Part shown: positions 1-64,000 of the stretch, piece after piece | Numbering within the stretch: the stretch's first letter is position 1 | Layout: each line of letters starts with the position of its first letter | Assembly: GCA_938003525.1 (NCBI GenBank) | Contig: CALKYM010000304.1 | Location: 29,287 to 93,286 of the forward strand | DNA from: an uncultured Planctomycetales bacterium | Lineage (GTDB): Bacteria; Planctomycetota; Planctomycetia; Pirellulales; JAEUIK01 | Length of the DNA: 64,000 nt | Direction: 5' to 3' | Notes under the pieces: model-generated | What the model saw: the letters and a program-made list of their open reading frames with translations, nothing else | Told to the model about the DNA's origin: nothing | The model's database searches: none | Position numbers and translations under genes: made by a program

Positions 1-952
1 GATATTCGCCCGGCTGGGCGCCTCCTTCGCGCGTGGTGAGATTCAAACGGTTGTAGCCGCTGGCGACGCGCTGCCAGAGCGAGGGCTCGGGCAAGAGATC
101 GCCTGCCAACTGTTCGGTTGTGAAGCGATCGAACGGCAGGTTGTCGTTGAACGCATCGATGACGTAGGTCCGGTAGGGCGCGTGGTCGCGGTGGTTGTCG
201 CCGTGAATGCCGTTTGTGTCGGCGTAGCGCACGAGGTCAAGCCAATAGGCGGCCATCCGCTCGCCGTAATGCGGCGAGGCCAACAGCCGCTCGACGAGAC
301 GTTCGTACGCGCCGGGATGTGAATCGTTGAGAAACGTCTCTACTTCGACTGGTGTCGGAGGCAGGCCAAGCAGGTCAAACGTGATCCGGCGAATCAGCGT
401 GCGACGATCGGCCGGGGGTGATGGCGATAGACTTGCGTCTTCCAATTGGGCCAGCACGAAGCGATCGATCGCGCCATTTGGCCACGCGGCATTCTGCACA
501 TCGGGGACTAAAGTGCGCCGCGGTGCAACTTGCGACCAGTGCGGTTCCCACTGGGCGCCTTGCTCGATCCAGGTCCGCAGCCGGGTGACTTCTGCGGCGG
601 AGAGTTCCGCGCTCCAGTCAGGTGGTGGCATGCGCTCGTCCGGATCGTCGGACGTCACGCGGCGGATCAGTTCGCTCGATTCCGGATCGCCGGGCACGAT
701 GGCCTGGTAGCCTCCCAAATCGGCGATTGCTCCGTCGGCCGTGTCGAGCCGCAAGTCGGTCGGCCGCGCCGCTTCATCGGGACCGTGACAGGCGAAACAG
801 CGCTCCGAGAGAATCGGGCGGACATCGCGGTTGAAGCGGAGGTTACTCTCAGGCCGGGCTTCGGCAGCTTGCGCTGCGCTCCACGAGCCGAGCACCAACA
901 GCAGGGTGCCGCAGCAGGGTCGCCTGATTCGATTTCGCATCGCGACGAACAT
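1..952 (-). CDS. PSCyt1/DUF1549/DUF1553-family planctomycete cytochrome-c-domain protein (N-terminal part; gene continues beyond the left edge)
   Basis: Absent from the ORF track because no stop lies inside the window. A reverse-strand ATG at 952-950 opens an uninterrupted frame to position 2. Signal peptide: MFVAMRNRIRRPCCGTLLLVLGSWSAAQA. Heme-c block: NLRFNRDVRPILSERCFACHGPD (CxxCH at nt 785-799). Further on: IDRFVLAQLED..RRTLIRRITFDLLGLPPTPVEVETFL..YGERMAAYWLDLVRYADTNG. This is the usual PSCyt1+DUF1549 layout. Confidence 0.8.
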   Translation of the reverse strand, partial: MFVAMRNRIRRPCCGTLLLVLGSWSAAQAAEARPESNLRFNRDVRPILSERCFACHGPDEAARPTDLRLDTADGAIADLGGYQAIVPGDPESSELIRRVTSDDPDERMPPPDWSAELSAAEVTRLRTWIEQGAQWEPHWSQVAPRRTLVPDVQNAAWPNGAIDRFVLAQLEDASLSPSPPADRRTLIRRITFDLLGLPPTPVEVETFLNDSHPGAYERLVERLLASPHYGERMAAYWLDLVRYADTNGIHGDNHRDHAPYRTYVIDAFNDNLPFDRFTTEQLAGDLLPEPSLWQRVASGYNRLNLTTREGGAQPGEY

Positions 953-1043
953 GCTCACAGTCTACGCGTCGCTGCCAGAGGTCGCCAAACAGGCTCCAGG
1001 CGCCAACGACGAGAAAGCGCAAAAATGGGGTTGAGCTTTCGCC

Positions 1044-2084
1044 TTACTGTTCGACCGTCGATGGCGATGTGTCGAGATTGAACAGCGCGAGCATCTGCCC
1101 GGGAGTCAGCGGTTTCGCGCGGGAGTCTTCGTACGGTTCGGCTGCGAGGGCTGCAAGAAAACGGTTGGCCAAAAGAGCGTGGCCGATACGTGTGGGGTGG
1201 ATGCCATCGACAGTCAGCGCGACTTCGGCGTCAACGTGTTGCTCACCGATTTGCAGCGGCTCAGTGCGAATGGTCTCCCACCAGTCCCAGATCTCCATCA
1301 CGCCATAGCCGCGCTCGGCGGCGAGCGCGCGGATGCGTTCGTTCCAGACCCTGATGTTCGACCGCAGCCGCTCTCGCGCCGCTTTGTCTAACGGCGGAAC
1401 GTAGATCCCATTCGTGGCGACGGGCATCGAGCCCAGATCGCAGAGCGTGGCGAGGATCATCTTGACGTTCGTGCCGGCGGCCGCACGATCGAGCACCTCG
1501 GTGTAGCTCGCTGCCAAGTTTGCAATCGCATGTTTCGCCGCAGTGCTACCTGGTTCAAAGAGCGACCAGTTTCGCTCGGTTCGTCGATGGGCGAGGCTGC
1601 CCAAAACGCTGTTGCCACCGATCTCCAACAGGCCGTACTCGAACGCGCCCCCGTTGGCGGCCGCGCGAAACAACGAGACGGCCGGGGTGGTGAAGTGTGA
1701 CTTGCCGCGCAGCAGGTGCTGCACGTTCGCTCCGGCCAGCGCGAAGTTGTGCCGGTAGCTGCGCCCGCCAACCGCGCGGGGATCGGGCGGCTCGAAACTC
1801 TCCATCGGACCGAAGTCGACCAGCTTCGCTGCGGCCAACAGCTCGACCCAATTGGCCGCGTCGGGAACATGGATGCCCCACTCATCGCTGAAACTATCGC
1901 CCAGCACGCCGACGCGAATCGGCCCGGGCTGCGGATCGGCGGCTGGTGTGATCGCCGAAGAGAGAAAGGCCGCGATGTGCAGGGCCAGCAGCCACGAAAA
2001 CGCCGGTGGATTGCACGATGTACCTGCGTTTTGCACTGAGGAACCTATGAGGATATTGGCAGTGGTAGTTCGATGCTTCGGCAT
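1044..2084 (-). CDS. SGNH/GDSL-family hydrolase (lipase/esterase-like), exported
   Basis: 346-aa ORF with ATG at 2084. Hydrophobic N-terminus FSWLLALHIAAFLSSAITPAA. SGNH blocks: GVLGDSFSDEWG (block I Ser), EIGGNS, and VDGIHPT (Asp-x-x-His block V). Confidence 0.8.
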   Translation of the reverse strand: MPKHRTTTANILIGSSVQNAGTSCNPPAFSWLLALHIAAFLSSAITPAADPQPGPIRVGVLGDSFSDEWGIHVPDAANWVELLAAAKLVDFGPMESFEPPDPRAVGGRSYRHNFALAGANVQHLLRGKSHFTTPAVSLFRAAANGGAFEYGLLEIGGNSVLGSLAHRRTERNWSLFEPGSTAAKHAIANLAASYTEVLDRAAAGTNVKMILATLCDLGSMPVATNGIYVPPLDKAARERLRSNIRVWNERIRALAAERGYGVMEIWDWWETIRTEPLQIGEQHVDAEVALTVDGIHPTRIGHALLANRFLAALAAEPYEDSRAKPLTPGQMLALFNLDTSPSTVEQ

Positions 2085-2226
2085 TGCCAGGAAAACAGCG
2101 ACTCCTTCAGCCTAGTCGATCGACGGCCGTCGCGGCAGCGGCAAATATCGGTGCGTGAAACACAAGCGCCGCGCGGCTATAGTCGGGCACACGTAATGGT
2201 CGCCCGCAGGAAAGAGGAACTCACGA

Positions 2227-3807
2227 ATGCACACCGCGAAGCCGCGCCGGGATCTCAGCACGAGCCTCATACTCATTGCTGCGATGTGGGACCTGTGTAG
2301 CGCAGCACCGGTCGTGGCGGCCGACACGCGACCCAACATTCTGTTCATCTTCTGCGACGATCATGCTTCGCACGCGATCAGTGCGTATGGATCGCAGATC
2401 AACAGCACGCCCAACATCGATCGGCTGGCCAGCGAAGGGATGCTGTTTCGTAATTGTTTTTGCACCAATTCGATCTGTGCCCCCAGCCGCGCGGTCGTGC
2501 TCACCGGCAAGCACAGCCACCAGAACGGTGTGATCGATAATCGCGTCTCGTTCGACGGGACGCAACAACACGTGGGCAAGCTGTTGCAGGCTGCCGGCTA
2601 TCAAACGGCCATGATCGGCAAGTGGCATCTCAAGAGCGACCCGACGGGCTTCGACTACTGGCGCGTGCTGCCGGGGCAGGGGGCCTACTACAACCCGGTG
2701 ATGCGCACGGCAGCGGGCCGCGAACAGCACACCGGATACACGACCGACGTGATCACCGACATCGCCCTGGAGTGGCTGGCCGACGAGCGCGATCCCGAGA
2801 AGCCGTTTCTGCTGATGTACCAGCACAAGGCGCCGCATCGCGAATGGGCGCCGGGGCCCGATCACCTGGGGCTGTGGGAAGGCGAAGACCTTCCCGAGCC
2901 GGCGACGCTGTTCGACAACTATCAGAATCGAACCAGCGCGGCGCAGACACAGACGATGACCATCCGCGAGCATCTCAACCAGCGCGACTTGAAGTTCGTG
3001 CCGCCGCGCAATCTCACCGACGAGCAACTCTCCGCCTGGAACGCGGCTTACGGCCCTGCCAACGAGCGGTTCGAAAACGCCAACCTGGAAGGTCGCGACC
3101 TGATCCGCTGGAAGTATCAGCGGTACATCAAGGACTACTTACGTTGCATTGCCTCGGTCGACGACAACCTCGGTCGCGTGCTCGACTACCTCGACCGATC
3201 GGGCCTGAGGCAAAACACCGTGGTGATCTACAGCTCCGACCAGGGTTTCTATCTGGGCGACCACGGATGGTTCGACAAGCGTTGGATGTACGAAGAATCG
3301 CTGCGGATGCCGCTCATCGTCCGCTGGCCGGGAGTCGTCGCTCCCGGCAGCGAAGACGAGCACCTGGTGCAGAACCTCGACTTTGCGGAAACGTTTCTCG
3401 AGATCGCGGAAGCGGACGTGCCCGACGACATGCAGGGCGAGAGCCTGGTGCCGATCTTGCGCGGCGAAGAGCCCGACGATTGGCGGGATTCGATTTACTA
3501 CCAGTACTACGAGTGGCCTGGCGCCCACAGCGTGCAGCGCCATTACGGCGTGCGAACCGATCGCTTCAAGCTGATCTACTACTATCTGATCGACGAGTGG
3601 GAGCTGTTCGATCTGGAAAACGATCCGGATGAACTGAAGAGCGTCTATGACGATGCAGCGATGGCCGATGTGGTGACGAGATTGAAGCGCGAACTCGACC
3701 GGCTACGCCAACATTACGGAGCCGACGAGTTCCCCGAACCGCCCGTGCCGGAGCGCAATGCGTTGCAGAGTGGCTTCGAAGTGGCCCCAGATCTCGCTGG
3801 CGACTGA
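2227..3807 (+). CDS. Sulfatase (formylglycine-dependent, arylsulfatase/N-sulfoglucosamine-type)
   Basis: 526 aa with ATG start and a signal peptide. [11 protein letters not shown] metal-binding block. [13 protein letters not shown] carries the C-x-P-x-R formylglycine motif. GKWHL block is present. Confidence 0.9.
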
Positions 3808-3838
3808 TACGTCGAATCGCCGCCACCGTCACTCAGAT

Positions 3839-3864
3839 CGGTCACGGTCTCCTGACCGTGACCG
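3839..3864. terminator. Perfect 11-bp GC-rich hairpin between convergent genes (candidate bidirectional terminator)
   Basis: cggtcacggtc-tcct-gaccgtgaccg, an exact inverted repeat. It lies 32 nt after the sulfatase stop (3805-3807). No U-tract follows. Confidence 0.35.
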
Positions 3865-3901
3865 AATGCCTGAAACCACGGGAGACCTGCGGTCGGCTAT
3901 G

Positions 3902-3929
3902 TGTGTCGCGGTCGTGAGACCGCGACACA
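3902..3929. terminator. Perfect 12-bp hairpin between convergent genes (candidate bidirectional terminator)
   Basis: tgtgtcgcggtc-gtga-gaccgcgacaca, an exact inverted repeat. It lies 48 nt beyond the stop of the minus-strand oxidoreductase (3977-3979). No U-tract. Confidence 0.35.
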
Positions 3930-3976
3930 ACACAGTCTGGAGACGGCGGCACATCGTCATTGATGTTCGCCAGCCG

Positions 3977-5308
3977 CTACAGCGACGCGATGTCGGGCAG
4001 TACCCAGGGTGCACGGTATTCGGGCCGTGTGCGGTAGAGGTTGGCTTCGTCGTCGCCCTTGAAGGTGTACGTCTCCGCATCGAACTCGAGCGTGCGGCCG
4101 GCGCGCCAGGCGGCGTTGCCGAGATGGCAGAGCACACTGGCGGGATGTCCGACCGTCTCCAGATCGGCTGCGGGACGCGCGCGGGTGCGCATGCAGTCGA
4201 TGAAGTTCTGGGCGTGCACAGAGTCGGCGTAGTCGCCGCGATCCTCGGCGAGCGGCTCGTCGCGAAGCCCAAAGGCCCGCCAGCGGCGATTGCCCAGCAC
4301 CAGATAGCCGTTCTCTCCGTAGACGGCCGCGCCTTCGGGCTCGCCGTGCAAGGGATAGCCGCTCCAGATCCGCAGCTCGTAGTTCAGCAGGCCGTCGGGG
4401 TACTCGAAGCTGGCGAGTAGATTGTCGGGCCACTCCTGCGCGTCGTCGAAGTAGTGCTTGCCCCCGGTGGCTGAGACTTTCGTCGGGAAGTCCGGCAGCG
4501 GCTGTTGGCCGGCGGCGCGGCGGGCTTCGTCGAAGGCCCAACGGGCGTAGTCCAGCCGATGCACGCCATCGTTACCCAGATCGCCGGTGCCGTAATCGAA
4601 GAACCAGCGCCAGTTGCCATGGTAACGCATGGGGTTAAAGGCTCGCTTCGGAGCCGGTCCCAGCCAGGTGTTGTAGTCGACGCCCTCGGGCGGTTCGCTG
4701 TCCGGCGGATTGCCGATCGATCCCTGGCGACCGCTCTCCCAGGCTTTGGCCCAGTGCACGCGTCCCAATGCGCCGCCGCGAATGAACTCTATGGCTCGCA
4801 ACATGTGCGGACTGCTGCGGGATTGGGTTCCCAACTGCACGATACGTCCGTACTTTTTCGCCGCCGCGACCATCGTGCGGCCTTCAATCAGATTGTGTCC
4901 GTCGGGCTTCTCGACGTACACGTCCTTGCCCGCCTGAGCGCCGTGGATGGTGGGCAGCGCGTGCCAGTGGTCGGGGGTTCCGAGCACGAGTGCATCGATG
5001 TCCGCATCATCCAGCGCGCGGCGATAGTCGGCGATGCGCTCGGGCCGTTGACCGGTGCGGCTTTCCAGTTCGGCAGTGCGGTTGTTCAGCACGCTCTGGT
5101 CGATGTCGCAGACGTATTTGACGGTCACGTCCGGCAGATCGGCGAACGTGTTGAGCAGGTTGTTACCCCGGCCGCGCACACCAACCACGGCGACGGACAC
5201 CTTGTCGTTGGGCCCGACGGCGCGGGCACGTCGTTGGAGAAGGGCCGAACTGCCGGCCACCGCGATGCCCGTGGTCACCGTCTGTCGCAGGAAGTCTCGT
5301 CGTCTCAT
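3977..5308 (-). CDS. Gfo/Idh/MocA-family NAD(P)-dependent oxidoreductase with Tat signal
   Basis: The track ORF starts at GTG 5317. An ATG at 5308 is preceded by GAAGGAG and gives MRRRDFLRQTVTTGIAVAGSSALL (twin-arginine signal). Rossmann block: VSVAVVGVRGRG. GTPDHWH is a typical Gfo/Idh/MocA block. Confidence 0.9.
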   Translation of the reverse strand: MRRRDFLRQTVTTGIAVAGSSALLQRRARAVGPNDKVSVAVVGVRGRGNNLLNTFADLPDVTVKYVCDIDQSVLNNRTAELESRTGQRPERIADYRRALDDADIDALVLGTPDHWHALPTIHGAQAGKDVYVEKPDGHNLIEGRTMVAAAKKYGRIVQLGTQSRSSPHMLRAIEFIRGGALGRVHWAKAWESGRQGSIGNPPDSEPPEGVDYNTWLGPAPKRAFNPMRYHGNWRWFFDYGTGDLGNDGVHRLDYARWAFDEARRAAGQQPLPDFPTKVSATGGKHYFDDAQEWPDNLLASFEYPDGLLNYELRIWSGYPLHGEPEGAAVYGENGYLVLGNRRWRAFGLRDEPLAEDRGDYADSVHAQNFIDCMRTRARPAADLETVGHPASVLCHLGNAAWRAGRTLEFDAETYTFKGDDEANLYRTRPEYRAPWVLPDIASL

Positions 5309-5399
5309 GGTCTGCACTCCTTCTGCTCATGATCAGCGCCGCATGGCCACGAAACCTCTTCGCCGGGCCGCCCCGATGCCGAGCAGTATACGCCGTCGG

Positions 5400-7037
5400 C
5401 TAGCGTTCGCCTTGCTGCCGGTATTCGTACGTGACGTCTCCGGATACGTCGTGAAAGCGGAACGTAATGGTCGGCCGCTCATCCTCGCGGGTCACGGCGA
5501 CGCTCAAGTAACCACCGATCACGCGATGATAGGGCTGTTTCTGCATGTCGTGGCCGGGCGTGCCGCCGGCGTGTTCGTCGCAGACCGGTCCGCAGGAGAA
5601 CTCACGCAGGCGGGTGTCGGGATCGACCGACATGTATTGCCAGTGGCGGTCGCCGCAACAGATGAAGAAATTCGTTAGGCCCTGTTCTTGTGTCCAGCGG
5701 CGAAAGGCGTTGCCCTCATACGTGAAGGCCTCGTTCGCGTGATTGTCCTGTTTGTTCGCGCGATCGGGTCCTACGATCGGCGTGGGGCTGATCAGCACCC
5801 GAAACGCTGCATCGCTTTCGAGGATCGTCCGCTGGAGCCACTCCCGCTGTTCGGTTCCCCAAATCGACTTGTCCGGACCGTCAGGATCCGTGTTGGGACT
5901 GCGAAAGTCGCGCCCTTCGACGACCCAGATCTGCAGTCCGCTGCCCCAGCGGATCGTGCGATACGGCTCGTCGCCGATGGGCACCTGTTCGCGAAAGATG
6001 CGCAGGCCATCTTCCCAGGTGAGCGGCAGCATCCAGGCTGGCTCGAGCGTCGACCAGCCATCGTTGCTGAGCGTGTCGTGGTCGTCCTTCTCCCAGTAGC
6101 CGGGCACATAGCGATGGAACTCGACGAGCCGGGGCAGCGAATACATGCGATGCCAATGGTGGCGAGCCAGGTCGATCGTCCGCGCCCGCGGCTGTTCGCT
6201 GTCGTAATAGACCGTATCGCCGGTGGGGACGATGAACTGCGGATCGTCCGCCAGCATGGCGTCGTAAATCTTGAAGCCGGCCGGATCGTCCAGATCGTGA
6301 TACGCCTGACCGGTGACGACGGTGAAGCGGACGTCTTGCCAGGCGTCCGACAGAGCAGCAGTGATGAAGCTGCCGTCGATGCGAGCCGTTGCTCGTTCTG
6401 CTCCCACGGGTCGCGCCTCGACGCGCACGTAGTAGCGTGTCGCGGGCTCGAGATCTGTCAATTGGTGCTGCCGTATGTAATCGTTCTCCGAATCGACCGC
6501 TAACCAACCGCTGTCTTGTGCCTCCCGGAACTCCGCATCTTGCGACCATGTGAATCGCAGCTCGCCCCTCGCGCCGGGAACAGCGCCTTGCAACTCGTCG
6601 ACGGGAAACGGTAGCGGTTCGTACTTAGGAACCCTTGCCCCGGCGCGTCCAATGAGGCGACGGCCGGACTCATTGCGCGTGGCATCCTTGGTGACGCGCG
6701 ACCAGATGATGGCCGACGATTGCGTGACCTCGCCCACGCGCATCCCCATGGCGAGATGCACTTCGTCGGCAGCCGCACGAGAACAGTTGCCCAAATCGAA
6801 CAGGAACAGCAGAGCCACCAGGGTGCGACTGGCGGCTCTCAGTTGGCCGGCGAAATTGTGCGCGCCGTCATGGCGCGAGCGATGCGAGAATGATGTACTC
6901 ACGATGATGCCATATCTCGGTTTGGGCGTTGTGTATTCGTCGAAGGTCCAGCAACGGTCTCCCCCGCACAGGAGGGACAAGCCAACATGAGTTTGGAACG
7001 GATCGTGGGCGACTGCAACTTTTGCGGAAGCGGACAT
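5400..7037 (-). CDS. PhoD-like metallophosphatase (alkaline phosphatase D family)
   Basis: PhoD N-terminal-type beta-sandwich region (TRYYVRVEA) followed by a metallophosphatase core: VVTGQAYHDLDD, VPTGDTVYYD, WEKDDHD, CCGDRHWQY. The start is uncertain: ATG 7037 is the track start, and GTG 6902 would give a shorter form with a hydrophobic segment TLVALLFLF. No clear RRxFL Tat motif is seen. Confidence 0.8.
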   Translation of the reverse strand: MSASAKVAVAHDPFQTHVGLSLLCGGDRCWTFDEYTTPKPRYGIIVSTSFSHRSRHDGAHNFAGQLRAASRTLVALLFLFDLGNCSRAAADEVHLAMGMRVGEVTQSSAIIWSRVTKDATRNESGRRLIGRAGARVPKYEPLPFPVDELQGAVPGARGELRFTWSQDAEFREAQDSGWLAVDSENDYIRQHQLTDLEPATRYYVRVEARPVGAERATARIDGSFITAALSDAWQDVRFTVVTGQAYHDLDDPAGFKIYDAMLADDPQFIVPTGDTVYYDSEQPRARTIDLARHHWHRMYSLPRLVEFHRYVPGYWEKDDHDTLSNDGWSTLEPAWMLPLTWEDGLRIFREQVPIGDEPYRTIRWGSGLQIWVVEGRDFRSPNTDPDGPDKSIWGTEQREWLQRTILESDAAFRVLISPTPIVGPDRANKQDNHANEAFTYEGNAFRRWTQEQGLTNFFICCGDRHWQYMSVDPDTRLREFSCGPVCDEHAGGTPGHDMQKQPYHRVIGGYLSVAVTREDERPTITFRFHDVSGDVTYEYRQQGER

Positions 7038-7140
7038 ATCGGCTGCTCATCGATGGTGCGCGCCGGGGGCTCGGTGTACGCTACGAAAGATTCACCATCC
7101 TCGCCTCTGGTTGTCCAGAGCCCGCCGCGAGCCTCCCTCG

Positions 7141-8265
7141 ATGCTGCACAACCACGTCCTACGCCGGGCCACAATGCTTACGACCTTCTTGCTCGCCGCA
7201 TCCATCACGACTGCGGCCGACGCTGGACCGTGGACCGTCTACCTTCGCGGTACGTCGGGCTTGGGCGCGACGGCTATCGACCAGAACGGTCAGTCGTTCG
7301 GCGTCGGCGGACTGAGCGGGATCACCTATCTCGGCGGCAATTCGTACGCCGCGGCGATGGACAACTCGGGCAAAGTCGTCCTGATTGATGTCGACTTGAA
7401 TACCGACGGCACGATCCTCTCGGCTCAGATAACCGGTGGTCTGTCGCTGGCGACGACGCATGACTTCGAGAGCATCGCGTACACGGGCGCTGCGAGTAAC
7501 ACCGTCTATCTGGCTGAAGAGAGCACGCCGGGAGTTCGCGAGTACAGTCTGGCAACCGGTGCGGAGTTACAGTCGCTGGCCGTGCCGGCCGTGTTTGCCA
7601 ACATGGCGAACAATCGCGGCTTCGAGTCGCTCACCATCGACGCGTCCACTTCCGAGCTGTGGACCGCGAACGAAGAGGCGCTGACGGTCGACGGCGGATT
7701 GGCCACGCAATCAAGTGGGACAACGGTCAGACTCCTGCGCTATGTGTCGTCGGGCAACAGTTTCGCGCCCGCGGAGCAGTTTGCGTACGAGGTCGAACCG
7801 CTACACGCCCCGCCAGTGACCGGCTCCCGTAGTGGGCTCGTCGATCTGGTCACATTGCCGGATGGCGAACTGTTGGCGCTGGAACGTTCGCTGGCGCTGT
7901 CTTCGACCGAGGGCCTGTTCAAGAGCAGCCTGTTCTCGATCGACCTGACGGGCGCCAGCGACGTCAGCGCACTGAGCGGGGGACTGCAGGGCCAGACGTT
8001 TACACCGGTCGCGAAGAGCGAGCTCTGGTCGGGTGTGGTCAGCGGCGCGGGCATGAACATGGAGGGCCTGACGCTGGGACCGGCTTTGGGCAACGGCCGC
8101 TGGGCCCTGTTGGGCATCGTCGACAATGGCGATCCCCTCAGCACCAATAGCGTGGTGGCGTTCGAACTGGTCGCGGTGCCGGAGCCCTCCACTGGCGGTT
8201 TGGCGCTGCTGGCAATCTTGCTCAGTTGGGGCCACGCGCGAGGCCAGCCGTCTCGCAGCGGGTGA
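7141..8265 (+). CDS. Phytase-like esterase family protein ('esterase-like activity of phytase') with PEP-CTERM sorting signal
   Basis: The track start at 7111 is TTG. ATG 7141 gives MLHNHVLRRATMLTTFLLAASITTAADA, a signal peptide. Body blocks: GLSGITYLGGNSYAAAMDNSG, FESIAY, RGFESLTI, LWTANEEAL, SGLVDLVTLPDGELLALERS. The C-terminus is VAVPEPSTGGLALLAILLSWGHARGQPSRSG: a PEP motif (nt 8179-8187), a TM helix and a basic tail. Confidence 0.75.
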   Translation: MLHNHVLRRATMLTTFLLAASITTAADAGPWTVYLRGTSGLGATAIDQNGQSFGVGGLSGITYLGGNSYAAAMDNSGKVVLIDVDLNTDGTILSAQITGGLSLATTHDFESIAYTGAASNTVYLAEESTPGVREYSLATGAELQSLAVPAVFANMANNRGFESLTIDASTSELWTANEEALTVDGGLATQSSGTTVRLLRYVSSGNSFAPAEQFAYEVEPLHAPPVTGSRSGLVDLVTLPDGELLALERSLALSSTEGLFKSSLFSIDLTGASDVSALSGGLQGQTFTPVAKSELWSGVVSGAGMNMEGLTLGPALGNGRWALLGIVDNGDPLSTNSVVAFELVAVPEPSTGGLALLAILLSWGHARGQPSRSG

Positions 8266-8435
8266 CCGCCGCTCGGTTCGCAACGAGCGGTGTTTTCTTT
8301 TGCGACGCACGCGCACGGCCGTAGAGGCGGTTCACCAAGCTCAGGTGGCAACGCCCTGGTGGCTGTCTTACAATCCGCTGCATTGTACGCCCTCAAGCGC
8401 GCCCCCGTCCCACCTCTTTCTGCGAGGAGCCCGGC

Positions 8436-10199
8436 ATGCGAGTCGCGACGTTGTTGTTGAGCCTGTTGGCATGCGTCATGGCGGCTGCGGCTGGTGCGGC
8501 CGAGCGTTTCGAAGTTGGGAGTGGGCTGCCGGACTTTTCGCTCCGCGACTATCGGGGCAAGGTGCACGATCAGGCGAGCTTCGACGAGGCGTCGCTGTTG
8601 GTCGTCGCCTTCTTGGGCAACGATTGTCCCCTGGCCCGGCTCTATGGCCCGCGACTGGCGGCACTGGCCGATGAGTACGCCGCGCAGGGCGTGCGGTTCG
8701 TGGGCGTGAACTCGAACGTCCAGGACACGCCAACGGAGATCGGCGCCTTCGCGCAGCGGTACGGCATCGATTTTCCGCTGTTGAAGGACGCCGGCAATGT
8801 GTTGGCCGATCAACTTTCCGCCCAGCGCGCGCCGGCGGTGCTCGTCTTCGATGCGGATCGAAAACTCCGCTACCGCGGACGCATCGACGATCAATACGGT
8901 GTCGGCTACCAACGTTCCGACGCCACGCGGAACGATTTGGCGACGGCCCTCGACGAGTTACTCGCCGGCCAAGACGTGAGCGTGGCCCAGACCGAAGCGC
9001 CGGGCTGCATCATCGGCCGCGTGCAGAAGATCGAGCCCCGCGGCGATGTGACCTTCAACCGCGACGTGGCGCCGATCCTCAACCGCCGCTGCGTCGAGTG
9101 CCACCGCGAAGGCGAGCTGGCGCCCTTCCCGTTGACCTCCTACGATGAAGTCGTGGGCTGGGGCGAGATGATCTGCGAAGTCGTTTCGCTGGGTCGCATG
9201 CCGCCTTGGTTTGCGAACCCCGAGCACGGCACGTTCTCCAACGATTGCAGCATGAGCGACAACGAGAAGCAGGTGCTGCACGACTGGGTAGCCGGCGGCT
9301 CACCCGAGGGCGAACCGGACGACTTGCCAGCGAGTCCCGAGTTCGTCACCGGCTGGAACATCGGTGAACCCGACGCGGTGTACACCATGCCCGAGCCGTT
9401 CGACGTGCCGGCCGAAGGCGTCATCGACTACCAATACTTTCTCATCGACCCGGGCTTCGAGGAAGACGTTTGGGTGAGCGCGGCCGAGGCGCGGCCCGAC
9501 AATACGGCCGTCGTGCATCACATCGTGTTGTTTGCCGCGCCGTCGAACTTCGACGTCGATCGGGCCGCCCAGAATGGCGGCCCTGCCGGCGGTCAGATGG
9601 TGGCCATCTACGCGCCGGGCATGCGTCCCTGGCAATATCCCGAAGGTACGGCGATGAAGATCCGCAAGGGCGCCAAGTTCGTCGTGCAGATGCACTACAC
9701 CTCCTGCGGCACTCCCCAAACCGACCAGAGCTACGTCGGGCTCAACTTCGTGGATGAATCCGAGGTGCGGAAGCGGATTCGCTACGGCATGGCGATCAAC
9801 TTTCAGTTCGAGATCCCCCCGGGCGCGGACAACCATATCGTGACGTCGAAGTCGACCATGCGCCGCGATACGACACTGCTGCAGTTGTTCCCGCACATGC
9901 ACTATCGTGGCAAGGCGTTCCGCTTCGAGGCGCACTATCCCGACGGAACACAGGAGGTTCTGCTCGACGTGCCGCACTACGACTTCAATTGGCAATTGCG
10001 GTACGACCTGGCCGAACCCAAGCATCTGCCCCGCGGCACCGAGTTGCACTGCACGGCCGTGTACGACAATTCGGAAGAAAATCTCGTCAATCCCGATCCG
10101 GACGAGACGGTCCGCTTTGGTCTGCAGTCTTTCGAAGAGATGATGGTCGGCTACTACACCTCCGTGCGGACCTACGAAGATCTCACGCAGGATGAGTAG
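8436..10199 (+). CDS. Secreted three-domain redox protein: redoxin (AhpC/TSA-like) + heme-c (CxxCH) domain + PHM/DBH-like copper type II monooxygenase core
   Basis: GAGGAG lies upstream of ATG 8436, with signal peptide MRVATLLLSLLACVMAAAAGAA. Redoxin block: LLVVAFLGNDCPLARLY..VRFVGVNSN. Heme-c domain: FNRDVAPILNRRCVECHRE (nt 9090-9104) ..GRMPPW. Cu-ligand-like set: VVHHIVLF (9516-9521), QMHY (9693-9695), HMHYRG (9894-9902), EEMM (10140-10145). Confidence 0.85.
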   Translation: MRVATLLLSLLACVMAAAAGAAERFEVGSGLPDFSLRDYRGKVHDQASFDEASLLVVAFLGNDCPLARLYGPRLAALADEYAAQGVRFVGVNSNVQDTPTEIGAFAQRYGIDFPLLKDAGNVLADQLSAQRAPAVLVFDADRKLRYRGRIDDQYGVGYQRSDATRNDLATALDELLAGQDVSVAQTEAPGCIIGRVQKIEPRGDVTFNRDVAPILNRRCVECHREGELAPFPLTSYDEVVGWGEMICEVVSLGRMPPWFANPEHGTFSNDCSMSDNEKQVLHDWVAGGSPEGEPDDLPASPEFVTGWNIGEPDAVYTMPEPFDVPAEGVIDYQYFLIDPGFEEDVWVSAAEARPDNTAVVHHIVLFAAPSNFDVDRAAQNGGPAGGQMVAIYAPGMRPWQYPEGTAMKIRKGAKFVVQMHYTSCGTPQTDQSYVGLNFVDESEVRKRIRYGMAINFQFEIPPGADNHIVTSKSTMRRDTTLLQLFPHMHYRGKAFRFEAHYPDGTQEVLLDVPHYDFNWQLRYDLAEPKHLPRGTELHCTAVYDNSEENLVNPDPDETVRFGLQSFEEMMVGYYTSVRTYEDLTQDE

Positions 10200-11403
10200 C
10201 GCGAGGGCGGAGACATTGGAGTTTCCGCCGCCCGGAGAGGTGCTGCGTCGAAGCCGTGTTGCGCTTTCTGCGTTTGCCCTCAGCGCTTGCGCGGCGCTTG
10301 TATTGTGCGGCTCGTCGAGCAACGCCGCCGAACTCGATGCGCGGCATGTCGACGTCTACCGCGTGCCGGGGCGATTTGGCGGCTGGCCTGCCAACCACGG
10401 CATGTGGTCGTGGGGCGATGAGCTGTTGGTGGGCTTTAGCGCCGGTTACTTCAAGGACAATGGCCCCCACAGCCACGCCATCGATCGCCAGCGTCCTGAA
10501 GAACACCTGCTGGCCCGGAGTCGCGACGGCGGTCAGACGTGGTCTATCGAAGACCCATCGAAGCAGGGCATGCTGATCCCCAGGGGCGAAGCGCTGCACG
10601 GCGCTACGCCACCGCATCTGGTCGGCAAGGAACGGCCGTTGCCGCCCGAGCGAATCGACTTCGCGCATCCCGATCTCGCGCTCGCGGCACGGATGACGAA
10701 TGCTCGCGGGGGCGAATCCCGGTTGTTCTACTCCTACGATCGCGGCCGCATATGGCGCGGTCCGTTTCTGCTGCCGGACTTCGATCAGGGGGGCACAGCA
10801 CCGCGCACCGATTACGTCGTCCTCGACTCAGATACCTGCCTGCTGTTTCTGGCGGCTGCCGAAGCGCAGCGCGGCGTGATGCGTTCCATGTGTGCGCGCA
10901 GCGACGATGACGGTTTGACGTGGCAATTTCATTCGTGGATCGGTCCCGAACTCGCAGGTTCCGGCATCATGCCTTCGACCGTGCGGCTCGAAGCGGACCG
11001 ACTGTTGACGCTCGTTCGTCGACGCCACGGCGAGCGGCGCTGGATCGACGCGTTCGCTTCGCCCGATCTCGGGCGGAGCTGGGAGATGCTTGACCCGCCC
11101 GTCGCCGATGCCGGCGAAGGCAATCCGCCGTGCCTGATTCGCTTGCACGATGGACGTTTGTGCCTGACGTATGGCTATCGGGCGGAACCTTACGGCATCC
11201 TCGCGCGCTTCAGTGCGGACGACGGCCGATCGTGGAGCGACTCGATTCAGCTACGACCGGCCGGCGGACGCGACATCGGCTATTGCCGCAGCGCGCAACG
11301 CGAAGATGGCCGCGTGGTCACGATCTACTACATGCATGAAAAGCTGCTCGGCGACCGCTTCATCGCCGCGACGATTTGGGATCCGACTTCGCTGGCTGAT
11401 TGA
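10192..11403 (+). CDS. BNR (Asp-box) repeat sialidase-like / exo-alpha-sialidase family protein
   Basis: Four Asp-box repeats: SRDGGQTW, SDDDGLTW, SPDLGRSW, SADDGRSW. N-terminal signal-like segment VALSAFALSACAALVLCGSSSNA. The ATG at 10192 overlaps the upstream stop by 8 nt (ATGAGTAG). Confidence 0.8.
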   Translation: MSSARAETLEFPPPGEVLRRSRVALSAFALSACAALVLCGSSSNAAELDARHVDVYRVPGRFGGWPANHGMWSWGDELLVGFSAGYFKDNGPHSHAIDRQRPEEHLLARSRDGGQTWSIEDPSKQGMLIPRGEALHGATPPHLVGKERPLPPERIDFAHPDLALAARMTNARGGESRLFYSYDRGRIWRGPFLLPDFDQGGTAPRTDYVVLDSDTCLLFLAAAEAQRGVMRSMCARSDDDGLTWQFHSWIGPELAGSGIMPSTVRLEADRLLTLVRRRHGERRWIDAFASPDLGRSWEMLDPPVADAGEGNPPCLIRLHDGRLCLTYGYRAEPYGILARFSADDGRSWSDSIQLRPAGGRDIGYCRSAQREDGRVVTIYYMHEKLLGDRFIAATIWDPTSLAD

Positions 11404-11542
11404 CTTCGGTCTGCAGGCCGCGTTAGACGTGCTACCCGACCTGACATCCGGCCGCGCTGGCGTGTTCGCGCGGCGAGCACTACACTCGGAAAGAGTGTCG
11501 CTGCCTTTGCGCGACTCGTTTCTTTTTCGTTCGGCGTAAGAA

Positions 11543-13105
11543 ATGTCTGCAGCAAACCATGCCGATGCTGAACGCTTCGACGTGGCCGTCATCGGTGGGG
11601 GCTGCGTGGGGACGGCCGTGGCCATGTTCGCGGCGCGGGCTGGACTGCGAACGGCGCTGTTGGAACGAGACGACTTTGGCGCGGGCACGACATCGGCTTC
11701 GACCGAACTGATCCACGGGGGGCTGCAGTACCTGTTCCGGCTGAAGCTGGGAATCGTTCGCCAGTCGAACGAGTACGCCCGGCGGATTCACGATTCCGCC
11801 GCCCATTTGTGCCGCCCAGTGCCGATCGTCGTGCCGGCTTATCGCGGCGGGCCGATTCCGCAGGCGGCGTTTCGCATCTTCATGGCGCTGTACGAGCGCT
11901 ACAACCGCCGCTACAAACATGCTCCGCCGGCGCGGCGCTTGAGCGCGGATGAGATCGTCGAGCGCGTGCCGGGCATTCGCAGCAACGGGCTCCTAGGCGG
12001 CGTTGAGTATTACGAGTGGTGGATCGATGCGGCGCGAATGTGCTTGGCCAATGCCCGATATGCCGCTGAACAAGGCGCCGACGTTCGCAATCACACCAAC
12101 GTGGCAAACATCGAGCCAACCGGCGATGGTGGGTTTCGCCTGGAGATCGAAGACCGCCGCACCCGGCAAACCGGCGCACTGCACGCCCGGGTGGTGATCA
12201 ACGCCACGGGGCCCTGGACGGATCGCATCTGCCGCATGGTCGGACTGGCCGACTCGCGGCGGATTCGGCCCACGCGCGGCGCGCACGTTTTTGTGCCCAA
12301 GCTGGGCGACGTGGGGTTGCTGGTGCACTTTGTCGATGGGCGCTTCGGCATCATCGTGCCCCGCGGCCCGTTGAGCATGATCGGCACGACCGACGACGAC
12401 TACTACGGCGATCTCGACTCGATGCAGGCTACTGAAGATGAGATTGGCTACCTGCTCGACGGCGCGCGGCATGTGCTACCCGGCGCCGATCTCGATCATG
12501 TCGTCGACACCAAAGTCGGCGTGCGACCCACGATCTATCAGTACGGCAAAAACGAAGACAAAGTGTCGCGCAACCACCGCGTCGAGCAGTTGAGCGATGC
12601 CGACATGCCGGGCTTCTTCTCGATCTATGGTGGCAAACTCGCCACCCACACGCGGATGGCCGAAGACGTGCTCGCTGCGGTCGGCGAATACCTCGGTCGA
12701 TCGATCGAGGCTCCCGCCGACTATCGCCTACCGGGCGCGCCGCAAGGAGAGTTGGAGTCGCTATTGGCTGAAGTTTCCGCCATCGCGGCTCGCAGCGGCT
12801 GCGAAGAGGCGGCCGTCGAGAGTCTCATGCGGCGCTACGGCACGCGCTACGACGCCGTGCTGCGGATCGTGCAGGAGCGACCCGAGCTGGGCGAGAATCT
12901 CTGTCGCTGTCAACGCGATGGCGCGCCCGCTCAATACGTGCTCGCCGCCGAAGTCGAGTACGGCCGCCAGCAGGAATGGGTGCATACGCCCGCTGACATC
13001 GGCCGCCGCACGGGACTCGGAGTGGGCGAGTGTCGCCAGAACGGCTGTCTCGATCGCGCCGCGCGGCTGCTTGAACAGACCCCAGACGCGTTGCTCTCGC
13101 GCTAA
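11543..13105 (+). CDS. FAD-dependent glycerol-3-phosphate dehydrogenase (GlpA/GlpD family) with C-terminal BFD-like Cys motif
   Basis: FDVAVIGGGCVGTAVAMFAARAG dinucleotide fold. STELIHGGLQYL is typical of G3P dehydrogenases. C-terminal NLCRCQ....RRTGLGVGECRQNGC resembles the BFD-like [2Fe-2S] tail of anaerobic GlpA. Confidence 0.85.
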   Translation: MSAANHADAERFDVAVIGGGCVGTAVAMFAARAGLRTALLERDDFGAGTTSASTELIHGGLQYLFRLKLGIVRQSNEYARRIHDSAAHLCRPVPIVVPAYRGGPIPQAAFRIFMALYERYNRRYKHAPPARRLSADEIVERVPGIRSNGLLGGVEYYEWWIDAARMCLANARYAAEQGADVRNHTNVANIEPTGDGGFRLEIEDRRTRQTGALHARVVINATGPWTDRICRMVGLADSRRIRPTRGAHVFVPKLGDVGLLVHFVDGRFGIIVPRGPLSMIGTTDDDYYGDLDSMQATEDEIGYLLDGARHVLPGADLDHVVDTKVGVRPTIYQYGKNEDKVSRNHRVEQLSDADMPGFFSIYGGKLATHTRMAEDVLAAVGEYLGRSIEAPADYRLPGAPQGELESLLAEVSAIAARSGCEEAAVESLMRRYGTRYDAVLRIVQERPELGENLCRCQRDGAPAQYVLAAEVEYGRQQEWVHTPADIGRRTGLGVGECRQNGCLDRAARLLEQTPDALLSR

Positions 13106-13122
13106 GTTATCGAAAAGCCGCC

Positions 13123-14856
13123 ATGCCTCCGATCCGCAATCGTCGACTGTGTCGCCACGATGGCTGGGGTCGCGCCAGCGACGCCATGCGGCTCGATGAT
13201 CGCCCGCAGTTGAAAGCCTATCTCGACGAGCGACTCGGCCGCTTGCCCACGGCCCGAGAAGCGCCACCGCGTACCGCGTTCGCCGTGGAACCGAGCCGCA
13301 TTCCCGACGAAGCACAGCGGGCGCTGGTCGATGGTCTGGGCGCGGACGCGGTTTCTCTCGACGACGACGATCGCGTGGGCCATTCACTGGGCCGCAGCTA
13401 TCGCGACTTGTTGCGCATCTGGTCGGGGCGGCTCGATGTCGTCACGGATGCGGTTGTCTACCCGGCGAACGAAGACCAGGTGGCGCTCGTTCTCCAGATC
13501 GCCGCCGCACACGATTTGGCCGTCGTCCCGTTTGGCGGAGGGACGAGCGTTGTCGGCGGCGTTGATCCCTGGAGCGGCGATCATCGCGCGGTCATCACGC
13601 TCGACACCATGCGCCTCGACCACGTCGAAATCGACGAAACGGCCCTGTTGGCCGACATCGGTGCCGGGGCCCTCGGTCCGGATCTCGAGCGAGCACTCAA
13701 TGCGCGCGGCTTCACGCTGGGCCACTTTCCGCAATCGTTCGAGTTTTCCACCTTCGGCGGCTGGGTGGCCACGCGAGGGGCGGGGCAGCAATCGACCCGC
13801 TACGGCAAGATTGAGAAGATGATTCAGTCGGTGCGGCTGGTCGCACCGGGCGGTGCCGTGCAAACCCGCAACGTGCCGGCCACCGCCGCGGGTCCGAGTC
13901 TGGTTGCGCAACTTGTCGGTTCCGAGGGCACGCTGGGCGTCATTACGTCGGCCGCCGCGCGGATTCGCCGCCGTCCGGCAGTGAAGCAGTTCGCCACGTT
14001 TTTTCTGCCGGATTTCGAGCGGGGTTCGACGCTGTTGCGCGAACTGGAACAGGCTGAACTGCCGCTTTCGGTCGTGCGGCTTTCGGACGCCGAGGAGACT
14101 CGGTTCCTGTTGAGGGCATCTGAAGACGGTCCCTCGTCGCTGATCACGCGGATCGGCAAGTCGTTCGTCGAGCGGCTGATGCGGCAGCGCAGGTTCCGCG
14201 AGTCGGAAACCTGTATCGCGCTGCTGAGCCTGGAAGGAGAAGCGAAGGCCGTGAAGGCGGCCTTGCGACAAGTGCGGAAGATCGGCAAACGGGTCGGCGG
14301 CATCTACGTCGGCTCGGGGCCCGGCCGCAAGTGGGAGAAGGATCGCTTTCGCCACCCCTACCTGCGCGACGAACTGCTCGCCCGGCAGATTATGGTCGAC
14401 ACGCTGGAGACGGCGACGACTTGGTCGAACCTGCCGCAGCTCTATCGCGGTGTGCGCGAGGCGATTGAACGAGTAATGGGCCAAGCCGGTCAGGCTGGCA
14501 TCGTGCTCTGCCACCTCTCGCACGTTTATCCAACCGGGTCGTCGCTCTACTACACGTTCTTTGCTCCACAAGTGGCCGGCGAAGAGTTGGCGCAATGGGA
14601 GCACGTGAAGCGGGCCGCCACCGAGGCCATCATCGCCGGCGGCGGGACGTTGACGCATCACCACGGCATCGGCAACGAACATCTGCCCCTCTCGGCCGAA
14701 CATGGTGCGGCAGGAGTGGCTGCGCTCTCGGCGTCCAAGGATGCGCTCGATCCGCGCGGCATCATGAATCCCGGCAAGCTGCTCGTCGAAGAACGTCCCC
14801 CGCTGGAGAAAAGCAATCGCCAGGAAATGCCGTCCGCCCAGACGCGCACGGCGTAG
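13123..14856 (+). CDS. Alkyldihydroxyacetonephosphate synthase (AGPS)-like FAD-linked oxidase
   Basis: Starts 17 nt after the previous gene. N-terminal extension then DDRVGHSLGRSYRDLLRIWSGRLDVVTDAVVYPANEDQV..VVPFGGGTSVVGGV. Later blocks: GHFPQSFEFSTFGGWVATRGAGQQSTRYGKIEKM, CHLSHVYPTGSSLYYTF, GGTLTHHHGIG. These blocks match, block for block, the eukaryotic AGPS pattern as I remember it. Confidence 0.8.
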   Translation: MPPIRNRRLCRHDGWGRASDAMRLDDRPQLKAYLDERLGRLPTAREAPPRTAFAVEPSRIPDEAQRALVDGLGADAVSLDDDDRVGHSLGRSYRDLLRIWSGRLDVVTDAVVYPANEDQVALVLQIAAAHDLAVVPFGGGTSVVGGVDPWSGDHRAVITLDTMRLDHVEIDETALLADIGAGALGPDLERALNARGFTLGHFPQSFEFSTFGGWVATRGAGQQSTRYGKIEKMIQSVRLVAPGGAVQTRNVPATAAGPSLVAQLVGSEGTLGVITSAAARIRRRPAVKQFATFFLPDFERGSTLLRELEQAELPLSVVRLSDAEETRFLLRASEDGPSSLITRIGKSFVERLMRQRRFRESETCIALLSLEGEAKAVKAALRQVRKIGKRVGGIYVGSGPGRKWEKDRFRHPYLRDELLARQIMVDTLETATTWSNLPQLYRGVREAIERVMGQAGQAGIVLCHLSHVYPTGSSLYYTFFAPQVAGEELAQWEHVKRAATEAIIAGGGTLTHHHGIGNEHLPLSAEHGAAGVAALSASKDALDPRGIMNPGKLLVEERPPLEKSNRQEMPSAQTRTA

Positions 14857-14995
14857 CGCTGCACTAGTGCTCCGTCAACGCGTAATCTTCGGGTACGAGT
14901 TGTCCGGCGGAGCACTACCATGTTGCCTGCGCCAAAGCACTTGCGTCTTTGGCGAACGTTTCGCGTCGGTGCGAATGAATCGGGCTGACGCTCCA

Positions 14996-15898
14996 CTAGG
15001 CGCTGGGCGGCGCGATCAGCCGGATGCGGCCGGGTTCGATCTCGCAGCTCACCGCCACCCGAGGCACTAGATCTCCGTCGAAGCAGATCTCGGCCGGGAT
15101 CTCCGTCTCGAACTCGACGCGCCGGCAACTGCGATACAGCGACTTCGGGTGATGGATGTGCGTGCCCTTGCGCAACGAAGCAAAGTTGCGGACGATCTCG
15201 CGGCGGCTTACGCCGGAAACGGCGTAAATGTGGAACTGCCCATCGTCCATCTTCGCGTCGGGAGCCACGGGCATGCCATCGCCGAAGTAGGCCGTACTGC
15301 ACACGGCGAGCAGGTGCAGTCGCTCGAGGCCGTAGACGTCGCCGTCGACGTTTAGCCGCACGTCGTAGGGGCGATAGCGGAGCAGAGCGCGGAGCGCTCC
15401 CACGTCGTAGGCACGTTTGGGGCTCAGCTTTCTCAGCCAGCGCGGCACGAAAACGACTGACGCCGCCGCGATGCCGAAGCTGGCTTCGGTAATGAACCGC
15501 AGTTGGCTGCCGTCGGTGAAGGTCACCTTGCCGAGATCGATCGGTACGCTCTCAGTCGCCGCCAACAATTGGCCAAGTTCAAGCGGATAGCCGGGCGCGG
15601 CTTTGACGAAATCGCAGGCACTGCCCCCGGGCAAAGGACCGATGGCAATGTCGGCATCGAGCGCGCCGTTGACGACGTCCATCAGCAGTCCGTCTCCGCC
15701 AACGACGATCAACTTGTCGAAGTCGGCGGCGTGCTGCCGGCAATAGTCGCCCGCGTGGCCGCCGTACTGGGTTTCGAGCAACACGACCTGCTGGTCGTCG
15801 ACGGCAGCCTGAATCTGGTCGCGCACGCGCGAGCGGTGCAGGCTCACGCCGTGTGGATTCACGATGACCAGCGTGCGTCCGACGATCGGTTGCGTCAC
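14996..15898 (-). CDS. Diacylglycerol-kinase-family lipid kinase (YegS/BmrU-like)
   Basis: GTG start. LVIVNPHG opening. KLIVVGGDGLLMDVVNG is the GGDG catalytic-domain motif. 300 aa, the typical size. Confidence 0.8.
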   Translation of the reverse strand: MTQPIVGRTLVIVNPHGVSLHRSRVRDQIQAAVDDQQVVLLETQYGGHAGDYCRQHAADFDKLIVVGGDGLLMDVVNGALDADIAIGPLPGGSACDFVKAAPGYPLELGQLLAATESVPIDLGKVTFTDGSQLRFITEASFGIAAASVVFVPRWLRKLSPKRAYDVGALRALLRYRPYDVRLNVDGDVYGLERLHLLAVCSTAYFGDGMPVAPDAKMDDGQFHIYAVSGVSRREIVRNFASLRKGTHIHHPKSLYRSCRRVEFETEIPAEICFDGDLVPRVAVSCEIEPGRIRLIAPPSA

Positions 15899-16146
15899 CT
15901 ACAAGCCTCGTCAACATCGACCGCGTCGGCGCATCTTCGCCGCGCCAACGCCAGAAGTCATGCTCGGCGTCATTGTGGCGGGGTGAACTGCGAGCAACCA
16001 GTGGACTGTCGGGGACTAATGCGATTCAAGCGTCGGCGAGTTGTATCGGGTGTCCGGCTGGTTCATATTTTCACGGGGTGCTACGTGCGGTCGTCAGCGA
16101 TAGCGCAGCACTTGGCAAATCATCTCGCAAACGACGTAGGATCGCC

Positions 16147-18999
16147 ATGTCAGTTCGCTTAACCGTCTACGCAGCGTTGGTGACGATCTTCCTTCCGACG
16201 GGGACAAACGCTGCGGCGCCTGAAATCACGGCAGTGCTGGAAAGTCCGCTGCTCGATCCGAATCAGCCGTTGGCCGACGCACAGCGGTTTACGCTGGCGC
16301 GGATTCCAGAAATCGAGCCGGTCGACTCGGCCGACGCGTGGACGGCCCGCGCGGATCAATGGCGCGAAGAAGTGTTGGACACGGTCGTCTTTCGTGGCCG
16401 CGCTGCCGGGTGGCGGGACGCGGAAACGCAGGTCGAGTGGCTCGATACGATTCCCGGAGGGCCCGGCTATCACATTCGCAAGCTGCGGTTCGAGGCGCTC
16501 CCCGGGTTGTGGATTCCCGCGCTGTTGTACGAGCCGGGCCAGTTTGACGGTCCGCTCAGCGTCGACGGGCGCGTGCCGGTCGTGCTCAACGTCAACGGGC
16601 ACGACGGCGACGGCAAGGTGGCCGAGTACAAACAGATTCGCTGTATCAATCAGGCGCGACGTGGAATGCTGGCCCTGAACGTCGAGTGGCTGGGTATGGG
16701 CCAGCTTCGCGGCGAAAGCTACGTGCACTACCGCTCGAATCAGATCGATCTCTGCGGAACCAGTGGACTGGCGCCTTTCTATCTCTCCATGTCGCGCGCG
16801 CTCGACCTGGCGCTCGCGCATCCCCACGCTGATCCCCAGCGCGTGGCCGTCGCGGGGCTCTCGGGCGGTGGCTGGCAGACAATCATCATCAGCGCGCTCG
16901 ATCCGCGCGTGACGCTCGCCAATCCCGTGGCCGGCTACAGCAGTTTTCGCACGCGGGCTCAGTACGTTTCGGACCTGGGCGATTCGGAGCAGACGCCCGT
17001 CGATCTGGCGACGATCGTCGATTACACGCACCTGACGGCGATGCGCGCACCGCGACCGACGCTGTTGACCTACAACGCCAAGGACAACTGTTGCTTCCGC
17101 GCCGATCATGCGCTGGAACCCTTGCTCGATGCAGCACGGCCGATCTTCGCGCTTTACGGACGCGAGCAGAATCTGGCCAGCCACGTGAATGAAGATCCCG
17201 GCGACCACAACTTCGGGCACGACAACCGGCTGGCCTTGTATCGCATGTTCGGTCAGCACTTCGTGCCTTCTGCCGCCACGTTCGACACCAGTGAGATTCC
17301 TTGTGAGGACGAGCTGAGGAGTGCAGACGAACTCCATGTGCCGCTCGAAGAGGGCAACGCGAACTTCAATACCTTGGCGCTGGAGTTGAGCGATCACCTG
17401 CCGCGGGAAGCCGCGATGCCGCAAACTGCCGAGGAGGCACCGCGCTGGCAGCAGCAGCGACGCGAACTATTGGCCCGGATCGTGAAGTATCACGAAGACG
17501 AAGCGACCGCTTTGCAACTTGGCACCGACTCCATCGATGACGTGCAGGTCGCCTATTGGAAGCTGCGGATCGGCGACGACTGGACGTTGCCGGTCGTTGA
17601 GTTCAGGCCCGCTGAGCCAGAAGGCCTGGCGCTCGTGATCGGCGACGAAGGACGCCAGGCGCAGGCCGACATCGTTGCGGCAAGACTCGCCCAGCAGCAG
17701 CGCGTGCTGGTCTGCGACGTCTTCGATCTCGGTGAAGCACAGGTCTCGGCGCGACCATTCTTGTGGGCCCTGCTCGTCTCTGCGGTGGGCGAGCGACCAT
17801 TGGGCGTGCAAGCGGGCCAGATTGCGGCCATCGCCCGTTGGGCGCACGCGCACTTCGAACCCGAGCGGCTCGACCTGATCTCTGGCGGTCCGCGCACGAG
17901 CGTGATGGCCTTGGTCGCAGCGGCGCTGGAAACCGACGCGATTGGCGCCGTGGCGCTGCACGACCCGCTGGGTAGTCTCCGGGAAGTCATCGAACGCAAC
18001 TGGGCCGTGAACGACTATCCCGAGTTGTTTTGCTTCGGCCTGTACGAGCACTTCGACGTGCACGACCTCGGCTTGCCCGTGGTGCCTCGTCCGATCACGG
18101 TGCACGAGGCGAGTCAGCGGGCGGCGAGTGAAATGCAGAGCTGGGACGAGGCTTACGCGCTGTATGCCATCGACCACGATCCCTTGGCCCAAACATCCGC
18201 ACACGCTGCGAATGGTGAACAGGCGGGCGTGCTGGTGGCGGGCATCGTGCTGAAGTGGCTTCGCGGCGAGAAGGATGCGAACTACGCACGGCTGGAACCG
18301 CTGGTTCGCTCGGCTGCCGCGGCGGGCGCCGAGATCATCTGTACGACGGAGTGCTTTCTCGACGGGTACGCCATCGCGGACAAGAGCATTCCGCTGGAAG
18401 AGTATCGGGCCCTCGGCGAGCGGATTCCCGATGGCCCCTACTTTCGCCGGCTGGCCGCGCTGGCTGACGAGCTGGATATCCATCTCGTCGCCGGGATGCT
18501 CGAAGCAGACGGAGAGCTGCGCTACAACACGGCGGTGATCATCGCGCCTGACGGCCGGCTGGCGGGCAAGTACCGCAAGCAGCGACTGGGACACGAGTCG
18601 GTGCGCAACACGGCGGGTGATGCCTCCGAGGTTTTCTCCTTACCGTATGGGAAACTCGGCGTGATGATTTGCGCGGATCGCCGCTATCGCGAGGTCGTGG
18701 ACGGATTCACGGAGCGCGGCGCGGAGTTTCTGCTGTGCCCCTCGGGCGGGATGTTTGGCGCCCGGCGCAACGACCCGATCGTGCAGTCGCGCTCGCGGGA
18801 GACCGGACGTTACATCGTGTTCGTGCATCCTGCAGAGTTTCTTGTCACCGCTCCGGGGGGCACGATTGCGGCACGTGAACTCGTCGGCGACCGGCTGGTG
18901 ATCCAGCGGCACGAAGTTGGCACGGCTGTGGACTCGTCGTTGGTGGGCTTTTTCCGCGTCCCGCTCCCCAGCGCAATACCAGCCGCAACGGGCAGATAA
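16147..18999 (+). CDS. Fusion protein: exported alpha/beta-hydrolase (acetyl-xylan-esterase-like) + second degenerate a/b-like region + C-terminal carbon-nitrogen hydrolase (nitrilase superfamily) domain
   Basis: The track start at 15973 is probably too long. ATG 16147 gives MSVRLTVYAALVTIFLPTGTNAAAPE, a signal peptide. Nucleophile elbow VAVAGLSGGGWQT. The nitrilase domain starts at about 18225 and has the Glu-Lys-Cys triad in context: CTTECFLDGY (E 18349-51), YRKQRLG (K 18577-79), GVMICADRRY (C 18669-71). Confidence 0.75.
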   Translation: MSVRLTVYAALVTIFLPTGTNAAAPEITAVLESPLLDPNQPLADAQRFTLARIPEIEPVDSADAWTARADQWREEVLDTVVFRGRAAGWRDAETQVEWLDTIPGGPGYHIRKLRFEALPGLWIPALLYEPGQFDGPLSVDGRVPVVLNVNGHDGDGKVAEYKQIRCINQARRGMLALNVEWLGMGQLRGESYVHYRSNQIDLCGTSGLAPFYLSMSRALDLALAHPHADPQRVAVAGLSGGGWQTIIISALDPRVTLANPVAGYSSFRTRAQYVSDLGDSEQTPVDLATIVDYTHLTAMRAPRPTLLTYNAKDNCCFRADHALEPLLDAARPIFALYGREQNLASHVNEDPGDHNFGHDNRLALYRMFGQHFVPSAATFDTSEIPCEDELRSADELHVPLEEGNANFNTLALELSDHLPREAAMPQTAEEAPRWQQQRRELLARIVKYHEDEATALQLGTDSIDDVQVAYWKLRIGDDWTLPVVEFRPAEPEGLALVIGDEGRQAQADIVAARLAQQQRVLVCDVFDLGEAQVSARPFLWALLVSAVGERPLGVQAGQIAAIARWAHAHFEPERLDLISGGPRTSVMALVAAALETDAIGAVALHDPLGSLREVIERNWAVNDYPELFCFGLYEHFDVHDLGLPVVPRPITVHEASQRAASEMQSWDEAYALYAIDHDPLAQTSAHAANGEQAGVLVAGIVLKWLRGEKDANYARLEPLVRSAAAAGAEIICTTECFLDGYAIADKSIPLEEYRALGERIPDGPYFRRLAALADELDIHLVAGMLEADGELRYNTAVIIAPDGRLAGKYRKQRLGHESVRNTAGDASEVFSLPYGKLGVMICADRRYREVVDGFTERGAEFLLCPSGGMFGARRNDPIVQSRSRETGRYIVFVHPAEFLVTAPGGTIAARELVGDRLVIQRHEVGTAVDSSLVGFFRVPLPSAIPAATGR

Positions 19000-19365
19000 G
19001 CCGGGTTTTTCCGCACTCCGCGATAGGTCGCCTGCGAGATCGGGTATCGGCTTATTGGTGTCTTCGCGGTCCTGTCACGTGTACAGGCTATGACGGCAGT
19101 GCCGGCTGTCGGGTGGCAAGCGGTCGCGCCTTGAGATTGGAATCTGCGGCGCCGAATAGAAGGCGGGGCAAACAGCTCGCGCCAGATGCACGAAAACCGA
19201 TGTGCTGACCAGACTTTCGCCTTCGGTAACGGCAACGAGCGCGGGGAGTTGGGCTCGCCACAAATGCCTGGACAAGGGCACGGGGCAACGTTGGCGGCCC
19301 GTAACGGAGAAAAACCACTCAGGCGATCGGTCCTCCGATCTACCGCCAGTGCGAAGGAGTGCACA

Positions 19366-20535
19366 ATGACTCGTCCTGTTCTCACCTCGTCCTGTCTGGC
19401 CCTGGCCTGGGGCCATTTAGCCTTCCTGGCGGCGTTGCCGGTCGGCGCTGAGGAAACCTCGCTCGCCAAACGCGCCGCCCGTATTCCCAGCGGAGCGGTG
19501 ATCGAACTGATCCAAGAGCGCTATTCCGACGGCGATGTGAAGATCGCCCGGGAAGTGACCCAAGATGTCGACGGCAACTACGTCAACCACGGCGAGTGGA
19601 AGATGTACGACCCGCAGGGCACGCTGGTCGCCGAGGGTGAGTACGCCGGCGGACAGCGCGACGGCACGTGGAATCGCTGGTACCGCCGCAATGAAGCGGC
19701 TCTGTTCTCCCAGGCTCCGTACGACAAGTTCGCCGAACCGTTCGTCTCGCAGATGACGTTCGACGCTGGCCGGCCTGACGGCGCATGGGTGATTTTTGAC
19801 GCCAACCAGCGCAAAGTGAGCGAGATCCACTTCACCGACGGGCAGCGCGACGGACAGGCGTCGTGGTGGTACGCGAATGGCAATCTGGCGCGAGTCATCG
19901 AATTCGCCGACGGCCGCATCAACGGGCTGTATAGCGAGTGGTCGGCCGATGGGACGCTCACCGCTCAGCAGACGTATCAGAACGGTCGCAAGCTGGCCAA
20001 GAAGATCGAGCACTTCGAGGTCGAGAAGGGCGCTCGCGGTCAGCGGCAAAAAGTGAAGAAGTCCGAAGGCACCTACCTTCACGCCGCCATGGTGCTGGAG
20101 ACCCCCGACAACTGGTGGAATGCCCAACTGGCCACATACTCGCGCGACGGCAATGACGAGCGTCATGGCCCTTGGGCGACGTGGTTCCGCAACGGTCAGC
20201 AACAGATCGCCGGACAGTACGAACACGACGTGCCCAGCGGCGACTTCACCTGGTGGTACTCTAACGGACAGATCGCCTCGCAAGGCGCGTACGAAGATGG
20301 CCATCCACAGGGCACCTGGGTCTGGTGGCACGAGAACGGCCAGAAGGCCACGCTCGGCGAATACGAGTTGGGCGAGCCGGTGGGCAAGTGGAACTGGTGG
20401 CAAGAGAACGGACGACTGGCCCGCGCCACGGACGTCGAGACCGAAGGCCACCCTTCATTGATGCCCGAGGAGGCGACCGCCGCTCAGCCGCAGGCGCCCG
20501 CCTTGATCGAACCGAATCAGATCCAGCGCCGCTAA
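19366..20535 (+). CDS. MORN-variant (YwqK-type) repeat protein, exported
   Basis: GAAGGAG lies upstream of ATG 19366, with signal peptide MTRPVLTSSCLALAWGHLAFLAALPVGA. Repeated units of the form G.W..Y..G.L..EG.Y..G.R.G.W, for example GEWKMYDPQGTLVAEGEYAGGQRDGTWNRWY. Confidence 0.75.
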   Translation: MTRPVLTSSCLALAWGHLAFLAALPVGAEETSLAKRAARIPSGAVIELIQERYSDGDVKIAREVTQDVDGNYVNHGEWKMYDPQGTLVAEGEYAGGQRDGTWNRWYRRNEAALFSQAPYDKFAEPFVSQMTFDAGRPDGAWVIFDANQRKVSEIHFTDGQRDGQASWWYANGNLARVIEFADGRINGLYSEWSADGTLTAQQTYQNGRKLAKKIEHFEVEKGARGQRQKVKKSEGTYLHAAMVLETPDNWWNAQLATYSRDGNDERHGPWATWFRNGQQQIAGQYEHDVPSGDFTWWYSNGQIASQGAYEDGHPQGTWVWWHENGQKATLGEYELGEPVGKWNWWQENGRLARATDVETEGHPSLMPEEATAAQPQAPALIEPNQIQRR

Positions 20536-20565
20536 GCGCTGAACCGGTCGCTGCCCGGATGCCAA

Positions 20566-20766
20566 CTATTCGCGATTGTGCGGGCCACGCAGTGGCGGGC
20601 CTGACGACGTCGCCGGAGCCTGGCCGTCAGCCGACTGCAGAAAGGCGTCGAGCGCCGCGTCGAGTCGCTCGGGCGAGTCGTAGGTACCCGCCGCGATCTC
20701 ACGGCGTATCTGTTCGATACGCGCCTGGCGGTCCGGATCGATCGGCTGGTCGTCGGGGCGATGCAT
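20566..20766 (-). CDS. FlgM-like anti-sigma-28 factor (tentative small ORF)
   Basis: MHRPDDQPIDPDRQARIEQIRREIAAGTYDSPERLDAALDAFL. The C-terminal I..I..G.Y......A..L pattern is the FlgM signature. An alternative upstream ATG lies at 20829. Confidence 0.5.
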   Translation of the reverse strand: MHRPDDQPIDPDRQARIEQIRREIAAGTYDSPERLDAALDAFLQSADGQAPATSSGPPLRGPHNRE

Positions 20767-20969
20767 GATAGGGCGATTGTGGCGGTCCGCCGGGCGAGGC
20801 GAACCGCCGCAGCGGCTGCGGATCTCCATCTACAACCTAGCATGGTACCCCTGGCGGGGGAACGATCGGAGTTGGCGCCCGGCGGCGGGCCGCGCTTGAC
20901 CCATCGCAACAGGGCGGTAGCTTCGCACGAAGTGATTCTCCCCCGCTCGCCCTGTTTCGGGGTACGTCG

Positions 20970-21911
20970 ATGCTGCAACGCAGTTCGTTGCGCTGGCCCA
21001 TCACGCTCGGCGTGGTGATGATCATCCTGCTGATCGCGCTGACGGTCGGCTGGGTGCTGCTGACCGTTGCGGCCGGTCGCGCCATACCGGGTGCGTTCTG
21101 GGTCGTGCTGGCGCTGGGGACGACGTTCCTGGCGCTGGTCCTCGTGGGCGTGGTGCTCTATCTGTTGCTGACGATCAAGGAAATACAACTCGGCCGTCGC
21201 CAGGCCAACTTCGTCGACAGCGTCACGCACGAGCTCAAGTCGCCCATCGCTTCGCTCAAGCTGTATCTGCAAACGCTGCGGATGCGGGCAGTGAGCCAGG
21301 ACGAACGCGAAAGCTTCACCCAATTCATGCTCGAAGACGTCGAGCGGCTCGATTCGCTGATCACGCATCTACTCGAAGCGGCGCGGCTCGACCAGCAGCG
21401 GCCGCAGGATGATGAGATCGTCGACGTCGACGTGGCCGGCGTGTTGCGCAACTGCGCGGAGAGCGGCTGTCAGCGCTATCGTCTGCCGGCGGATACGATT
21501 GAGCTCGAGTTGCAGTCCGGCTGCGTTCGCGCGCGACCGGTCGATCTGGAGATCATCTTTCGCAACCTGGTCGATAACGCGTTGAAGTACTCGGGCGACC
21601 AGCCGGAGATCGAAATCGAGTCGCGCGTCGATGGCGACGACACGGTATTGGTCCGCATCGCGGACAACGGCCCCGGCATCCCAGGTCCCATGCGGCGGAA
21701 AATCTTCTGGCGGTTCTTTCGCATCGGCAGCGAACTGGAGCGATCGAAGAGCGGCACCGGTTTGGGGCTGTTTATCGTGCGGACGCTCGTTCGCCGGCTC
21801 CGAGGCCGCATCACGGTTCGCGGGCGCGGCTCACAGCCCGGGACGGAGTTCGAGGTCGAGCTGCCGCTCAGCCGGCCAAGCCCCGTGGCCGAGGTAGCTG
21901 CCGAGGTGTGA
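20970..21911 (+). CDS. Sensor histidine kinase (two N-terminal TM helices, HisKA + HATPase_c), no adjacent response regulator
   Basis: H-box FVDSVTHELKSPIASL, N-box FRNLVDNALKY, G-boxes DNGPGIP and GTGLGLFIV. Confidence 0.9.
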   Translation: MLQRSSLRWPITLGVVMIILLIALTVGWVLLTVAAGRAIPGAFWVVLALGTTFLALVLVGVVLYLLLTIKEIQLGRRQANFVDSVTHELKSPIASLKLYLQTLRMRAVSQDERESFTQFMLEDVERLDSLITHLLEAARLDQQRPQDDEIVDVDVAGVLRNCAESGCQRYRLPADTIELELQSGCVRARPVDLEIIFRNLVDNALKYSGDQPEIEIESRVDGDDTVLVRIADNGPGIPGPMRRKIFWRFFRIGSELERSKSGTGLGLFIVRTLVRRLRGRITVRGRGSQPGTEFEVELPLSRPSPVAEVAAEV

Positions 21912-22074
21912 CATCGTGCCGCGACGCCGGGCGGCCGACCGCGCAAACTCGGTCGAGCCAGGATTGTGTCGCGCCGCGGGGCTGAGTATGCTTCGACCCG
22001 CACATCGATGCTTGGCCCCCGCACACTCTGCCGCCGGGCAACTTACAGAAAGAGGCGTATGCTAGGTTTTGCGT

Positions 22075-23322
22075 ATGATGCTCCTGCTCGATAGCACGAT
22101 TCTGCTGGTCGCTCTGGCCGGGCATGTGGCGGCATTGATCGTTGTGCTCAATCACGTCCATTCGGCGCGGTTGAGGCTATGGGTCATCGACGCCATTACC
22201 TACACCTGCGAAGCAACCGTACTGGTGGCCGTGGGCTGCTGGGGATGGTGGTTCGCCCTCCACGGTTTTGGCGTGCTGGCACGTGCGGGACTGGCCCCGC
22301 TGCCAGCATGGTGCGTGGCCTATCTCGGACTATTCGGTCTCGTGGGCGCGACAGCCGTGCCGCTGTGGCTCTATCGCCGGGTGAACGCCACGAGCCCGGA
22401 ATTGTTGACGAACGACGCCCGACGCTACCACGACATCAAGCGGCATCTCGGGCGGCTGCCGGTCCGGCGGGGGCGCGACGCCCTGATGGCCCGTCTGCCG
22501 GGCAATGAAGTCCATCGCCTCGAACTCAGCGATCGCACGATCGAGTTGCCGCGGCTACGGCCGCAGCTCGACGGGCTCTCGATTGCACATCTTTCCGATG
22601 TGCACTTCAACGGCGTCATGCAGCAAGACTACTACGAAGAGGTCGTGCGGCTAACCAACGCCATGGCGCCCGACTTGATCGCCGTGACGGGTGACATCGC
22701 GGATCGCGAAGAATATCTCGACTGGATCCCGCAGACGCTGGGCAAACTCGTGGCGCCGTGCGGTGTCTACTTCATCTTTGGCAATCACGACTGGATCCTG
22801 GGCAAGATGACGGCCGCCCGAGAGGCGATCATGGCTGCCGGGCATACCTATTTAGGCGGGAGCTGGTTCTCGCTCGACGTCGCCGGACAACCGGTCGTAC
22901 TCGCCGGCAACGAAGCGCCCTGGTTTCCCGCGCCGCTCAGCCATGCCTACCCAAGCGAGAACGGTAGCGGGCGCCCGCTGAAGATTCTGCTGGCGCACTC
23001 TCCCGACCAATACCTCTGGGCGCGGCAGCACGACTTCGACTTGATGCTGGCCGGGCATACTCACGGCGGGCAAGTCGCGCTGCCGCGGCTGGGACCGCTG
23101 TTTGCCGCCAGTCGCACCGGCACGCAATACGCAGCCGGAACGTATTACAAACCGCCCACGGTGCTGCACACCAGCCGAGGGATCTCGAGCAACACGCCGC
23201 TGCGCTACAATGCCCCGCCGGAGCTGACCAAGATCGTGTTGCGGCCGCCCGTCGAGCGACGGATGAGCGTCGAGCGCGAAGTTGCCGAGCCCGCCGGAGC
23301 CTTTCCGCGCGAGCAGGGATAG
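22075..23322 (+). CDS. Membrane-anchored metallophosphoesterase (calcineurin-like), paralogue 1
   Basis: The track start at 22069 is TTG; ATG lies at 22075. N-terminal TM helices. Metallophosphoesterase blocks: IAHLSDVHF, AVTGDIAD, FGNHD, LLAHSPDQ, LAGHTHGGQ. Clearly alignable with 37712..38944. Confidence 0.85.
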   Translation: MMLLLDSTILLVALAGHVAALIVVLNHVHSARLRLWVIDAITYTCEATVLVAVGCWGWWFALHGFGVLARAGLAPLPAWCVAYLGLFGLVGATAVPLWLYRRVNATSPELLTNDARRYHDIKRHLGRLPVRRGRDALMARLPGNEVHRLELSDRTIELPRLRPQLDGLSIAHLSDVHFNGVMQQDYYEEVVRLTNAMAPDLIAVTGDIADREEYLDWIPQTLGKLVAPCGVYFIFGNHDWILGKMTAAREAIMAAGHTYLGGSWFSLDVAGQPVVLAGNEAPWFPAPLSHAYPSENGSGRPLKILLAHSPDQYLWARQHDFDLMLAGHTHGGQVALPRLGPLFAASRTGTQYAAGTYYKPPTVLHTSRGISSNTPLRYNAPPELTKIVLRPPVERRMSVEREVAEPAGAFPREQG

Positions 23323-23359
23323 CGACAGGCAGTGGCGCGGAATGTGAATGCGCTCACTC

Positions 23360-25441
<2,082 letters not shown>

Positions 25442-25931
25442 GGTCAGAATCCGGGTAGGGGAAGCAGTTCCGCCGCAGCGCGCATCGATGAGCCTGATGG
25501 CATACCACCCCACACGGGGGATGCCGTCGACTGGCATCGATACTCTCGGGAGCGGGGTCGCCAGAAGCGGTTCGACCCCGGCAGCTATCCCGACGCTCCA
25601 TCCTCGGGCGACTGCGCGGCGGGCTCATCCGTCGATCGTCCGAACAATCCTAATCCATTTCGACGTTACGACTAGGCCAAATTCACTTGTGCTCGGGCGA
25701 ATGCGGGATGGCCGCGCGGAGCAGTGCATGCATCGTCGTTGGCCGCGGCCTCGCCAGCGGCTCCCGATGTGCCCCCGAATCGTTGACTCATGTGCCTACC
25801 CTATCTAGCCTTATGCGACTCCCGGGTAGGCCCTGCAGCCGATGTTCATGGGCCACCTTGGAAGAGCCGCGAGAGACGGTTGCCCCAGTGTGCGGTAACC
25901 GAGAACTAACGAATCGCAAGCGGGGTGATCG

Positions 25932-26747
25932 ATGGAGCAGCCGGCAGACACGACGGGCGACAGCACGACTGCTGCCGGCGCGGCAGACGCATCGCTCTTG
26001 GGCCGCTACCCGTGGCTGGTGTTCGTGGCGCCTTTCGTGGTTTACATGCTGGCCAACTCCCTGGAACCAGCGCCACCCAAAGGCGATGCGGGCGAGGAAG
26101 CGACGACCGGCCTCCTGAATCTCAGCTACGACCAATATCCGCTGGTGTACTGCGGCAAGATCGTCGTGACCCTGGTGGTGATCGCGCTGCTCTGGCGCGG
26201 CTATCGCGCGTTTCCGCTGCGCGTCAGCATGTGGGGATTGGGAGTGGGCGCGCTGGGTGGTGTGCTGTGGATAGCCCTCTGTCAGCCGCCCGTGCAAGAG
26301 GCGATGCGCGATCTGTGGACATCCGTGGGGATGGGCAGCTTCGTCGACACCGGGCTACGGAGCGGCTTCGATCCGCTGACCGAGATGGCAGACACGCCCG
26401 TGTGGGCGTATGCATTTCTCGCCGTGCGGTTCGCCGGGCTGGTCGTGGTGGTGCCCTGGATCGAGGAGTTCTTCTGGCGGGGCTTTCTGGTTCGCTTTCT
26501 GGCAGGCGTGAACTGGGAAACCATCCCTTTCGGCAGCTATCACCTGGGGCCGCTGGTCATCACGACCGTGGCTTTCGCGCTGGCGCATCCGCTGACTGAG
26601 TTTCCGGCAGCGGTCACGTGGTTCGCGCTAGTGAGTTGGGTGATGATCAGCACCCGCAACATCTACGACTGCATCGTCGCCCATGCGGTGACCAACCTGA
26701 TGGTCGGCATCTATGTCGTGGCCACCAGCGCGTGGTACCTGATGTAG
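25932..26747 (+). CDS. CPBP-family (CAAX-protease-like) intramembrane glutamic endopeptidase
   Basis: Multiple TM helices. Motif 1: PWIEEFFWRGFL (EExxxR). Motif 2: FALAHP (FxxxH). Motif 3: VAHAVTN. Confidence 0.85.
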   Translation: MEQPADTTGDSTTAAGAADASLLGRYPWLVFVAPFVVYMLANSLEPAPPKGDAGEEATTGLLNLSYDQYPLVYCGKIVVTLVVIALLWRGYRAFPLRVSMWGLGVGALGGVLWIALCQPPVQEAMRDLWTSVGMGSFVDTGLRSGFDPLTEMADTPVWAYAFLAVRFAGLVVVVPWIEEFFWRGFLVRFLAGVNWETIPFGSYHLGPLVITTVAFALAHPLTEFPAAVTWFALVSWVMISTRNIYDCIVAHAVTNLMVGIYVVATSAWYLM

Positions 26748-26811
26748 CGCACTGCGAACGCGCGACGCGCAAGGGAAGTGGCATTCCGCCTGGTGTGAAC
26801 GCCGGTGGCGA

Positions 26812-27915
26812 TCAGAATCCGGCACTGCGCGGCGTGCGATTCGACGCGTCTTCGACGGGCCATCCGTCTCGATAGGGCTCGCCCGCTTCGTAGAGTGCGA
26901 GACGTTCGCGGTAAGCGTCCTGCAGATCTTGCGGCGCGGCGGAGAGCGCTTCTTCCAGCGTCGCGACTGCATCCGCGTACTGGCCCGCGGCCGCCAGCGC
27001 TGCGGCGAGCGTGTCGAGGTATCGAAAGTTGCCTTCGCGGCCATCAATCTCAATCGCCTTGCGGGCCGCCTGCAGCGCGAGCTGCGGATTGCGGTAGTTC
27101 TCGTCGGGACAGGTGGCCATCAGCCAGGCGGCGCTTTGATAAGCGCGGCCGAGTTCCGGATCGATGCGAATCGCGCGGCGGTAGTCTTCGGCGGCCTGCT
27201 CGAAACGTCCTTTGTCGGCGTACGCGTCGCCCCGATTGGTGTAGGCCGCGGCGTTCTGCGGATCGAGACGAATGGCCATGCTGTAGTCTTCAACGGCGCC
27301 GACATAGTCATCGAGCCGGTACCGCGCGTGCCCGCGACTGTTGTAGATGGCGCTGTCGTCCGGCACGAGCCGCAGCGCGCGGTCGTAGTCGTCAATCGCC
27401 TCTTGGTACATCCCCTGCTCGTAGCGGATTTCGCCGCGATTGAAGTAGGCATTGCCGTACGACGGGTTGATCTCGACCGCGCGATCGAAGTCGGCAAGCG
27501 CCTCGTCATAGCGACCGAACAGCGCCAGACTCACCCCGCGATTGTGCAGAGCCTGCCAACGGGTGGGAGCCAAGGCAACGGACGCCGAGAAATCTTCGAG
27601 CGCATCTTCTTCGCGCCCCTCTTCGGCGTATTGCTCGCCGCGATGGTCGTACGTCCAGGCCAACAATTGCTCGGCGTACTGCGTCCACTGTTGGTCGAGT
27701 CCCAGCGACAAAGCGCGCTGGCACTGATCGATAATTTCGGTGTAATCGTCGACGGTAGCGGCCGCTGTCGTCTGTTCGTGCGCGGCACGCAACATCGCCA
27801 CGGGGTCGTTCGCTGAAGGCGTGTCTTGAGCGACTACGATCGATGCCACCATGTGGGCGGCAAATGTTGCGAGCAACAGGCCCGCGCGTCGCGTGTAGAG
27901 ATCGCGGAACGTCAT
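26812..27915 (-). CDS. Tetratricopeptide (TPR) repeat protein, exported
   Basis: ATG 27915 (the track GTG is at 27924) followed by a signal-like LLLATFAAHMVASIVVAQD. Repeated 34-aa units such as AYFNRGEIRYEQGMYQEAIDDYDRALRLVPDDS, AIYNSRGHARYRLDDYVGAVEDYSMAIRLDPQN and AYTNRGDAYADKGRFEQAAEDYRRAIRIDP. Confidence 0.85.
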   Translation of the reverse strand: MTFRDLYTRRAGLLLATFAAHMVASIVVAQDTPSANDPVAMLRAAHEQTTAAATVDDYTEIIDQCQRALSLGLDQQWTQYAEQLLAWTYDHRGEQYAEEGREEDALEDFSASVALAPTRWQALHNRGVSLALFGRYDEALADFDRAVEINPSYGNAYFNRGEIRYEQGMYQEAIDDYDRALRLVPDDSAIYNSRGHARYRLDDYVGAVEDYSMAIRLDPQNAAAYTNRGDAYADKGRFEQAAEDYRRAIRIDPELGRAYQSAAWLMATCPDENYRNPQLALQAARKAIEIDGREGNFRYLDTLAAALAAAGQYADAVATLEEALSAAPQDLQDAYRERLALYEAGEPYRDGWPVEDASNRTPRSAGF

Positions 27916-27986
27916 GCTGTCCACCTCGAATGCGCGGAATTGCCGCCTTGTTTCAGCGCAGGTGTAGCGAGCCCTCGTGGCGATGG

Positions 27987-29411
27987 CTAGGCCTGCGGTT
28001 CGGTCATGCTGCGCGGGTCGAGCGCTGCATTGAGTTTCTCAAGTGGCAGAATCCGTTGTTCTTCGCAGAGCTGGCGAATCGTCTTGCCCGTTTTGAAGGC
28101 TTCTTTGGCCAGTGCCGCAGCCTTGTCGTAGCCGATCAGTGGATTCAGGCTCGTGACCATCGAAAGACTCTGTTCGACGGCCGCCTCGCAAGCCTCGGCG
28201 TTGGCTTGCATGCCATCCATACAGAAGTCCAAGAAGGCCTGCGTGGCCGAAGCGAGCAGGGCGATACTTTCCAGTGTCGTCTGCCCCATGACGGGCATCA
28301 TGATGTTCAACTGAAACTGGCCGCCCGTTGCGCCGCTGAAGGCAATCACCTGATCGTTGCCCATCACTCGGGCGCACACCTGCATCATGCTTTCGCACAT
28401 CACCGGGTTCACTTTGCCCGGCATGATCGAACTGCCGGGCTGCCGGTCCGGGAGCATGACTTCGTAGAAGCCGCATCGGGGCCCCGAGCCCAGCCAGCGA
28501 ATGTTGTTCGCCACGTTGAACAGCGTGACGGCCACCGCCCGCAACTGACCGTGGCATTCCACCAGCCCGTCGCGCTGGGCGTTGGCTTCGAAATGATCCT
28601 TCGCTTCGACGAACGGGATGTCGCTCTCTTTGGCCAGCTCGGCGGCGACGCGCGCTCCAAACTCCGGATGCGTATTGATCCCGGAGCCGACCGCCGTGCC
28701 GCCCACGGGTAGCTCAAGCACGGCTTCGCAAGCGCGGCGTGCGCGCTCGACGGACATGTTCAACTGCCGCGCGAAACCGCCAAACTCCTGGCCTAAGCGC
28801 AGCGGCGTCGCATCGGCCAAATGGGTGCGGCCGATCTTGATGATGTCGTCCCACTGCGCGGCCTTCTGGGCGAGATCTTTGCCAAATCGCTCCAGTGCGG
28901 GGACGAGTTCGCGGGTGATCTCGGTCGCCACCGCCACGTGGATGGCTGTGGGAAAGGTGTCGTTGGTGCTTTGCCCCATGTTGACGTGATCGTTCGGATG
29001 GACGCCCTTCTGAGCCTGCATGCGATCTTCGCCCAGCAACTCAATGGCGCGATTGGCGATCACCTCGTTGACGTTCATGTTGCTCGAAGTGCCCGAGCCC
29101 GTTTGGAACACGTCGATGGGGAACTGATCGGCCAGCCGCCCCTGAGCAACCTCGCGGCACGCCGACAACAGCGCCTCGACCTGCTTGTCGTTTAGCGGGC
29201 GCTTGCCTGAGCCGGTCAGCTTGCCCAGATCGCGATTCGCGACGGCTGCCGCGTACTTCACCAGGCCCATGGCGCGGACGAGCGGGGCCGGCAATCGCCA
29301 CCCCGAGATGGGGAAGTTCTCGACGGCGCGCTGCGTCTGAGCGCCGTAATAGGCCATCGCGGGCACGCGGACCGTGCCCATCGAATCTTTTTCCTCACGA
29401 AACTCGCTCAT
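27987..29411 (-). CDS. fumC: Class II fumarate hydratase
   Basis: ATG 29411 gives MSEFREEKDSMGTVRVPAMAYYGAQTQRAVENF. Fumarate-lyase signature GSSIMPGKVNPVMCE. TNDTFPTA block present. Confidence 0.95.
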   Translation of the reverse strand: MSEFREEKDSMGTVRVPAMAYYGAQTQRAVENFPISGWRLPAPLVRAMGLVKYAAAVANRDLGKLTGSGKRPLNDKQVEALLSACREVAQGRLADQFPIDVFQTGSGTSSNMNVNEVIANRAIELLGEDRMQAQKGVHPNDHVNMGQSTNDTFPTAIHVAVATEITRELVPALERFGKDLAQKAAQWDDIIKIGRTHLADATPLRLGQEFGGFARQLNMSVERARRACEAVLELPVGGTAVGSGINTHPEFGARVAAELAKESDIPFVEAKDHFEANAQRDGLVECHGQLRAVAVTLFNVANNIRWLGSGPRCGFYEVMLPDRQPGSSIMPGKVNPVMCESMMQVCARVMGNDQVIAFSGATGGQFQLNIMMPVMGQTTLESIALLASATQAFLDFCMDGMQANAEACEAAVEQSLSMVTSLNPLIGYDKAAALAKEAFKTGKTIRQLCEEQRILPLEKLNAALDPRSMTEPQA

Positions 29412-29558
29412 CGCGCACGACCCATCCGCTAACGTGCTGGCAGAATACGTCGCCAGCAAACTCGATTCACGACGGCACATTAAGACTGCACCGGCGCCGC
29501 CATCTTAGCCCTTCGCGGAACAGCTCAAAAGATCGAAAGGGCGTGCCGCATCTAGGCG

Positions 29559-30014
29559 TTAAGAGCCTCCGTGCAGATGACAAGTGCCGTAATCGCAGCT
29601 CTCGGCCGTGCTACCAAAGCGGTAGCGTCGCCGGGCAATTTGGCGATAGCACCAACGCCAGAAGGGCATGGCGCCGGGAAGGTGCATCAGGGGGGCCAGC
29701 CACCACAGCCGGGGAAGGCGTCGGGAGAGATAGCGAATCGCCTCCGCACCACGATGGCGGCGGCCCTGCCGATCGACGACGTACATCGCTTCCATCAATC
29801 GCTCGTGGCTCAGGTCGGGATAGCGCTGGGCCACCGCTGGATCGTGCAAGGACAGGTATGCCAGCCGCCCTCCACGATCCCAGGCAGCCAGCCGCTGGAC
29901 TTGCGCGGTGCAGATGCTGCACTTCCCGTCGTAGATCACGACGTCCGCGTCGCCGCGCACATCAGGACCCGGCAGATCGCGTTGTTCGGCTTGGCGGACT
30001 GAAGCGGTCGTCAT
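29559..30014 (-). CDS. DCC-family (DUF393) thiol-disulfide oxidoreductase
   Basis: VVIYDGKCSICTAQVQRLAAWDRGGRLAYLSLHD. This is the characteristic DG-x-C-x-x-C motif and length (151 aa). Confidence 0.8.
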   Translation of the reverse strand: MTTASVRQAEQRDLPGPDVRGDADVVIYDGKCSICTAQVQRLAAWDRGGRLAYLSLHDPAVAQRYPDLSHERLMEAMYVVDRQGRRHRGAEAIRYLSRRLPRLWWLAPLMHLPGAMPFWRWCYRQIARRRYRFGSTAESCDYGTCHLHGGS

Positions 30015-30247
30015 CGGACTCGTCGTTCCCGGCTCAGGGTCTCAACCGGCTGCGTGTGCCCACCCATTCAACCGCAACTGCTGCCGCCCGGACAATCGGA
30101 ATCGCTGGACGAAACTCGGGCGCAGCGGCCGAGCCGCATGGTTTCGCAGAGATTCCCGTTGTGCCGCTGTCGCTCAGCGGCGAAACTTCACTGCCGCGGC
30201 GGGGTTATAACCCAGTGACGGCGGGTCGCTTGAATAGGAGAAATGCC

Positions 30248-30910
30248 ATGCAGCGAAAGCCGACGATCCTCGGACTGGCGGCGGCCATCATGCTCCTATT
30301 CGTACTCTCTTCATCGGCCGAAGCACAGGAGCGGTCGAAACGAGGTCGCCGCGGGCGGATACCGCAGCGCGCCCCGGATCGAATCGATGAGGGTGACCGC
30401 GCCCCCGACTTCAAGTTGCAGACTCTCGACGGCGAGCAGGAAGTTCAACTGAGTTCCGCCCGCGGCGAACGACCCGTGGCGCTGATCTTTGGCTCGTACA
30501 CGTGACCGCCCTTTCGGCACCAGGTGGGTGCCCTGGAAAAGCTGTACGCCGATTTCGGCGACCGTGTGCAGTTCCTGGTGGTTTACATTCGCGAAGCGCA
30601 TCCAACGGATGGGTGGCAGGTTGGCGCCAACGAGCGCGAGGGCGTACTCTTCGAGCAGCCCACCACGCTTGATGAGCGGGTCGACGTGGCGCACGCAATG
30701 TGCGAGCAGCTCGAACTCTCGATTCCGACCGTGATCGACGGCATCGATGATCGGGCGGGCACCGACTATAACGCCTGGCCCGATCGACTCTACCTGGTCG
30801 GCACCGATGGGCGGATCGCCTACAAGGGCCGTCCCGGCCCGTTCGGATTCAAGCCGGCCGAGTTGCGCACGGCCATCGAGCGGGAATTATCGACGGCCGC
30901 CGGCGAATAG
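30248..30910 (+). CDS. Iodothyronine-deiodinase-family thioredoxin-fold selenoprotein (TGA 30503-30505 read as Sec), exported
   Basis: AGGAG at 30235-30239 precedes ATG 30248. Signal peptide MQRKPTILGLAAAIMLLFVLSSSAEAQ. APDFKLQTLDGEQEVQLSS..RPVALIFGSYT-[TGA]-PPFRHQVGALEKLYADFGDRVQFLVVYIREAHPTDGW...DRLYLVGTDGRIAYKGRPGPFGF. Track ORFs 29543..30505 and 30524..30910 are in the same frame (coordinate mod 3 = 2) and are separated only by this TGA. Confidence 0.8.
30511..30541 (+). promoter_or_regulatory. Putative bacterial SECIS element
   Basis: Perfect hairpin GGCACC-AGGUG-GGUGCC at 30516..30532. It begins 11 nt after the UGA, and its loop begins 16 nt after. A possible lower stem pairs CUUU (30511-14) with AAAG (30538-41). 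Confidence 0.6.
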
Positions 30911-31083
30911 CCCCCTGGCGGGGCAGGCAGTCCGATCTGACGGCCGACGGGCGGAATTCCCTGGCCAACCCCTGCTCGGAATCCGTTAAGATTGAAGCAG
31001 CCAGTCGAGACTGGTCGGGCATGGACCTGGCTGGACGTTTGTCGACGGGCTGACCCCTTTCGACGACGAACGAGGAGCGCGTT

Positions 31084-32721
31084 ATGGAATCGCTCGAAAA
31101 ACACGTCCGCCGTGCTCAGCGACGGCTGAACTTGCAGCGCTTTCTCGGCGTGCTCACCTGGTGCTGGTTCGCGGCGCTCAGCGTGACGCTCGTCCTGGTT
31201 GTCGTCGACAAGTACTGGCCGCTGGGGCTTACGCTCGCCGCTTGGGTCGCACTCGCGCTCGGCGCGGGCTTCGCCGCCGCCGTGGCTTGGACGTGGTGGA
31301 ATCGCGATCGCCAATTGACGGCCGCCATCGAACTCGACCGCCGCTTCGGACTGAAAGAACGGGTTTCGACCTCGCTGAGCCTTACGGAAGCCGAACAGTC
31401 AAGCGAAGCGGGCCAGCTTCTTTTGGCCGACACCCAACAGCGCGTCTCCCGCATCGACGTCGGCGAACGGTTCGGCATCCAACTCGGACGATGGACGTGG
31501 CTGCCGGTTGCGCCGGCAACCTTGGCCGTCATGGTTGCGCTGTTCTTCAATCCGATCATCGAGCCGCAAGAGGCGGTGGCCAAGAACTCGCAGACGGCCG
31601 CCCAGAAGCGGATCAACAAGTCGACCGAGGTCTTGAGCAAGCGGGTTCAAGAAAAGCGGCGCCGCGCCGAGGAGCTCGGTTTGCAGGATGCCGAAGCCTT
31701 GTTGGAACAGCTCGAACAGGGAACTCGGCAACTGAGTGAAGCCCAACAGCCCGAGCGCAAGCAGTCTTTGGTCGAGCTCAATGAATTGAGCCAGAACGTC
31801 GAGCAGCGGCGTCAGCAACTTGGGTCGGCCGACGAGATGCGCGAGCGGCTGGAACAGCTCAAAGATATCAAGCAGGGTCCCGCCGATGAGTTGGCCGGAG
31901 CCTTGCGCAAAGGCGACCTCGGCCAGGCCATGGAAGCCATCGAAAAACTCAAGCAGCAGCTCGAAGACGGCGAGCTGACCGAAGAACAGCAAGCTGAGCT
32001 GGGCGAACAGCTCGAGCAGATGGCTGACAAGTTGAATCAGATGCTCGATGCGCAGCGTCAGTTGGAAGAGTCGCTGGCCGAACAAATCCAACAAGAGATG
32101 GCCGCCGGCAACCAACAGCGCGCCGAGCAACTCCAGGAGCAGTTGAATCAACTGCAACAACAACGGCAGCAGATGGAACAGATGAGTCAGATGGCCGACC
32201 GTATGGCCGAATGCGCTCAGTGCATGAAGGGTGGTCAGACCGCCGAAGCCATGCAGCAACTCGAAGCGCTGGCGGGCGACCTCGAACAACTGGCCCAACA
32301 GCTCGAAGAGATGGAACTGCTCGACGACGTGCTCGACCAAATCTCGCAGGCCAAGAACTCCATGGGCTGCAAAGAGTGCGGCGGCGCCGGTTGCCCGGCC
32401 TGCCAGGGTGCCGGCCGACAGCAGAGCCTGATCGCCGGCCGCGGTATGGGCGAAGGGGAAGGTCAAGGTGACCGGCCCGAAGCCGAAGACGACACCGGCT
32501 TCTACGATTCTCAGGTTCGCCAGCAGGTGGGCCAGGGTGCGGCGGTGATCACCGATCTCGTCGGTGGGCCCAACGCCAAAGGGCGCGTCTCGCAGCAAAT
32601 CCAGTCGGAATTCGAGAGCGCCGGCGGAGAGGACACCAATCCCCTCACCGACCAGAAACTCCCGCGGGGGCATCGCGATCACGCGCGCGATTACTTCGAG
32701 GCCCTGCGCGAAGGTCGCTAG
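31084..32721 (+). CDS. Membrane-anchored Q/E-rich coiled-coil protein with DnaJ-type CxxCxGxG zinc knuckle
   Basis: GAGGAG lies upstream of ATG 31084. Two N-terminal TM helices (FLGVLTWCWFAALSVTLVLVVV and LTLAAWVALALGAGFAAAVAW) are followed by ELDRRFGLKERVSTSL. Then a long heptad-like Q/E/L region. CKECGGAGCPACQGAG lies at nt 32368-32415. The antisense 528-aa ORF is a mirror artefact. Confidence 0.7.
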   Translation: MESLEKHVRRAQRRLNLQRFLGVLTWCWFAALSVTLVLVVVDKYWPLGLTLAAWVALALGAGFAAAVAWTWWNRDRQLTAAIELDRRFGLKERVSTSLSLTEAEQSSEAGQLLLADTQQRVSRIDVGERFGIQLGRWTWLPVAPATLAVMVALFFNPIIEPQEAVAKNSQTAAQKRINKSTEVLSKRVQEKRRRAEELGLQDAEALLEQLEQGTRQLSEAQQPERKQSLVELNELSQNVEQRRQQLGSADEMRERLEQLKDIKQGPADELAGALRKGDLGQAMEAIEKLKQQLEDGELTEEQQAELGEQLEQMADKLNQMLDAQRQLEESLAEQIQQEMAAGNQQRAEQLQEQLNQLQQQRQQMEQMSQMADRMAECAQCMKGGQTAEAMQQLEALAGDLEQLAQQLEEMELLDDVLDQISQAKNSMGCKECGGAGCPACQGAGRQQSLIAGRGMGEGEGQGDRPEAEDDTGFYDSQVRQQVGQGAAVITDLVGGPNAKGRVSQQIQSEFESAGGEDTNPLTDQKLPRGHRDHARDYFEALREGR

Positions 32722-32814
32722 TCTGCACAGACGCAGCTGGTGTCGTTCGCACCCTTGTGGAATACGATTTAGTGAGTCGCGCCGCGTCAAGCGGGCGACG
32801 TACGTCCCCGTAAG

Positions 32815-33948
32815 GTGATCGAAGTGTCGAGCGGAACCATCGCCGTGCTCGTCATGTGCTCGTGTTGGGGGCAGGATCCCACGGCCCGAGAGACGATCGA
32901 AGAGCACTATCCCGACGGACAGCTCAAGCTCCAGCGCGAAGTCATCCGCGATGCGCAAGGACGCGAAGTCCGCGACGGCGTGCAACGGCGCTACGACCCC
33001 TCAGGCCAAGTTGTTGATGAGCGCCGCTATCAGAACAACGTGCTCGAAGGCCCCTGGACGCAGTGGTATCCCTCCGGAGAGAAAAAGGCCGAGGGCAATT
33101 ACCACGCAGGCCGGCGCGACGGCGCCGAGATCCACTGGAGCCGTCGCGGCGTGCCGTTTCTGGAAACGAACTATCGCGCGGGCCGTCGCCACGGCAAGCG
33201 CTTTGAGCGGATCGCCGTCGATCGGGTCATCGTCGAGGCCGACTACGTGGACGGGCAACTAGAAGGCGTCTATCAGGAGTGGTATCCAGACGGACAACCG
33301 AAGATCGAGCGACACTATCTGGCGGGCGAGCCACACGGTACCGACCGCCGCTGGTACAAAGACGGCACGCTGCACACCGAGGCCAATTACGAGAAGGGCG
33401 ACAAGCACGGCCTCTACCAGGAGTGGTTCCTGAACGGCCAGCTCATCACGTCCACCACGTACGACCGGGGCGTCTTGCACGGTCCGGTCACGCTCTATCA
33501 CGCCAGCGGCAACAAGAAGGCCGAAGGCGCCTACAACCGCGGAGAAATCGACGGCGTGTGGCGCGAGTATCACGACAACGAGGCCGGGCAGTTAGCCGCC
33601 GAGTGGAACTACCAGCACGGAATTCGGCAGGGTGTGCAACGCAGTTGGCACGAGAACGGCCAGCCCTTCATGGAAACGAACGTCGTCGACGACGTTCAAC
33701 AGGGCCCTTGGACCGAGTGGTACGACAACGGTACCAAGAAGGCCGAGGGGGAGTACGCCGACGGCCAGTTCGATGGTCGGGTGAGCTACTGGTACGCCGA
33801 TGGCAACCCTTGGGCCGTGCGCGAATATCGGGCCGGCGTGCGACACGGAGTCTGGCAAGACTGGGACGAAGAGGGCCAGATGATCGCGGACCAGCGCTAC
33901 GAAGACGGACGCCTGGTCGAGTCAGCAGATACCGTCGCGGCGCCGTGA
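32815..33948 (+). CDS. MORN-variant (YwqK-type) repeat protein, second copy
   Basis: GTG start. Repeats include GPWTQWYPSGEKKAEGNYHAGRRDG, GVYQEWYPDGQPKIERHYLAGEPHG, GLYQEWFLNGQL and GPWTEWYDNGTKKAEGEYADGQFDG. Same repeat family as 19366..20535. Confidence 0.75.
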   Translation: MIEVSSGTIAVLVMCSCWGQDPTARETIEEHYPDGQLKLQREVIRDAQGREVRDGVQRRYDPSGQVVDERRYQNNVLEGPWTQWYPSGEKKAEGNYHAGRRDGAEIHWSRRGVPFLETNYRAGRRHGKRFERIAVDRVIVEADYVDGQLEGVYQEWYPDGQPKIERHYLAGEPHGTDRRWYKDGTLHTEANYEKGDKHGLYQEWFLNGQLITSTTYDRGVLHGPVTLYHASGNKKAEGAYNRGEIDGVWREYHDNEAGQLAAEWNYQHGIRQGVQRSWHENGQPFMETNVVDDVQQGPWTEWYDNGTKKAEGEYADGQFDGRVSYWYADGNPWAVREYRAGVRHGVWQDWDEEGQMIADQRYEDGRLVESADTVAAP

Positions 33949-33961
33949 GGCGCCGCGTGAA

Positions 33962-34219
33962 CTACTGCTTCGACGCGCGGCGGGGAATCGTGAAGGAATA
34001 GAGGATCGTCACGGCCCCGCCCGCCAGCAGACTCCACGGCGCCCAAGGAGGAGGCACGATCTCGCGTCCGCGCGGCGGAGCCACGGTCCCGAATGTCCGC
34101 TGAATCGCTGACTGCGAAGGCTCCGCGGTTGCGCGAAACACCGCTTTGTCGATCGCCAGACATTCGGCGCCGAGGATGCAGGCAAAGATTCCGATCGCCA
34201 GAAAGAACGAGCGCACCAT
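33962..34219 (-). CDS. Small two-TM membrane protein (hypothetical)
   Basis: ATG 34219 is preceded by GGGGGAAG. 85 aa with two hydrophobic helices (FFLAIGIFACILGAECLAI and WSLLAGGAVTILYSF). It sits in an otherwise unassigned 490-bp gap. Confidence 0.45.
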   Translation of the reverse strand: MVRSFFLAIGIFACILGAECLAIDKAVFRATAEPSQSAIQRTFGTVAPPRGREIVPPPWAPWSLLAGGAVTILYSFTIPRRASKQ

Positions 34220-34440
34220 ACGGGCTTCCCCCGGGTCGGCAACAAACAGGGCATCGGTCGCTTACTATCACCATCGACGCTATGCTGGCGCTGACTTCAA
34301 CAGCATGCTTACACGCGGGTTCGGGTGAATCGGATCGCGCCAGTTGCAGCGGTCGCGGCTGCCCTCAAACACGCGTCGTATCACCAAAGCCTGCCTGCCC
34401 GCACTGCGGCGTGATTGCCGGGGCCCGCGGAGCCAATCCG

Positions 34441-35520
34441 ATGACCGCCCGACAGCCCCGGTTAGCTTTTTCAGGTCGTCCCATCTCGCTCCTGTTGGCC
34501 CTCTGCCTGTCGCATGGGGTCCACGCCAGTGCAGCCGGGGAAAATAGTGCCGCCGAGCAACTCCTGGCCGCTCGGGGCCTCACGCGACAAGGATCGCAGT
34601 GGCTCACCGCCGATGAGGTCCGGCTCATCAAACTCTTGAATCGGCTCCCCGAGCTAGAAAGGGCGTTCAACATACCGAACCGGCGCGTCGAGCAGGGGTT
34701 GGCCCACCAGGCCGCGCTGCGGCGGCAAATCGAGCAGATCAAAAGCGAGATTGGCGAATTGCAGGCACAGATCGACTCGGGAGTGCTCGACCGCAGTCGT
34801 CGTGAGCGAGCGGTTGAACTCCGCGGCAGCCGTGTCGCGGCGCGCGACGAGCTGCGCGATCAGCTCATCGAGGAAGCCGAACTTGAACAAAACCCGGTGG
34901 TCAAAAAGGTCGTCCTGGCGCGCTGTAACGCCTACAACGAGCTTAGCCTGGCTGTGCTCTCGGTGCTCCGCACCATCGAGCACCTCGACGCAGACTACTC
35001 AGAACTGGAGGCGGCAGAAGACGTTCAGCAAGCACTCTCAACCATCGGACCGCGCGCTCGTTTGGGCCCCGCGCGCAGCTACGAGCGAGAACGACGCCGG
35101 GCCGAGCAGCTCGCCGGGACACTGTTGGGCGATGGCGTGCCGATTTATCGTGACAACGGGCAATACCGCTTCAGCGCGCTGGTGAATGAGACCACGGCCG
35201 TGAACTTTTCTTATGACGCGATGGCCGACAGCGCGGTGGTGCCCGCCAGCACGCTGGCTGCCGCTGGCATCGAAATCGACCCGGACGCAGCCCGACGCAC
35301 CATTTCGATTGGCAAGCGGCGTCCTATTCAAGCCCGCGTGGTCCGCGTCTCCCAACTCCGCCTTGGCGAATTGCTGCTCAGCGACATCGAGGTCCTGGCG
35401 ACTCCCCCAGAAGCGGAGGCCTGGGGCGCGCTGCTGGGGCCCAAGTCCCTCAGCGGCGTAGAGCTCGATCTGCACGTCGACCGGCTTTGGTTGCAGGTGG
35501 TCACCCGCGATGGCCAATAG
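34441..35520 (+). CDS. Secreted coiled-coil protein with C-terminal retropepsin-like (clan AA) domain lacking the DTG/DSG catalytic motif
   Basis: The track start at 34093 overlaps the small minus-strand ORF. ATG 34441 gives MTARQPRLAFSGRPISLLLALCLSHGVHASA, a signal peptide. The C-terminal section follows the bacterial retropepsin-like pattern: YRFSALVNETTAVNFSYDAMADSAVVPASTLAAAGIEI....LRLGELLLSDIEVLA....GALLGPKSLSGVELDLHVDRLWL. Where DTGAS is expected, the sequence reads DAMADS. Confidence 0.65.
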   Translation: MTARQPRLAFSGRPISLLLALCLSHGVHASAAGENSAAEQLLAARGLTRQGSQWLTADEVRLIKLLNRLPELERAFNIPNRRVEQGLAHQAALRRQIEQIKSEIGELQAQIDSGVLDRSRRERAVELRGSRVAARDELRDQLIEEAELEQNPVVKKVVLARCNAYNELSLAVLSVLRTIEHLDADYSELEAAEDVQQALSTIGPRARLGPARSYERERRRAEQLAGTLLGDGVPIYRDNGQYRFSALVNETTAVNFSYDAMADSAVVPASTLAAAGIEIDPDAARRTISIGKRRPIQARVVRVSQLRLGELLLSDIEVLATPPEAEAWGALLGPKSLSGVELDLHVDRLWLQVVTRDGQ

Positions 35521-35871
35521 GCGGCCTGTCGCGTGCAGCGGGGCGTACCGTCGATCCGCCGCAATTCGCCTGCACCGCGAGAGGCCGTTTGTTCCGATTG
35601 TGTTGTCCCCGGGCCGTCGACTCGCTGGGGGTCGATCGTGGCAGCAAGCTGAAGAAGTTCGCGCTACCGCCCGGTGGAGGTAGGGTTGGTAGAAATGGTC
35701 GTGCCTGCGGCGCAAGCTCGCACCCCAATTGCGAAGCACCGCCGGTTCGAGGGACCGGCTTAGCACACGTCAGCAAGTGTCCGCCAGCGTCGCGAAACGC
35801 GCCGTCTTCCAGGAGAGGTGAATACCAAGGGGCGAGATGACCGATTCGATAAGAAGCAACGTAGCTGGCTG

Positions 35872-35900
35872 TTGTTTCGCGCGCAGGCCGTTTCTATAAT
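35872..35900 (+). promoter_or_regulatory. Candidate sigma70-type promoter (TTGTTT-N17-TATAAT)
   Basis: A perfect TATAAT at 35895-35900 sits in an AT-rich island, 21 nt upstream of ATG 35922. TTGTTT at 35872-35877 has exactly 17-nt spacing to it. Planctomycete promoter consensus is poorly known. Confidence 0.3.
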
Positions 35901-35921
35901 TTTGCTGGACAGCGCGGCTTC

Positions 35922-37655
35922 ATGAGGAGGGGCAGGGTGTCTTCCAAGGCCAGAGTGCTCGTCGTCAGCAACTCCCGCCAGCGCGAAAAAGAGCTCCTGG
36001 ATCAACTCGGTGATCGGCTGGAAGTCGTCACCGTCAAGTCGATGGTTCGGGCGCTGGCCTGCCTTGGCCGTGCCGATTTCGACGGCGTCTACGTCGACAC
36101 CTTCTACCTCCAAGACGCTTTTCAAGTCGGCAGCTTGCTGCAGAACGAAAAGATCTTGCAGGGCATGCCCGATGGCGTCGCGCTGCTCGAAGGCGACAAC
36201 ACGATCATCTGGGGCAACGATCGCCTCCGCAATTGGTGCGGGCGCGATGACGTCGTCGGCGCGAACTTCTACTCGGCGCTGGGCAGTCCGGACATTCTCG
36301 GTCCTGATTATTGCCCGTTTCACTCGGCGTTGTCTTCGGGAAGTTCGACGAATTCGACGCTCATGCGTCAGGGCGACGGCCGCTATTTCCACGTGCACGC
36401 CACACCGCTGCGCGACGACGAGCAAGCACCGCGGCATCTGATCGTCACGGTACGCGACATCACGGCTGAAACGTTGCAGCAGCAAAAGCTGGCCGCCATT
36501 CATCAGGCCGGCGCTGCGCTGGCCGACATGACGCCCGCCGAACTGGCATCGATGACCGTCGAAGAGCGGATCGAGCTGGTCAAGTCGAACATCCTGCACT
36601 TCACCAAGGACCTGCTCAACTACGACGTGGTCGAGATTCGGCTACTCGATCAGGAAACCGGCAAGCTCGAGCCGCTGCTGGCCGAAGGCATCCGGCCCGA
36701 AGCGGCACGTCGCGATCTCTACGCATTGCCACAGAACAACGGCGTCACCGGCTTCGTGGCCGCGACCGGCAAGAGCTATCTCTGCGAAGACACCCAGGAA
36801 GATCCGCTCTACCTGGAAGGCTGTGCCGGTGCCAAGAGTTCGCTCACGGTGCCCCTGTCACTACACGACGAAGTCATCGGGACGTTCAACGTCGAGAGCC
36901 CCGAGCCGCGTGCATTCAACGAAAGCGACTTGCAGTTTTTGGAGATCTTCACCCGCGATCTCGCGGTGGCGCTCAACACGCTGGAATTGCTGGTTGCCGA
37001 AAAAGCGACGACCACTGCCGAAAGTGTCGAAGCCATCCACAGTGCCGTGGCGCTGCCCGTCGATGAGATCCTCAACGACGCCGTCAACGTGATGGAGCGG
37101 TACATCGGGCACGAGCCCGAGGTGGTCGAGCGGCTGCAGCGGATTCTGAAACACGCCCGTGATATCAAGCAGGTGATTCAGGCGGTGGGGCAGAAGATGA
37201 CCCCGACCCAGGCGCACCCGGAGTACCTGCCGCAACCGCAACACACCGAACTCCGCGGACGACAGGTGCTGGTGGCCGATGCCGACGAAAGCGTTCGCAG
37301 CGCTGCCCATACGCTGCTCGAACGTTTCGGCTGCATCGTCGAAACCGCACACAACGGCGACGAAGCCCTCTTCATGGCTCGCAACATGCTTTCGTCCGGA
37401 TCGTATGACGCGATCATTGCCGACATCCGGCTGCCCGACATGACCGGTTACGATCTGCTGCTGAAGCTGAAAGAGGCGCTCGATCCGGTACCGCTAATTC
37501 TCATGACGGGCTTCGGCTACGATCCCGGCCATTCGATCGTCAAAGCGCGGCAGGCAGGGCTGCGTTCTGTGCTGTACAAGCCCTTCCGTCTGGATCAACT
37601 GCTCGAGACGGTCAGCCAGATCGTTTCGTCCCCGAAGCCAGTCCGTCAGGCCTGA
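35922..37655 (+). CDS. Signal-transduction protein: N-terminal receiver-like domain + PAS + GAF + C-terminal response-regulator receiver; no output domain
   Basis: ARVLVVSNSRQ..FDGVYVD is receiver-like and lacks the acidic DD pair. PAS: GVALLEGDNTIIWGNDRLRNWCG..YFHVHATPL. GAF: YDVVEIRLLD..GFVAATGKSYLCEDTQEDPLY..SLTVPLSLHDEVIGTFNVES. REC: RQVLVADADESVR..YDAIIADIRLPDMTGYDLL..LILMTGFG..YKPF. An alternative GTG start at 35937 follows GAGGAGGGG. Confidence 0.85.
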   Translation: MRRGRVSSKARVLVVSNSRQREKELLDQLGDRLEVVTVKSMVRALACLGRADFDGVYVDTFYLQDAFQVGSLLQNEKILQGMPDGVALLEGDNTIIWGNDRLRNWCGRDDVVGANFYSALGSPDILGPDYCPFHSALSSGSSTNSTLMRQGDGRYFHVHATPLRDDEQAPRHLIVTVRDITAETLQQQKLAAIHQAGAALADMTPAELASMTVEERIELVKSNILHFTKDLLNYDVVEIRLLDQETGKLEPLLAEGIRPEAARRDLYALPQNNGVTGFVAATGKSYLCEDTQEDPLYLEGCAGAKSSLTVPLSLHDEVIGTFNVESPEPRAFNESDLQFLEIFTRDLAVALNTLELLVAEKATTTAESVEAIHSAVALPVDEILNDAVNVMERYIGHEPEVVERLQRILKHARDIKQVIQAVGQKMTPTQAHPEYLPQPQHTELRGRQVLVADADESVRSAAHTLLERFGCIVETAHNGDEALFMARNMLSSGSYDAIIADIRLPDMTGYDLLLKLKEALDPVPLILMTGFGYDPGHSIVKARQAGLRSVLYKPFRLDQLLETVSQIVSSPKPVRQA

Positions 37656-37711
37656 GCGCTCCGCCGGGCGCATGGGCGATGCTGGCCTCCACGCGCCGTT
37701 GAGCTGCGCTG

Positions 37712-38944
37712 ATGGAACGAGTCCTCGATATCCTGCTCTGCCTGCTGGCACTGGTCGGGCACGCCGGCGCCGTCATCTGGCTGACCTGTCAGATTCACGC
37801 GGCAGCGCTGCACCACCATATGGTGCGATATCTCAGCGGGCTGCTCGCGCTCGCGGGCATCGCACTGCCTGTGGTGGTGGCCGTCATCGTGTTTCCCGAT
37901 GGCGTACAGATCGTCGGTCGCGCCGGTTGGTCGCCCTGGGAACTCGTCGCGCTGGGATACTTCGGCATCTGCTGCCTGATCGCATTGGGTCCGGTGCTGT
38001 GGTGGTTCACCCGAGGCGTCTCGACCCAACCGCCTGAGGCGCTGCACCGCAGCCAGGCGGAACTGATCGACCTGGCCGGGCGACTCAACGGGCGGCCCGT
38101 GCAGGGTGCCTATTACAAGCTGCTCGCCCAACTGCCGTTCAATCAGACGTTCGAACTGGAAGTGAGCCGCAAGCAGTTGGGGCTGGCCAACCTGACGCCC
38201 GGGCTGCAGGGGCTGACTATCGCTCACCTTTCCGACCTGCATCTCAGCGGGCGTCTCGAGCGACCGTACTTCGAAGAGATCGTGCATCATGCCAACGAGT
38301 TGGACGCCGATCTTGTCGCGGTGACCGGCGACCTGGTCGATAAGGAACCCTGTATCGACTGGTTGCCGAAGACGTTGGGACAATTGCGGGCCAAGCACGG
38401 CGTTTACTTCATTCTCGGCAACCACGACTTGCGCGTGGATACCGCGACCGTACGACGCACACTGGTCGATGCGGGCCTGATCGACATTGGCGGCCGCTGG
38501 CAAATCGTTTCGACTGGCGCCGACGAGCTGCTGGTTGCCGGCAACGAACTACCATGGATCCGACCCGCGGCGGACTTGCACGACGCTCCGCCGCCGGCCT
38601 CGGCGGGCGGTCCGCTGCGGCTGCTGTTGGCCCACACGCCCGACCAATTCAATTGGGCGCGGCGATTGCGATTCGATCTCATGCTGGCCGGCCACAACCA
38701 CGGCGGCCAGTTTCAGTTTCCCGCCGTTGGCCCGCTGTTGGCCCCGAGCCGTCACGGCGTGAAGTACGCATCCGGCACGTTCTACAAACCGCCCACTGTG
38801 ATGCACGTCAGCCGCGGTATTTCCGCGCTCGTGCCCGTGCGTTTCAACTGCCGGCCGGAAATTACACTGCTCGAATTACAGCCTGCCGAAAACGGGCGAC
38901 CGACGACGATGCCCGGCGAGCGATTTCACTCGCAGCGGGCGTGA
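37712..38944 (+). CDS. Membrane-anchored metallophosphoesterase (calcineurin-like), paralogue 2
   Basis: ATG start 56 nt after the upstream gene. N-terminal TM helices. Blocks IAHLSDLHL, AVTGDLVD, LGNHD, LLAHTPDQ, LAGHNHGGQ, YKPPTVMHVSRGIS. Colinear with 22075..23322. Confidence 0.85.
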   Translation: MERVLDILLCLLALVGHAGAVIWLTCQIHAAALHHHMVRYLSGLLALAGIALPVVVAVIVFPDGVQIVGRAGWSPWELVALGYFGICCLIALGPVLWWFTRGVSTQPPEALHRSQAELIDLAGRLNGRPVQGAYYKLLAQLPFNQTFELEVSRKQLGLANLTPGLQGLTIAHLSDLHLSGRLERPYFEEIVHHANELDADLVAVTGDLVDKEPCIDWLPKTLGQLRAKHGVYFILGNHDLRVDTATVRRTLVDAGLIDIGGRWQIVSTGADELLVAGNELPWIRPAADLHDAPPPASAGGPLRLLLAHTPDQFNWARRLRFDLMLAGHNHGGQFQFPAVGPLLAPSRHGVKYASGTFYKPPTVMHVSRGISALVPVRFNCRPEITLLELQPAENGRPTTMPGERFHSQRA

Positions 38945-38975
38945 AGGCGCAGTCAGCGCGGGATCGTCGAGACGG

Positions 38976-39764
38976 TCAGCCGGGCTGCTTCTCGATCGAG
39001 ACACAGATCCCGCCAGCGCGCATGCGCTTGTGGAGCGGCGAGAACCACAACTCGCGCTGCCACCGCAAGCCGAGTTGCTGGCTCACGCGCCGCAGGTCGG
39101 ACCGGTTGTAAGTCCGGCAGCGCCACACCCGGCTGGTCCAGGCGCCGCCGAAGTTGTCTTCGGTTGTCAACAGCAGCATCCGCCCGCCGGGGCGCAACAC
39201 GCGGGCCAACTCTGCGAGCCCGATGCGAGCCTCCGGCAGATGTTCGAGCACGTAGCCGCAGGTGATGCAATCGAACGACGCATCGGGAAAGGGCAATCGC
39301 GAGATATCGGCCACAGCATGATCGACGCTCGGCAACCGGTCATAGCGACGATGATTGAGCAGCGCGTGCCTGCGAACTTGCATCCGCTGGCGCGCCCGCT
39401 TGAGCATGGCACGCGAGAGATCACAACAGGTGATCTTCGCAGCGGCATCGGCGTGCTTGAGCAAGTGCAGCGCAATCTGACCGGCGCCGCTGCCCACATC
39501 GAGGATCTCACGGGCACCGCCCAGATCGAATTTGCCCTTTTTCAACCACCGCTCGCTGAGCGGCGAGTGCAGCGAGAGAAAGCTGGCGGTGGCCAACAAG
39601 GCGCCGCGCCGCCCACCGTAGACTCGGCTGATCTTTTGCCGGTACTTTTCCGAACTGACCCGACGAATGAAATTGCTTTCGACGAGCCGCACAAACGGCT
39701 TCGGGTCCCGCGTGCGATTCGATGAATTCCTAGTACTTGATTCGAAGCGGCGATTCGGCGCCAT
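38976..39764 (-). CDS. Class I SAM-dependent methyltransferase
   Basis: Motif I: ILDVGSGAGQIAL. Post-I: ITCCDLS. Motif III region: LRPGGRMLLLT. About 70-aa N-terminal extension of unknown function. Confidence 0.8.
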   Translation of the reverse strand: MAPNRRFESSTRNSSNRTRDPKPFVRLVESNFIRRVSSEKYRQKISRVYGGRRGALLATASFLSLHSPLSERWLKKGKFDLGGAREILDVGSGAGQIALHLLKHADAAAKITCCDLSRAMLKRARQRMQVRRHALLNHRRYDRLPSVDHAVADISRLPFPDASFDCITCGYVLEHLPEARIGLAELARVLRPGGRMLLLTTEDNFGGAWTSRVWRCRTYNRSDLRRVSQQLGLRWQRELWFSPLHKRMRAGGICVSIEKQPG

Positions 39765-39829
39765 GACCTCTTGTCCGTTGTGTCGAAGTTCGCTTGCTGC
39801 CCACTACAACTTCTTCGCTCACCGCGCGC

Positions 39830-41794
39830 TCACAGATAAACGCGACGATTGTAGATATACCACTCGACCAGCGCGACGCCCAGGGCCGCCAACAACAGGT
39901 ACCACCAGATCTCGCGGCGCGCGACTTGCGGCGCAGCTTGCCCGGCAACGTCGATAAAGCCGATCTTTAATTTGGGATCTTCCGCTAGCCGGATGGCGCT
40001 CTCGTCGGCGTCGAACAAGTTGACCGCAAAGCTTCCCATACTTATGTCGTCCGCCATGATCTCGTAAACGCCCAATTGATCGGTGGCCGCGAAGTTGAAC
40101 GCGCCGAGGTTGCCGCGGCTGACGCGCACTTCGTCACCACCCGGATCGCGAACGCGAATCTCTTCCCCAGCACCCGACAATCGCAAGGCCAGCGACTGGC
40201 CCGGTCGCACGAAACCTTGTTCGAGCGCGTCCTCGCTATGCCCCAAATAGTCGAGCACATTGAGCACGAAGACGGGAAAGCTCAACCGCAGCGGCCAGTT
40301 CGTGTAGACCTGCTCCGCGTCGACCAGGGGAAACGCGATCACGGCATCCTCGAATCCTTCCCGCGGCGCGATGGCCACCAGCGGGCCCGCCTGCGATTCG
40401 ACGAGCACTTGACCGCCCGACGGCACTTCCAGGGGGCGAGCTTCCACGATGTCGACGTCGCCCAACGCGATGAGATTCATGAGCGGGTGCGCGCTGTTCG
40501 TATCAATGATCACCGGCACGTCAGCACTTTCGAGTTGCTGCCACTGGCCGCCGACAGGCGTCGTGCCGATGAACAGCGTGTTGGCCCGCGGCATCGTTTC
40601 GGGACGACAGCGATCGAAGATCACGAGATCGTATGCGTCGGAATTGGCAATCGCCTGATAGCGCTCGCCCGCGAGAAACGGCGGCGGTTCGAGCGTGACC
40701 TCCGCGCGTTCGTTCGCGCGGCCCGTAGTGAGCGCGTATTCGAGCGGATCGTTGCCGGGTGTGACCAACAGCACGCGCGCCGGCTGCGGTGGATTGACGG
40801 CGACCCAGGCACGATCGTCGGCGACAAGATCGTCCCTCGAGTCGGCTCGCAATTCGAGCACGCCGGTTTCCATCTCGGTCAACGGAAAGACGATTCCATC
40901 CGATTCCCCGGGTTCAATTGTCATTCGGCTGGCATCGATCAGTTCTCCGTCGAGCCTTAATTCGACGCTGGCCTCGGCCGTTTCGAGTCCGTGGTTATGC
41001 AGCCGGGCGAAGACCTCGATCTCACTGGCGCGACGCTCCGGCCGCCGCACGCTGAAGGCGCTGATGGCGACGTTCTTCGCCGCGGCGCTGCCGGTGGTGA
41101 TGAATGTCGGCTCGAGATTGCCCAGTGAGAAACCTTCGACGGCGGGCAGATGGCCGTCGCTGAAGATAAACATCTCGGCTGGCAGCGCGTCGGCCACCTG
41201 CACGTCGCCGGCGTCCGTTGAAGTGCGGCCGGGATTCGCCAGGCCGGCGGCCAGCAGGAGAGCCTCGCGCAGGTTGGTGGGGCGCGACGTGGGACGAATC
41301 GCAGCAACTCGATTGAGTAGCTCATTGCGGTTGGTCGTGAACTGCTGCTCGACGCGAGCAGTGTTCGAAAAGCTGACGATCATCGCAGCGGCACCGGGAC
41401 GCATCTGTTCGATGAGCTGTGCCGCGGTCTGTTTCGACCACTCCAGACGGGAAGGCTCGAGATCGGCGGCCGACATGCTGGCGGAATTGTCGATCAGGAA
41501 AACGTAGCGCTCGCCGCGCAACTCGTGACTGAGCCAGGTGGGGTTCCACGCTGCCAACAGCGCCAGCGCCGCAATGAGCAACTGCAAGAACAACAGCAGA
41601 CTTTGCCGCAGCCGTTGCCAGAGGCTGTTGACGTGCAGATCTTCGATGGCTTTGTGCCAGAGGTACGTGCTCGGCACCTCCAGCGGCTGCCGTTTCAACT
41701 TCAGGAAATAGAGCGCCAGGATGGCGGGCGGGATCAACGCCAGTGCGGCGAGTTGCGGCCCAGTCAATGCCGAGCGGAAGGCGAATTCGTTCAT
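39830..41794 (-). CDS. BatA-type VWA-domain membrane protein (N-terminal double-TM domain + von Willebrand factor A)
   Basis: ATG 41794 overlaps the upstream stop (ATGA at 41791-41794). N-terminal double-TM signature: MNEFAFRSALTGPQLAALALIPPAILALYFLKLKRQPLEVPSTYLW. MIDAS motif YVFLIDNSASMS (DxSxS). C-terminal TM helix WWYLLLAALGVALVEWYIY. Confidence 0.85.
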   Translation of the reverse strand: MNEFAFRSALTGPQLAALALIPPAILALYFLKLKRQPLEVPSTYLWHKAIEDLHVNSLWQRLRQSLLLFLQLLIAALALLAAWNPTWLSHELRGERYVFLIDNSASMSAADLEPSRLEWSKQTAAQLIEQMRPGAAAMIVSFSNTARVEQQFTTNRNELLNRVAAIRPTSRPTNLREALLLAAGLANPGRTSTDAGDVQVADALPAEMFIFSDGHLPAVEGFSLGNLEPTFITTGSAAAKNVAISAFSVRRPERRASEIEVFARLHNHGLETAEASVELRLDGELIDASRMTIEPGESDGIVFPLTEMETGVLELRADSRDDLVADDRAWVAVNPPQPARVLLVTPGNDPLEYALTTGRANERAEVTLEPPPFLAGERYQAIANSDAYDLVIFDRCRPETMPRANTLFIGTTPVGGQWQQLESADVPVIIDTNSAHPLMNLIALGDVDIVEARPLEVPSGGQVLVESQAGPLVAIAPREGFEDAVIAFPLVDAEQVYTNWPLRLSFPVFVLNVLDYLGHSEDALEQGFVRPGQSLALRLSGAGEEIRVRDPGGDEVRVSRGNLGAFNFAATDQLGVYEIMADDISMGSFAVNLFDADESAIRLAEDPKLKIGFIDVAGQAAPQVARREIWWYLLLAALGVALVEWYIYNRRVYL

Positions 41795-42684
41795 CGCACC
41801 AATCCCCGCTGACGCAGATAGCTGAGGATCAGTTGATCGACGGGCGTTTGATTGTTGGCGACGAGATGAACCATGCCGCGAGCATGACAAAACTCGCGAA
41901 CCGACGCCAGAAACGCCGCCAGTGTCTGCTTGTACTTCTTCAACAGCGGCGCGCTGATGGTCACTTCCGCCACGTCCTGGTCTTCACAATCGACCAGCCG
42001 CAGGTCGCCCGCCAACTCGGGATCGAACTCCTCTTGCGCGAGCACCTGTACGACATAGACATCCATGCGACGGGCCAGCAGGTAACGTAGCGCTTCTTCG
42101 TAGCCGCCACGGTCGAGCAAGTCGCTAACCAGCACGACGATGCCTTGACCGGGATTGCGGAGGCAAAACTGCTTGACCGACGCGGCGAGCGGCTGCGCCT
42201 CGCCAGCCTCGAAAGAGTTCAGGTAGTCGAGCATCCGCCACAGGCTGGAACGGCCACGCAACATGGGAGCGGAAGGCGGCTTGTCAGGCCCGAGCGGCTC
42301 GATGCGAACGCGGTCTGCGCGAATCAGCCCGACGAAGCCCAGCGCGGCGGCCAGTTGACGCGCGAAGTGCAGCTTCGTCGGCTCACCAAACTCCATTGAC
42401 CGGCTGGTGTCGACCAGGCAGTAGAAATGCAGATCTTCCTCTTCCAGAAACAGCTTGAGGAACAGCCGGTCGAGCCGCGCGTAGGTGTTCCAGTCGATGA
42501 ACCGCAGATCGTCGCCGACAACGTAGTTGCGAAAATCGGCGAACTCGACGCTCTGGCCCTTGCGCTTGCTGCGCCGTTCGCCCTTGAACTTGCCGCGAAA
42601 GATCTTCCGCGAGACGAACTCCAACCGCTCGAGCCGCGCCAACAGCTCGGGACTCAGCAGCGGTTCTTCGGTCGTCTGGGACAT
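41791..42684 (-). CDS. DUF58 (VWA-like, MoxR-associated) protein
   Basis: SVEFADFRNYVVGDDLRFIDWNTYARLDRLFLKLFLEEEDLHFYCLVDTSRSM is the canonical DUF58 core. Confidence 0.9.
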   Translation of the reverse strand: MSQTTEEPLLSPELLARLERLEFVSRKIFRGKFKGERRSKRKGQSVEFADFRNYVVGDDLRFIDWNTYARLDRLFLKLFLEEEDLHFYCLVDTSRSMEFGEPTKLHFARQLAAALGFVGLIRADRVRIEPLGPDKPPSAPMLRGRSSLWRMLDYLNSFEAGEAQPLAASVKQFCLRNPGQGIVVLVSDLLDRGGYEEALRYLLARRMDVYVVQVLAQEEFDPELAGDLRLVDCEDQDVAEVTISAPLLKKYKQTLAAFLASVREFCHARGMVHLVANNQTPVDQLILSYLRQRGLVR

Positions 42685-42737
42685 GCGTGGACTCGGCTTC
42701 GTGACGTGTGACGGGTTACTCCGGCGGGCGATGCCCG

Positions 42738-43811
42738 TCAGGCGGCCTGCTCGTTGCGGGGCTGCTCGGGCACTTTTTCCAGAATCTGCAACAGCACGCG
42801 GTCGGCTTCGACGCCTTCAGCCTGGGCCTCGAAGTTCAACAGCACGCGATGCCGCATGGCCGGCAGATAGACCCGACGGATGTCTTCGTAACTGACGTTG
42901 TAGCGCCCTTCGAGCAGCGCGCGGACTTTGGCGGCCAGCGCGAGCGTTTGGGCTCCGCGAGGACTCGAACCCCAGCGGATGTACTGGTTCGTCTCCTCCA
43001 CGGCGAACTCCCCCTCCGGATGCGTGGCGAGCACCAACCGCACCAAATAGTCCTGCACGTGTTGCGCCAAGATCACTTCGCGCACCAATGCCTGCCACTG
43101 GCGGATTTCCTCGCCATCCATCACCCGCTCCGGTTCGATATGCTCGCTGCGGGTTGTGCGATCGACGATCGTGGTCAGCTCCTCCCGCGTCGAGTAGCCG
43201 ACCAGCAGCTTGAACATGAATCGGTCGAGCTGCGCCTCGGGCAGCGGATACGTTCCTTCTTGTTCAATGGGGTTCTGGGTGGCCATGACGAAGAACGGCT
43301 GATCAAGTTCGTACATGTGCCCGCCGACGGTCACCGATCCTTCTTGCATGGTTTCCAGCATGGCGGATTGAGTCTTGGGCGTGGCGCGGTTGATTTCGTC
43401 GGCCAGGCAAATCTGGGTGAAGATCGGCCCGCGCTGGAATTCGAACACCCGGCGCCCGTCGGGCGTTTCCATCACCATGTTGGTGCCGAGAATGTCGGCC
43501 GGCATCAAGTCAGGCGTGAATTGGATGCGCGAGAAGTTGAGGTTGAGCGCTTTGGCCAAGGTGCGGACGAGCAACGTCTTGCCCAATCCCGGCACACCTT
43601 CCAGCAGGCAATGCCCGCCGACGAACAAGCACGTCAGCACGCCGTGTACGATGTCGTCGTGGCCCACGATCACGCGGGCAATCTGTGTCCGCACGGCTTC
43701 ATAGCGCTCGGCGAACTGCTTGGCCCGCTCTTCCATCGTTGTTGCCAGGCTCATAGTCGATTCACTCCGGGGATTTAGCGGGGCTTGGTTCCGCGACTCG
43801 ATGGTCGGCAT
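42738..43811 (-). CDS. MoxR-family AAA+ ATPase
   Basis: Walker A: LLEGVPGLGKTLLVRTLA. Walker B/sensor region: ICLADEINRATPKTQSAMLETMQE. ATG 43811 follows the upstream TAG stop (43815-43817) by 3 nt. An alternative ATG lies at 43757. Confidence 0.95.
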   Translation of the reverse strand: MPTIESRNQAPLNPRSESTMSLATTMEERAKQFAERYEAVRTQIARVIVGHDDIVHGVLTCLFVGGHCLLEGVPGLGKTLLVRTLAKALNLNFSRIQFTPDLMPADILGTNMVMETPDGRRVFEFQRGPIFTQICLADEINRATPKTQSAMLETMQEGSVTVGGHMYELDQPFFVMATQNPIEQEGTYPLPEAQLDRFMFKLLVGYSTREELTTIVDRTTRSEHIEPERVMDGEEIRQWQALVREVILAQHVQDYLVRLVLATHPEGEFAVEETNQYIRWGSSPRGAQTLALAAKVRALLEGRYNVSYEDIRRVYLPAMRHRVLLNFEAQAEGVEADRVLLQILEKVPEQPRNEQAA

Positions 43812-43814
43812 CAA

Positions 43815-46800
43815 CTATTGGCGATCCTTCCAGACGCGCTCTTTGGCTTTCAATAAGCGACTGGTATAGCTCTCTTCTTCCGCTTGCGGACCCGAGACTC
43901 CGCCTGCTTTGGGCGCCGCGCGTGGCTGTTCGGACCGTGACGATTCGGGCTTGATTTCATCGAGCGGCGCATCGGCCGGATCGATATCGGGCGACGGCTC
44001 GAAGCGGGCAGCGGTCCGCTGCTGTTCGATGCGTTGGCCCACTTCGGCCTTGCTGCTGCGGAGGCGATCGAGGTACTCAGTCTTCGGTGCCTCACCTTCT
44101 CTGCGCAATACGAAGTCCCGCGCCCGCGCTGCCGCGACTGGGACCCAGGCGAAGTTGGCATTCACGCGGCGGAAGAACACATCAGCAAAGAACAGACACC
44201 CGCCCAACAGCACGAGATAGTGCCAGGCCGGCGAGCGATGTTTGGGGATGGCGAGTGTCTCACGAAAGACGTTGGTCGCCAGCCAGTCCTCTAGTGAGCT
44301 CGCTTCGCTGGTGCCGATGGCGACGCCGGGCTCTCCATCCTGCGGCGTGAGTTCCGCCAGCGTCTTCAGCAGTGCATCGTTTGTCGTGCGGTCGCGAAAC
44401 TCGGCCGAGTAGGCCACGTTGACGCCAGCCCGCAACGGCGCCTGACCCACCCCGGGACTGAGCGTGACGAAGTAGTTGCCGGCACCTTCGGCAGGAAAGG
44501 CACCCACGTACCGCCCCGGCGCGATTTGTTCGAGTTCCAGCGCGTCGGTCGACATATCCGGGCCGATCACGGCGCCGTTGATCGAGAGGAAGTTGATGAA
44601 CTCATCCTCGGGATCGAGTGCCGTGACGATCACGCGCACCTGTCCGTCTTCCTGTTCGATGGCCATCGTGTAGTTGCCCTGCTCGGCGATGGGGCGCATC
44701 GACCACCGCGTCATCTGGCTGAAGAGCTGATCAAACGATTCCCAGTCTTCCGGAGCCCAATTCGTCGTCCAACGCTGCCCGGCGTCGGTCGTCCAGCACA
44801 CGGCGCGTCCGGCTCCATAGGTCCACGCCGCCAGCAGCGTGTTGTTGGCAGCGTCAGGTGAAACGGGCGCCAGCATGGCCACCTCGACCAGCGGGCTGTC
44901 CTTGACCGTCGTCATCACGAATCCCGTCAAGGGGGGAAGCGGCTCTTCGATGCCACTGAGGATCTCGTGCGGATAGTGGATCTGCGCGCCGAACCCTTCT
45001 TCTTTCTCGTACACCAGGGGTCTCGCCACACGACGCGCTTCGCGCTGAAAGATGCGCGGGAGCGCGGCATTGTTCGTCACACGGTAGTATTTGCCGCCCG
45101 TGTCGTCGGCGATTTTCTGCAGCAGGTTGTTGCCTGCTGGGCCATGTGCCGCAACCGCGACCGTGGTCACGGTCACGTTCTCCGCCACGAGCCCGTTCAT
45201 GACCCGAACCGATGGGGCCGAAGGATCACCATCGCTGATCACGATCATGTGACGAATGGCGGCGTCGCGCAGCGTCTTGAAGCCCTGCAGCGCCAGGTCC
45301 AACCCCGGATCGAAGTCGGGCATGTCGCCGGGCGTCATGCGATCCAACAGGGCCAGCATCCGCTGGCGGTGCGGACCCACCGGCAGCATGCCGTTGGCGC
45401 GCTGATCGCGCCACAGCCAGTCTGCCCCCGTGACGCCCGCACCGCTGTAGTGCACCAGCCCGCAATAGTCTTGCGGCCCCAGGGTCTTGAGGGCCTCGTA
45501 GGCGATCTTCTTCTGCCAGAAGTTGCCCTCGGGAATCTCCGAGGCGTGCATCAACAGCGCCAGTGCGCCTTTGGGCAGGACCTTGGGATTGCGAATTTGG
45601 AAATCGAGCGGCATCGCCTTTTCGAGTTCGGTATTGGCCCAACCGCCCGCGCCGTAGCTGTTGGGCCCGCCGAGCATGATCAGCCCGGCTCCCATTTGCT
45701 CGGTGTTGCGGACAAGCATCTCGATCAGGTCGTCGGATTCGAACCGCTCGCGCGGCACGTTCGCCAGGATGACCGTGTCGTAGGGTTGCAGCTCGGCGAG
45801 ATTCGCGAAGAGTTGGTTGGTTGGCCGAACGGTGACCTCGAGATCCTGCGATCGCAGCCGCTCGACCAGCAGATCGTATTGGCCCCGCTCCAGGTGATCT
45901 TCGATCAACAACACCTGGGCCGAGCCGCGAATGTAAGTGAAATTCGTGGCCTTGTTGTTCTGCGACATGCCGTCATCGCGGCGATCATCGGGTATGAAGC
46001 GCGCCTCGAACGTGTAGAAGTTGGGCTGTTCGAGTTCCTGCCGCAGCGTAAAGACGTGTTTGCCCGGCCCGATCGTGACCCGCTGTTCGCTGAGCGTGAG
46101 CGGTTGACCTTCGGTGGTTTGCGAGACGCGGAGCACGCCGCTCACTTCGCCCGAGTCTTCCGCCGTGGCCTCGGCCGAATTGTTCAGCACCACGCGCATA
46201 TCGAACGGCTGTCCCTGCCGAACGTCCGAGGGGATGGCCAGCTTCTCCACGCTGACCTCGGCCCGGGCGTGATAGTAGATCGGCACCACGTCGATGCCGA
46301 TGCCCGACTCGGCGGCCGCCCGCGCTTGTTCCAACGCATCGCCCAGGTTCTCGTTGCCATCGCTGACGATGACGATGCGTTTGGAACTGTCCTCCGGCAA
46401 CGATGCCTGGGCCAGTTTGATGGCGGCAGCGAGGTTCGTGTGTTCGGGATCGAGCACGCTTTCGACGAGCTGCGGTAGCTCGACGTCTTCGTCGAAGGGC
46501 GGGATCTCAATCGCCGCCTCGCGGCCGTAGACGATGACGCCCGCCTTGTCTTCATCTCGACGATGCTGGCGAATGGCCTCGTTGGTGTACTCGACCATCG
46601 CCTTGCGCTGCTGCTCCGGGATGCTGCGCGACTGGTCGAGCACGAACACGACCGCCATGCGATCGCTGGTTTGCACGAGTTGAATCTCGGCCAGAGCCAA
46701 CACCAGACAGACGATCACCAGAGTGCGGATCGCGATTACCCAGGCGCTGCGCAGCCGCCCCAGCCCCGCCATGCTCTTGCGGCCGAACCACCACACCCAG

Positions 46801-46862
46801 GGCAACAGCAACAGCAGTAGCAGCCACCAGGGGTGTTCGCAGGTGAAATCGAGCTGCCACAT
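43815..46862 (-). CDS. Large VWA-domain membrane protein (BatA-type N-terminal double-TM domain, VWA, extended C-terminal region)
   Basis: MWQLDFTCEHPWWLLLLLLLPWVWWFGRK..WVIAIRTLVIVCLVLALAEI is the double-TM domain. MIDAS motif VVFVLDQSRSI. VIVSDGNEN block. Late TM helix WHYLVLLGGCLFFADVFF. 1015 aa. Confidence 0.85.
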   Translation of the reverse strand: MWQLDFTCEHPWWLLLLLLLPWVWWFGRKSMAGLGRLRSAWVIAIRTLVIVCLVLALAEIQLVQTSDRMAVVFVLDQSRSIPEQQRKAMVEYTNEAIRQHRRDEDKAGVIVYGREAAIEIPPFDEDVELPQLVESVLDPEHTNLAAAIKLAQASLPEDSSKRIVIVSDGNENLGDALEQARAAAESGIGIDVVPIYYHARAEVSVEKLAIPSDVRQGQPFDMRVVLNNSAEATAEDSGEVSGVLRVSQTTEGQPLTLSEQRVTIGPGKHVFTLRQELEQPNFYTFEARFIPDDRRDDGMSQNNKATNFTYIRGSAQVLLIEDHLERGQYDLLVERLRSQDLEVTVRPTNQLFANLAELQPYDTVILANVPRERFESDDLIEMLVRNTEQMGAGLIMLGGPNSYGAGGWANTELEKAMPLDFQIRNPKVLPKGALALLMHASEIPEGNFWQKKIAYEALKTLGPQDYCGLVHYSGAGVTGADWLWRDQRANGMLPVGPHRQRMLALLDRMTPGDMPDFDPGLDLALQGFKTLRDAAIRHMIVISDGDPSAPSVRVMNGLVAENVTVTTVAVAAHGPAGNNLLQKIADDTGGKYYRVTNNAALPRIFQREARRVARPLVYEKEEGFGAQIHYPHEILSGIEEPLPPLTGFVMTTVKDSPLVEVAMLAPVSPDAANNTLLAAWTYGAGRAVCWTTDAGQRWTTNWAPEDWESFDQLFSQMTRWSMRPIAEQGNYTMAIEQEDGQVRVIVTALDPEDEFINFLSINGAVIGPDMSTDALELEQIAPGRYVGAFPAEGAGNYFVTLSPGVGQAPLRAGVNVAYSAEFRDRTTNDALLKTLAELTPQDGEPGVAIGTSEASSLEDWLATNVFRETLAIPKHRSPAWHYLVLLGGCLFFADVFFRRVNANFAWVPVAAARARDFVLRREGEAPKTEYLDRLRSSKAEVGQRIEQQRTAARFEPSPDIDPADAPLDEIKPESSRSEQPRAAPKAGGVSGPQAEEESYTSRLLKAKERVWKDRQ

Positions 46863-46920
46863 GGTCGCCTAGCCGGCGGCTCGGCCACGAGCCGCGTTGC
46901 CTGATCAAAATCCGCAAGCG

Positions 46921-47877
46921 TTACAGCGTGACTCGCTGCACCCGGTGATTGTTCGTATCTAAGACGTGCAACCGCCCCTGGCTGTCACGCACCAGCGCCC
47001 AGGGATTGTGGAGTTGACCCTCGCCGCGCCCGAAGGTGCCCCAGGCGCCGAGCGGCTGACCGTCGCGGGTGAACTTCTGCACGCGGTGATTGCCGAACTC
47101 GCAAACGTAGAGCGTGTCGTCTGGCCCCAACACCAAGTCGTAGGGGTACTGCAATTGGCCGGCGGCAAGACCTTGCTGGCCCCAACAGTCAAGCAGCGTC
47201 CCCTGTGTATCGAATACCTGGATGCGATGGTTGCAGGCATCGGCCACCCAAATGCGATCCTGCTCGTCGATGGCCATATTCTGCGGCCGCATGAACTGTC
47301 CCGGCTCGCTGCCATGCCCTCCCCATTCCAGCAGGAACTTTCCATCGCCCGCCAGCTTGTGAATGCGGTCGTACTCGCCGTACTCCGAGACGTAATAGTT
47401 ACCCTGCGAATCCTGCACGACGTCGGTCACCATGCCGAACTCGCCGGGTGAGTAGCCGTGTTTGCCACCGAGCGTTTGCACCAACTCACCCTGTGGCGAG
47501 TAGATCAGCACGCGATAGTAGTGCGTGTCTGCTACCAGCACGCGTCCGCGGCGGTCGATGCTCAGCCCCGACGGGCGACCGTTCTTGTGCGTCGGCGTCT
47601 GCCAACCGCGCAGGAAGTTGCCGTCGGCGTCGAAGGCCTGAATCCGGGCCGTCATGTCAACCAGATAGAGTCGATCCTGGCTGTCGATGGCCATTGCGCG
47701 GGGCTTTTGCAGGCGGCCCTCCGACAAGCCGCGTCGCCCCCACACGCGATCGACTTCTCCCACTGAAGCCCCGGGCGTGTTGACGGCCACTGCGCGGAGA
47801 CTGACCAGCGCGGCCGCAACTACCAAGCACACGATTGCGATGGCCGCCCTTGTCGGACGCCTGGCTCTGCTCGGCAT
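46921..47877 (-). CDS. NHL-repeat six-bladed beta-propeller protein, exported
   Basis: ATG 47877 (the track TTG is at 47895) gives MPSRARRPTRAAIAIVCLVVAAALVSL. NHL-type blades: LYLVDMTARIQAFDADGN, VLVADTHYYRVLIYSPQGE, YYVSEYGEYDRIHKLAGDGK, IWVADACNHRIQVFDTQGT, LYVCEFGNHRVQKFTRDGQ, LHVLDTNNHRVQRV. Confidence 0.85.
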   Translation of the reverse strand: MPSRARRPTRAAIAIVCLVVAAALVSLRAVAVNTPGASVGEVDRVWGRRGLSEGRLQKPRAMAIDSQDRLYLVDMTARIQAFDADGNFLRGWQTPTHKNGRPSGLSIDRRGRVLVADTHYYRVLIYSPQGELVQTLGGKHGYSPGEFGMVTDVVQDSQGNYYVSEYGEYDRIHKLAGDGKFLLEWGGHGSEPGQFMRPQNMAIDEQDRIWVADACNHRIQVFDTQGTLLDCWGQQGLAAGQLQYPYDLVLGPDDTLYVCEFGNHRVQKFTRDGQPLGAWGTFGRGEGQLHNPWALVRDSQGRLHVLDTNNHRVQRVTL

Positions 47878-48281
47878 GGCGTGCTCGTCGCGCAAGGCTG
47901 CCTCTTCAACGACATCGGGCTCGAGAGAAACTCAGAATCGCCTTCGCACGCGCCAACCTCTCCTTACGTTAATCGTGGCGGAATTTCGCAGCCGAGCAAG
48001 CACATTCGCAGCGTCCCCGAAGGGCAACTGCTCCGCATGGCCGATGTACGGCGGCTCGCCATTCTCGCCCGGCGGCCCAGCTTCCCAGCCAGACAACGTG
48101 CCGAACGAGGCGGCTGGGAACCTTCGCAGATTAGAGTAACGACCGTGCGTAAGTGCTGCTTGACCAAGCGGTTGGGAGGCGTATAGTGGCTAGGTTACGG
48201 CGGACGATCTCCGGTCGGCGCTGGTGGTTTGCGCCGACCGTTCCTGAGCAAAATCGCGGCCTGACAACACCAAGCGCCGAG

Positions 48282-49403
48282 ATGCCCCCAGCGGTTATCG
48301 ATCTGCAGAAGGCTGAGGACGCCCGCGACGTGATTCACCGCGCCGTGCAAGCGCTGGCTGAAGGCCAACTGGTCGCGTTCCCGTCGGAAACCGTCTACTA
48401 CGTCGCCGCCAGCGCACTGAACGAGGATGCCGTCGCCCGGCTGGTCGCCACGACGGGCAATCCGCAAGACCCCGCGCCGGCGCTGGCAGTCAAAAGCGCC
48501 GAAGACGCCCTCGACTACGTCCCCGACCTGAGCCCGCTGGGATGCCGTCTCGCGCGCCGCTGCTGGCCGGGACCGGTGACTTTGCTCGTCAGCGACAATC
48601 ATCCCGAGGGGCTGACCGAGCAATTGCCCCGGAGCGTGCGTGGCGCGGTCACGCTCGAGGGCCTGCTGGGACTCTGCTCGCCGGCACATCCGGTGCTGCA
48701 CGACGTGCTGCGGCTGTTGCCTGGGCCCGTCGCTTTGGCGGGAGTGGACCGCAGTGGTGCACATGAGTGTGTCACGGCGCAGGACGTGGTCGAAATGCTC
48801 GACGAGAAGGTGCAGTTGGTCCTCGACGATGGGCGGAGCCGATTCGGGCAGCCCGCTTCGGTGGTACGGATCGATGGCAATCGCTACGAGGTGTTGCGCA
48901 CGGGAGTCGTGTCGCCGCAGGTTCTCAAACGGATGGCGAGCTATCTGGTGCTGCTCGTGTGCACCGGCAACACCTGCCGCAGCCCGCTGGCCGAGGTCAT
49001 GCTGCGTCGCCTGATCGCCAAGCGGCTCAACTGCGACGACTCTCAGGTTGCCGATCGGGGCTACGAAGTGATGTCGGCCGGCCTGTCGGCCATGAACGGC
49101 GGTCGTGCGAGTGCCGAGTCGTTGAGCGTCGCTGCCGAGGCGGGGCTCGACCTGCGTGAGCATGGCAGCCAACCTGTGACACGACAACTGGTGCGGCACG
49201 CCGATTTGATCCTCACCATGACGCGTATGCACCGCGAAGCCATCGTGAACGAGTGGCCCGACGCCGGCCCCCGCACGCACGTCTTGTGCCGCGACGGCCG
49301 TGACGTTGCCGATCCGATTGGCGGGCCTATTGAAGCGTATCAACAATGCGCCGCGCAGATGCGCGGCGAACTGGAATCTTGGTTGCAGGAAATCCCGTTC
49401 TAA
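48282..49403 (+). CDS. Fusion: YrdC/Sua5 (TsaC)-like domain + low-molecular-weight phosphatase (YwlE/arginine-phosphatase-type CX5R)
   Basis: ATG 48282 (the track start at 48153 is longer). YrdC-like blocks: LVAFPSETVYYVAAS and WPGPVTLLV. Phosphatase P-loop LVCTGNTCRSPLAE (nt 48960-48983) and DVADPIGG acid loop. Confidence 0.85.
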   Translation: MPPAVIDLQKAEDARDVIHRAVQALAEGQLVAFPSETVYYVAASALNEDAVARLVATTGNPQDPAPALAVKSAEDALDYVPDLSPLGCRLARRCWPGPVTLLVSDNHPEGLTEQLPRSVRGAVTLEGLLGLCSPAHPVLHDVLRLLPGPVALAGVDRSGAHECVTAQDVVEMLDEKVQLVLDDGRSRFGQPASVVRIDGNRYEVLRTGVVSPQVLKRMASYLVLLVCTGNTCRSPLAEVMLRRLIAKRLNCDDSQVADRGYEVMSAGLSAMNGGRASAESLSVAAEAGLDLREHGSQPVTRQLVRHADLILTMTRMHREAIVNEWPDAGPRTHVLCRDGRDVADPIGGPIEAYQQCAAQMRGELESWLQEIPF

Positions 49404-49465
49404 CGCCGGGACCCTGCCTCGGTGCTTGACGCACCATCGACGAACGAGCCTGTAGGAGGCCGAAC

Positions 49466-49915
49466 ATGCGCATCGCGGTTGGTAGCGACCATCGCGGCTT
49501 TCAGGTCAAAGTCAAGATCATCGAGCTGCTCAGACGGTTGGGGCACGAGACGGTCGATTGCGGAACCGACTCCGGCGACAGCGTTGACTACCCGGACATT
49601 GCGGCCAGCGTGGCCCGCATGATTCCCGGTGGCGAGGCAGATCGCGGGATTCTGATTTGCGGTAGCGGGCTGGGCATGTGCATCGCGGCCAACAAGGTAG
49701 CCGGCGTGCGAGCGGCACCGTGTCACGACGACCTGACGGCCGAAATGAGCCGCCGCCACAACGATCTCAACGTGATGTGCCTCTCGGCCGACATGCTGGG
49801 CGAGAAGCTCATCGATCGCATGATCGAAATCTGGCTGACGACCGAGTTTGAAGGCGGACGCCACGAGCGGCGCGTGCAGAAGATCAGCGAGCTCGAGAAA
49901 CCGCCGGGGTGCTGA
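49466..49915 (+). CDS. rpiB: Ribose-5-phosphate isomerase B
   Basis: AGGAGG lies upstream of ATG 49466. MRIAVGSDHRGFQVK..DYPD..GILICGSGLGMCIAANKVAGVRAA..NDLNVMCL. 149 aa. Confidence 0.95.
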   Translation: MRIAVGSDHRGFQVKVKIIELLRRLGHETVDCGTDSGDSVDYPDIAASVARMIPGGEADRGILICGSGLGMCIAANKVAGVRAAPCHDDLTAEMSRRHNDLNVMCLSADMLGEKLIDRMIEIWLTTEFEGGRHERRVQKISELEKPPGC

Positions 49916-49959
49916 CGCCGCCGCGGGGCCACTCTCCGCCAAGTGCACCACCGGCGCAT

Positions 49960-52917
49960 TCAATCGGCCGGGGCAATCTGCTCGGCCACGAGTTCAATCG
50001 GGTGCCGTGCCCGTCGACCGGCACCGTCGGCAATCTGGTGCCGGCATGAAACGCCGGGGGCCAGGATCTCGCCACCTTCCTGCTTCCGCACGGCAGGAAA
50101 CAGCACGCGCTCGCCGATCTGCATGCTCAGATCGTAGTGCTCGTAGCCGAACGAGCCCGCCATGCCGCAACAGCCCGAGTCGAGAACTTCCACGTCGAGG
50201 CCCGATACCTGCCGCAGGAGAGACAGCGTCGATCCTAGCCCGACCAGCGCCTTCTGATGGCAGTGCCCGTGCAAGACGCCGCGAGCGGCTCTCGCTTTCA
50301 ATCGTAGATCGCAGGGGGCCAGCAATTGTTCGATGGGCCGCGCCGCCGCTGCGACCTGTTGCGCTGTGACGCCGGGCACGAGATCCTTGTACTCGTCGCA
50401 AAGCGTTAGAATGCAGCTCGGCTCGCATCCGACGATGGGAATCCCGCGTGCGGCATCCGCGGCGAGCGCGGCGACGTTCTTTGTTGCCAGTGCCCGGGCT
50501 TCGCCCAGAAGCCCTTTGGAAATCAAAGGGCGGCCACAACAGCCCAGACCAGCGAGCCGCACGCAATAGCCGGCCGCTTCCAGCACACGCACGGCCGCGC
50601 GATTGACGTTGGGCTCACTGTAGCTCGTCAGGCAGTCGTCGAGCAGGATCACGTCGCCACGGGGTGCCCCGTTTTGTGGTGCCGGGCGATTGTGGAACCA
50701 TCGCTGGAAATGCTGCCGGGTAAACCGCGGTAGGCTCCGGCGTGCGTCGATCCCCGACAGTTTCTCCAACAGCCATCGCGCACCGGGCAATTGGGGCATC
50801 GCGTTCGACAGCGGCGCTAGCGCTGACCCAATCCGGTTGAGCGCCGCGATCCGCCCCATCATGTGAACGCCCAGTGGCGTACCGTGAGCTTCCCAGTAGT
50901 TGTGCAGCAGTTCGCTCTTCAGTTTGGCGACGTCGACGTTGGTGGGACATTCGCCCTTGCATCCCTTGCACTGCAGGCAGAGGTCGAACGTTTCGTAAAG
51001 TCGCCGTCCGGTCAGTTCGGTGGCCGGCACCTTGCCGGTCAGCACGAGGCGCAGCGCGTTCGCGCGGCCGCGCGTGCTGTGCTCCTCGTCGCGGGTGGCC
51101 ATGAAAGAAGGGCACATCGTCCCGCTCGCCGTTTTGCGGCACACGCCGACGCCGCTGCACAACGACGCCGCACGAACCAGACCACCTTCGCGCGAAAAAT
51201 CCTGCACCGTTTTGATTTCGAGCGGTACATCAGCCGGGTCGTGGCGGAGATTGGTCACCGGACTGGGCCCATCGACGACCTTGCCCGGATTCATCAGTCC
51301 TTCCGGATCGAAGGCCGCTTTCAGCTCACGAAACGCGCCGTAAAGCTCTGGTCCGAAAAGCCGCTCGTTCAGGTAGCTGCGCGCCAGCCCATCGCCATGC
51401 TCACCGCTCATCGCGCCGCCGAACTCCAACACGAGTTCGCAGACCTCGTCGGAGATCCGTGCCAGCCGCCGGAGATCCTCGCGATCGGCCGTATCGATCA
51501 GCGGGCGGATGTGCAGACAGCCCACCGAAGCATGTCCGTAGAAGGCCCCATCGGTGCCGTTGCGGTTCAGTAACTCGCGAAAGCGGGCCACGAACTGCGG
51601 CATCCGCGGCGGGTCGATGGCCGTGTCCTCGACGAATGCAATCGGCTTGCGAGTGCCCGGCACCGCCATCAACAGCGGCAACGCGGCCTTGCGGCAGGCC
51701 CAGATATGTGCGCACTGTTGCGGATCGAGCGCCGTCAGCACGTGGGTCAGACCACGTTGCCCCGTCATCGCGCTGCGCAGCCCGGTCACGGCGTCCGCCA
51801 CTCCGGAGTCCGAGTCGCCGCTGAACTCGACCACGACCAGCGACGCCGGATTGCCGACCACAAAGTCCAGATACTCGCGATACTCCAGGCTGCGCCGCGC
51901 CATGTCGACGATCATCCCGTCGAACAATTCGACCGCCGACGGCTGAAACTGCAGCACCTCGTTGATGGAATCGACCGAATCGGTAAGCGACTCGAAATGC
52001 AGCACGGCAATGCCCCGCGCTGCCGGCATGGGCACGAGATCGACCAGCGCGCCGGTCACGCAGGCCAACGTTCCCTCGGCGCCGACGATCAGGCTCGCCA
52101 AGTTTCGATCAGCACCGGGATAACGCTCCGCGTGGAGTCGCCGTATGAGTTCGACGCTGGGTGGTGTCGGGATACGCCCTCGACACTCGGGCACGAGCTC
52201 GTCGAGGTTGTAGCCACTCACACGCCGTAACACGCGGGGATAGCGGGCGATGATTTCGTCACGATGTACTGATGCCAGTCGCTCGACCGTGCGATAGACG
52301 TCCGCTTCGCGCGTCGCGCCGGCGATCAATTCCGCGCGGCGCGCCGGGTTGGTGGGACCGAAGGTCACCGCCGAACCGTCAGACAAAATGGTCTCGAGTT
52401 CCACCACGTGGTCGACCATCTTGCCGTGTCGAATCGACCGCGAGCCGGCCGAGTTGTTGCCGATCATGCCGCCCAGATTGGCACGGCTGGTGGTGGCCAC
52501 ATCGGGGCCGAACTGCAACCCGTATTCGGCCGCCGCTGCGTTGAGTTGATCGAGCACGACGCCCGGCTCCACCCGGGCGATCCGACGTTCCGGATCGAGC
52601 TCCAGAATGCGGTTCATGTACTTGCTGAAATCGAGCACAAGGCCGGGGCCGATGCATTGGCCCGAGAGGCTGGTCCCGCCGCCACGTGGCACCAGTGGTA
52701 TACGTTCAGCCCCCGCCCAAGCCACCGCCCGGCGTACGTCTTCGACGTGCCGCGGCACGACCACGCCGACTGGCTGAATCTGGTACAAGCTGGCATCCGT
52801 GCTGTAGAGAGCCCGGCGATGGGCGTCGAAATACACGTCGCCATCGAGCCGGCGTGCGAGCGACTTTGACGATTGCGCGAGTTGCGCAGCGTCAGGATGT
52901 GCGGTCGTGCGGGTCAT
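49960..52917 (-). CDS. FAD-linked oxidase fused to Fe-S/CCG domains (GlcD-GlcF-like; D-lactate/2-hydroxyacid dehydrogenase type)
   Basis: FAD-binding domain: VVVPRHVEDVRRAVAWAG..IPLVPRGGGTSLSGQ. GEHGDGLARS block. 4Fe-4S motif CLQCKGCKGECP. C-terminal CCG-type motifs: GCCGRP and SGCCGMAGSFG. 985 aa. Confidence 0.9.
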   Translation of the reverse strand: MTRTTAHPDAAQLAQSSKSLARRLDGDVYFDAHRRALYSTDASLYQIQPVGVVVPRHVEDVRRAVAWAGAERIPLVPRGGGTSLSGQCIGPGLVLDFSKYMNRILELDPERRIARVEPGVVLDQLNAAAAEYGLQFGPDVATTSRANLGGMIGNNSAGSRSIRHGKMVDHVVELETILSDGSAVTFGPTNPARRAELIAGATREADVYRTVERLASVHRDEIIARYPRVLRRVSGYNLDELVPECRGRIPTPPSVELIRRLHAERYPGADRNLASLIVGAEGTLACVTGALVDLVPMPAARGIAVLHFESLTDSVDSINEVLQFQPSAVELFDGMIVDMARRSLEYREYLDFVVGNPASLVVVEFSGDSDSGVADAVTGLRSAMTGQRGLTHVLTALDPQQCAHIWACRKAALPLLMAVPGTRKPIAFVEDTAIDPPRMPQFVARFRELLNRNGTDGAFYGHASVGCLHIRPLIDTADREDLRRLARISDEVCELVLEFGGAMSGEHGDGLARSYLNERLFGPELYGAFRELKAAFDPEGLMNPGKVVDGPSPVTNLRHDPADVPLEIKTVQDFSREGGLVRAASLCSGVGVCRKTASGTMCPSFMATRDEEHSTRGRANALRLVLTGKVPATELTGRRLYETFDLCLQCKGCKGECPTNVDVAKLKSELLHNYWEAHGTPLGVHMMGRIAALNRIGSALAPLSNAMPQLPGARWLLEKLSGIDARRSLPRFTRQHFQRWFHNRPAPQNGAPRGDVILLDDCLTSYSEPNVNRAAVRVLEAAGYCVRLAGLGCCGRPLISKGLLGEARALATKNVAALAADAARGIPIVGCEPSCILTLCDEYKDLVPGVTAQQVAAAARPIEQLLAPCDLRLKARAARGVLHGHCHQKALVGLGSTLSLLRQVSGLDVEVLDSGCCGMAGSFGYEHYDLSMQIGERVLFPAVRKQEGGEILAPGVSCRHQIADGAGRRARHPIELVAEQIAPAD

Positions 52918-53050
52918 GGATTGCGCGGTGCGAGCTTGCTATCGGGGTTCGCGCTGCACGGGTTGTTGCAGCGCAACGAATTGCTGTTAGAGTCGAGTTT
53001 TATACATGGAACGCGCTCACGTTAGTCCTTGCCACGAGTAGTAACCCACG

Positions 53051-53620
53051 ATGCCTGAGCCGCGCGGACCACTCACCAACGATGTCGACGAGCTACTGCG
53101 CAACGCACAATTGCGCGAAGAGCTGGAGCCGTTCGTCGATGAATCGATCGACCTGGTCAGCATGCGGTCGCTGCCCACGGTGCGAGAGAACGAGTATCTC
53201 GCATCGATGCTCGCGTGGGAACGCGCGCCGGCACTGCCCATTGCCCAGTGGTTCAGTCCGCCGCTGGAATTGCCGCACCCCGCCCAGGTCGACGACCCCG
53301 AGTTGCACGAGCGGTTGTGGCGAACGATCCGCCGGCTCCATTCACAGCGGATCGTGCTCGACTTTACCGACCATCTCTCCGACCGCGAGCTGTACTGCCT
53401 GATCTACCGCGACATTCTGCCGGCCATGGAGAAGCGGATCGAGTCGTCGCGGCATTTTCTGCACTGGGATTGCTCGGACACCAGCGGCGATCAACTGGTG
53501 TGGCTCCGCTACTACGCGACCGACGAAGAGCGCCAAATGTGGCAGGAGCAAACCGGCGAGCCGCTCCCCCCGCGCGACGATCCTCCCTACCCGCGGCGGC
53601 TGCCCCATCACCCGCTCTAG
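53051..53620 (+). CDS. Hypothetical protein (no recognisable domain)
   Basis: 189-aa ATG ORF filling the gap between two confident genes. Non-repetitive, balanced composition (W/Y/H/C present), unlike the Arg/Ala/Pro-rich shadow ORFs around it. Confidence 0.55.
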   Translation: MPEPRGPLTNDVDELLRNAQLREELEPFVDESIDLVSMRSLPTVRENEYLASMLAWERAPALPIAQWFSPPLELPHPAQVDDPELHERLWRTIRRLHSQRIVLDFTDHLSDRELYCLIYRDILPAMEKRIESSRHFLHWDCSDTSGDQLVWLRYYATDEERQMWQEQTGEPLPPRDDPPYPRRLPHHPL

Positions 53621-53676
53621 TCGCAGCGCGATGCGCCAAAGTCTCGGTCAGCGTCCCAGTTAGCCGCCGGGCCAAC

Positions 53677-55032
53677 TCAACTCCGCTCGAGCATTTCTCG
53701 CGCAGCGCGACGCCCGGCTTGAACGGCTCCCTCCATGTAGCCTGTGGCCTCCGTCGCAGTCTCGGTTCCCGCCCAATGAATTCGGCCGACGGGCTCACGC
53801 AACACGGCACCAAAACCCGTCAGCGCGCCAGGCGGCATGAAACCGGTCGGACAGCCCGCCGACCAGGGATCGGCGCCCCAATCTTTCTCGCGGTAGCCAC
53901 TGGGTTGAGCAGCTTGTGGGCCGAAGTAACGGGCCAGGGATTCAACGACCGTCCGACGTCGCTCTTCCAGCGAAGTCGCTCCCCACGTGCGTGCGGCGCC
54001 GGCGACGAGAAACCCCACCAGCGCGGGCTGCTGACCATCGTGCGACGTGTTGTCGTAAACGATGCTCAGTGGTCCGGAACCGCTGACGACCTCGCCCGAG
54101 AAGCTCGCCTCGCGCCAGAACGCTTTGTCGTAGGTCACCAGGCACTTGATCGTCTGCCCCATCGGGAAGCGCTGCAGTAATTGCGCGCGCGGCGAAGGGA
54201 GCGCCGGCTGGAATTCGATCCGCTGGCAGAGCGGCGGTGCCAAAGCCACGATGACGTGCCGCGCCCGCCAACTTCCTGCCGGCGAACTGACCACCACGCC
54301 ATCTTCGTGTTGCGCGATGGCGCGGACGGGCGTCTCCAACACGACGCGGTCGCCCAACCTTTCGGCCAGCCGCACGGCGATTTGTTGCGCGCCGCCCACC
54401 AATCGGTCTTGCTGGGCTGCATTCTCCACTTCCACCACGTTCACCAGCCCATCGCTGGAGTTGATGTAGTGCAGGAAATACAAGAGGGACAAATCGGCGG
54501 GCTCCGTTCCAAACACCACACGAATGGCCGCGCTCATCATGTCGCGCACCGCAGAACTCCACAGCTTCCGCTGCATGAAGCTGGCAACCGTCTCGCGATC
54601 CCACATCGCTGCCGAACTCGCCGTGAAAGGCTGCTCCCGCGAAACCGTCTTGCGCATCCGCTCGACCAGACGAATCCCGCGGCTCAGCTCCAGCAGGCTC
54701 CACGGGCCCAACGATGGGATGCTCTGCTTGTACGTGGAGATGCGCGAGCCAATCTCCAGAACTTTCGTCCCTGTGTGGTGGGTGGGAAATCGTTCGATGC
54801 CGAACTCGTCGGTCAGATCGTGCATCCGCCGTTGTTTCGGGCCCAACCACTGTCCGCCCAAATCGAAATCCGCCTGGCCAATTCGGTCGGTCAGCGTCCT
54901 TCCACCAACCCGATCGCGCGCCTCCAGCACGGCCACTGACGCGCCGCTCTCGTGTAAGACGCGCGCCGCGCTGAGCCCGGACAGCCCCGCTCCGACGACG
55001 ACCACGTCGACGCTGTCACGATCCTTCGCCAT
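53677..55032 (-). CDS. Flavin-containing amine oxidase (monoamine-oxidase family)
   Basis: VDVVVVGAGLSGLSAARVLHESGASVAVLEARDRVGGR dinucleotide motif. C-terminal RIHWAGTETA block typical of MAO-like enzymes. Confidence 0.9.
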   Translation of the reverse strand: MAKDRDSVDVVVVGAGLSGLSAARVLHESGASVAVLEARDRVGGRTLTDRIGQADFDLGGQWLGPKQRRMHDLTDEFGIERFPTHHTGTKVLEIGSRISTYKQSIPSLGPWSLLELSRGIRLVERMRKTVSREQPFTASSAAMWDRETVASFMQRKLWSSAVRDMMSAAIRVVFGTEPADLSLLYFLHYINSSDGLVNVVEVENAAQQDRLVGGAQQIAVRLAERLGDRVVLETPVRAIAQHEDGVVVSSPAGSWRARHVIVALAPPLCQRIEFQPALPSPRAQLLQRFPMGQTIKCLVTYDKAFWREASFSGEVVSGSGPLSIVYDNTSHDGQQPALVGFLVAGAARTWGATSLEERRRTVVESLARYFGPQAAQPSGYREKDWGADPWSAGCPTGFMPPGALTGFGAVLREPVGRIHWAGTETATEATGYMEGAVQAGRRAAREMLERS

Positions 55033-55269
55033 TCAACTGCTCACGACCAATGAATCCGATGCCTGTCGCCACAAGACGACGAAGCACCTTACCTAGAGCT
55101 GGCCGTACCGTAGCGCAGCGTCGACGTCCTGACAAGCTGGTCGCGAGGAACTCCGCGCGACAGACGAAGTTCGCCCGCCGACGTGCGCGTTTGACAGCTC
55201 GACTACCGACGCGACATGCTGCGGCCCACGCGCCGCGCAAGTAGCAAGTTTGGCATCGAAGGAAGAACG

Positions 55270-55989
55270 ATGGGCGACGGCCCGAACCAAATCCCTAAAC
55301 GCACAGTCGACCTCGTTGCCAGTCCGTTCGGCTCGGCGAAAAAGATCTTCGTCAGCGATTTTGATGGCACGATCACCGAGCGCGATTTCTATCTGCTGGT
55401 GGGCGAACATCTGCTGCCCGACAACATCCCCGACTTCTGGCAACTACATCTCGACGGCAAGATTTCGATCTTCGACGTGCTGGCCGGGATATTTGCTTCG
55501 ATCGAAGGCGACGAGGCCCGCGTGATGGAAGTCGCCCGGCGGGCGGGCATCGATCCGAGATTCGCCTCGTCGGTCGATCGCTTGCGCGCCGGTGGTTGGG
55601 AGGTCGTCGTCGCTTCCATCGGCTGCGAGTGGTATATCCGGCGGCTGTTGGCGGAGCACGGCGCGGAGGTGACCGTGTTCGCCAATCCCGGCCGCTTGTT
55701 GCCCGGCGGGGGATTGGAGATGAAACCGCTGCGCGATTCGCCGTTCGCCAGTGAGATTGCCGGCGTCGACAAGGCCGCCATCGTCCGCGCGGCCGGGGAG
55801 CAGGCCGATGTTGTGGCGTTCGCCGGCGATAGTCGGCCCGACTACGAAGCCGCTATGACCGTCGAGCCTGAGTATCGCTTTGCCCGCCACGGACTGGCCG
55901 AAATCTTCCGCCGCAAAGGCATCCCGTTCCGTCCCTTCAAACGGTGGACGGACATACCCGCCCAACTGTTGGGCGAATCCGATGCCTAA
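55270..55989 (+). CDS. HAD-IB-family hydrolase (MtnX / phosphoserine-phosphatase-like)
   Basis: GGAAG lies upstream of ATG 55270. Motif I: IFVSDFDGTITERDF (DxDxT). Motif IV-like: VVAFAGDSRPD. Confidence 0.75.
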   Translation: MGDGPNQIPKRTVDLVASPFGSAKKIFVSDFDGTITERDFYLLVGEHLLPDNIPDFWQLHLDGKISIFDVLAGIFASIEGDEARVMEVARRAGIDPRFASSVDRLRAGGWEVVVASIGCEWYIRRLLAEHGAEVTVFANPGRLLPGGGLEMKPLRDSPFASEIAGVDKAAIVRAAGEQADVVAFAGDSRPDYEAAMTVEPEYRFARHGLAEIFRRKGIPFRPFKRWTDIPAQLLGESDA

Positions 55990-56019
55990 AAAGCATCGAC
56001 TGTCGACCCGCACGATCGC

Positions 56020-56949
56020 TTACGGTTCAAACGAATCGATCGTCGGCTCGCCTTCGAGCCAACCGAGATCTGCGAGGAACTCGTCGGCTTGGCGCATGGT
56101 CTCTACAAACGCCCGGTCATCGCCGCGGCCGTAGTTGAAGAACCCATGACCGGCTCCGTCATAGCCATTCAGCTCGCAATGAATCTCTGCCTGCTCCATC
56201 GCATCGGCGAAATCCTCGGCTTGCGAAAACGGGACCGTACGATCGTCGATGCCGTGAAAGATGATCGTCGGCGCCGTTTCCGCGCTGACGTGCCAGAGCG
56301 GCGATAGCGCCTCCGGCTTCCCGCCCAGGCGCCCGTGCAACTGTGCGATGCGCGGGTTGTCCGCCTCGACCTCGAAGCCGGCTGCGGTCAGGTCGAGCGC
56401 GGGATTGAACAGGAGCGCAGCATTGGGCCGGCAACTCACCGATGTATCGTCGTGCGGGTCGTCGAACTCTGGCAGCGTCGCCACGGCCGCCGCCAGATGT
56501 CCTCCGGCCGATCCACCGCCCGCTGCGATGCGCGTCGGATCAATGTTCATTTCCTCAGCATGTGCCCGCACCCAGCGCATGGCGGACTTCGCATCTGCCA
56601 CACAGTCCGCAACTTTCGCATCGTCGGTCGACCCCAGCCGGTATTCGACCGTGATGGCCACCATGCCGCGCGATGCCAGGTACCGACACTGAGCCACGAA
56701 CTGCGTCGGATTACCACCCCGCCAGCCGCCGCCGTGAAAGAAAACGATCGCCGGCCGGGGGTCACCACCCGCGTTTTCCGTCCGCTGGAATACATAGAGC
56801 TTCAAGTCCCGGCCGGCATGCTTGTAGACGAACGCTTCCGCGCCCTCGAGCCTTCGCCCCCGCCCGTTCTGTTGAACCCAGAGCATTTCGGCGCCGGTCA
56901 CCAACCATACAGCGCCCGCCAGCACACTGATCGCAACGCGTCGCACCAT
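56020..56949 (-). CDS. Alpha/beta-hydrolase fold esterase/lipase (HGGG-type), exported
   Basis: ATG 56949 gives MVRRVAISVLAGAVWLV. Oxyanion motif VFFHGGGWRGG. Nucleophile elbow AAGGGSAGGHLA. C-terminal GAGHGF. Confidence 0.85.
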   Translation of the reverse strand: MVRRVAISVLAGAVWLVTGAEMLWVQQNGRGRRLEGAEAFVYKHAGRDLKLYVFQRTENAGGDPRPAIVFFHGGGWRGGNPTQFVAQCRYLASRGMVAITVEYRLGSTDDAKVADCVADAKSAMRWVRAHAEEMNIDPTRIAAGGGSAGGHLAAAVATLPEFDDPHDDTSVSCRPNAALLFNPALDLTAAGFEVEADNPRIAQLHGRLGGKPEALSPLWHVSAETAPTIIFHGIDDRTVPFSQAEDFADAMEQAEIHCELNGYDGAGHGFFNYGRGDDRAFVETMRQADEFLADLGWLEGEPTIDSFEP

Positions 56950-57141
56950 CGTTTGTCTCTCCGGCAGGATGCCCGCTGTGATCCAGCTATTGTCTTTCGC
57001 GAACAATCCAGACACAAACCGTTTCGTGCTCCACGAGTCTCGGCCGGCTGACGCTCGCCAGCCGCGGTGCTATGCTCGTTACCTGTCATTGTGCCCCCGA
57101 GCGCGGACTTACGCGTTGCACCGTAGTCATGAGCCTGACGC

Positions 57142-60100
57142 ATGTTGAAACAATCGTCGATTCGTCTTGTTGCCATCTCACTATGGGCCTGCTGCTGCGC
57201 TCAAACGACTCAGGCCGAGTCGCCCGTCGTGATCAGTGAGTTCATCTACACGTCGGCCCCTTTCCCGGAATGTCACGCCTCGACGATCGTCGAGACGGCC
57301 GCCGGCACGCTCGTCGCCGCCTGGTTTGGCGGCACGGAAGAGGGTCACTCTGATGTGGGCATCTGGCTCTCGCGTCACATCGACGGCGCTTGGACCGCGC
57401 CGGTCGAAGTCGCCGACGGGGTGCAGTCGGACGACAAGCGCTATCCCACGTGGAACCCCGTGTTGTTCCAGCCACGCGAAGGTCCGCTGCTGCTGTTCTT
57501 CAAGGTGGGTCCGAATCCCAGGGAGTGGTGGGGCGAGGTGATGGTCTCGGCCGATGACGGCGTCACCTGGACGCCGCCCCATCGACTGCCCGATGGTGGC
57601 ATCGGCCCCGTGAAGAACAAACCAATTCAGATGGAAGATGGCTCGATTTGGTGCGCTTCGAGCACCGAGCACGACGGCTGGCGCGTGCATCTCGAAATCA
57701 CGCACGACCTGGGCGAAAGCTGGCAACGAACCGAACCGCTGAACCAGGCAGGCACGCATGCCATCCAGCCCAGCCTGTTGACTTACGCCGATGGCCGGCT
57801 GCAGATGCTCTGCCGCAATCGCAACGCCAAAGGCGATCTCTGGCAGTGCTGGTCGAGCGGTGGCGGCCAGACGTGGAGCGACTTCACCTCCTCGGGCCTC
57901 CCCAATCCGAACGCCGGAACCGATGCCGTCACGCTCCGCGATGGACGCCAGCTACTCGTCTACAACCACACGCACCGCGGCGGGCCGTTCCCTAGTGGCC
58001 GCAACTTCCTCAACGTTGCCGTCAGCGACGATGGCGAGAAGTGGTCGGCCGCCCTGGTTCTCGAACGATCGCCGGGCGAGTATTCGTACCCGGCCGTCAT
58101 CCAAACTCGCGATGACCGCGTTCACATCACATACACCTGGAAACGCCAACGAATCCGCCATGTCGTCCTCGATCCCGATCGCTTGGAGTTGACGCCCATC
58201 GTCGAAGGCGTGTGGCCCGACGGCGTCGAACAACTGGCGGCGAACGATCAACAGCCGGCATCTCCAGTGAAGGCCGCCATCAACGATCAGGCACCACCGC
58301 AGTTGGAGCGCGTCAAGTACCGTTCTCCCGATCTTGTGGTCGATCTCGGCGTGGGCCTCTGGGCGTGGCCGTTGCCGCTGGATTGGGACGAAGACGGCGA
58401 TCTCGATCTCGTCATCACTTGCCCCGACGTGCCCTATCGCGGCACCTACTTCTTCGAGAATCCCGGCGGTGCGGCGATGCCGGTCTTCAGGCCCGCCGTG
58501 AAAGTCGGGCCGGGTCTGCGCAACGCGTCGGTTTCTTACGTCGATGGCCAAGCCAGAGTGCTTGTGCCAGGGCAGGAATTGGTCGGGTTTCGCGAAAGCG
58601 GCTTTGAGCGGTCGATCGAAATCTACTCTGAGGCCAATGTCCACCCGAATCGCGTGCGGGCCAATCAATGGAAGTACGTCGACTACGACGGGGACGGCGC
58701 GCTCGACCTAATCCTCGGCGTCGGCGACTGGACCACATACGGCTGGGACAACGCCTTCGACCGCACAGGGCAATGGACACGTGGACCATTGCGGGGGCTC
58801 GTCTATCTGCTGCGTAACACGGGCACGACGACGATGCCGTCCTACGCGTCGCCCGCGCTGATCGATGCCGATGGCACGCCCGTCGACGTCTATGGGATGC
58901 CATCGCCCAACTTGGCAGACTTCGATAGCGACGGAGATCTGGACTTGCTTTGCGGAGAGTTTCTGGATGGCTTCACGTACTTCGAGAACATCGGTTCGCG
59001 CGCCGATCCACGTTACGCGGCGGGCCGACGATTGATGCACGAAGGACAACCGCTGGCGATGGACTTGCAGATGATCGTGCCGACGGCCGTCGATTGGGAT
59101 GCCGACGGCGACATTGACTTGGTCGTCGGCGATGAAGACGGGCGCGTCGCTCTCGTCGAGCACACGGGAGCGGTCCGCGACGGGCTCCCGCAATTCTCGC
59201 CGCCGCGCTACTTTCAACAGCAGGCCGACGATGTGAAATTCGGCGCGTTGGTCACTCCGGTGAGCGCCGATTGGGATGGCGACGGCGATGAGGACCTCGT
59301 GTGCGGCAACACGGCCGGCTACATCGGGTTGATCGAGAATCTCGATGGCGGCGATCCACCTCGCTGGGCGGCACCGCGCTACCTCGAAGCCGGTGGAGAA
59401 ACCATCCGCGTCCAGGCCGGACCCAACGGCTCCATCCAAGGTCCCTGCGAAGCGAAATGGGGCTACACGACGATCGAGGTGGCCGATTGGAACCACGACG
59501 GGTTGCTCGACATCGTGGCCAACTCCATTTGGGGCAAAGTGCACTGGTACGAAAACGTGGGTCGGCCGGGTAAGCCACAACTGTCTGCGGCACAGCCTAT
59601 CGAAGTCGAGTGGCCCTCCAAGTCGGCCCGACCCAAGCCCGCGTGGAACTGGTGGGAGCCAGAGGGCAACGAGTTGGCCACCCAGTGGCGCACGACACCG
59701 CTGGTTTTCGATCTCGACGCAGACGGCCTGCACGACTTGGTGATGCTCGATCACGAAGGTTACCTCGCCTGGTACCAGCGCAGCCGCGACGGTGTGCGGC
59801 TCACTCTGCAACCGGGCCAGCGGGTGTTCTTCGACACGGACGGCAACCCGCTGCGGCTCAACGACCGCGAGGCGGGACGAAGCGGCCGCCGCAAACTGTG
59901 CCTGACCGATTGGGATGGCGACGGGCGAGTCGATCTGCTGGTCAACAGCGAGAACGTCGACCTGTGGCGCAACATCTCGACCGATGGCCAGCGGTGGGTC
60001 TTTCAACACCTGGGTCCGCTCGCCCAGCGCAAGTTGGCCGGACACACGACCAGCCCCACAACGGTCGATTGGGACGGCGACGGACGTCGCGACCTGCTCG

Positions 60101-60147
60101 TGGGCGCCGAAGACGGCTTTCTCTACTACCTGCCCAATCGACCCTAG
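57142..60147 (+). CDS. Fusion: BNR/sialidase-like beta-propeller + multiple FG-GAP/VCBS (integrin-alpha-like) repeats, exported
   Basis: Signal peptide MLKQSSIRLVAISLWACCCAQTTQA. Sialidase-like N-terminal part: CHASTIVETAAGTLVAAWFGG, SADDGVTW, THDLGESW, SSGGGQTW, SDDGEKW. Then Ca-binding FG-GAP-like loops: DWDEDGDLDLV, DYDGDGALDLI, DFDSDGDLDLLCGEF, DWDADGDIDLVVGDEDG, DWDGDGDEDLVCGN, DLDADGLHDLV, DWDGDGRVDLL, DWDGDGRRDLLVG. Confidence 0.85.
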   Translation: MLKQSSIRLVAISLWACCCAQTTQAESPVVISEFIYTSAPFPECHASTIVETAAGTLVAAWFGGTEEGHSDVGIWLSRHIDGAWTAPVEVADGVQSDDKRYPTWNPVLFQPREGPLLLFFKVGPNPREWWGEVMVSADDGVTWTPPHRLPDGGIGPVKNKPIQMEDGSIWCASSTEHDGWRVHLEITHDLGESWQRTEPLNQAGTHAIQPSLLTYADGRLQMLCRNRNAKGDLWQCWSSGGGQTWSDFTSSGLPNPNAGTDAVTLRDGRQLLVYNHTHRGGPFPSGRNFLNVAVSDDGEKWSAALVLERSPGEYSYPAVIQTRDDRVHITYTWKRQRIRHVVLDPDRLELTPIVEGVWPDGVEQLAANDQQPASPVKAAINDQAPPQLERVKYRSPDLVVDLGVGLWAWPLPLDWDEDGDLDLVITCPDVPYRGTYFFENPGGAAMPVFRPAVKVGPGLRNASVSYVDGQARVLVPGQELVGFRESGFERSIEIYSEANVHPNRVRANQWKYVDYDGDGALDLILGVGDWTTYGWDNAFDRTGQWTRGPLRGLVYLLRNTGTTTMPSYASPALIDADGTPVDVYGMPSPNLADFDSDGDLDLLCGEFLDGFTYFENIGSRADPRYAAGRRLMHEGQPLAMDLQMIVPTAVDWDADGDIDLVVGDEDGRVALVEHTGAVRDGLPQFSPPRYFQQQADDVKFGALVTPVSADWDGDGDEDLVCGNTAGYIGLIENLDGGDPPRWAAPRYLEAGGETIRVQAGPNGSIQGPCEAKWGYTTIEVADWNHDGLLDIVANSIWGKVHWYENVGRPGKPQLSAAQPIEVEWPSKSARPKPAWNWWEPEGNELATQWRTTPLVFDLDADGLHDLVMLDHEGYLAWYQRSRDGVRLTLQPGQRVFFDTDGNPLRLNDREAGRSGRRKLCLTDWDGDGRVDLLVNSENVDLWRNISTDGQRWVFQHLGPLAQRKLAGHTTSPTTVDWDGDGRRDLLVGAEDGFLYYLPNRP

Positions 60148-60165
60148 TTCCGGCAGCCAGGAAGC

Positions 60166-60990
60166 CTACGTTTGTTTCGCGTCCGCTACTTGTATCTGGC
60201 GGCGGAAGCGACGCATCATCTGGCGTTCGTACAGTCGCGGCGCAAAACGCGCAAGCCAATACGCGAGCCGCCCCGTGCCGCCCATGATGACGATGCGCTT
60301 GCGGCGGGCCACGCCGCGATAGATGGCGTCCGCCACCTGCTCGGGCGAAACCATTCGCCCCGCTGTGTCGCGATCCGAGACCAACACCGAACCGTCGCCT
60401 GCCAGGCCGCGCCGCGCGAAATCGGTCGCCACGAAGCTCGGGCAGACCATCGTCACGCTCACGTTGTGCGGTGCCAGCTCACACCGCAACGTCTCGAAAT
60501 AGCCGTGCAGCGCGTATTTGCTGGCGCAGTAGCCCGTACGGCCCAGGAGTGGCCCCACGCCGGCAATGCTGCTCAACACGGCGATGCGACCCTGCCGTTG
60601 TTGAAGACTGGCCAGCGCCGCGCGCGTCACGGTGACGGCGCCGAAGAAGTTCACGTCCATCACGCGGCGATAGACCGAGAGATCTGTTTCATCGGCGGCG
60701 CTGACTTGCGTCAGGCCGGCCGAATGCACCAGCACATCGATGCCGCCCAACTCGCCGATCAGCTCCTCGATCGTTTGCCGGCAGACAACCTCGTCGGTGA
60801 TGTCGCACGCTCGCCCGCCCGCGTGAAGGCCCGAAGCACGCAACTGCTCAACACGCGCTCGCGTCGCCTCCGCGTCGCGGTCAAGCAAGACAAGGTGGGC
60901 ACCGTCCTGACCGAAGCGCTGCGCCACGGCAAAGCCGATCCCGCCGGCACCGCCGGTGATCACCACCACCTTGTCGGCAAAGGGCTTCAC
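60166..60990 (-). CDS. Short-chain dehydrogenase/reductase (SDR)
   Basis: GTG start overlapping the upstream stop (GTGA at 60987-60990). Cofactor motif VVVITGGAGGIGFA (TGxxxGxG). Catalytic YCASKYAL (YxxxK). Confidence 0.9.
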   Translation of the reverse strand: MKPFADKVVVITGGAGGIGFAVAQRFGQDGAHLVLLDRDAEATRARVEQLRASGLHAGGRACDITDEVVCRQTIEELIGELGGIDVLVHSAGLTQVSAADETDLSVYRRVMDVNFFGAVTVTRAALASLQQRQGRIAVLSSIAGVGPLLGRTGYCASKYALHGYFETLRCELAPHNVSVTMVCPSFVATDFARRGLAGDGSVLVSDRDTAGRMVSPEQVADAIYRGVARRKRIVIMGGTGRLAYWLARFAPRLYERQMMRRFRRQIQVADAKQT

Positions 60991-61973
60991 GGGGCCAACT
61001 GTGCGTGTTGCAGATAGTGGTCAAGCACCTGCGCGGAGTCCTTGCGGGGCCGATAGCCAAAGCGGCTTTTGAGCCGCTCGTTGGAGAGCACGGGCCGGTA
61101 GCGAAGGAAGTCGACCTGCTCGGGTCCATACTGCGTCGCGCCCACCAACCGCAACAGCCCCAACACGCCACGTAGCAACCAGGCGGGAACGGGGAGGTAA
61201 GGCTTCTTCAACCTGCCGGCGATCTCCCGAAGCGACATGCATCCATCGCCGGCGAGGTTGTAGATTCCCGTGGCCCGCTGCTGGATGCCTTGCACGATGC
61301 AGGCCACCACATCTTCGTCCCAGATGAACACCCAGGGAGTCGTGCCTCCGGCCACTCCCAGTAAAAAGCGTTTGTGAAACAGGTCGGTGATCTGATTGTT
61401 GGTCCGCGCTCCTAGAACGGCGCCGGGGCGAAACACAAGTTGGCCCAAACCCGGGTGATCTTGCCGGTAGCGGGCCAGCATCTCTTCAACCAGCCGCTTG
61501 TGGTGCGCGTAGGCAAAGGCCTCGTTGCCGCGCAGCGGAGCATCTTCGTCGACCGGCAACGGGTTGTCGGCATGATAGCCGTAGGCCGCGCCGCTACTGG
61601 TCACGATGATTTGCCGCACCCCGGCTTCGACGCAAGCTCGAAGGACGTTCTCAGTGCCTTCGACATCGACCGAGTATTCGAGCTGCCGGTCGCGCTGCTT
61701 ACCCGGCGTGACGATGCAGGCCAGGTGCACGATCGTGTCGACGGCGTGTTGGCGACAGATTTCGACGAGCTGCGGGTCGCGGATATCGGCCGTGATGTAT
61801 TCGACGCCCTTCGCGCGTCGCTCGACGGGAACTTCGCGGGCATCGAGCGCGATCACGCGCAAGTCGGCATCGCAGGCGAGTTGTGCGACCGTCAGGCCGC
61901 CGATGTAACCGCCGCCGCCAGTGACGAGAATCGCTCGTCGCGGCGAAGACTGATCCGAAGAGGTCGCCGTCAT
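60987..61973 (-). CDS. NAD-dependent epimerase/dehydratase (extended SDR)
   Basis: ATG 61973 overlaps the upstream stop (ATGA at 61970-61973). Rossmann motif AILVTGGGGYIGG. YAHHK (YxxxK). Confidence 0.9.
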   Translation of the reverse strand: MTATSSDQSSPRRAILVTGGGGYIGGLTVAQLACDADLRVIALDAREVPVERRAKGVEYITADIRDPQLVEICRQHAVDTIVHLACIVTPGKQRDRQLEYSVDVEGTENVLRACVEAGVRQIIVTSSGAAYGYHADNPLPVDEDAPLRGNEAFAYAHHKRLVEEMLARYRQDHPGLGQLVFRPGAVLGARTNNQITDLFHKRFLLGVAGGTTPWVFIWDEDVVACIVQGIQQRATGIYNLAGDGCMSLREIAGRLKKPYLPVPAWLLRGVLGLLRLVGATQYGPEQVDFLRYRPVLSNERLKSRFGYRPRKDSAQVLDHYLQHAQLAP

Positions 61974-62890
61974 GCAGCAGACTCCATCGCCACGGCGGGC
62001 GCGGGACGCCGAGACCATAAAAAGGCCAGCGTGAGCCCCGAGATGATGTGCCAGATACCCCAGAAGCCGATCACCAGCGCCATTCCGCCCAACCCGGCGA
62101 AGAACTGAAAGTAGAGGGCCAATCCCAGCGCGGAGTTCTGAATACCAACTTCAATCGCGATGGCGCGGCGATCGCGCGGAGGCAAACCGGCTAACCGGGC
62201 CGCAACATATCCGGTCGAGAGCGCCACGGCATTGTGAATGATGGCCGCCCCCGCCACCCAATGCACGTGCTCGACAAAGACATCGAAGTTCTGCGTGAAA
62301 ATGACGAACACAACCGAGACGAACACGACAATCGAGAAGTACTTAAACGGCGTATGCAGCCACTTGGCGAGGCGTGGAAACGCCCGCGCGCACGCCATCC
62401 CGGCGACGAGCGGAATCCCCAGGATCAGCACCACGATTGTGAGCACGGCCAGCGGATCGAGATGTATGGCCTCGAGAATGCTGGCTGTGGCAGGATTCAT
62501 GCGCCCCCAGAAAGCGACGTTGAGCGGCGTCATCACCACGGCCACCGCGGTGCTGGTGGCGGTCATCGTCACCGAAAGCGCCGTATTGCCGCCGGCCAGG
62601 TGTGTCAGGAAGTTCGACAGGTTGCCGCCGGGACAGGCGGCAACCAACAGCATTCCCAACGCAATGCTCGGCGCCGGCTCCAGCAGCAGCGTCAGCCCGA
62701 GTGTCACCGCGGGCAGCAACACGAACTGCGCTGCCAAACCGATTGCCGGCCCGATGGGCATCCGCAACACGCGCGTGAAGTCGGCGGGTCGCAGATCGAG
62801 CGCCACGCCGAACATGATCAGCGCAATCAGCAGGTTGAGCAGCCACACGCCTCCCTGCTGAAAGTTCAGCTCGACCTGATCGACCGGCAT
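61970..62890 (-). CDS. Bile acid:sodium symporter (BASS/SBF) family transporter
   Basis: 306 aa, polytopic. The family-typical block LLVAACPGGNLSNFLTHLAGGNTALSVTMT is present. Confidence 0.85.
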   Translation of the reverse strand: MPVDQVELNFQQGGVWLLNLLIALIMFGVALDLRPADFTRVLRMPIGPAIGLAAQFVLLPAVTLGLTLLLEPAPSIALGMLLVAACPGGNLSNFLTHLAGGNTALSVTMTATSTAVAVVMTPLNVAFWGRMNPATASILEAIHLDPLAVLTIVVLILGIPLVAGMACARAFPRLAKWLHTPFKYFSIVVFVSVVFVIFTQNFDVFVEHVHWVAGAAIIHNAVALSTGYVAARLAGLPPRDRRAIAIEVGIQNSALGLALYFQFFAGLGGMALVIGFWGIWHIISGLTLAFLWSRRPAPAVAMESAA

Positions 62891-62940
62891 CTATTCTTCT
62901 GCGAGTGCGCGGATGCAACGGAAGGCGAGAACCAAGCAGC

Positions 62941-64000
62941 TTACTTGCCGGCTGGCTCCTCGTGCATCTTCTTGAAGTTGATCAAACCCGGCGCCCACAT
63001 GTGCCGAACAGGGTCGACGTCGACGTGAATCACCGCCGGGCGGCCGCTTTGGATACACCGCTCGACCGCCGGCCGCAACTCGGCGACGGTGCCGACGCGC
63101 TCGCCGTGGCCTCCCATGCTCTCGGCCAGTTTGTCGAACCGGATTTCGTTCAGGTCGGCGTTGATCGTCTCGTCGGGCCCTAGCGACTTGCGAATCATGG
63201 TCTTAAAGGGCCGCAGGGTGAACTGCTGGTTCATCTTGACCATGCCCCACTGTTTGTCGCAGCAGACAAGATAGACGACGGGCAACTGGTTGCGGACGGC
63301 CGTTTCGATCTCCTGGGGATTGAAACCCATCGCGCCGTCGCCGATGACGCAATACACCTGCCGGTCCGGTCGCGCGACCTTGGCCCCCAGCGCCTGGGCC
63401 ACACCAGCGCCCAACATGCCAAACTTGAACGTCGAGAGCATCGTCAGCGGCGACCGGACTTCGTGATACAGGCTGGCCCAGACCGCCGTATTGCCTCCGT
63501 CGACGATGCAGTAAGCGTCGTCGTCGAACACCTCCTGACAGGTGACCGCGACGTGCGCTGCCGTGAGGGGACTTTGCGAATCGCCCAGGACTTTGTCCCA
63601 CTTTTGGCGTTGTGCCTGAGCGCGGGAACGATACTTCTCCATTCGCGCTGCACGGTCTGCCGTGTGATTGCTCCCGCTCTGCGACTGCACCGCGTCACAC
63701 AGTTGATCGAGAAACGGGCCGACGTCGCCGAGAATCGCGAGATCGACCGGCTTGTTAAGGCCGAGGACCTCTTCATCGATATCGACCTGAATGTGTTTTT
63801 GCCGTGCGGGCGGTCGCCAGTTCGGCGCTTTGCCCCACCAATCGGTTTCGCCAATCCGCGAGCCGAGCGTGAGCACTGCATCGGCCTCTTTGCGGACTTG
63901 ATTGTTCAGGTCGATATAGATCATGGGGACCGCCAGCGGGTTCGTCTCGACAATCGATCCGCGCCCTCCCCAACTCGTGCAGACCGGCGCGTGCAGCAAT
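62941..64000 (-). CDS. Thiamine-pyrophosphate-dependent enzyme (acetolactate-synthase-like family), C-terminal two thirds; gene continues beyond the right edge
   Basis: TPP-binding motif VIGDGAMGFNPQEIETAVRNQLPVVYLVCCDKQWG. Central-domain-like ADAVLTLGSRIGETDWWG. The frame is open to the window edge. Confidence 0.85.
   Translation of the reverse strand, partial: LLHAPVCTSWGGRGSIVETNPLAVPMIYIDLNNQVRKEADAVLTLGSRIGETDWWGKAPNWRPPARQKHIQVDIDEEVLGLNKPVDLAILGDVGPFLDQLCDAVQSQSGSNHTADRAARMEKYRSRAQAQRQKWDKVLGDSQSPLTAAHVAVTCQEVFDDDAYCIVDGGNTAVWASLYHEVRSPLTMLSTFKFGMLGAGVAQALGAKVARPDRQVYCVIGDGAMGFNPQEIETAVRNQLPVVYLVCCDKQWGMVKMNQQFTLRPFKTMIRKSLGPDETINADLNEIRFDKLAESMGGHGERVGTVAELRPAVERCIQSGRPAVIHVDVDPVRHMWAPGLINFKKMHEEPAGK

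Follow-up and report, generated by a model that had tools for sequence, protein, structure and literature searches.

Three neighbouring genes of a planctomycete may represent a GlpD-coupled AGPS lipid module with a net route to 1-O-alkyl-DHAP, a reading for which, on gene content and residues, we see belief and doubt as evenly balanced. The module itself is uncharacterised and widespread across phyla, and its instance in the window (the whole 64-kb stretch of DNA that was analysed) is ordinary for its family. The eukaryotic AGPS exchanges the acyl chain of acyl-DHAP for a fatty alcohol, yielding alkyl-DHAP and a fatty acid (EC 2.5.1.26).

Layout of the locus

The features of the locus are as follows:

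11543..13105, + strand: GlpD/GlpO-family FAD-dependent G3P-type dehydrogenase paralogue, 520 aa (Pfam, NCBIfam, PDB)
12902..13048, + strand: four-Cys motif in DAO_C of the dehydrogenase, C454, C456, C497 and C502 (C-x-C ... RRTGLGVGEC-x4-C)
13106..13122, + strand: junction between the GlpD stop and the AGPS start, 17 nt
13123..14856, + strand: AGPS-family flavoenzyme, 577 aa, with N-terminal domain, PCMH-type FAD-binding domain and cap domain
13165..13170, + strand: W15-G16 of the N-terminal W-x-G-W-G motif, common to eukaryotic AGPS
14077..14079, + strand: Arg319, equivalent to guinea-pig AGPS Arg419 (4bby alignment)
14548..14550, + strand: Tyr476, equivalent to guinea-pig AGPS Tyr578 (4bby alignment)
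14656..14664, + strand: His512-His513-His514, the 'HHH loop', equivalent to guinea-pig His615-617 (alignments)
14857..14995, no strand: intergenic gap of 139 nt, on which the AGPS-homologue and kinase genes converge (ORF coordinates)
14996..15898, - strand: soluble YegS/DgkB/Rv2252-family lipid kinase, 300 aa, GTG start

The three reading frames (520, 577 and 300 aa) lie where an earlier note on this DNA had placed them, and their GC3 of 0.77-0.81 is usual for coding sequence in the window. EF-G places the organism among the planctomycetes, since its named matches at 75-79% identity all come from Pirellulales or Planctomycetia. The 17-nt GlpD-AGPS junction implies that the two genes would be co-transcribed and coupled. 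The kinase gene is convergent on this pair and not co-transcribed with it here; the 139-nt gap showed neither a terminator nor a promoter consensus, a consensus search being uninformative for this phylum.

No fatty-acyl reductase (FAR) or DHAP acyltransferase was found by a Pfam scan of the 53 large ORFs of the window, and no FAR, acyltransferase or reductase gene occurs in it close to the three genes. Neither glpK, glpF, glpB nor glpC was found near the dehydrogenase gene; glpB and glpC are missing from the whole window, where the sole CCG/Fer4 protein is a GlcD-type fusion (49960..52917). ElbD-type or Ger/modified PlsA genes were not seen in the window either. An SDR gene and an epimerase/NAD_binding_4 pair are located in the window 45 kb from the module.

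The AGPS homologue

The 577-aa protein consists of Pfam domains FAD_binding_4 (7.6e-33) and FAD-oxidase_C (2.5e-35). It matched Dictyostelium ADPS (PDB 2uuu, E = 2.6e-92, 313 bits, 32% identity across 518 residues) and guinea-pig AGPS (4bby, E = 2.5e-74, 254 bits), against E = 1.2e-25 for D-LDH and at most 93 bits for all non-AGPS structures. With an AF2 model (pLDDT 84.8) as the Foldseek query, the best 37 matches were all AGPS, with TM of 0.78-0.86 over about 570 of the 577 columns, N-terminal domain included. The neighbour-joining tree grouped the protein with AGPS and left a long branch to the GlcD/YdiJ-type paralogue encoded in the window. It falls outside the eukaryote-containing AGPS clade; the deep nodes have below 60% support, which is not enough to establish monophyly of the GlpD-linked AGPS group.

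The AGPS residues listed above, as well as R415, are invariant in an alignment of 22 bacterial homologues (A1). The counterpart of W-x-G-W-G in Dictyostelium ADPS is 'KWNGWGD', close to the N-terminus. The pLDDT is low at positions 513-516, as expected of a mobile loop. The equivalents of Arg319 and Tyr476 are the same residues that were previously studied in the PDB mutant structures 4bc7 (R419H) and 4bca (Y578F). Arg419, Tyr578 and His615-617 (guinea-pig numbering) are said to have been assigned active-site roles by Razeto in 2007 and Nenci in 2012. Together, alignments and model show the AGPS fold, the N-terminal domain and the predicted catalytic residues to be kept.

Similarity, residues, structure and tree agree, and on sequence and predicted fold the protein is an AGPS-family member, not a GlcD or D-LDH enzyme. 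This is what the earlier note had claimed against a generic GlcD oxidase: all AGPS blocks quoted there occur in the translation (HHHG.G as HHHGIG), and the branching within GlcD/LDH that it had offered as ground for abandoning the assignment did not appear, the protein falling with AGPS instead. Its view of AGPS homologues as sparse in bacteria has to be given up; they are abundant (1,397 clusters at 50% identity) and had previously been reported in the literature (PMC11868695).

The GlpD paralogue and the lipid kinase

Pfam identified DAO (8.8e-56) and DAO_C (2.4e-11) in the 520-aa protein, which scored 260.7 bits with the NCBIfam GlpD model (PRK12266, cut-off 360) and 183 bits with GlpA (TIGR03377, cut-off 552.8), below every NCBIfam equivalog cut-off (GlpD, GlpA, GlpO). 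The closest solved structure is Bacillus halodurans GlpD (PDB 3da1, E = 9.4e-56, residues 9-491); the match to 2qcu had E = 5.4e-44. By these scores the dehydrogenase is nearer GlpD/GlpO than GlpA, and is best classified as a divergent GlpD/GlpO paralogue.

Of the 48 AGPS-linked GlpD paralogues, 47-48 carry H58, R328, R343 and K365 unchanged. The substrate-contacting residues of E. coli GlpD we take to be H50, R54, R317, R332 and K354; the equivalent of R54, in this numbering, is Gln62 here and in 7/48 linked paralogues, with H58, R328, R343 and K365 kept. Both Gln for Arg in HGGLRYL and Glu for Lys in SSK are confined to the planctomycete clade. Because the presumed phosphate-binding residues are kept, the paralogue is predicted to bind a glycerol-3-phosphate head group, and the residue analysis is equally compatible with G3P or 1-acyl-G3P as its substrate.

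The four cysteines, with their GlpA-like spacing, are a possible metal or Fe-S site. Of 41 AGPS-linked GlpD paralogues only 4-6 keep them, each of these being a close relative from the planctomycetes, and the isolated C-terminal tail gave no Pfam match to Fer2_BFD (PF04324) at E <= 0.05. The initial description of a GlpA-like enzyme with a BFD-like Cys tail but no GlpB/GlpC was correct about the cysteines, their spacing and the missing partners; the family is closer to GlpD/GlpO, and the BFD part found no match.

The kinase comprises DAGK_cat (3.8e-17) and YegS_C (1.8e-27), matches Bacillus DAG kinase, BmrU and DgkB over its full length (4wrr, 3s40, 3t5p, 2qv7; E about 1e-17) and has the GGDG nucleotide-binding motif as 'VVGGDGLL'. 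Scores with the NCBIfam models were 124.7 bits for 'lipid kinase' PRK13057 (cut-off 274) and 88.5 bits for TIGR00147 (cut-off 118.65). A YegS/DAGK-type lipid kinase converging on the pair, as first described, is borne out by its domains and the 139-nt gap; the kinase goes with the pair, being present in 4/7 close relatives, and orthologues of 45-60% identity occupy the same convergent position in loci L083, L087 and L088.

Conservation of the gene neighbourhood

In our survey of 88 AGPS-homologue loci, GlpD adjoins AGPS in 45, from at least five phyla (Actinomycetota, Alphaproteobacteria, Chloroflexota, Planctomycetota, Bdellovibrionota and one deltaproteobacterium). All seven close relatives have the pair, with junctions of -58 to +79 nt (a 1-nt overlap in L083 and L084, 2 nt in L085), and natural AGPS-GlpD fusions make up four independent sequence clusters (P0248, P0249, P0275, P0276). 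Since the adjacency recurs in 45/88 loci across phyla and is fixed as gene fusions, it is far beyond chance. The earlier linkage of AGPS to an upstream G3P dehydrogenase is upheld by these counts together with the 17-nt junction, and conservation in relatives, on which that linkage had been made to depend, was found throughout. A YegS-type kinase adjoins AGPS in 37/88 loci, in several phyla within the same operon; GlpD and kinase are both present in 35/88, and ten of the 45 GlpD-linked loci have no kinase.

None of these 45 loci contains an acyltransferase. A separate, eukaryote-like group of bacterial AGPS carries acyltransferase, SDR and FAR neighbours, in the order SDR>acyltransferase>AGPS (L071), as FAR with acyltransferase>AGPS (L006) or as acyltransferase>AGPS>SDR (L043), and includes acyltransferase-AGPS fusions (P0209, P0296). 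GlpD was found in 0/4 acyltransferase-AGPS loci, and the two contexts do not overlap across the 88 loci. The lack of acyltransferase, FAR and reductase is systematic for the GlpD-linked cluster type. Since the classical partners stand beside AGPS genes of another bacterial subgroup, the GlpD-linked module is not the eukaryote/myxobacterial pathway in miniature. Among the relatives, L083 has a NAD_binding_4 FAR-like gene next to the kinase, and L082 and L086 have an SDR next to the GlpD-AGPS pair. These genes hint at a biosynthetic role; FAR and SDR neighbours are sporadic, and orthology of the SDRs is not demonstrable.

Predicted function and alternative readings

In the proposed route to 1-O-alkyl-DHAP, the AGPS homologue would carry out a flavin-assisted exchange of the C1 substituent on a dihydroxyacetone-phosphate lipid, from ester to ether. 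The GlpD paralogue would act just before it, bringing a compound of glycerol-3-phosphate type to the DHAP level by oxidation, and so probably supplies AGPS with its DHAP-level substrate. Its own substrate may be G3P or, more economically, 1-acyl-G3P, the oxidation of which would yield acyl-DHAP directly, so that no DHAP acyltransferase would be needed. Through its action on a mono- or di-radyl-glycerol, which it would phosphorylate, the kinase may feed or recycle the lipid pool. The net product, 1-O-alkyl-DHAP, would lead to sn-1 alkyl ether glycerolipids, with fatty alcohol and the final keto-reduction provided by genes elsewhere. The redox partner tells against this route, as GlpD is oxidative and biosynthesis requires a reduction after AGPS; it points to DHAP-lipids and leaves the pathway incomplete. 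Moreover, mycobacteria carry the module, though we know of no alkyl-glycerol lipids from them.

A bolder version has the AGPS-linked GlpD paralogue not as a G3P dehydrogenase but as a lysophosphatidate-type dehydrogenase (acting on 1-acyl- or 1-alkyl-sn-glycerol-3-phosphate) and the three genes as a self-contained linear pathway; we put it forward tentatively, doubting it more than we believe it. The kinase would phosphorylate a radyl-glycerol, the dehydrogenase would oxidise the product to the DHAP level, and AGPS would swap ester and ether at sn-1, with no DHAP acyltransferase involved. If true, this would be a second bacterial ether-lipid route, or the first bacterial route for the salvage or cleavage of ether lipids. 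Its conservation would extend from Planctomycetota as far as M. tuberculosis (glpD1-Rv2251-Rv2252), and the AGPS-GlpD fusions would be its hard-wired form.

The view taken at first was that of the classical pathway, working de novo from genes that lie scattered. Here the GlpD paralogue would make free DHAP and nothing else, an unlinked acyltransferase would turn out acyl-DHAP, an unlinked FAR the fatty alcohol, AGPS would exchange the chain, and an unlinked reductase would complete the synthesis. The intact AGPS residues and fold and the kept phosphate-binding residues of GlpD agree with it, as do the FAR-like gene of L083, the SDRs of L082 and L086 and the SDR and epimerase/NAD_binding_4 pair 45 kb off. 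We nevertheless think it unlikely. DHAP is a central glycolytic metabolite, for which a dedicated supplier, translationally coupled or fused, would be hard to justify; the AGPS-GlpD fusions would join non-consecutive steps; and an acyltransferase is never in GlpD-linked clusters, yet the other AGPS subgroup has one immediately beside the AGPS gene or fused to it. The claim that the G3P dehydrogenase makes DHAP as the AGPS backbone substrate survives as a functional tie between the two enzymes, but it skips the obligatory acylation.

Salvage or catabolism of exogenous ether lipids is a further reading, and to us an improbable one. The kinase would phosphorylate 1-O-alkylglycerol, the GlpD paralogue would make alkyl-DHAP, and the AGPS homologue would reverse the exchange or use water, setting free the fatty alcohol together with acyl-DHAP or DHAP, which would make the three genes a complete linear pathway. 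However, no AGPS is known to us to cleave alkyl-DHAP efficiently, and alkoxides are poor leaving groups. Salvage is favoured by the conservation together of GlpD, AGPS and kinase only, and by a redox partner that works as an oxidative dehydrogenase, where biosynthesis would require an NAD(P)H reductase. It requires neither FAR nor acyltransferase, which fits their absence, and suits the mycobacterial carriers, to our knowledge not reported as ether-lipid makers. The kinase is missing, though, from the ten GlpD-linked loci noted above, and the FAR-like gene next to the L083 kinase speaks for biosynthesis. In favour of salvage, the animal route likewise starts from an alkylglycerol kinase, though one of unrelated fold (PMC13596139). 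A further point against it is the characterisation of Rv2252 as a diacylglycerol kinase that acts in phospholipid synthesis (Owens et al. 2006, cited in PMC3229680).

An ordinary FAD-linked 2-hydroxy-acid oxidase/dehydrogenase of GlcD/D-LDH type with chance neighbours, for which speak the Pfam domains common to those enzymes and the fact that NCBIfam has no AGPS model and only GlcD-type models match (all far under their cut-offs), is strongly disfavoured by the 313 bits to AGPS versus 93 to D-LDH, the AGPS-specific residues and N-terminal domain, the long branch that sets it apart from the window's GlcD/YdiJ-type paralogue, and the conserved neighbourhood and fusions.

Comparison with known systems

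The proposed GlpD-coupled route to 1-O-alkyl-DHAP differs from the sn-1 alkyl ether routes proposed for bacteria, some Planctomycetota included, namely ElbD (elbB-E) and Ger/modified PlsA (Sahonero-Canavesi 2022, PMC13159169), which employ unrelated enzymes and chemistry (ester reduction; a multidomain reductase/acyltransferase). The dehydrogenase shares DAO and DAO_C, the HGG His and the presumed phosphate-binding Arg/Lys with E. coli GlpD, Bacillus GlpD, GlpO and GlpA(BC); its four-Cys spacing is like that of GlpA(BC), but it has neither a Fer2_BFD match nor glpB/glpC neighbours.

Compared with eukaryotic AGPS (Dictyostelium 2UUU, guinea-pig 4BBY and trypanosomatid ADS1), the window protein has the same three-domain fold, motif and catalytic residues, but it is not peroxisomal and has a GlpD paralogue and a lipid kinase nearby instead of GNPAT and FAR. 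The Agps that Myxococcus xanthus encodes (MXAN_1676), a bacterial AGPS homologue too, is compared here by its described gene context: its operon contains a FAR-acyltransferase fusion (MXAN_1675) and an epimerase (MXAN_1674), and the gene was genetically implicated in ether-lipid formation (Lorenzen 2014), both according to bioRxiv 10.1101/2025.10.10.681575. This is the FAR/acyltransferase context of L006, L071, L043, P0209 and P0296, whereas the window gene is accompanied by GlpD and a kinase gene.

In M. tuberculosis the corresponding set is glpD1 (Rv2249c) - Rv2250c - Rv2251 'flavoprotein' - Rv2252 diacylglycerol kinase; glpD1-Rv2251-Rv2252 lie downstream of accD6, with expression changing together (PMC4564863). 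In mycobacterial loci (L024, L036, L041, L047, L066 and others) a divergent GlpD accompanies the kinase and the AGPS homologue, which shares about 40% identity with the window protein; KAS and AccD6 genes lie upstream. Gene order differs from that of the window, as the M. tuberculosis GlpD is divergent, the kinase co-directional and a TetR regulator inserted. Actinomycete AGPS proteins form their own clade with 100% support, and the GlpD paralogues beside them lack the four-Cys motif and retain the Arg of HGGLRYL.

Layout of the locus

The three ORFs lie where the earlier note placed them, and every sequence block that it quoted was found in the translation of the 577-aa protein:

11543..13105, + strand: GlpD paralogue, 520 aa (Pfam DAO + DAO_C)
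13123..14856, + strand: homologue of alkylglycerone-phosphate synthase (AGPS), 577 aa (Pfam FAD_binding_4 + FAD-oxidase_C)
14996..15898, − strand: lipid kinase, 300 aa (Pfam DAGK_cat + YegS_C)

The GlpD paralogue and the AGPS homologue are separated by 17 nt, and the kinase gene faces this pair convergently, with 139 nt between. GC3 is high in all three ORFs, as in real genes of the window (64% G+C). The neighbours of the set are not lipid-synthesis genes: a BNR-repeat (sialidase-type) gene is located upstream and an esterase/CN-hydrolase fusion downstream. The latter (15973..18999, + strand, 1008 aa), directly downstream of the kinase, has an N-terminal esterase-like part (weak AXE1 match) and a C-terminal carbon-nitrogen hydrolase; in locus L081 its counterpart has a later called start (950 aa). 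Neither a fatty-acyl reductase (FAR) nor a DHAP or glycerol-phosphate acyltransferase was found among the 53 large ORFs of the window scanned against Pfam, in agreement with the earlier reading. A promoter and terminator scan of 11300-16100, uninformative for Planctomycetes, detected none. The named relatives of the window's EF-G at 75-79% identity were all from Pirellulales or Planctomycetia, which bears out the planctomycete origin taken for granted in the earlier note.

The 577-aa protein and the AGPS family

The assignment of the 577-aa protein to the AGPS family is well supported by sequence comparison and by the structural model. Against all PDB sequences, it matched Dictyostelium alkyl-DHAP synthase (ADPS) with E = 2.6e-92 and guinea-pig AGPS with 2.5e-74; the best relative outside the family was D-lactate dehydrogenase (1.2e-25). 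Arg319, Tyr476 and His512-514 align with guinea-pig Arg419, Tyr578 and His615-617 and are invariant across 22 bacterial homologues; the active site is of the AGPS type. Arg419 and Tyr578 of the guinea-pig enzyme were probed in the mutant structures 4bc7 (R419H) and 4bca (Y578F), according to the PDB entry names. The N-terminal extension carries a W-x-G-W-G motif, the counterpart of KWNGWG in Dictyostelium ADPS, with W15 and G16 invariant among the same 22 homologues. Superposition of the AlphaFold model (pLDDT 84.8) on AGPS structures gave TM values of 0.78-0.86 across about 570 aligned columns, and in a structure search of PDB the 37 best matches were all AGPS, with D-LDH behind (TM 0.69).

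As an outgroup for the neighbour-joining tree we used the second PCMH flavoenzyme of the window (49960..52917, − strand), a 985-aa FAD_binding_4 + FAD-oxidase_C + Fer4 + CCG fusion of the GlcD-GlcF/YdiJ type. The AGPS family stood on a long branch apart from this paralogue, and no branching within GlcD or lactate dehydrogenases was seen. The E-values, active-site residues, N-terminal motif, fold and tree are all those of AGPS and bear out the view that the protein is not a generic GlcD-type oxidase. In two relatives (L087 and L088), a GlcD-GlcF/YdiJ-type fusion is located only about 4 kb from the AGPS and kinase genes.

The GlpD paralogue and the lipid kinase

Alignments of the GlpD paralogue with Bacillus GlpD, GlpO and E. 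coli GlpD extend over its whole length, but it scores under every NCBIfam equivalog threshold. H58, R328, R343 and K365, which we take to be H50, R317, R332 and K354 of E. coli GlpD (the last three at a constant offset of +11), are the same in 47-48 of the 48 GlpD paralogues linked to AGPS, and the protein should therefore still bind the glycerol-3-phosphate head group. Two substitutions, Gln62 for Arg of HGGLRYL and Glu55 for Lys of SSK, are confined to the planctomycete clade (7/48), which also has four Cys with GlpA-like spacing in the DAO_C domain (residues 454-502). Together these features suggest altered substrate contacts and possibly an extra metal or Fe-S site. The tail had been described as GlpA-type and BFD-like; the cysteine spacing agrees with this, but the isolated tail matched DAO_C alone in Pfam, with no Fer2_BFD, so that the likeness is one of resemblance and not of domain membership. 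Linked GlpD paralogues showed no universally fixed difference from canonical GlpD, which was represented by just two sequences.

The kinase has full-length matches to Bacillus DAG kinase, BmrU and DgkB and possesses the GGDG motif; its score is under the NCBIfam cut-offs.

Abundance of bacterial AGPS homologues

AGPS homologues had been considered sparse in bacteria, which did not hold. The first homologue search returned 120 matches above 487 bits, e.g., from Phycisphaerae, Syntrophobacteria, Anaerolineae, Dehalococcoidia and cyanobacteria, many carrying the JGI name ‘alkyldihydroxyacetonephosphate synthase’; a genome scan gave at least 600 matches, and among 1.84 billion cluster representatives, searched exhaustively, 1,397 matched at E <= 1e-30. 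Published surveys list Agps homologues in Desulfobacterota, Chloroflexota, Verrucomicrobiota, Myxococcota and more phyla, with some Brocadiia (PMC11868695; PMC13159169), and a 2025 preprint states that there were too many bacterial AGPS matches to build a tree from them directly, and that the deep phylogenetic signal in AGPS is small (bioRxiv 10.1101/2025.10.10.681575). Finding an AGPS homologue in a planctomycete is thus nothing new in itself. The window locus is an unremarkable representative of this large family. Three AGPS-related clusters (P0320, P0348 and P0377; 900-990 aa) have two FAD_binding_4 stretches and are possibly tandem or duplicated PCMH flavoenzymes.

Conserved gene neighbourhoods

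We compared 88 AGPS loci (80 from the genome scan, seven of relatives and the window). A GlpD-like gene flanks AGPS in 45 of them, a YegS-type kinase in 37 and both in 35. The order is GlpD-kinase-AGPS in Alphaproteobacteria and AGPS-GlpD-kinase in Chloroflexota, one Bacteriovoracaceae genome and one Planctomycetales MAG, all in one direction; actinomycetes have a divergent GlpD followed by AGPS-kinase, and the window's clade has GlpD-AGPS with a convergent kinase. Such unlike orders between phyla argue for selection and against inherited synteny. Within the window's clade (100% support in the tree), adjacency is conserved, with the GlpD-AGPS pair found in all seven members (junctions of −58 to +79 nt) and an orthologous convergent kinase (45-60% identity) in four. 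Four 50%-identity clusters of about 1,100 aa (P0248, P0249, P0275 and P0276) are natural fusions, with AGPS N-terminal and a DAO + DAO_C GlpD C-terminal. The linkage of GlpD and AGPS genes is well supported; the coupling is tight and ancient, with the soluble lipid kinase as a frequent associate. A literature search found no paper tying AGPS homologues to GlpD, and the module appears to be uncharacterised.

At least two genomic settings can be told apart for bacterial AGPS homologues, since the classical partners and GlpD are found in separate loci; the window belongs to the GlpD-coupled one. Classical loci contain a PF01553 acyltransferase upstream of AGPS and downstream of an SDR (L071), an acyltransferase before AGPS and, in addition, a FAR (NAD_binding_4 + Sterile + HAD) (L006), an acyltransferase-AGPS-SDR series (L043), or likewise an acyltransferase (L054); clusters P0209 and P0296 are acyltransferase-AGPS fusions, and in L080 a FAR-like gene is directly upstream of AGPS. 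All four acyltransferase loci lack both GlpD and the kinase, and an acyltransferase is missing from every one of the 45 GlpD loci (Fisher p = 0.053, at small n). The GlpD-linked type is systematically without this enzyme. In the tree, eukaryotic AGPS (72% support) groups with the bacterial set lacking GlpD or kinase neighbours, the link to that set being weaker; the classical partners are found in these bacteria.

About 30 loci of Solirubrobacterales/Thermoleophilia (among them L005, L013, L015, L017 and L020) carry AGPS without GlpD and kinase, with two exceptions in the tree sample among Solirubrobacterales (L037 and L074). They share a MerR regulator, FHA, CDP-alcohol phosphatidyltransferase, 4HBT thioesterase and WS/DGAT wax-ester synthase. 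A third lipid context is conceivable here; we took these lineage-specific neighbours to reflect clade synteny and did not count them as another module.

Proposed function

The AGPS homologue would act on C1 of a DHAP lipid, in a substitution assisted by the flavin. Directly before this step, the GlpD paralogue would oxidise a glycerol-3-phosphate-type compound, and the kinase may feed or recycle radyl-glycerols. The earlier note took the dehydrogenase for a supplier of DHAP; DHAP belongs to central metabolism, and enzymes that are fused to each other usually act in successive steps; we therefore favour the reading in which the GlpD paralogue hands AGPS its substrate itself, converting 1-acyl-G3P to acyl-DHAP. 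The lack of a DHAP acyltransferase beside GlpD-linked AGPS would thereby be accounted for.

Salvage or cleavage of alkylglycerols, with the kinase acting first, then the dehydrogenase and finally a reverse or hydrolytic AGPS reaction, fits equally well, as the GlpD partner is oxidative and the module has no reductase. Hints of the biosynthetic direction come from relatives: a FAR-like gene adjoins the kinase in L083, and SDRs stand beside the GlpD-AGPS pair in L082 and L086. However, by tblastn across loci these neighbours are sporadic and the SDRs, with only 26-37% identity, are not demonstrably orthologous, and we did not retain them as core parts of the module.

Other genes of the window

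An overlapping SDR (274 aa) and NAD-dependent epimerase/3-beta-HSD protein (343 aa, weak NAD_binding_4 match) are encoded at 60166..62018 (− strand), next to an SBF transporter, at a distance of about 45 kb from AGPS, and might conceivably provide a reductase. A MoxR AAA ATPase-DUF58-VWA/BatA-type operon (39830..46862, − strand) resembles aerotolerance Bat clusters and includes a 1015-aa VWA/GATase1-like protein. In two similar pairs (20970..23322 and 35922..38944, both + strand), a calcineurin-like phosphoesterase of roughly 410 aa follows a sensory or regulatory protein (a HisKA/HATPase kinase and a PAS-GAF-receiver protein), with MORN-repeat proteins nearby (19186..20535 and 32815..33948).

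Significance and comparison with known systems

Alkyl glycerol ethers of the non-isoprenoid kind are in wide use as sedimentary biomarkers, and they blur the ‘lipid divide’ between bacteria and archaea; the enzymes by which bacteria make them are known only in part (ElbD, Ger/PlsA and myxobacterial Agps). The commoner setting among the 88 loci is the GlpD-coupled one, without the classical partners, and in current metagenomic surveys any Agps homologue is taken as a sign of ether or plasmalogen potential (PMC11868695). If either direct acyl-DHAP supply or salvage is true, gene-based predictions of ether-lipid producers would change, and the known flavoenzyme activities would gain a new one. 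The module is directly testable, the natural AGPS-GlpD fusions being a ready single-polypeptide system.

The classical setting resembles the MXAN_1674-1676 operon of M. xanthus, as described in bioRxiv 10.1101/2025.10.10.681575. The Myxococcota locus L077 was considered as a stand-in for MXAN_1676 and rejected: its neighbours are TPR/PEGA and FG-GAP genes, not FAR and acyltransferase, and it clusters among alphaproteobacterial GlpD-linked sequences.

Mycobacterial AGPS loci have beta-ketoacyl synthase and AccD6-type genes upstream, which identifies them with the accD6-Rv2248-glpD1 (Rv2249c)-Rv2250c-Rv2251-Rv2252 region of M. tuberculosis. The GlpD-coupled module reaches into that species. Rv2251 is named ‘flavoprotein’ and Rv2252 ‘diacylglycerol kinase’, and PMC4564863 shows how the genes of the region are ordered and that their expression changes jointly; Rv2252 has been characterised as a DAG kinase (Owens 2006, as cited in PMC3229680), and a second glpD copy is present (PMC4866775). 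Direct acyl-DHAP supply or salvage, if true, would provide a function for the orphan Rv2251 and glpD1.

Follow-up and report, generated by a model that had tools for sequence, protein, structure and literature searches.

The question raised by this locus is whether two neighbouring open reading frames, 29543..30505 and 30524..30910, are separate entities or the halves of one gene interrupted by a TGA codon at 30503-30505 that is read as selenocysteine (Sec). Both appear in the ORF list for the window, by which we mean the whole 64,000-nt (64 kb) stretch of DNA analysed. The public gene calls likewise give two products, P0121 of 85 aa and P0001 of 128 aa (from GTG 30524), which is the fragmentation that the preliminary description had expected of gene callers. 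That description had proposed that the in-frame TGA splits a single gene, and the translation of 30248-30910 agrees: MQRK...RPVALIFGSYT leads up to the TGA and PPFRHQVGALEKLY...YIREAHPTDGW...DRLYLVGTDGRIAYKGRPGPFGF...AAGE follows it in the same frame, as far as the terminal stop. Its choice of ATG 30248 as the realistic start, with AGGAG upstream, also appears sound, as the public call P0121 begins at the same ATG. The 5' part of the 29543 frame is non-coding; a DCC1-like gene runs antisense to it at 29559..30014. The best joint explanation, to which we assign a probability of roughly 0.85, is a single gene for a 220-residue deiodinase-like protein in which a SECIS element would direct Sec insertion at the UGA, the product being an exported reductase of the thioredoxin fold (Table 1).

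Table 1. Coordinates of the features assigned at the deiodinase-like locus, in window positions
Feature	Position	Strand	Details and basis
Deiodinase-like selenoprotein gene	30248..30910	+	220 codons, sole interruption TGA 30503-30505; stop TAG 30908-30910
Shine-Dalgarno-like AGGAG	30236..30240	+	7 nt 5' of ATG 30248; direct sequence reading
Start codon and predicted cleavable signal peptide, residues 1-26 MQRKPTILGLAAAIMLLFVLSSSAEA then QE	30248..30325	+	hydropathy heuristic
First 85 codons: signal peptide and N-terminal thioredoxin-fold part, ending FGSYT	30248..30502	+	PF00837 67-113
In-frame TGA, read as selenocysteine, residue 86	30503..30505	+	PF00837 position 114; aligns with Sec170 of mouse Dio3
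Last 134 codons and TAG: YIREAHPTDGW, Cys152, R180, GPFGF block	30506..30910	+	PF00837 115-235
Putative SECIS, upper stem-loop GGCACC (30516-30521)/AGGUG (30522-30526)/GGUGCC (30527-30532)	30516..30532	+	minimum-free-energy fold; 11 nt after TGA
Putative extended SECIS, lower helix UUUC (30512-30515) with GGAA (30535-30538)	30512..30538	+	minimum-free-energy fold of window

The read-through translation was compared with the T4_deiodinase profile (Pfam PF00837), as had been recommended, and a single domain spans the TGA: residues 40-212 match positions 67-235 of 237 with 132.1 bits (E 2.6e-38), against a gathering threshold of 27 bits. The two halves adjoin on the profile, placing the TGA at the one position between them, and the C-terminal half alone still matches with E 2.8e-26. 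Alignments to mouse Dio3 (4tr3, E 4e-27) and to Dio2 (9h48, E 9e-24) are contiguous, and the next solved thioredoxin-fold family follows at E 1.5e-5. The AhpC/TSA profile PF00578, also put forward for this comparison, is passed at 40.2 bits (cut-off 26), and Redoxin PF08534 is over its Pfam threshold at 35.4 bits. The PF00578 match overlaps that to PF00837 and is much weaker, which, as far as profile scores go, shows relatedness at the level of the clan and not a family assignment. In NCBIfam the best match is NF038285 (deiodinase_rel, a hypothetical equivalog for deiodinase family proteins). It scores 225.8 bits, short of the curated 250-bit cut-off, and the alignment covers profile positions 179-340 of 347; roughly 178 positions at the N-terminal end of the model have no counterpart in the window protein, and these may represent membrane-anchored acidobacterial forms with an AMRQPPExFGRVM motif.

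The TGA had been said to sit exactly in the Sec column, and this is what we find; a scoring of orthologues for Sec or Cys there had also been proposed. The codon falls at profile position 114, and TGA occupies the column in every one of 160 orthologous loci fetched, which come from about ten phyla, among them Planctomycetota, Acidobacteriota, Verrucomicrobiota, Chloroflexota, Actinomycetota and Armatimonadota as well as "Deltaproteobacteria", Poribacteria and Binatia. Protein homologues carry Cys at the column in 52 full-length cases, while 11 others are short fragments that begin just past it. A scan of species-representative genomes, which do not include that of the window, gave at least 600 matches; among the matches listed, the nearest orthologues belong to Pirellulales/Pirellulaceae MAGs (57-62% identity), and these point to a planctomycete as the probable host.

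If the TGA were instead a true stop, the locus would be a pseudogene or would encode an 85-residue stub, with the downstream frame decaying. The two products of the gene callers would suit this reading, as would the lack of Sec machinery within the window (see below). However, the 134 codons past the TGA form an intact frame that matches the deiodinase profile by itself, the TGA is kept in all of the loci with an intact downstream half each time, and a covarying hairpin follows it. Independent decay would preserve none of these, and we regard a true stop as very improbable.

A further reading is that the TGA encodes Trp, Gly or Cys, through near-cognate suppression or a genetic code that is altered genome-wide (table 4 or 25). 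Trp is indeed deposited at the Sec column in 33 homologues, all of them JGI calls. A UGA followed by C is generally held to be a leaky stop context, and the base after the TGA is C in 79 of 79 aligned sequences. Against this, the one "W" homologue that was checked (P0003) has TGA in its DNA, read with code 4, and the same call runs past the real TGA stop of its gene; the false Trp in such relatives stems from the use of genetic code 4 in calling short contigs. Of 37 long ORFs in the window, 14 end in TGA, which shows a standard code and a recoding confined to this site. Homologues have Cys or Sec here as the catalytic nucleophile, in whose place Trp or Gly would be inactive, and simple leakiness needs no conserved hairpin of the SECIS type. 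Insertion of a standard amino acid therefore seems extremely improbable.

Reading as Sec calls for a SECIS, and the perfect hairpin reported to lie right after the UGA is present both in the sequence and in the minimum-free-energy fold. Taken as a single sequence, its folding energy is not significant (z = -1.67, 76 nt). Conservation of the hairpin in relatives that keep the TGA had been named as a check, and across orthologues the stem lies in the same register and is 83% paired, with six of its seven pairs altered on both sides. At pair 28:34, for example, there are 49 GC and 28 CG combinations and no unpaired case. The covariation score is 0.319, compared with 0.111 in shuffles (0 of 500 were as high) and with lower values in all slid controls, and RNAalifold found the same stem independently, with compensatory changes in five of six pairs. 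In the loop, G30 is invariant and G31 is conserved at 90% or more (79 sequences). The encoded residues vary (RHQVGA, RRQAGA, RAQAGH, RREVPA) while the pairing is retained. Of 151 distinct TGA forms, 149 have after the codon a hairpin with GG in the loop and a stem of 4 bp or more, which is absent in five of the six Cys-form genes that make up this small DNA control; one Cys form, L166, retains six of the seven stem pairs. When Cys forms served as seeds for a metagenome scan, every form retrieved had TGA.

In a bSECISearch-type definition the apical loop lies 16-37 nt from the UGA, is small and contains a G. Here the spacer from UGA to loop is 16 nt (30506-30521) and the loop is AGGUG, in agreement with both the distance and the loop G. 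Rfam gave no match at gathering thresholds over the 64 kb window, nor any in the region 30440-30640 with E relaxed to 10. The comparative sequence evidence supports the assignment of this hairpin as a putative bacterial SECIS. The lower helix, which is just 54% paired over the orthologues, appears to be lineage-specific (a planctomycete-type CUGGAA), and its importance is uncertain.

The likeness to the E. coli fdhF SECIS suggested for the loop holds up, as the position is near-identical and both elements have a GGU loop. The fdhF hairpin, too, lies within the coding sequence and begins 11-12 nt after the UGA; counting the U of UGA as 0, GGU is found at 21-23 in fdhF and at 20-22 in the window, so that in fdhF it is one nucleotide further. 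The window element differs in its perfect 6-bp stem, which has no U bulge, and in its 5-nt loop. In most orthologues the loop is 3 nt long (GGU or GGC) and closed by A-U, often with one bulged base on the 3' side. The combined evidence is far beyond chance, given adjacent halves on PF00837, a TGA at the same column in all 160 loci and a covarying hairpin after it.

By analogy with E. coli, the SECIS would recruit SelB with Sec-tRNA(Sec) to the ribosome when the UGA is in the A site, and we infer that the host organism decodes Sec. The genes selA, selB and selD and a tRNA-Sec were sought within the 64 kb window by tblastn, by a Pfam/NCBIfam scan of 35 ORFs and with ARAGORN, and none was found; ARAGORN reported tRNA-Arg alone. 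The tblastn matches to E. coli SelA, SelB and SelD proved to be the GTPase domain of EF-G (23360-25537) and a MoxR/chelatase-like AAA protein (42738-43814). Full sets of Sec-insertion genes have been reported for several planctomycetes, and in two Verrucomicrobia MAGs (L030 and L011) selA-selB or selB lies directly 5' of the orthologue. A search of the supplements to the planctomycete selenoproteome paper gave no deiodinase-like entry. We also screened the window for further selenoprotein genes, looking for an in-frame TGA flanked by high GC3 before and after it, a crude criterion by which the deiodinase-like gene itself falls narrowly below the cut-off. No convincing gene emerged, as each of the 16 candidates looks like either the normal end of a gene or a spurious frame.

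The protein had been described as having a classical signal peptide, and by a crude hydropathy heuristic (not SignalP) its N-terminus does look like one, with a positive n-region, a 14-residue hydrophobic core and A-E-A ahead of the predicted cut. The same type of N-terminus is seen in the closest orthologues (L002, L003, L004, L005, L009, L011 and L030), and 114 of 151 orthologues have an N-terminus that is signal-peptide-like or transmembrane-like. The deiodinase-like protein is thus probably exported to the periplasm by way of a Sec-type signal peptide.

To consider what such a protein might do, we compared it with the animal deiodinases Dio1-3 (structures 4tr3 and 4tr4 for Dio3, 9h48 for Dio2), with which it shares the thioredoxin fold with the Dio insertion and the Sec column. 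The three deiodinase blocks that had been given for the family, FGS-x-T-Sec-PPF, YI-x-EAHP-x-DGW and RLY...G.I.Y.G..GP.G[YF], are all found in the window protein when it is aligned to Dio. Among 157 Sec forms, conservation reaches 95% or more at each of the residues S83, T85, Y113, E116, H118, R144 and R180, and the first five of these map to proton-relay residues of Dio named in PMC11592359. The relay (Ser167, Thr169, Tyr197, Glu200, His202 and His219 in Dio3) is incomplete, with five of six residues present: the Ser, Thr, Tyr, Glu and His residues are conserved, and the third relay His (Dio3 His219, Dio2 His182) is replaced by Pro138, a position at which 138 of the 157 Sec forms have Pro. 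The substrate clamp (Arg275 in Dio3, Lys241 in Dio2) is also missing, as Arg275 aligns with Pro196, and where the deiodinases have an N-terminal membrane anchor the window protein has a predicted cleavable signal peptide. Dio3 Cys239 corresponds to Ile159, with other conserved Cys at 151/152 (column 151 is Cys in 138 of 157 Sec forms). Trp123, the counterpart of Dio3 Trp207, is conserved. With the third relay His, Arg275 and Cys239 absent, deiodinase activity of the thyronine type is not to be assumed, nor would thyroid hormone be an expected substrate in bacteria (Genome Biol 6:R37). The SECIS elements differ as well, that of Dio being a kink-turn element in the 3' UTR and that of the window a short hairpin inside the ORF (Genome Biol 6:R37, Figure 7).

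The residues that are present suggest a possible course of catalysis. The Sec86 selenolate would be activated by the network of Ser83, Thr85, Tyr113, Glu116 and His118 together with Arg180, and would attack an electrophilic atom of the substrate, be it the oxygen of a peroxide or a halogen bound to an aromatic ring. The selenenic acid or selenenyl halide so formed might then be resolved by the conserved Cys151/152 to give a selenenylsulfide, which an extracytoplasmic thiol relay could reduce. We infer a thioredoxin-fold reductase of peroxiredoxin-like or deiodinase-like character.

One possibility, then, is a true reductive dehalogenase, a bacterial counterpart of the iodothyronine deiodinases that acts outside the cytoplasm and dehalogenates natural iodinated or brominated phenolics by way of a Se-halogen bond. 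Among solved thioredoxin-fold proteins Dio3 and Dio2 are the nearest to it, the Dio-specific EAHPxDGW and the loop after it are present without large gaps, five of the six relay residues and Trp123 are conserved, and Sec is retained very strongly in the closest relatives. The prolines in place of Arg275 and of the third relay His argue the other way, as does the lack of neighbouring genes that would point to aromatic or halogen metabolism, and the authors who first reported the family anticipated some other, general redox function for it (Genome Biol 6:R37). We consider this activity unlikely. The broader proposal, that the exported Sec enzyme and the very large Sec-retaining clade around it are selenium-dependent, corrinoid-independent reductive dehalogenases of natural iodinated or brominated aromatics outside the cytoplasm, is more doubtful still; if it were true, the clade would be the bacterial counterpart and evolutionary source of the animal deiodinases and would provide an unrecognised route of halogen cycling.

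Alternatively, the protein could be a peroxiredoxin-like peroxidase or a thiol:disulfide oxidoreductase of the cell envelope, its deiodinase features reflecting shared ancestry. Peroxiredoxins have an S/T-x-x-C motif with an Arg, an arrangement that S-x-x-U with the invariant Arg180 in the DRLYL strand resembles, and the AhpC/TSA and Redoxin thresholds are passed, although these matches are far weaker than that to the deiodinase profile. The peroxiredoxins (PF00578/PF08534) and the periplasmic thioredoxins of the TlpA/ResA type share fold and clan with the window protein and have their nucleophile at the N-terminus of helix 1; ResA and TlpA are exported, as the window protein is predicted to be. 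The window protein differs from all of these in having a single Sec and not CxxC, and in carrying the Dio-specific insertion. Genes of the AhpD/CMD-like type, some of them CxxU selenoproteins, adjoin orthologues in 11 loci, which would favour such a role, but this is about 7% of the loci, in mixed orientations, and the window has no AhpD-like gene. Moreover, no signal peptide was seen in the AhpD-like neighbour, which may thus sit in a different compartment. We regard this role as a tentative possibility, and a peroxide or general redox function as somewhat more likely than dehalogenation.

Other gene neighbours give little guidance. The DCC1-like oxidoreductase, the fumarase and the 545-aa coiled-coil protein that flank the gene in the window do not occur beside orthologues. 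Elsewhere, the recurrent neighbours of orthologues are AhpD/CMD-like, TonB-type and sulfatase genes, each in at most 12 loci, and none is shared by enough orthologues for a substrate or reductant to be deduced from it.

The locus does not represent a new kind of system. Bacterial deiodinase-like selenoproteins with bacterial SECIS elements, along with Cys forms, have been known since 2005 (Zhang, Fomenko & Gladyshev 2005, Genome Biol 6:R37), and the family also appears in the GOS survey of 2008 and in reviews of 2022 and 2026, in line with the earlier statement that it had been noted in marine and metagenomic surveys. The window protein shares with that family the PF00837 domain, the UGA in the catalytic column, Cys homologues and a SECIS with a small G-containing apical loop, and nothing essential differs. 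Fusions of the family to EF-hands have been published; the window copy has a short N-terminus with a predicted cleavable signal peptide and neither a membrane anchor nor an EF-hand. The region 30248-30910 is one intact gene, an ordinary, mis-annotated member of the bacterial deiodinase-like selenoprotein family and not a discovery. The suggestion that it offers a good experimental handle does not hold, since it comes from an uncultured metagenomic contig and is no better in this respect than many other copies.

The locus also matters for annotation. The public gene calls are wrong in giving two fragments, and many relatives in the protein database that we searched are truncated or show an erroneous Trp in place of the catalytic residue. 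In two reviews the family is described by the motif UxxC, but neither the window protein nor any of the 157 aligned Sec forms has Cys at +3; the sequence there reads U-P-P-F or U-G-P-Y/F. Nor is the Sec form a marine curiosity, as it is dominant in every set retrieved and was found at 160 of 160 loci, many of them from soil Acidobacteriota.

The window gene is a mis-annotated further member of a known selenoprotein family, and the preliminary description, which joined two fragments of the mechanical ORF list (29543..30505 and 30524..30910, one shared frame) through an in-frame TGA, was a real finding, correctly read. Translation from the ATG at 30248 gives MQRKPTILGLAAAIMLLFVLSSSAEAQE...RPVALIFGSYT up to the TGA, then PPFRHQVGALEKLYADFGDRVQFLVVYIREAHPTDGW...DRLYLVGTDGRIAYKGRPGPFGF...AAGE and a terminal TAG, so that both the translation and the ORF list bear out the sequence as described. 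About the first fragment, two thirds of it, at the 5' end, are noncoding, the opposite strand there carrying a real DCC1-like gene; the pairing of that gene with the selenoprotein gene was absent at all other loci examined. The start proposed earlier, ATG 30248 with AGGAG upstream, is also the start in the public call of the upstream fragment (protein P0121), which at 85 aa is the stub that gene callers had been expected to report.

Features of the window and of orthologous loci (L-numbers) discussed in the text
Sequence	Feature	Position	Strand	Remark
Window	arylsulfatase gene	2227-3807		26 kb from the deiodinase-like gene
Window	587-residue ORF	8436-10199	+	AhpC/TSA-Redoxin domain, residues 27-153
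Window	EF-G GTPase domain	23360-25537		best match to SelB
Window	DCC1-like thiol-disulfide oxidoreductase (PF04134, 86 bits)	29559..30014	-	divergent from selenoprotein gene, 233 bp to its start
Window	AGGAG	30236-30240	+	7 nt 5' of ATG 30248
Window	deiodinase-like gene	30248-30910	+	220-codon frame
Window	in-frame TGA	30503-30505	+	residue 86 (Sec86)
Window	lower helix	30512-30515 with 30535-30538	+
Window	hairpin GGCACC-AGGUG-GGUGCC	30516-30532	+	putative SECIS upper stem-loop
Window	second perfect hairpin CGCCG-AUUU-CGGCG	30547-30560	+	42 nt past the TGA
Window	terminal TAG	30908-30910	+
Window	BatA/VWA/MoxR-like cluster	39830-46862	-
Window	BatA-VWA protein	39830-41890	-
Window	AAA chelatase-like protein (MoxR/chelatase-like)	42738-43814	-
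Window	1015-aa VWA plus GATase1-like protein	43815-46862	-
L002	gene of protein P0003	816-1529
L003	sulfatase gene	3594-6305
L011	selB	407-2182		Verrucomicrobia MAG JACRKA010000053.1
L030	selA-selB	16-2804		Verrucomicrobia MAG JACRQF010000014.1
L033	sulfatase gene	3-1850
L036	AhpD-like gene	2226-2822		TGA 2478
L073	AhpD-like gene	2012-2797		TGA 2438
L074	Cys paralogue	1639-2127		Planctomyces sp. MAG SXKJ01000021.1
L074	Sec form	3001-3486		downstream of the Cys paralogue

Translated with Cys in place of the TGA, the read-through protein matches the Pfam T4_deiodinase profile at 132 bits (E 2.6e-38, threshold 27), residues 40-212 corresponding to profile positions 67-235. Searched alone, the N half (85 residues) aligns to positions 67-113 and the C half (134 residues) to positions 115-235 (E 2.8e-26); the TGA is thus T4_deiodinase position 114, lying between adjacent segments of one deiodinase profile. 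The top matches among solved structures are mouse Dio3 (4tr3, E 4e-27) and Dio2 (9h48, E 9e-24), in contiguous alignments that set the TGA against the Sec column, where both crystallised chains have Cys; generic thioredoxin-fold proteins follow at E 1.5e-5 or worse. Profile and structures together confirm the earlier claim that the TGA sits exactly in the deiodinase Sec column. The top NCBIfam model, NF038285 ('deiodinase_rel'), reached 225.8 bits against a cut-off of 250, a shortfall explained by the matching of only positions 179-340 of 347. On every testable count the window gene belongs to the bacterial deiodinase-like selenoprotein family; its product falls outside NF038285 and outside the iodothyronine deiodinases as an enzyme class.

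Among 37 long non-overlapping ORFs in the window, TGA ends 14, TAG 13 and TAA 10, so the standard code applies and the TGA within the gene requires a dedicated mechanism; its recoding is local. Relatives in a large protein collection (831 matches) must be read with gene calling in mind. At the catalytic column the best 120 of these have C in 52, S in one and an apparent W in 33, while 11 are fragments of 121-146 aa that start just past it. All of the W proteins (P0003, P0005-P0008 and others) are JGI gene calls. In the one that we checked, P0003, the W codon is TGA in the DNA and the deposited translation also reads past the real TGA stop of the gene; this W arose because genetic code 4 was applied to a short contig in gene calling, and we assume the same origin for the remaining 32.

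In a species scan covering one genome per species (185,579 genomes), at least 599 stretches were confirmed as relatives, and all of the best 80 have TGA at the column. These 80 comprise about 50 Acidobacteriota MAGs, 10 Planctomycetota MAGs, five Actinomycetota, five 'Deltaproteobacteria'/Thermodesulfobacteriota, four Chloroflexota, two Verrucomicrobia, two Armatimonadetes, one Poribacteria and one Binatia, the three closest among the relatives listed being Planctomycetota MAGs (Pirellulales, 59% identity; Planctomycetota, 62%; Pirellulaceae, 57%). When Cys forms (Cys codon at the column) served as seeds, 80 of 80 loci from a metagenome scan were again TGA forms. Frameshifting or truncation at the TGA, which the preliminary description had named as speaking against it, was seen in none of the orthologues examined. 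One Planctomyces locus (L074) has both forms in tandem, a Cys paralogue with FGCFSCGNY and 45% identity to the window protein, and a Sec form with FGSFT-U-GPY.

Full Sec-insertion gene sets have been reported in several planctomycetes. Within the 64-kb window no Sec-machinery gene was found by tblastn, ARAGORN or Pfam/NCBIfam searches: ARAGORN gave only a tRNA-Arg and no tRNA-Sec, and none of 35 window ORFs scanned with Pfam or NCBIfam was a sel gene. The best SelB match was to an EF-G GTPase domain, and a weak SelD-like tblastn match was spurious, falling in the MoxR/chelatase-like AAA gene of a BatA/VWA/MoxR-like cluster. Two verrucomicrobial loci have sel genes directly 5' of, and co-oriented with, a TGA-containing deiodinase-like gene, selA-selB in L030 and selB in L011 (tblastn with E. 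coli queries: SelA 2e-64; SelB 8e-53 and 6e-50), and there the Sec machinery is linked to the deiodinase-like selenoprotein rather than to formate dehydrogenase. This linkage and the planctomycete gene sets are indirect support for Sec insertion.

The perfect hairpin noticed after the UGA is present within the minimum-free-energy fold, and its fold alone is unremarkable (z = -1.67 over 76 nt). We compared 79 segments from -9 to +48 around the UGA in a gap-free alignment. UGA-CC is invariant. Nearly every segment has its stem in the same columns, with variable sequence: GGCACC/GGUGCC in the window and L002, GGCGUCA/UGGCGCC in L003, GUGCCCA/UGGGCAC in L006, GGCGGGA/UCCCGCC in L013 and GGGACCA/UGGUUCC in L011. 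In the loop, G is invariant at the first base and is found at the second in at least 90% of segments. By pair counting, 83% of stem cells are paired and six of seven pairs vary on both sides; at pair 28:34, 49 segments have GC, 28 have CG and none is unpaired, and pair 27:35 is GC in 49, CG in 22, UG in three and unpaired in three. The covariation score of 0.319 was reached in none of 500 shuffles (0.111 ± 0.011), which ignore phylogeny, and all slid-stem controls scored below the true register. RNAalifold, with no structure supplied, recovered the same stem plus one bulged 3' base, with five of six pairs compensatory. The compensatory swaps appear repeatedly in different phyla and with different encoded peptides (R-H-Q-V-G-A, R-R-Q-A-G-A, R-A-Q-A-G-H, R-R-E-V-P-A); the protein sequence is bent to preserve the RNA stem.

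Of the 151 distinct TGA forms among all fetched loci, 149 have at this place a hairpin of 4 bp or more with GG in its loop, so that the hairpin is conserved where the TGA is; five of six Cys-form genes, a small control, lack it, with at most three of seven pairs in register. The likeness to the E. coli fdhF SECIS proposed earlier was confirmed by direct comparison with MG1655 fdhF: both stem-loops start 11-12 nt past the UGA, and the loop GGU occupies positions 20-22 in the window against 21-23 in fdhF (U of UGA = 0), one position apart. The lower helix, with 54% of cells paired across orthologues, is therefore lineage-specific. One Cys form (L166, ERZ25039518 contig_1705) has a near-intact hairpin around its TGC codon (GGCGCGAGGCUCCCGCC; six of seven pairs in SECIS register), which would perhaps fit a recent Sec-to-Cys replacement. 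Hairpins like the second one in the window coding sequence occur in few orthologues (L006, L010, L019) and are not general.

At least 95% of 157 Sec forms conserve S83, T85, U86-P-P-F-R90, Y113, E116, A117, H118, N128, R144, D164, P178-D-R180, G197-P and G200-F; column 151 is Cys in 138 of them, the window protein having M151-C152. A six-residue proton relay has been proposed for Dio (PMC11592359), and five of the six are present in the window protein: Dio3 Ser167, Thr169, Tyr197, Glu200 and His202 align with S83, T85, Y113, E116 and H118. Dio3 Trp207 corresponds to W123. The sixth relay residue (Dio3 His219/Dio2 His182) is replaced by Pro138, the Dio3 substrate clamp Arg275 by Pro196 and Dio3 Cys239 by Ile159. 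In our reading of these alignments, the catalytic machinery surrounding the selenolate is kept and the thyronine-specific parts are not. The most economical model would be a peroxiredoxin-like or deiodinase-like cycle, in which Sec86 would attack an electrophilic oxygen or halogen, the oxidised selenium would be resolved by Cys151/152, and the selenenylsulfide would be reduced by an envelope thiol relay.

The signal peptide proposed earlier is recognizable by hydropathy, residues 1-26 comprising a positive n-region, a 14-residue hydrophobic core and A-E-A preceding Gln27, with no twin-arginine motif in this N-terminus; the window protein is thus predicted to be exported. A simple hydropathy rule finds a signal-peptide-like or transmembrane-like N-terminus in 114 of 151 orthologues. 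Those of the Planctomycetes and Verrucomicrobia are of the cleavable type, with small residues followed by Q, while acidobacterial Sec forms (L013, L021, L022, L024, L028, L031, L037, L041, L047 and others) have a longer N-terminus in which a membrane anchor precedes the conserved motif AMRQPPExFGRVM, a layout recalling the N-terminal anchoring of animal deiodinases. This acidobacterial part may match the N-terminal part of NF038285 that is absent from the window protein.

Four Sec and six Cys deiodinase-like sequences were described from the Sargasso Sea by Zhang, Fomenko and Gladyshev (2005), who illustrated a bacterial SECIS for one of them and proposed a redox function distinct from thyroid-hormone metabolism. 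The GOS survey of 2008 counted 22 Sec and 21 Cys forms, its table giving no motif, and a 2021 study described EF-hand fusions, which are also present among our protein-collection matches. Reviews of 2022 and 2026 include the family and state its functions as largely unknown. The tables of these two reviews (PMC9312934 and PMC13188914) give the motif as UxxC, whereas the sequence is U-P-P-F or U-G-P-Y/F, lacking Cys at +3, in the window protein (30503-30514) and in every one of the 157 Sec forms; UxxC may describe another subgroup or be a table slip. The window gene is of use in annotation and adds a further data point for the family, and would not surprise a specialist.

Gene context offers few clues to function: the genes neighboring the selenoprotein gene in the window are not conserved beside its orthologues. 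The only recurrent redox neighbor elsewhere is an AhpD/CMD-like gene, absent from the window and found at 11 loci (L036, L073, L013, L017, L020, L022, L078, L121, L139, L153, L166). In L036 and L073 a TGA interrupts its frame at the U of a C-P-F-U motif (Cys versions have CKFC and CYFC), and a hairpin follows there too, making two adjacent selenoprotein genes. The AhpD-like protein is a possible redox partner, although the compartments may differ. Several deiodinase-like genes of planctomycetes and Verrucomicrobia, Sec as well as Cys forms, have sulfatase genes beside them (L003, L033, and the flanks of L165 and L167), and the window has an arylsulfatase at a distance; the adjacency may only reflect the abundance of sulfatases in these phyla. 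Some 20 kb away from the selenoprotein gene, the 587-residue ORF encodes another thioredoxin-fold protein, in which the N-terminal AhpC/TSA-Redoxin domain is followed by a long unannotated C-terminal part.
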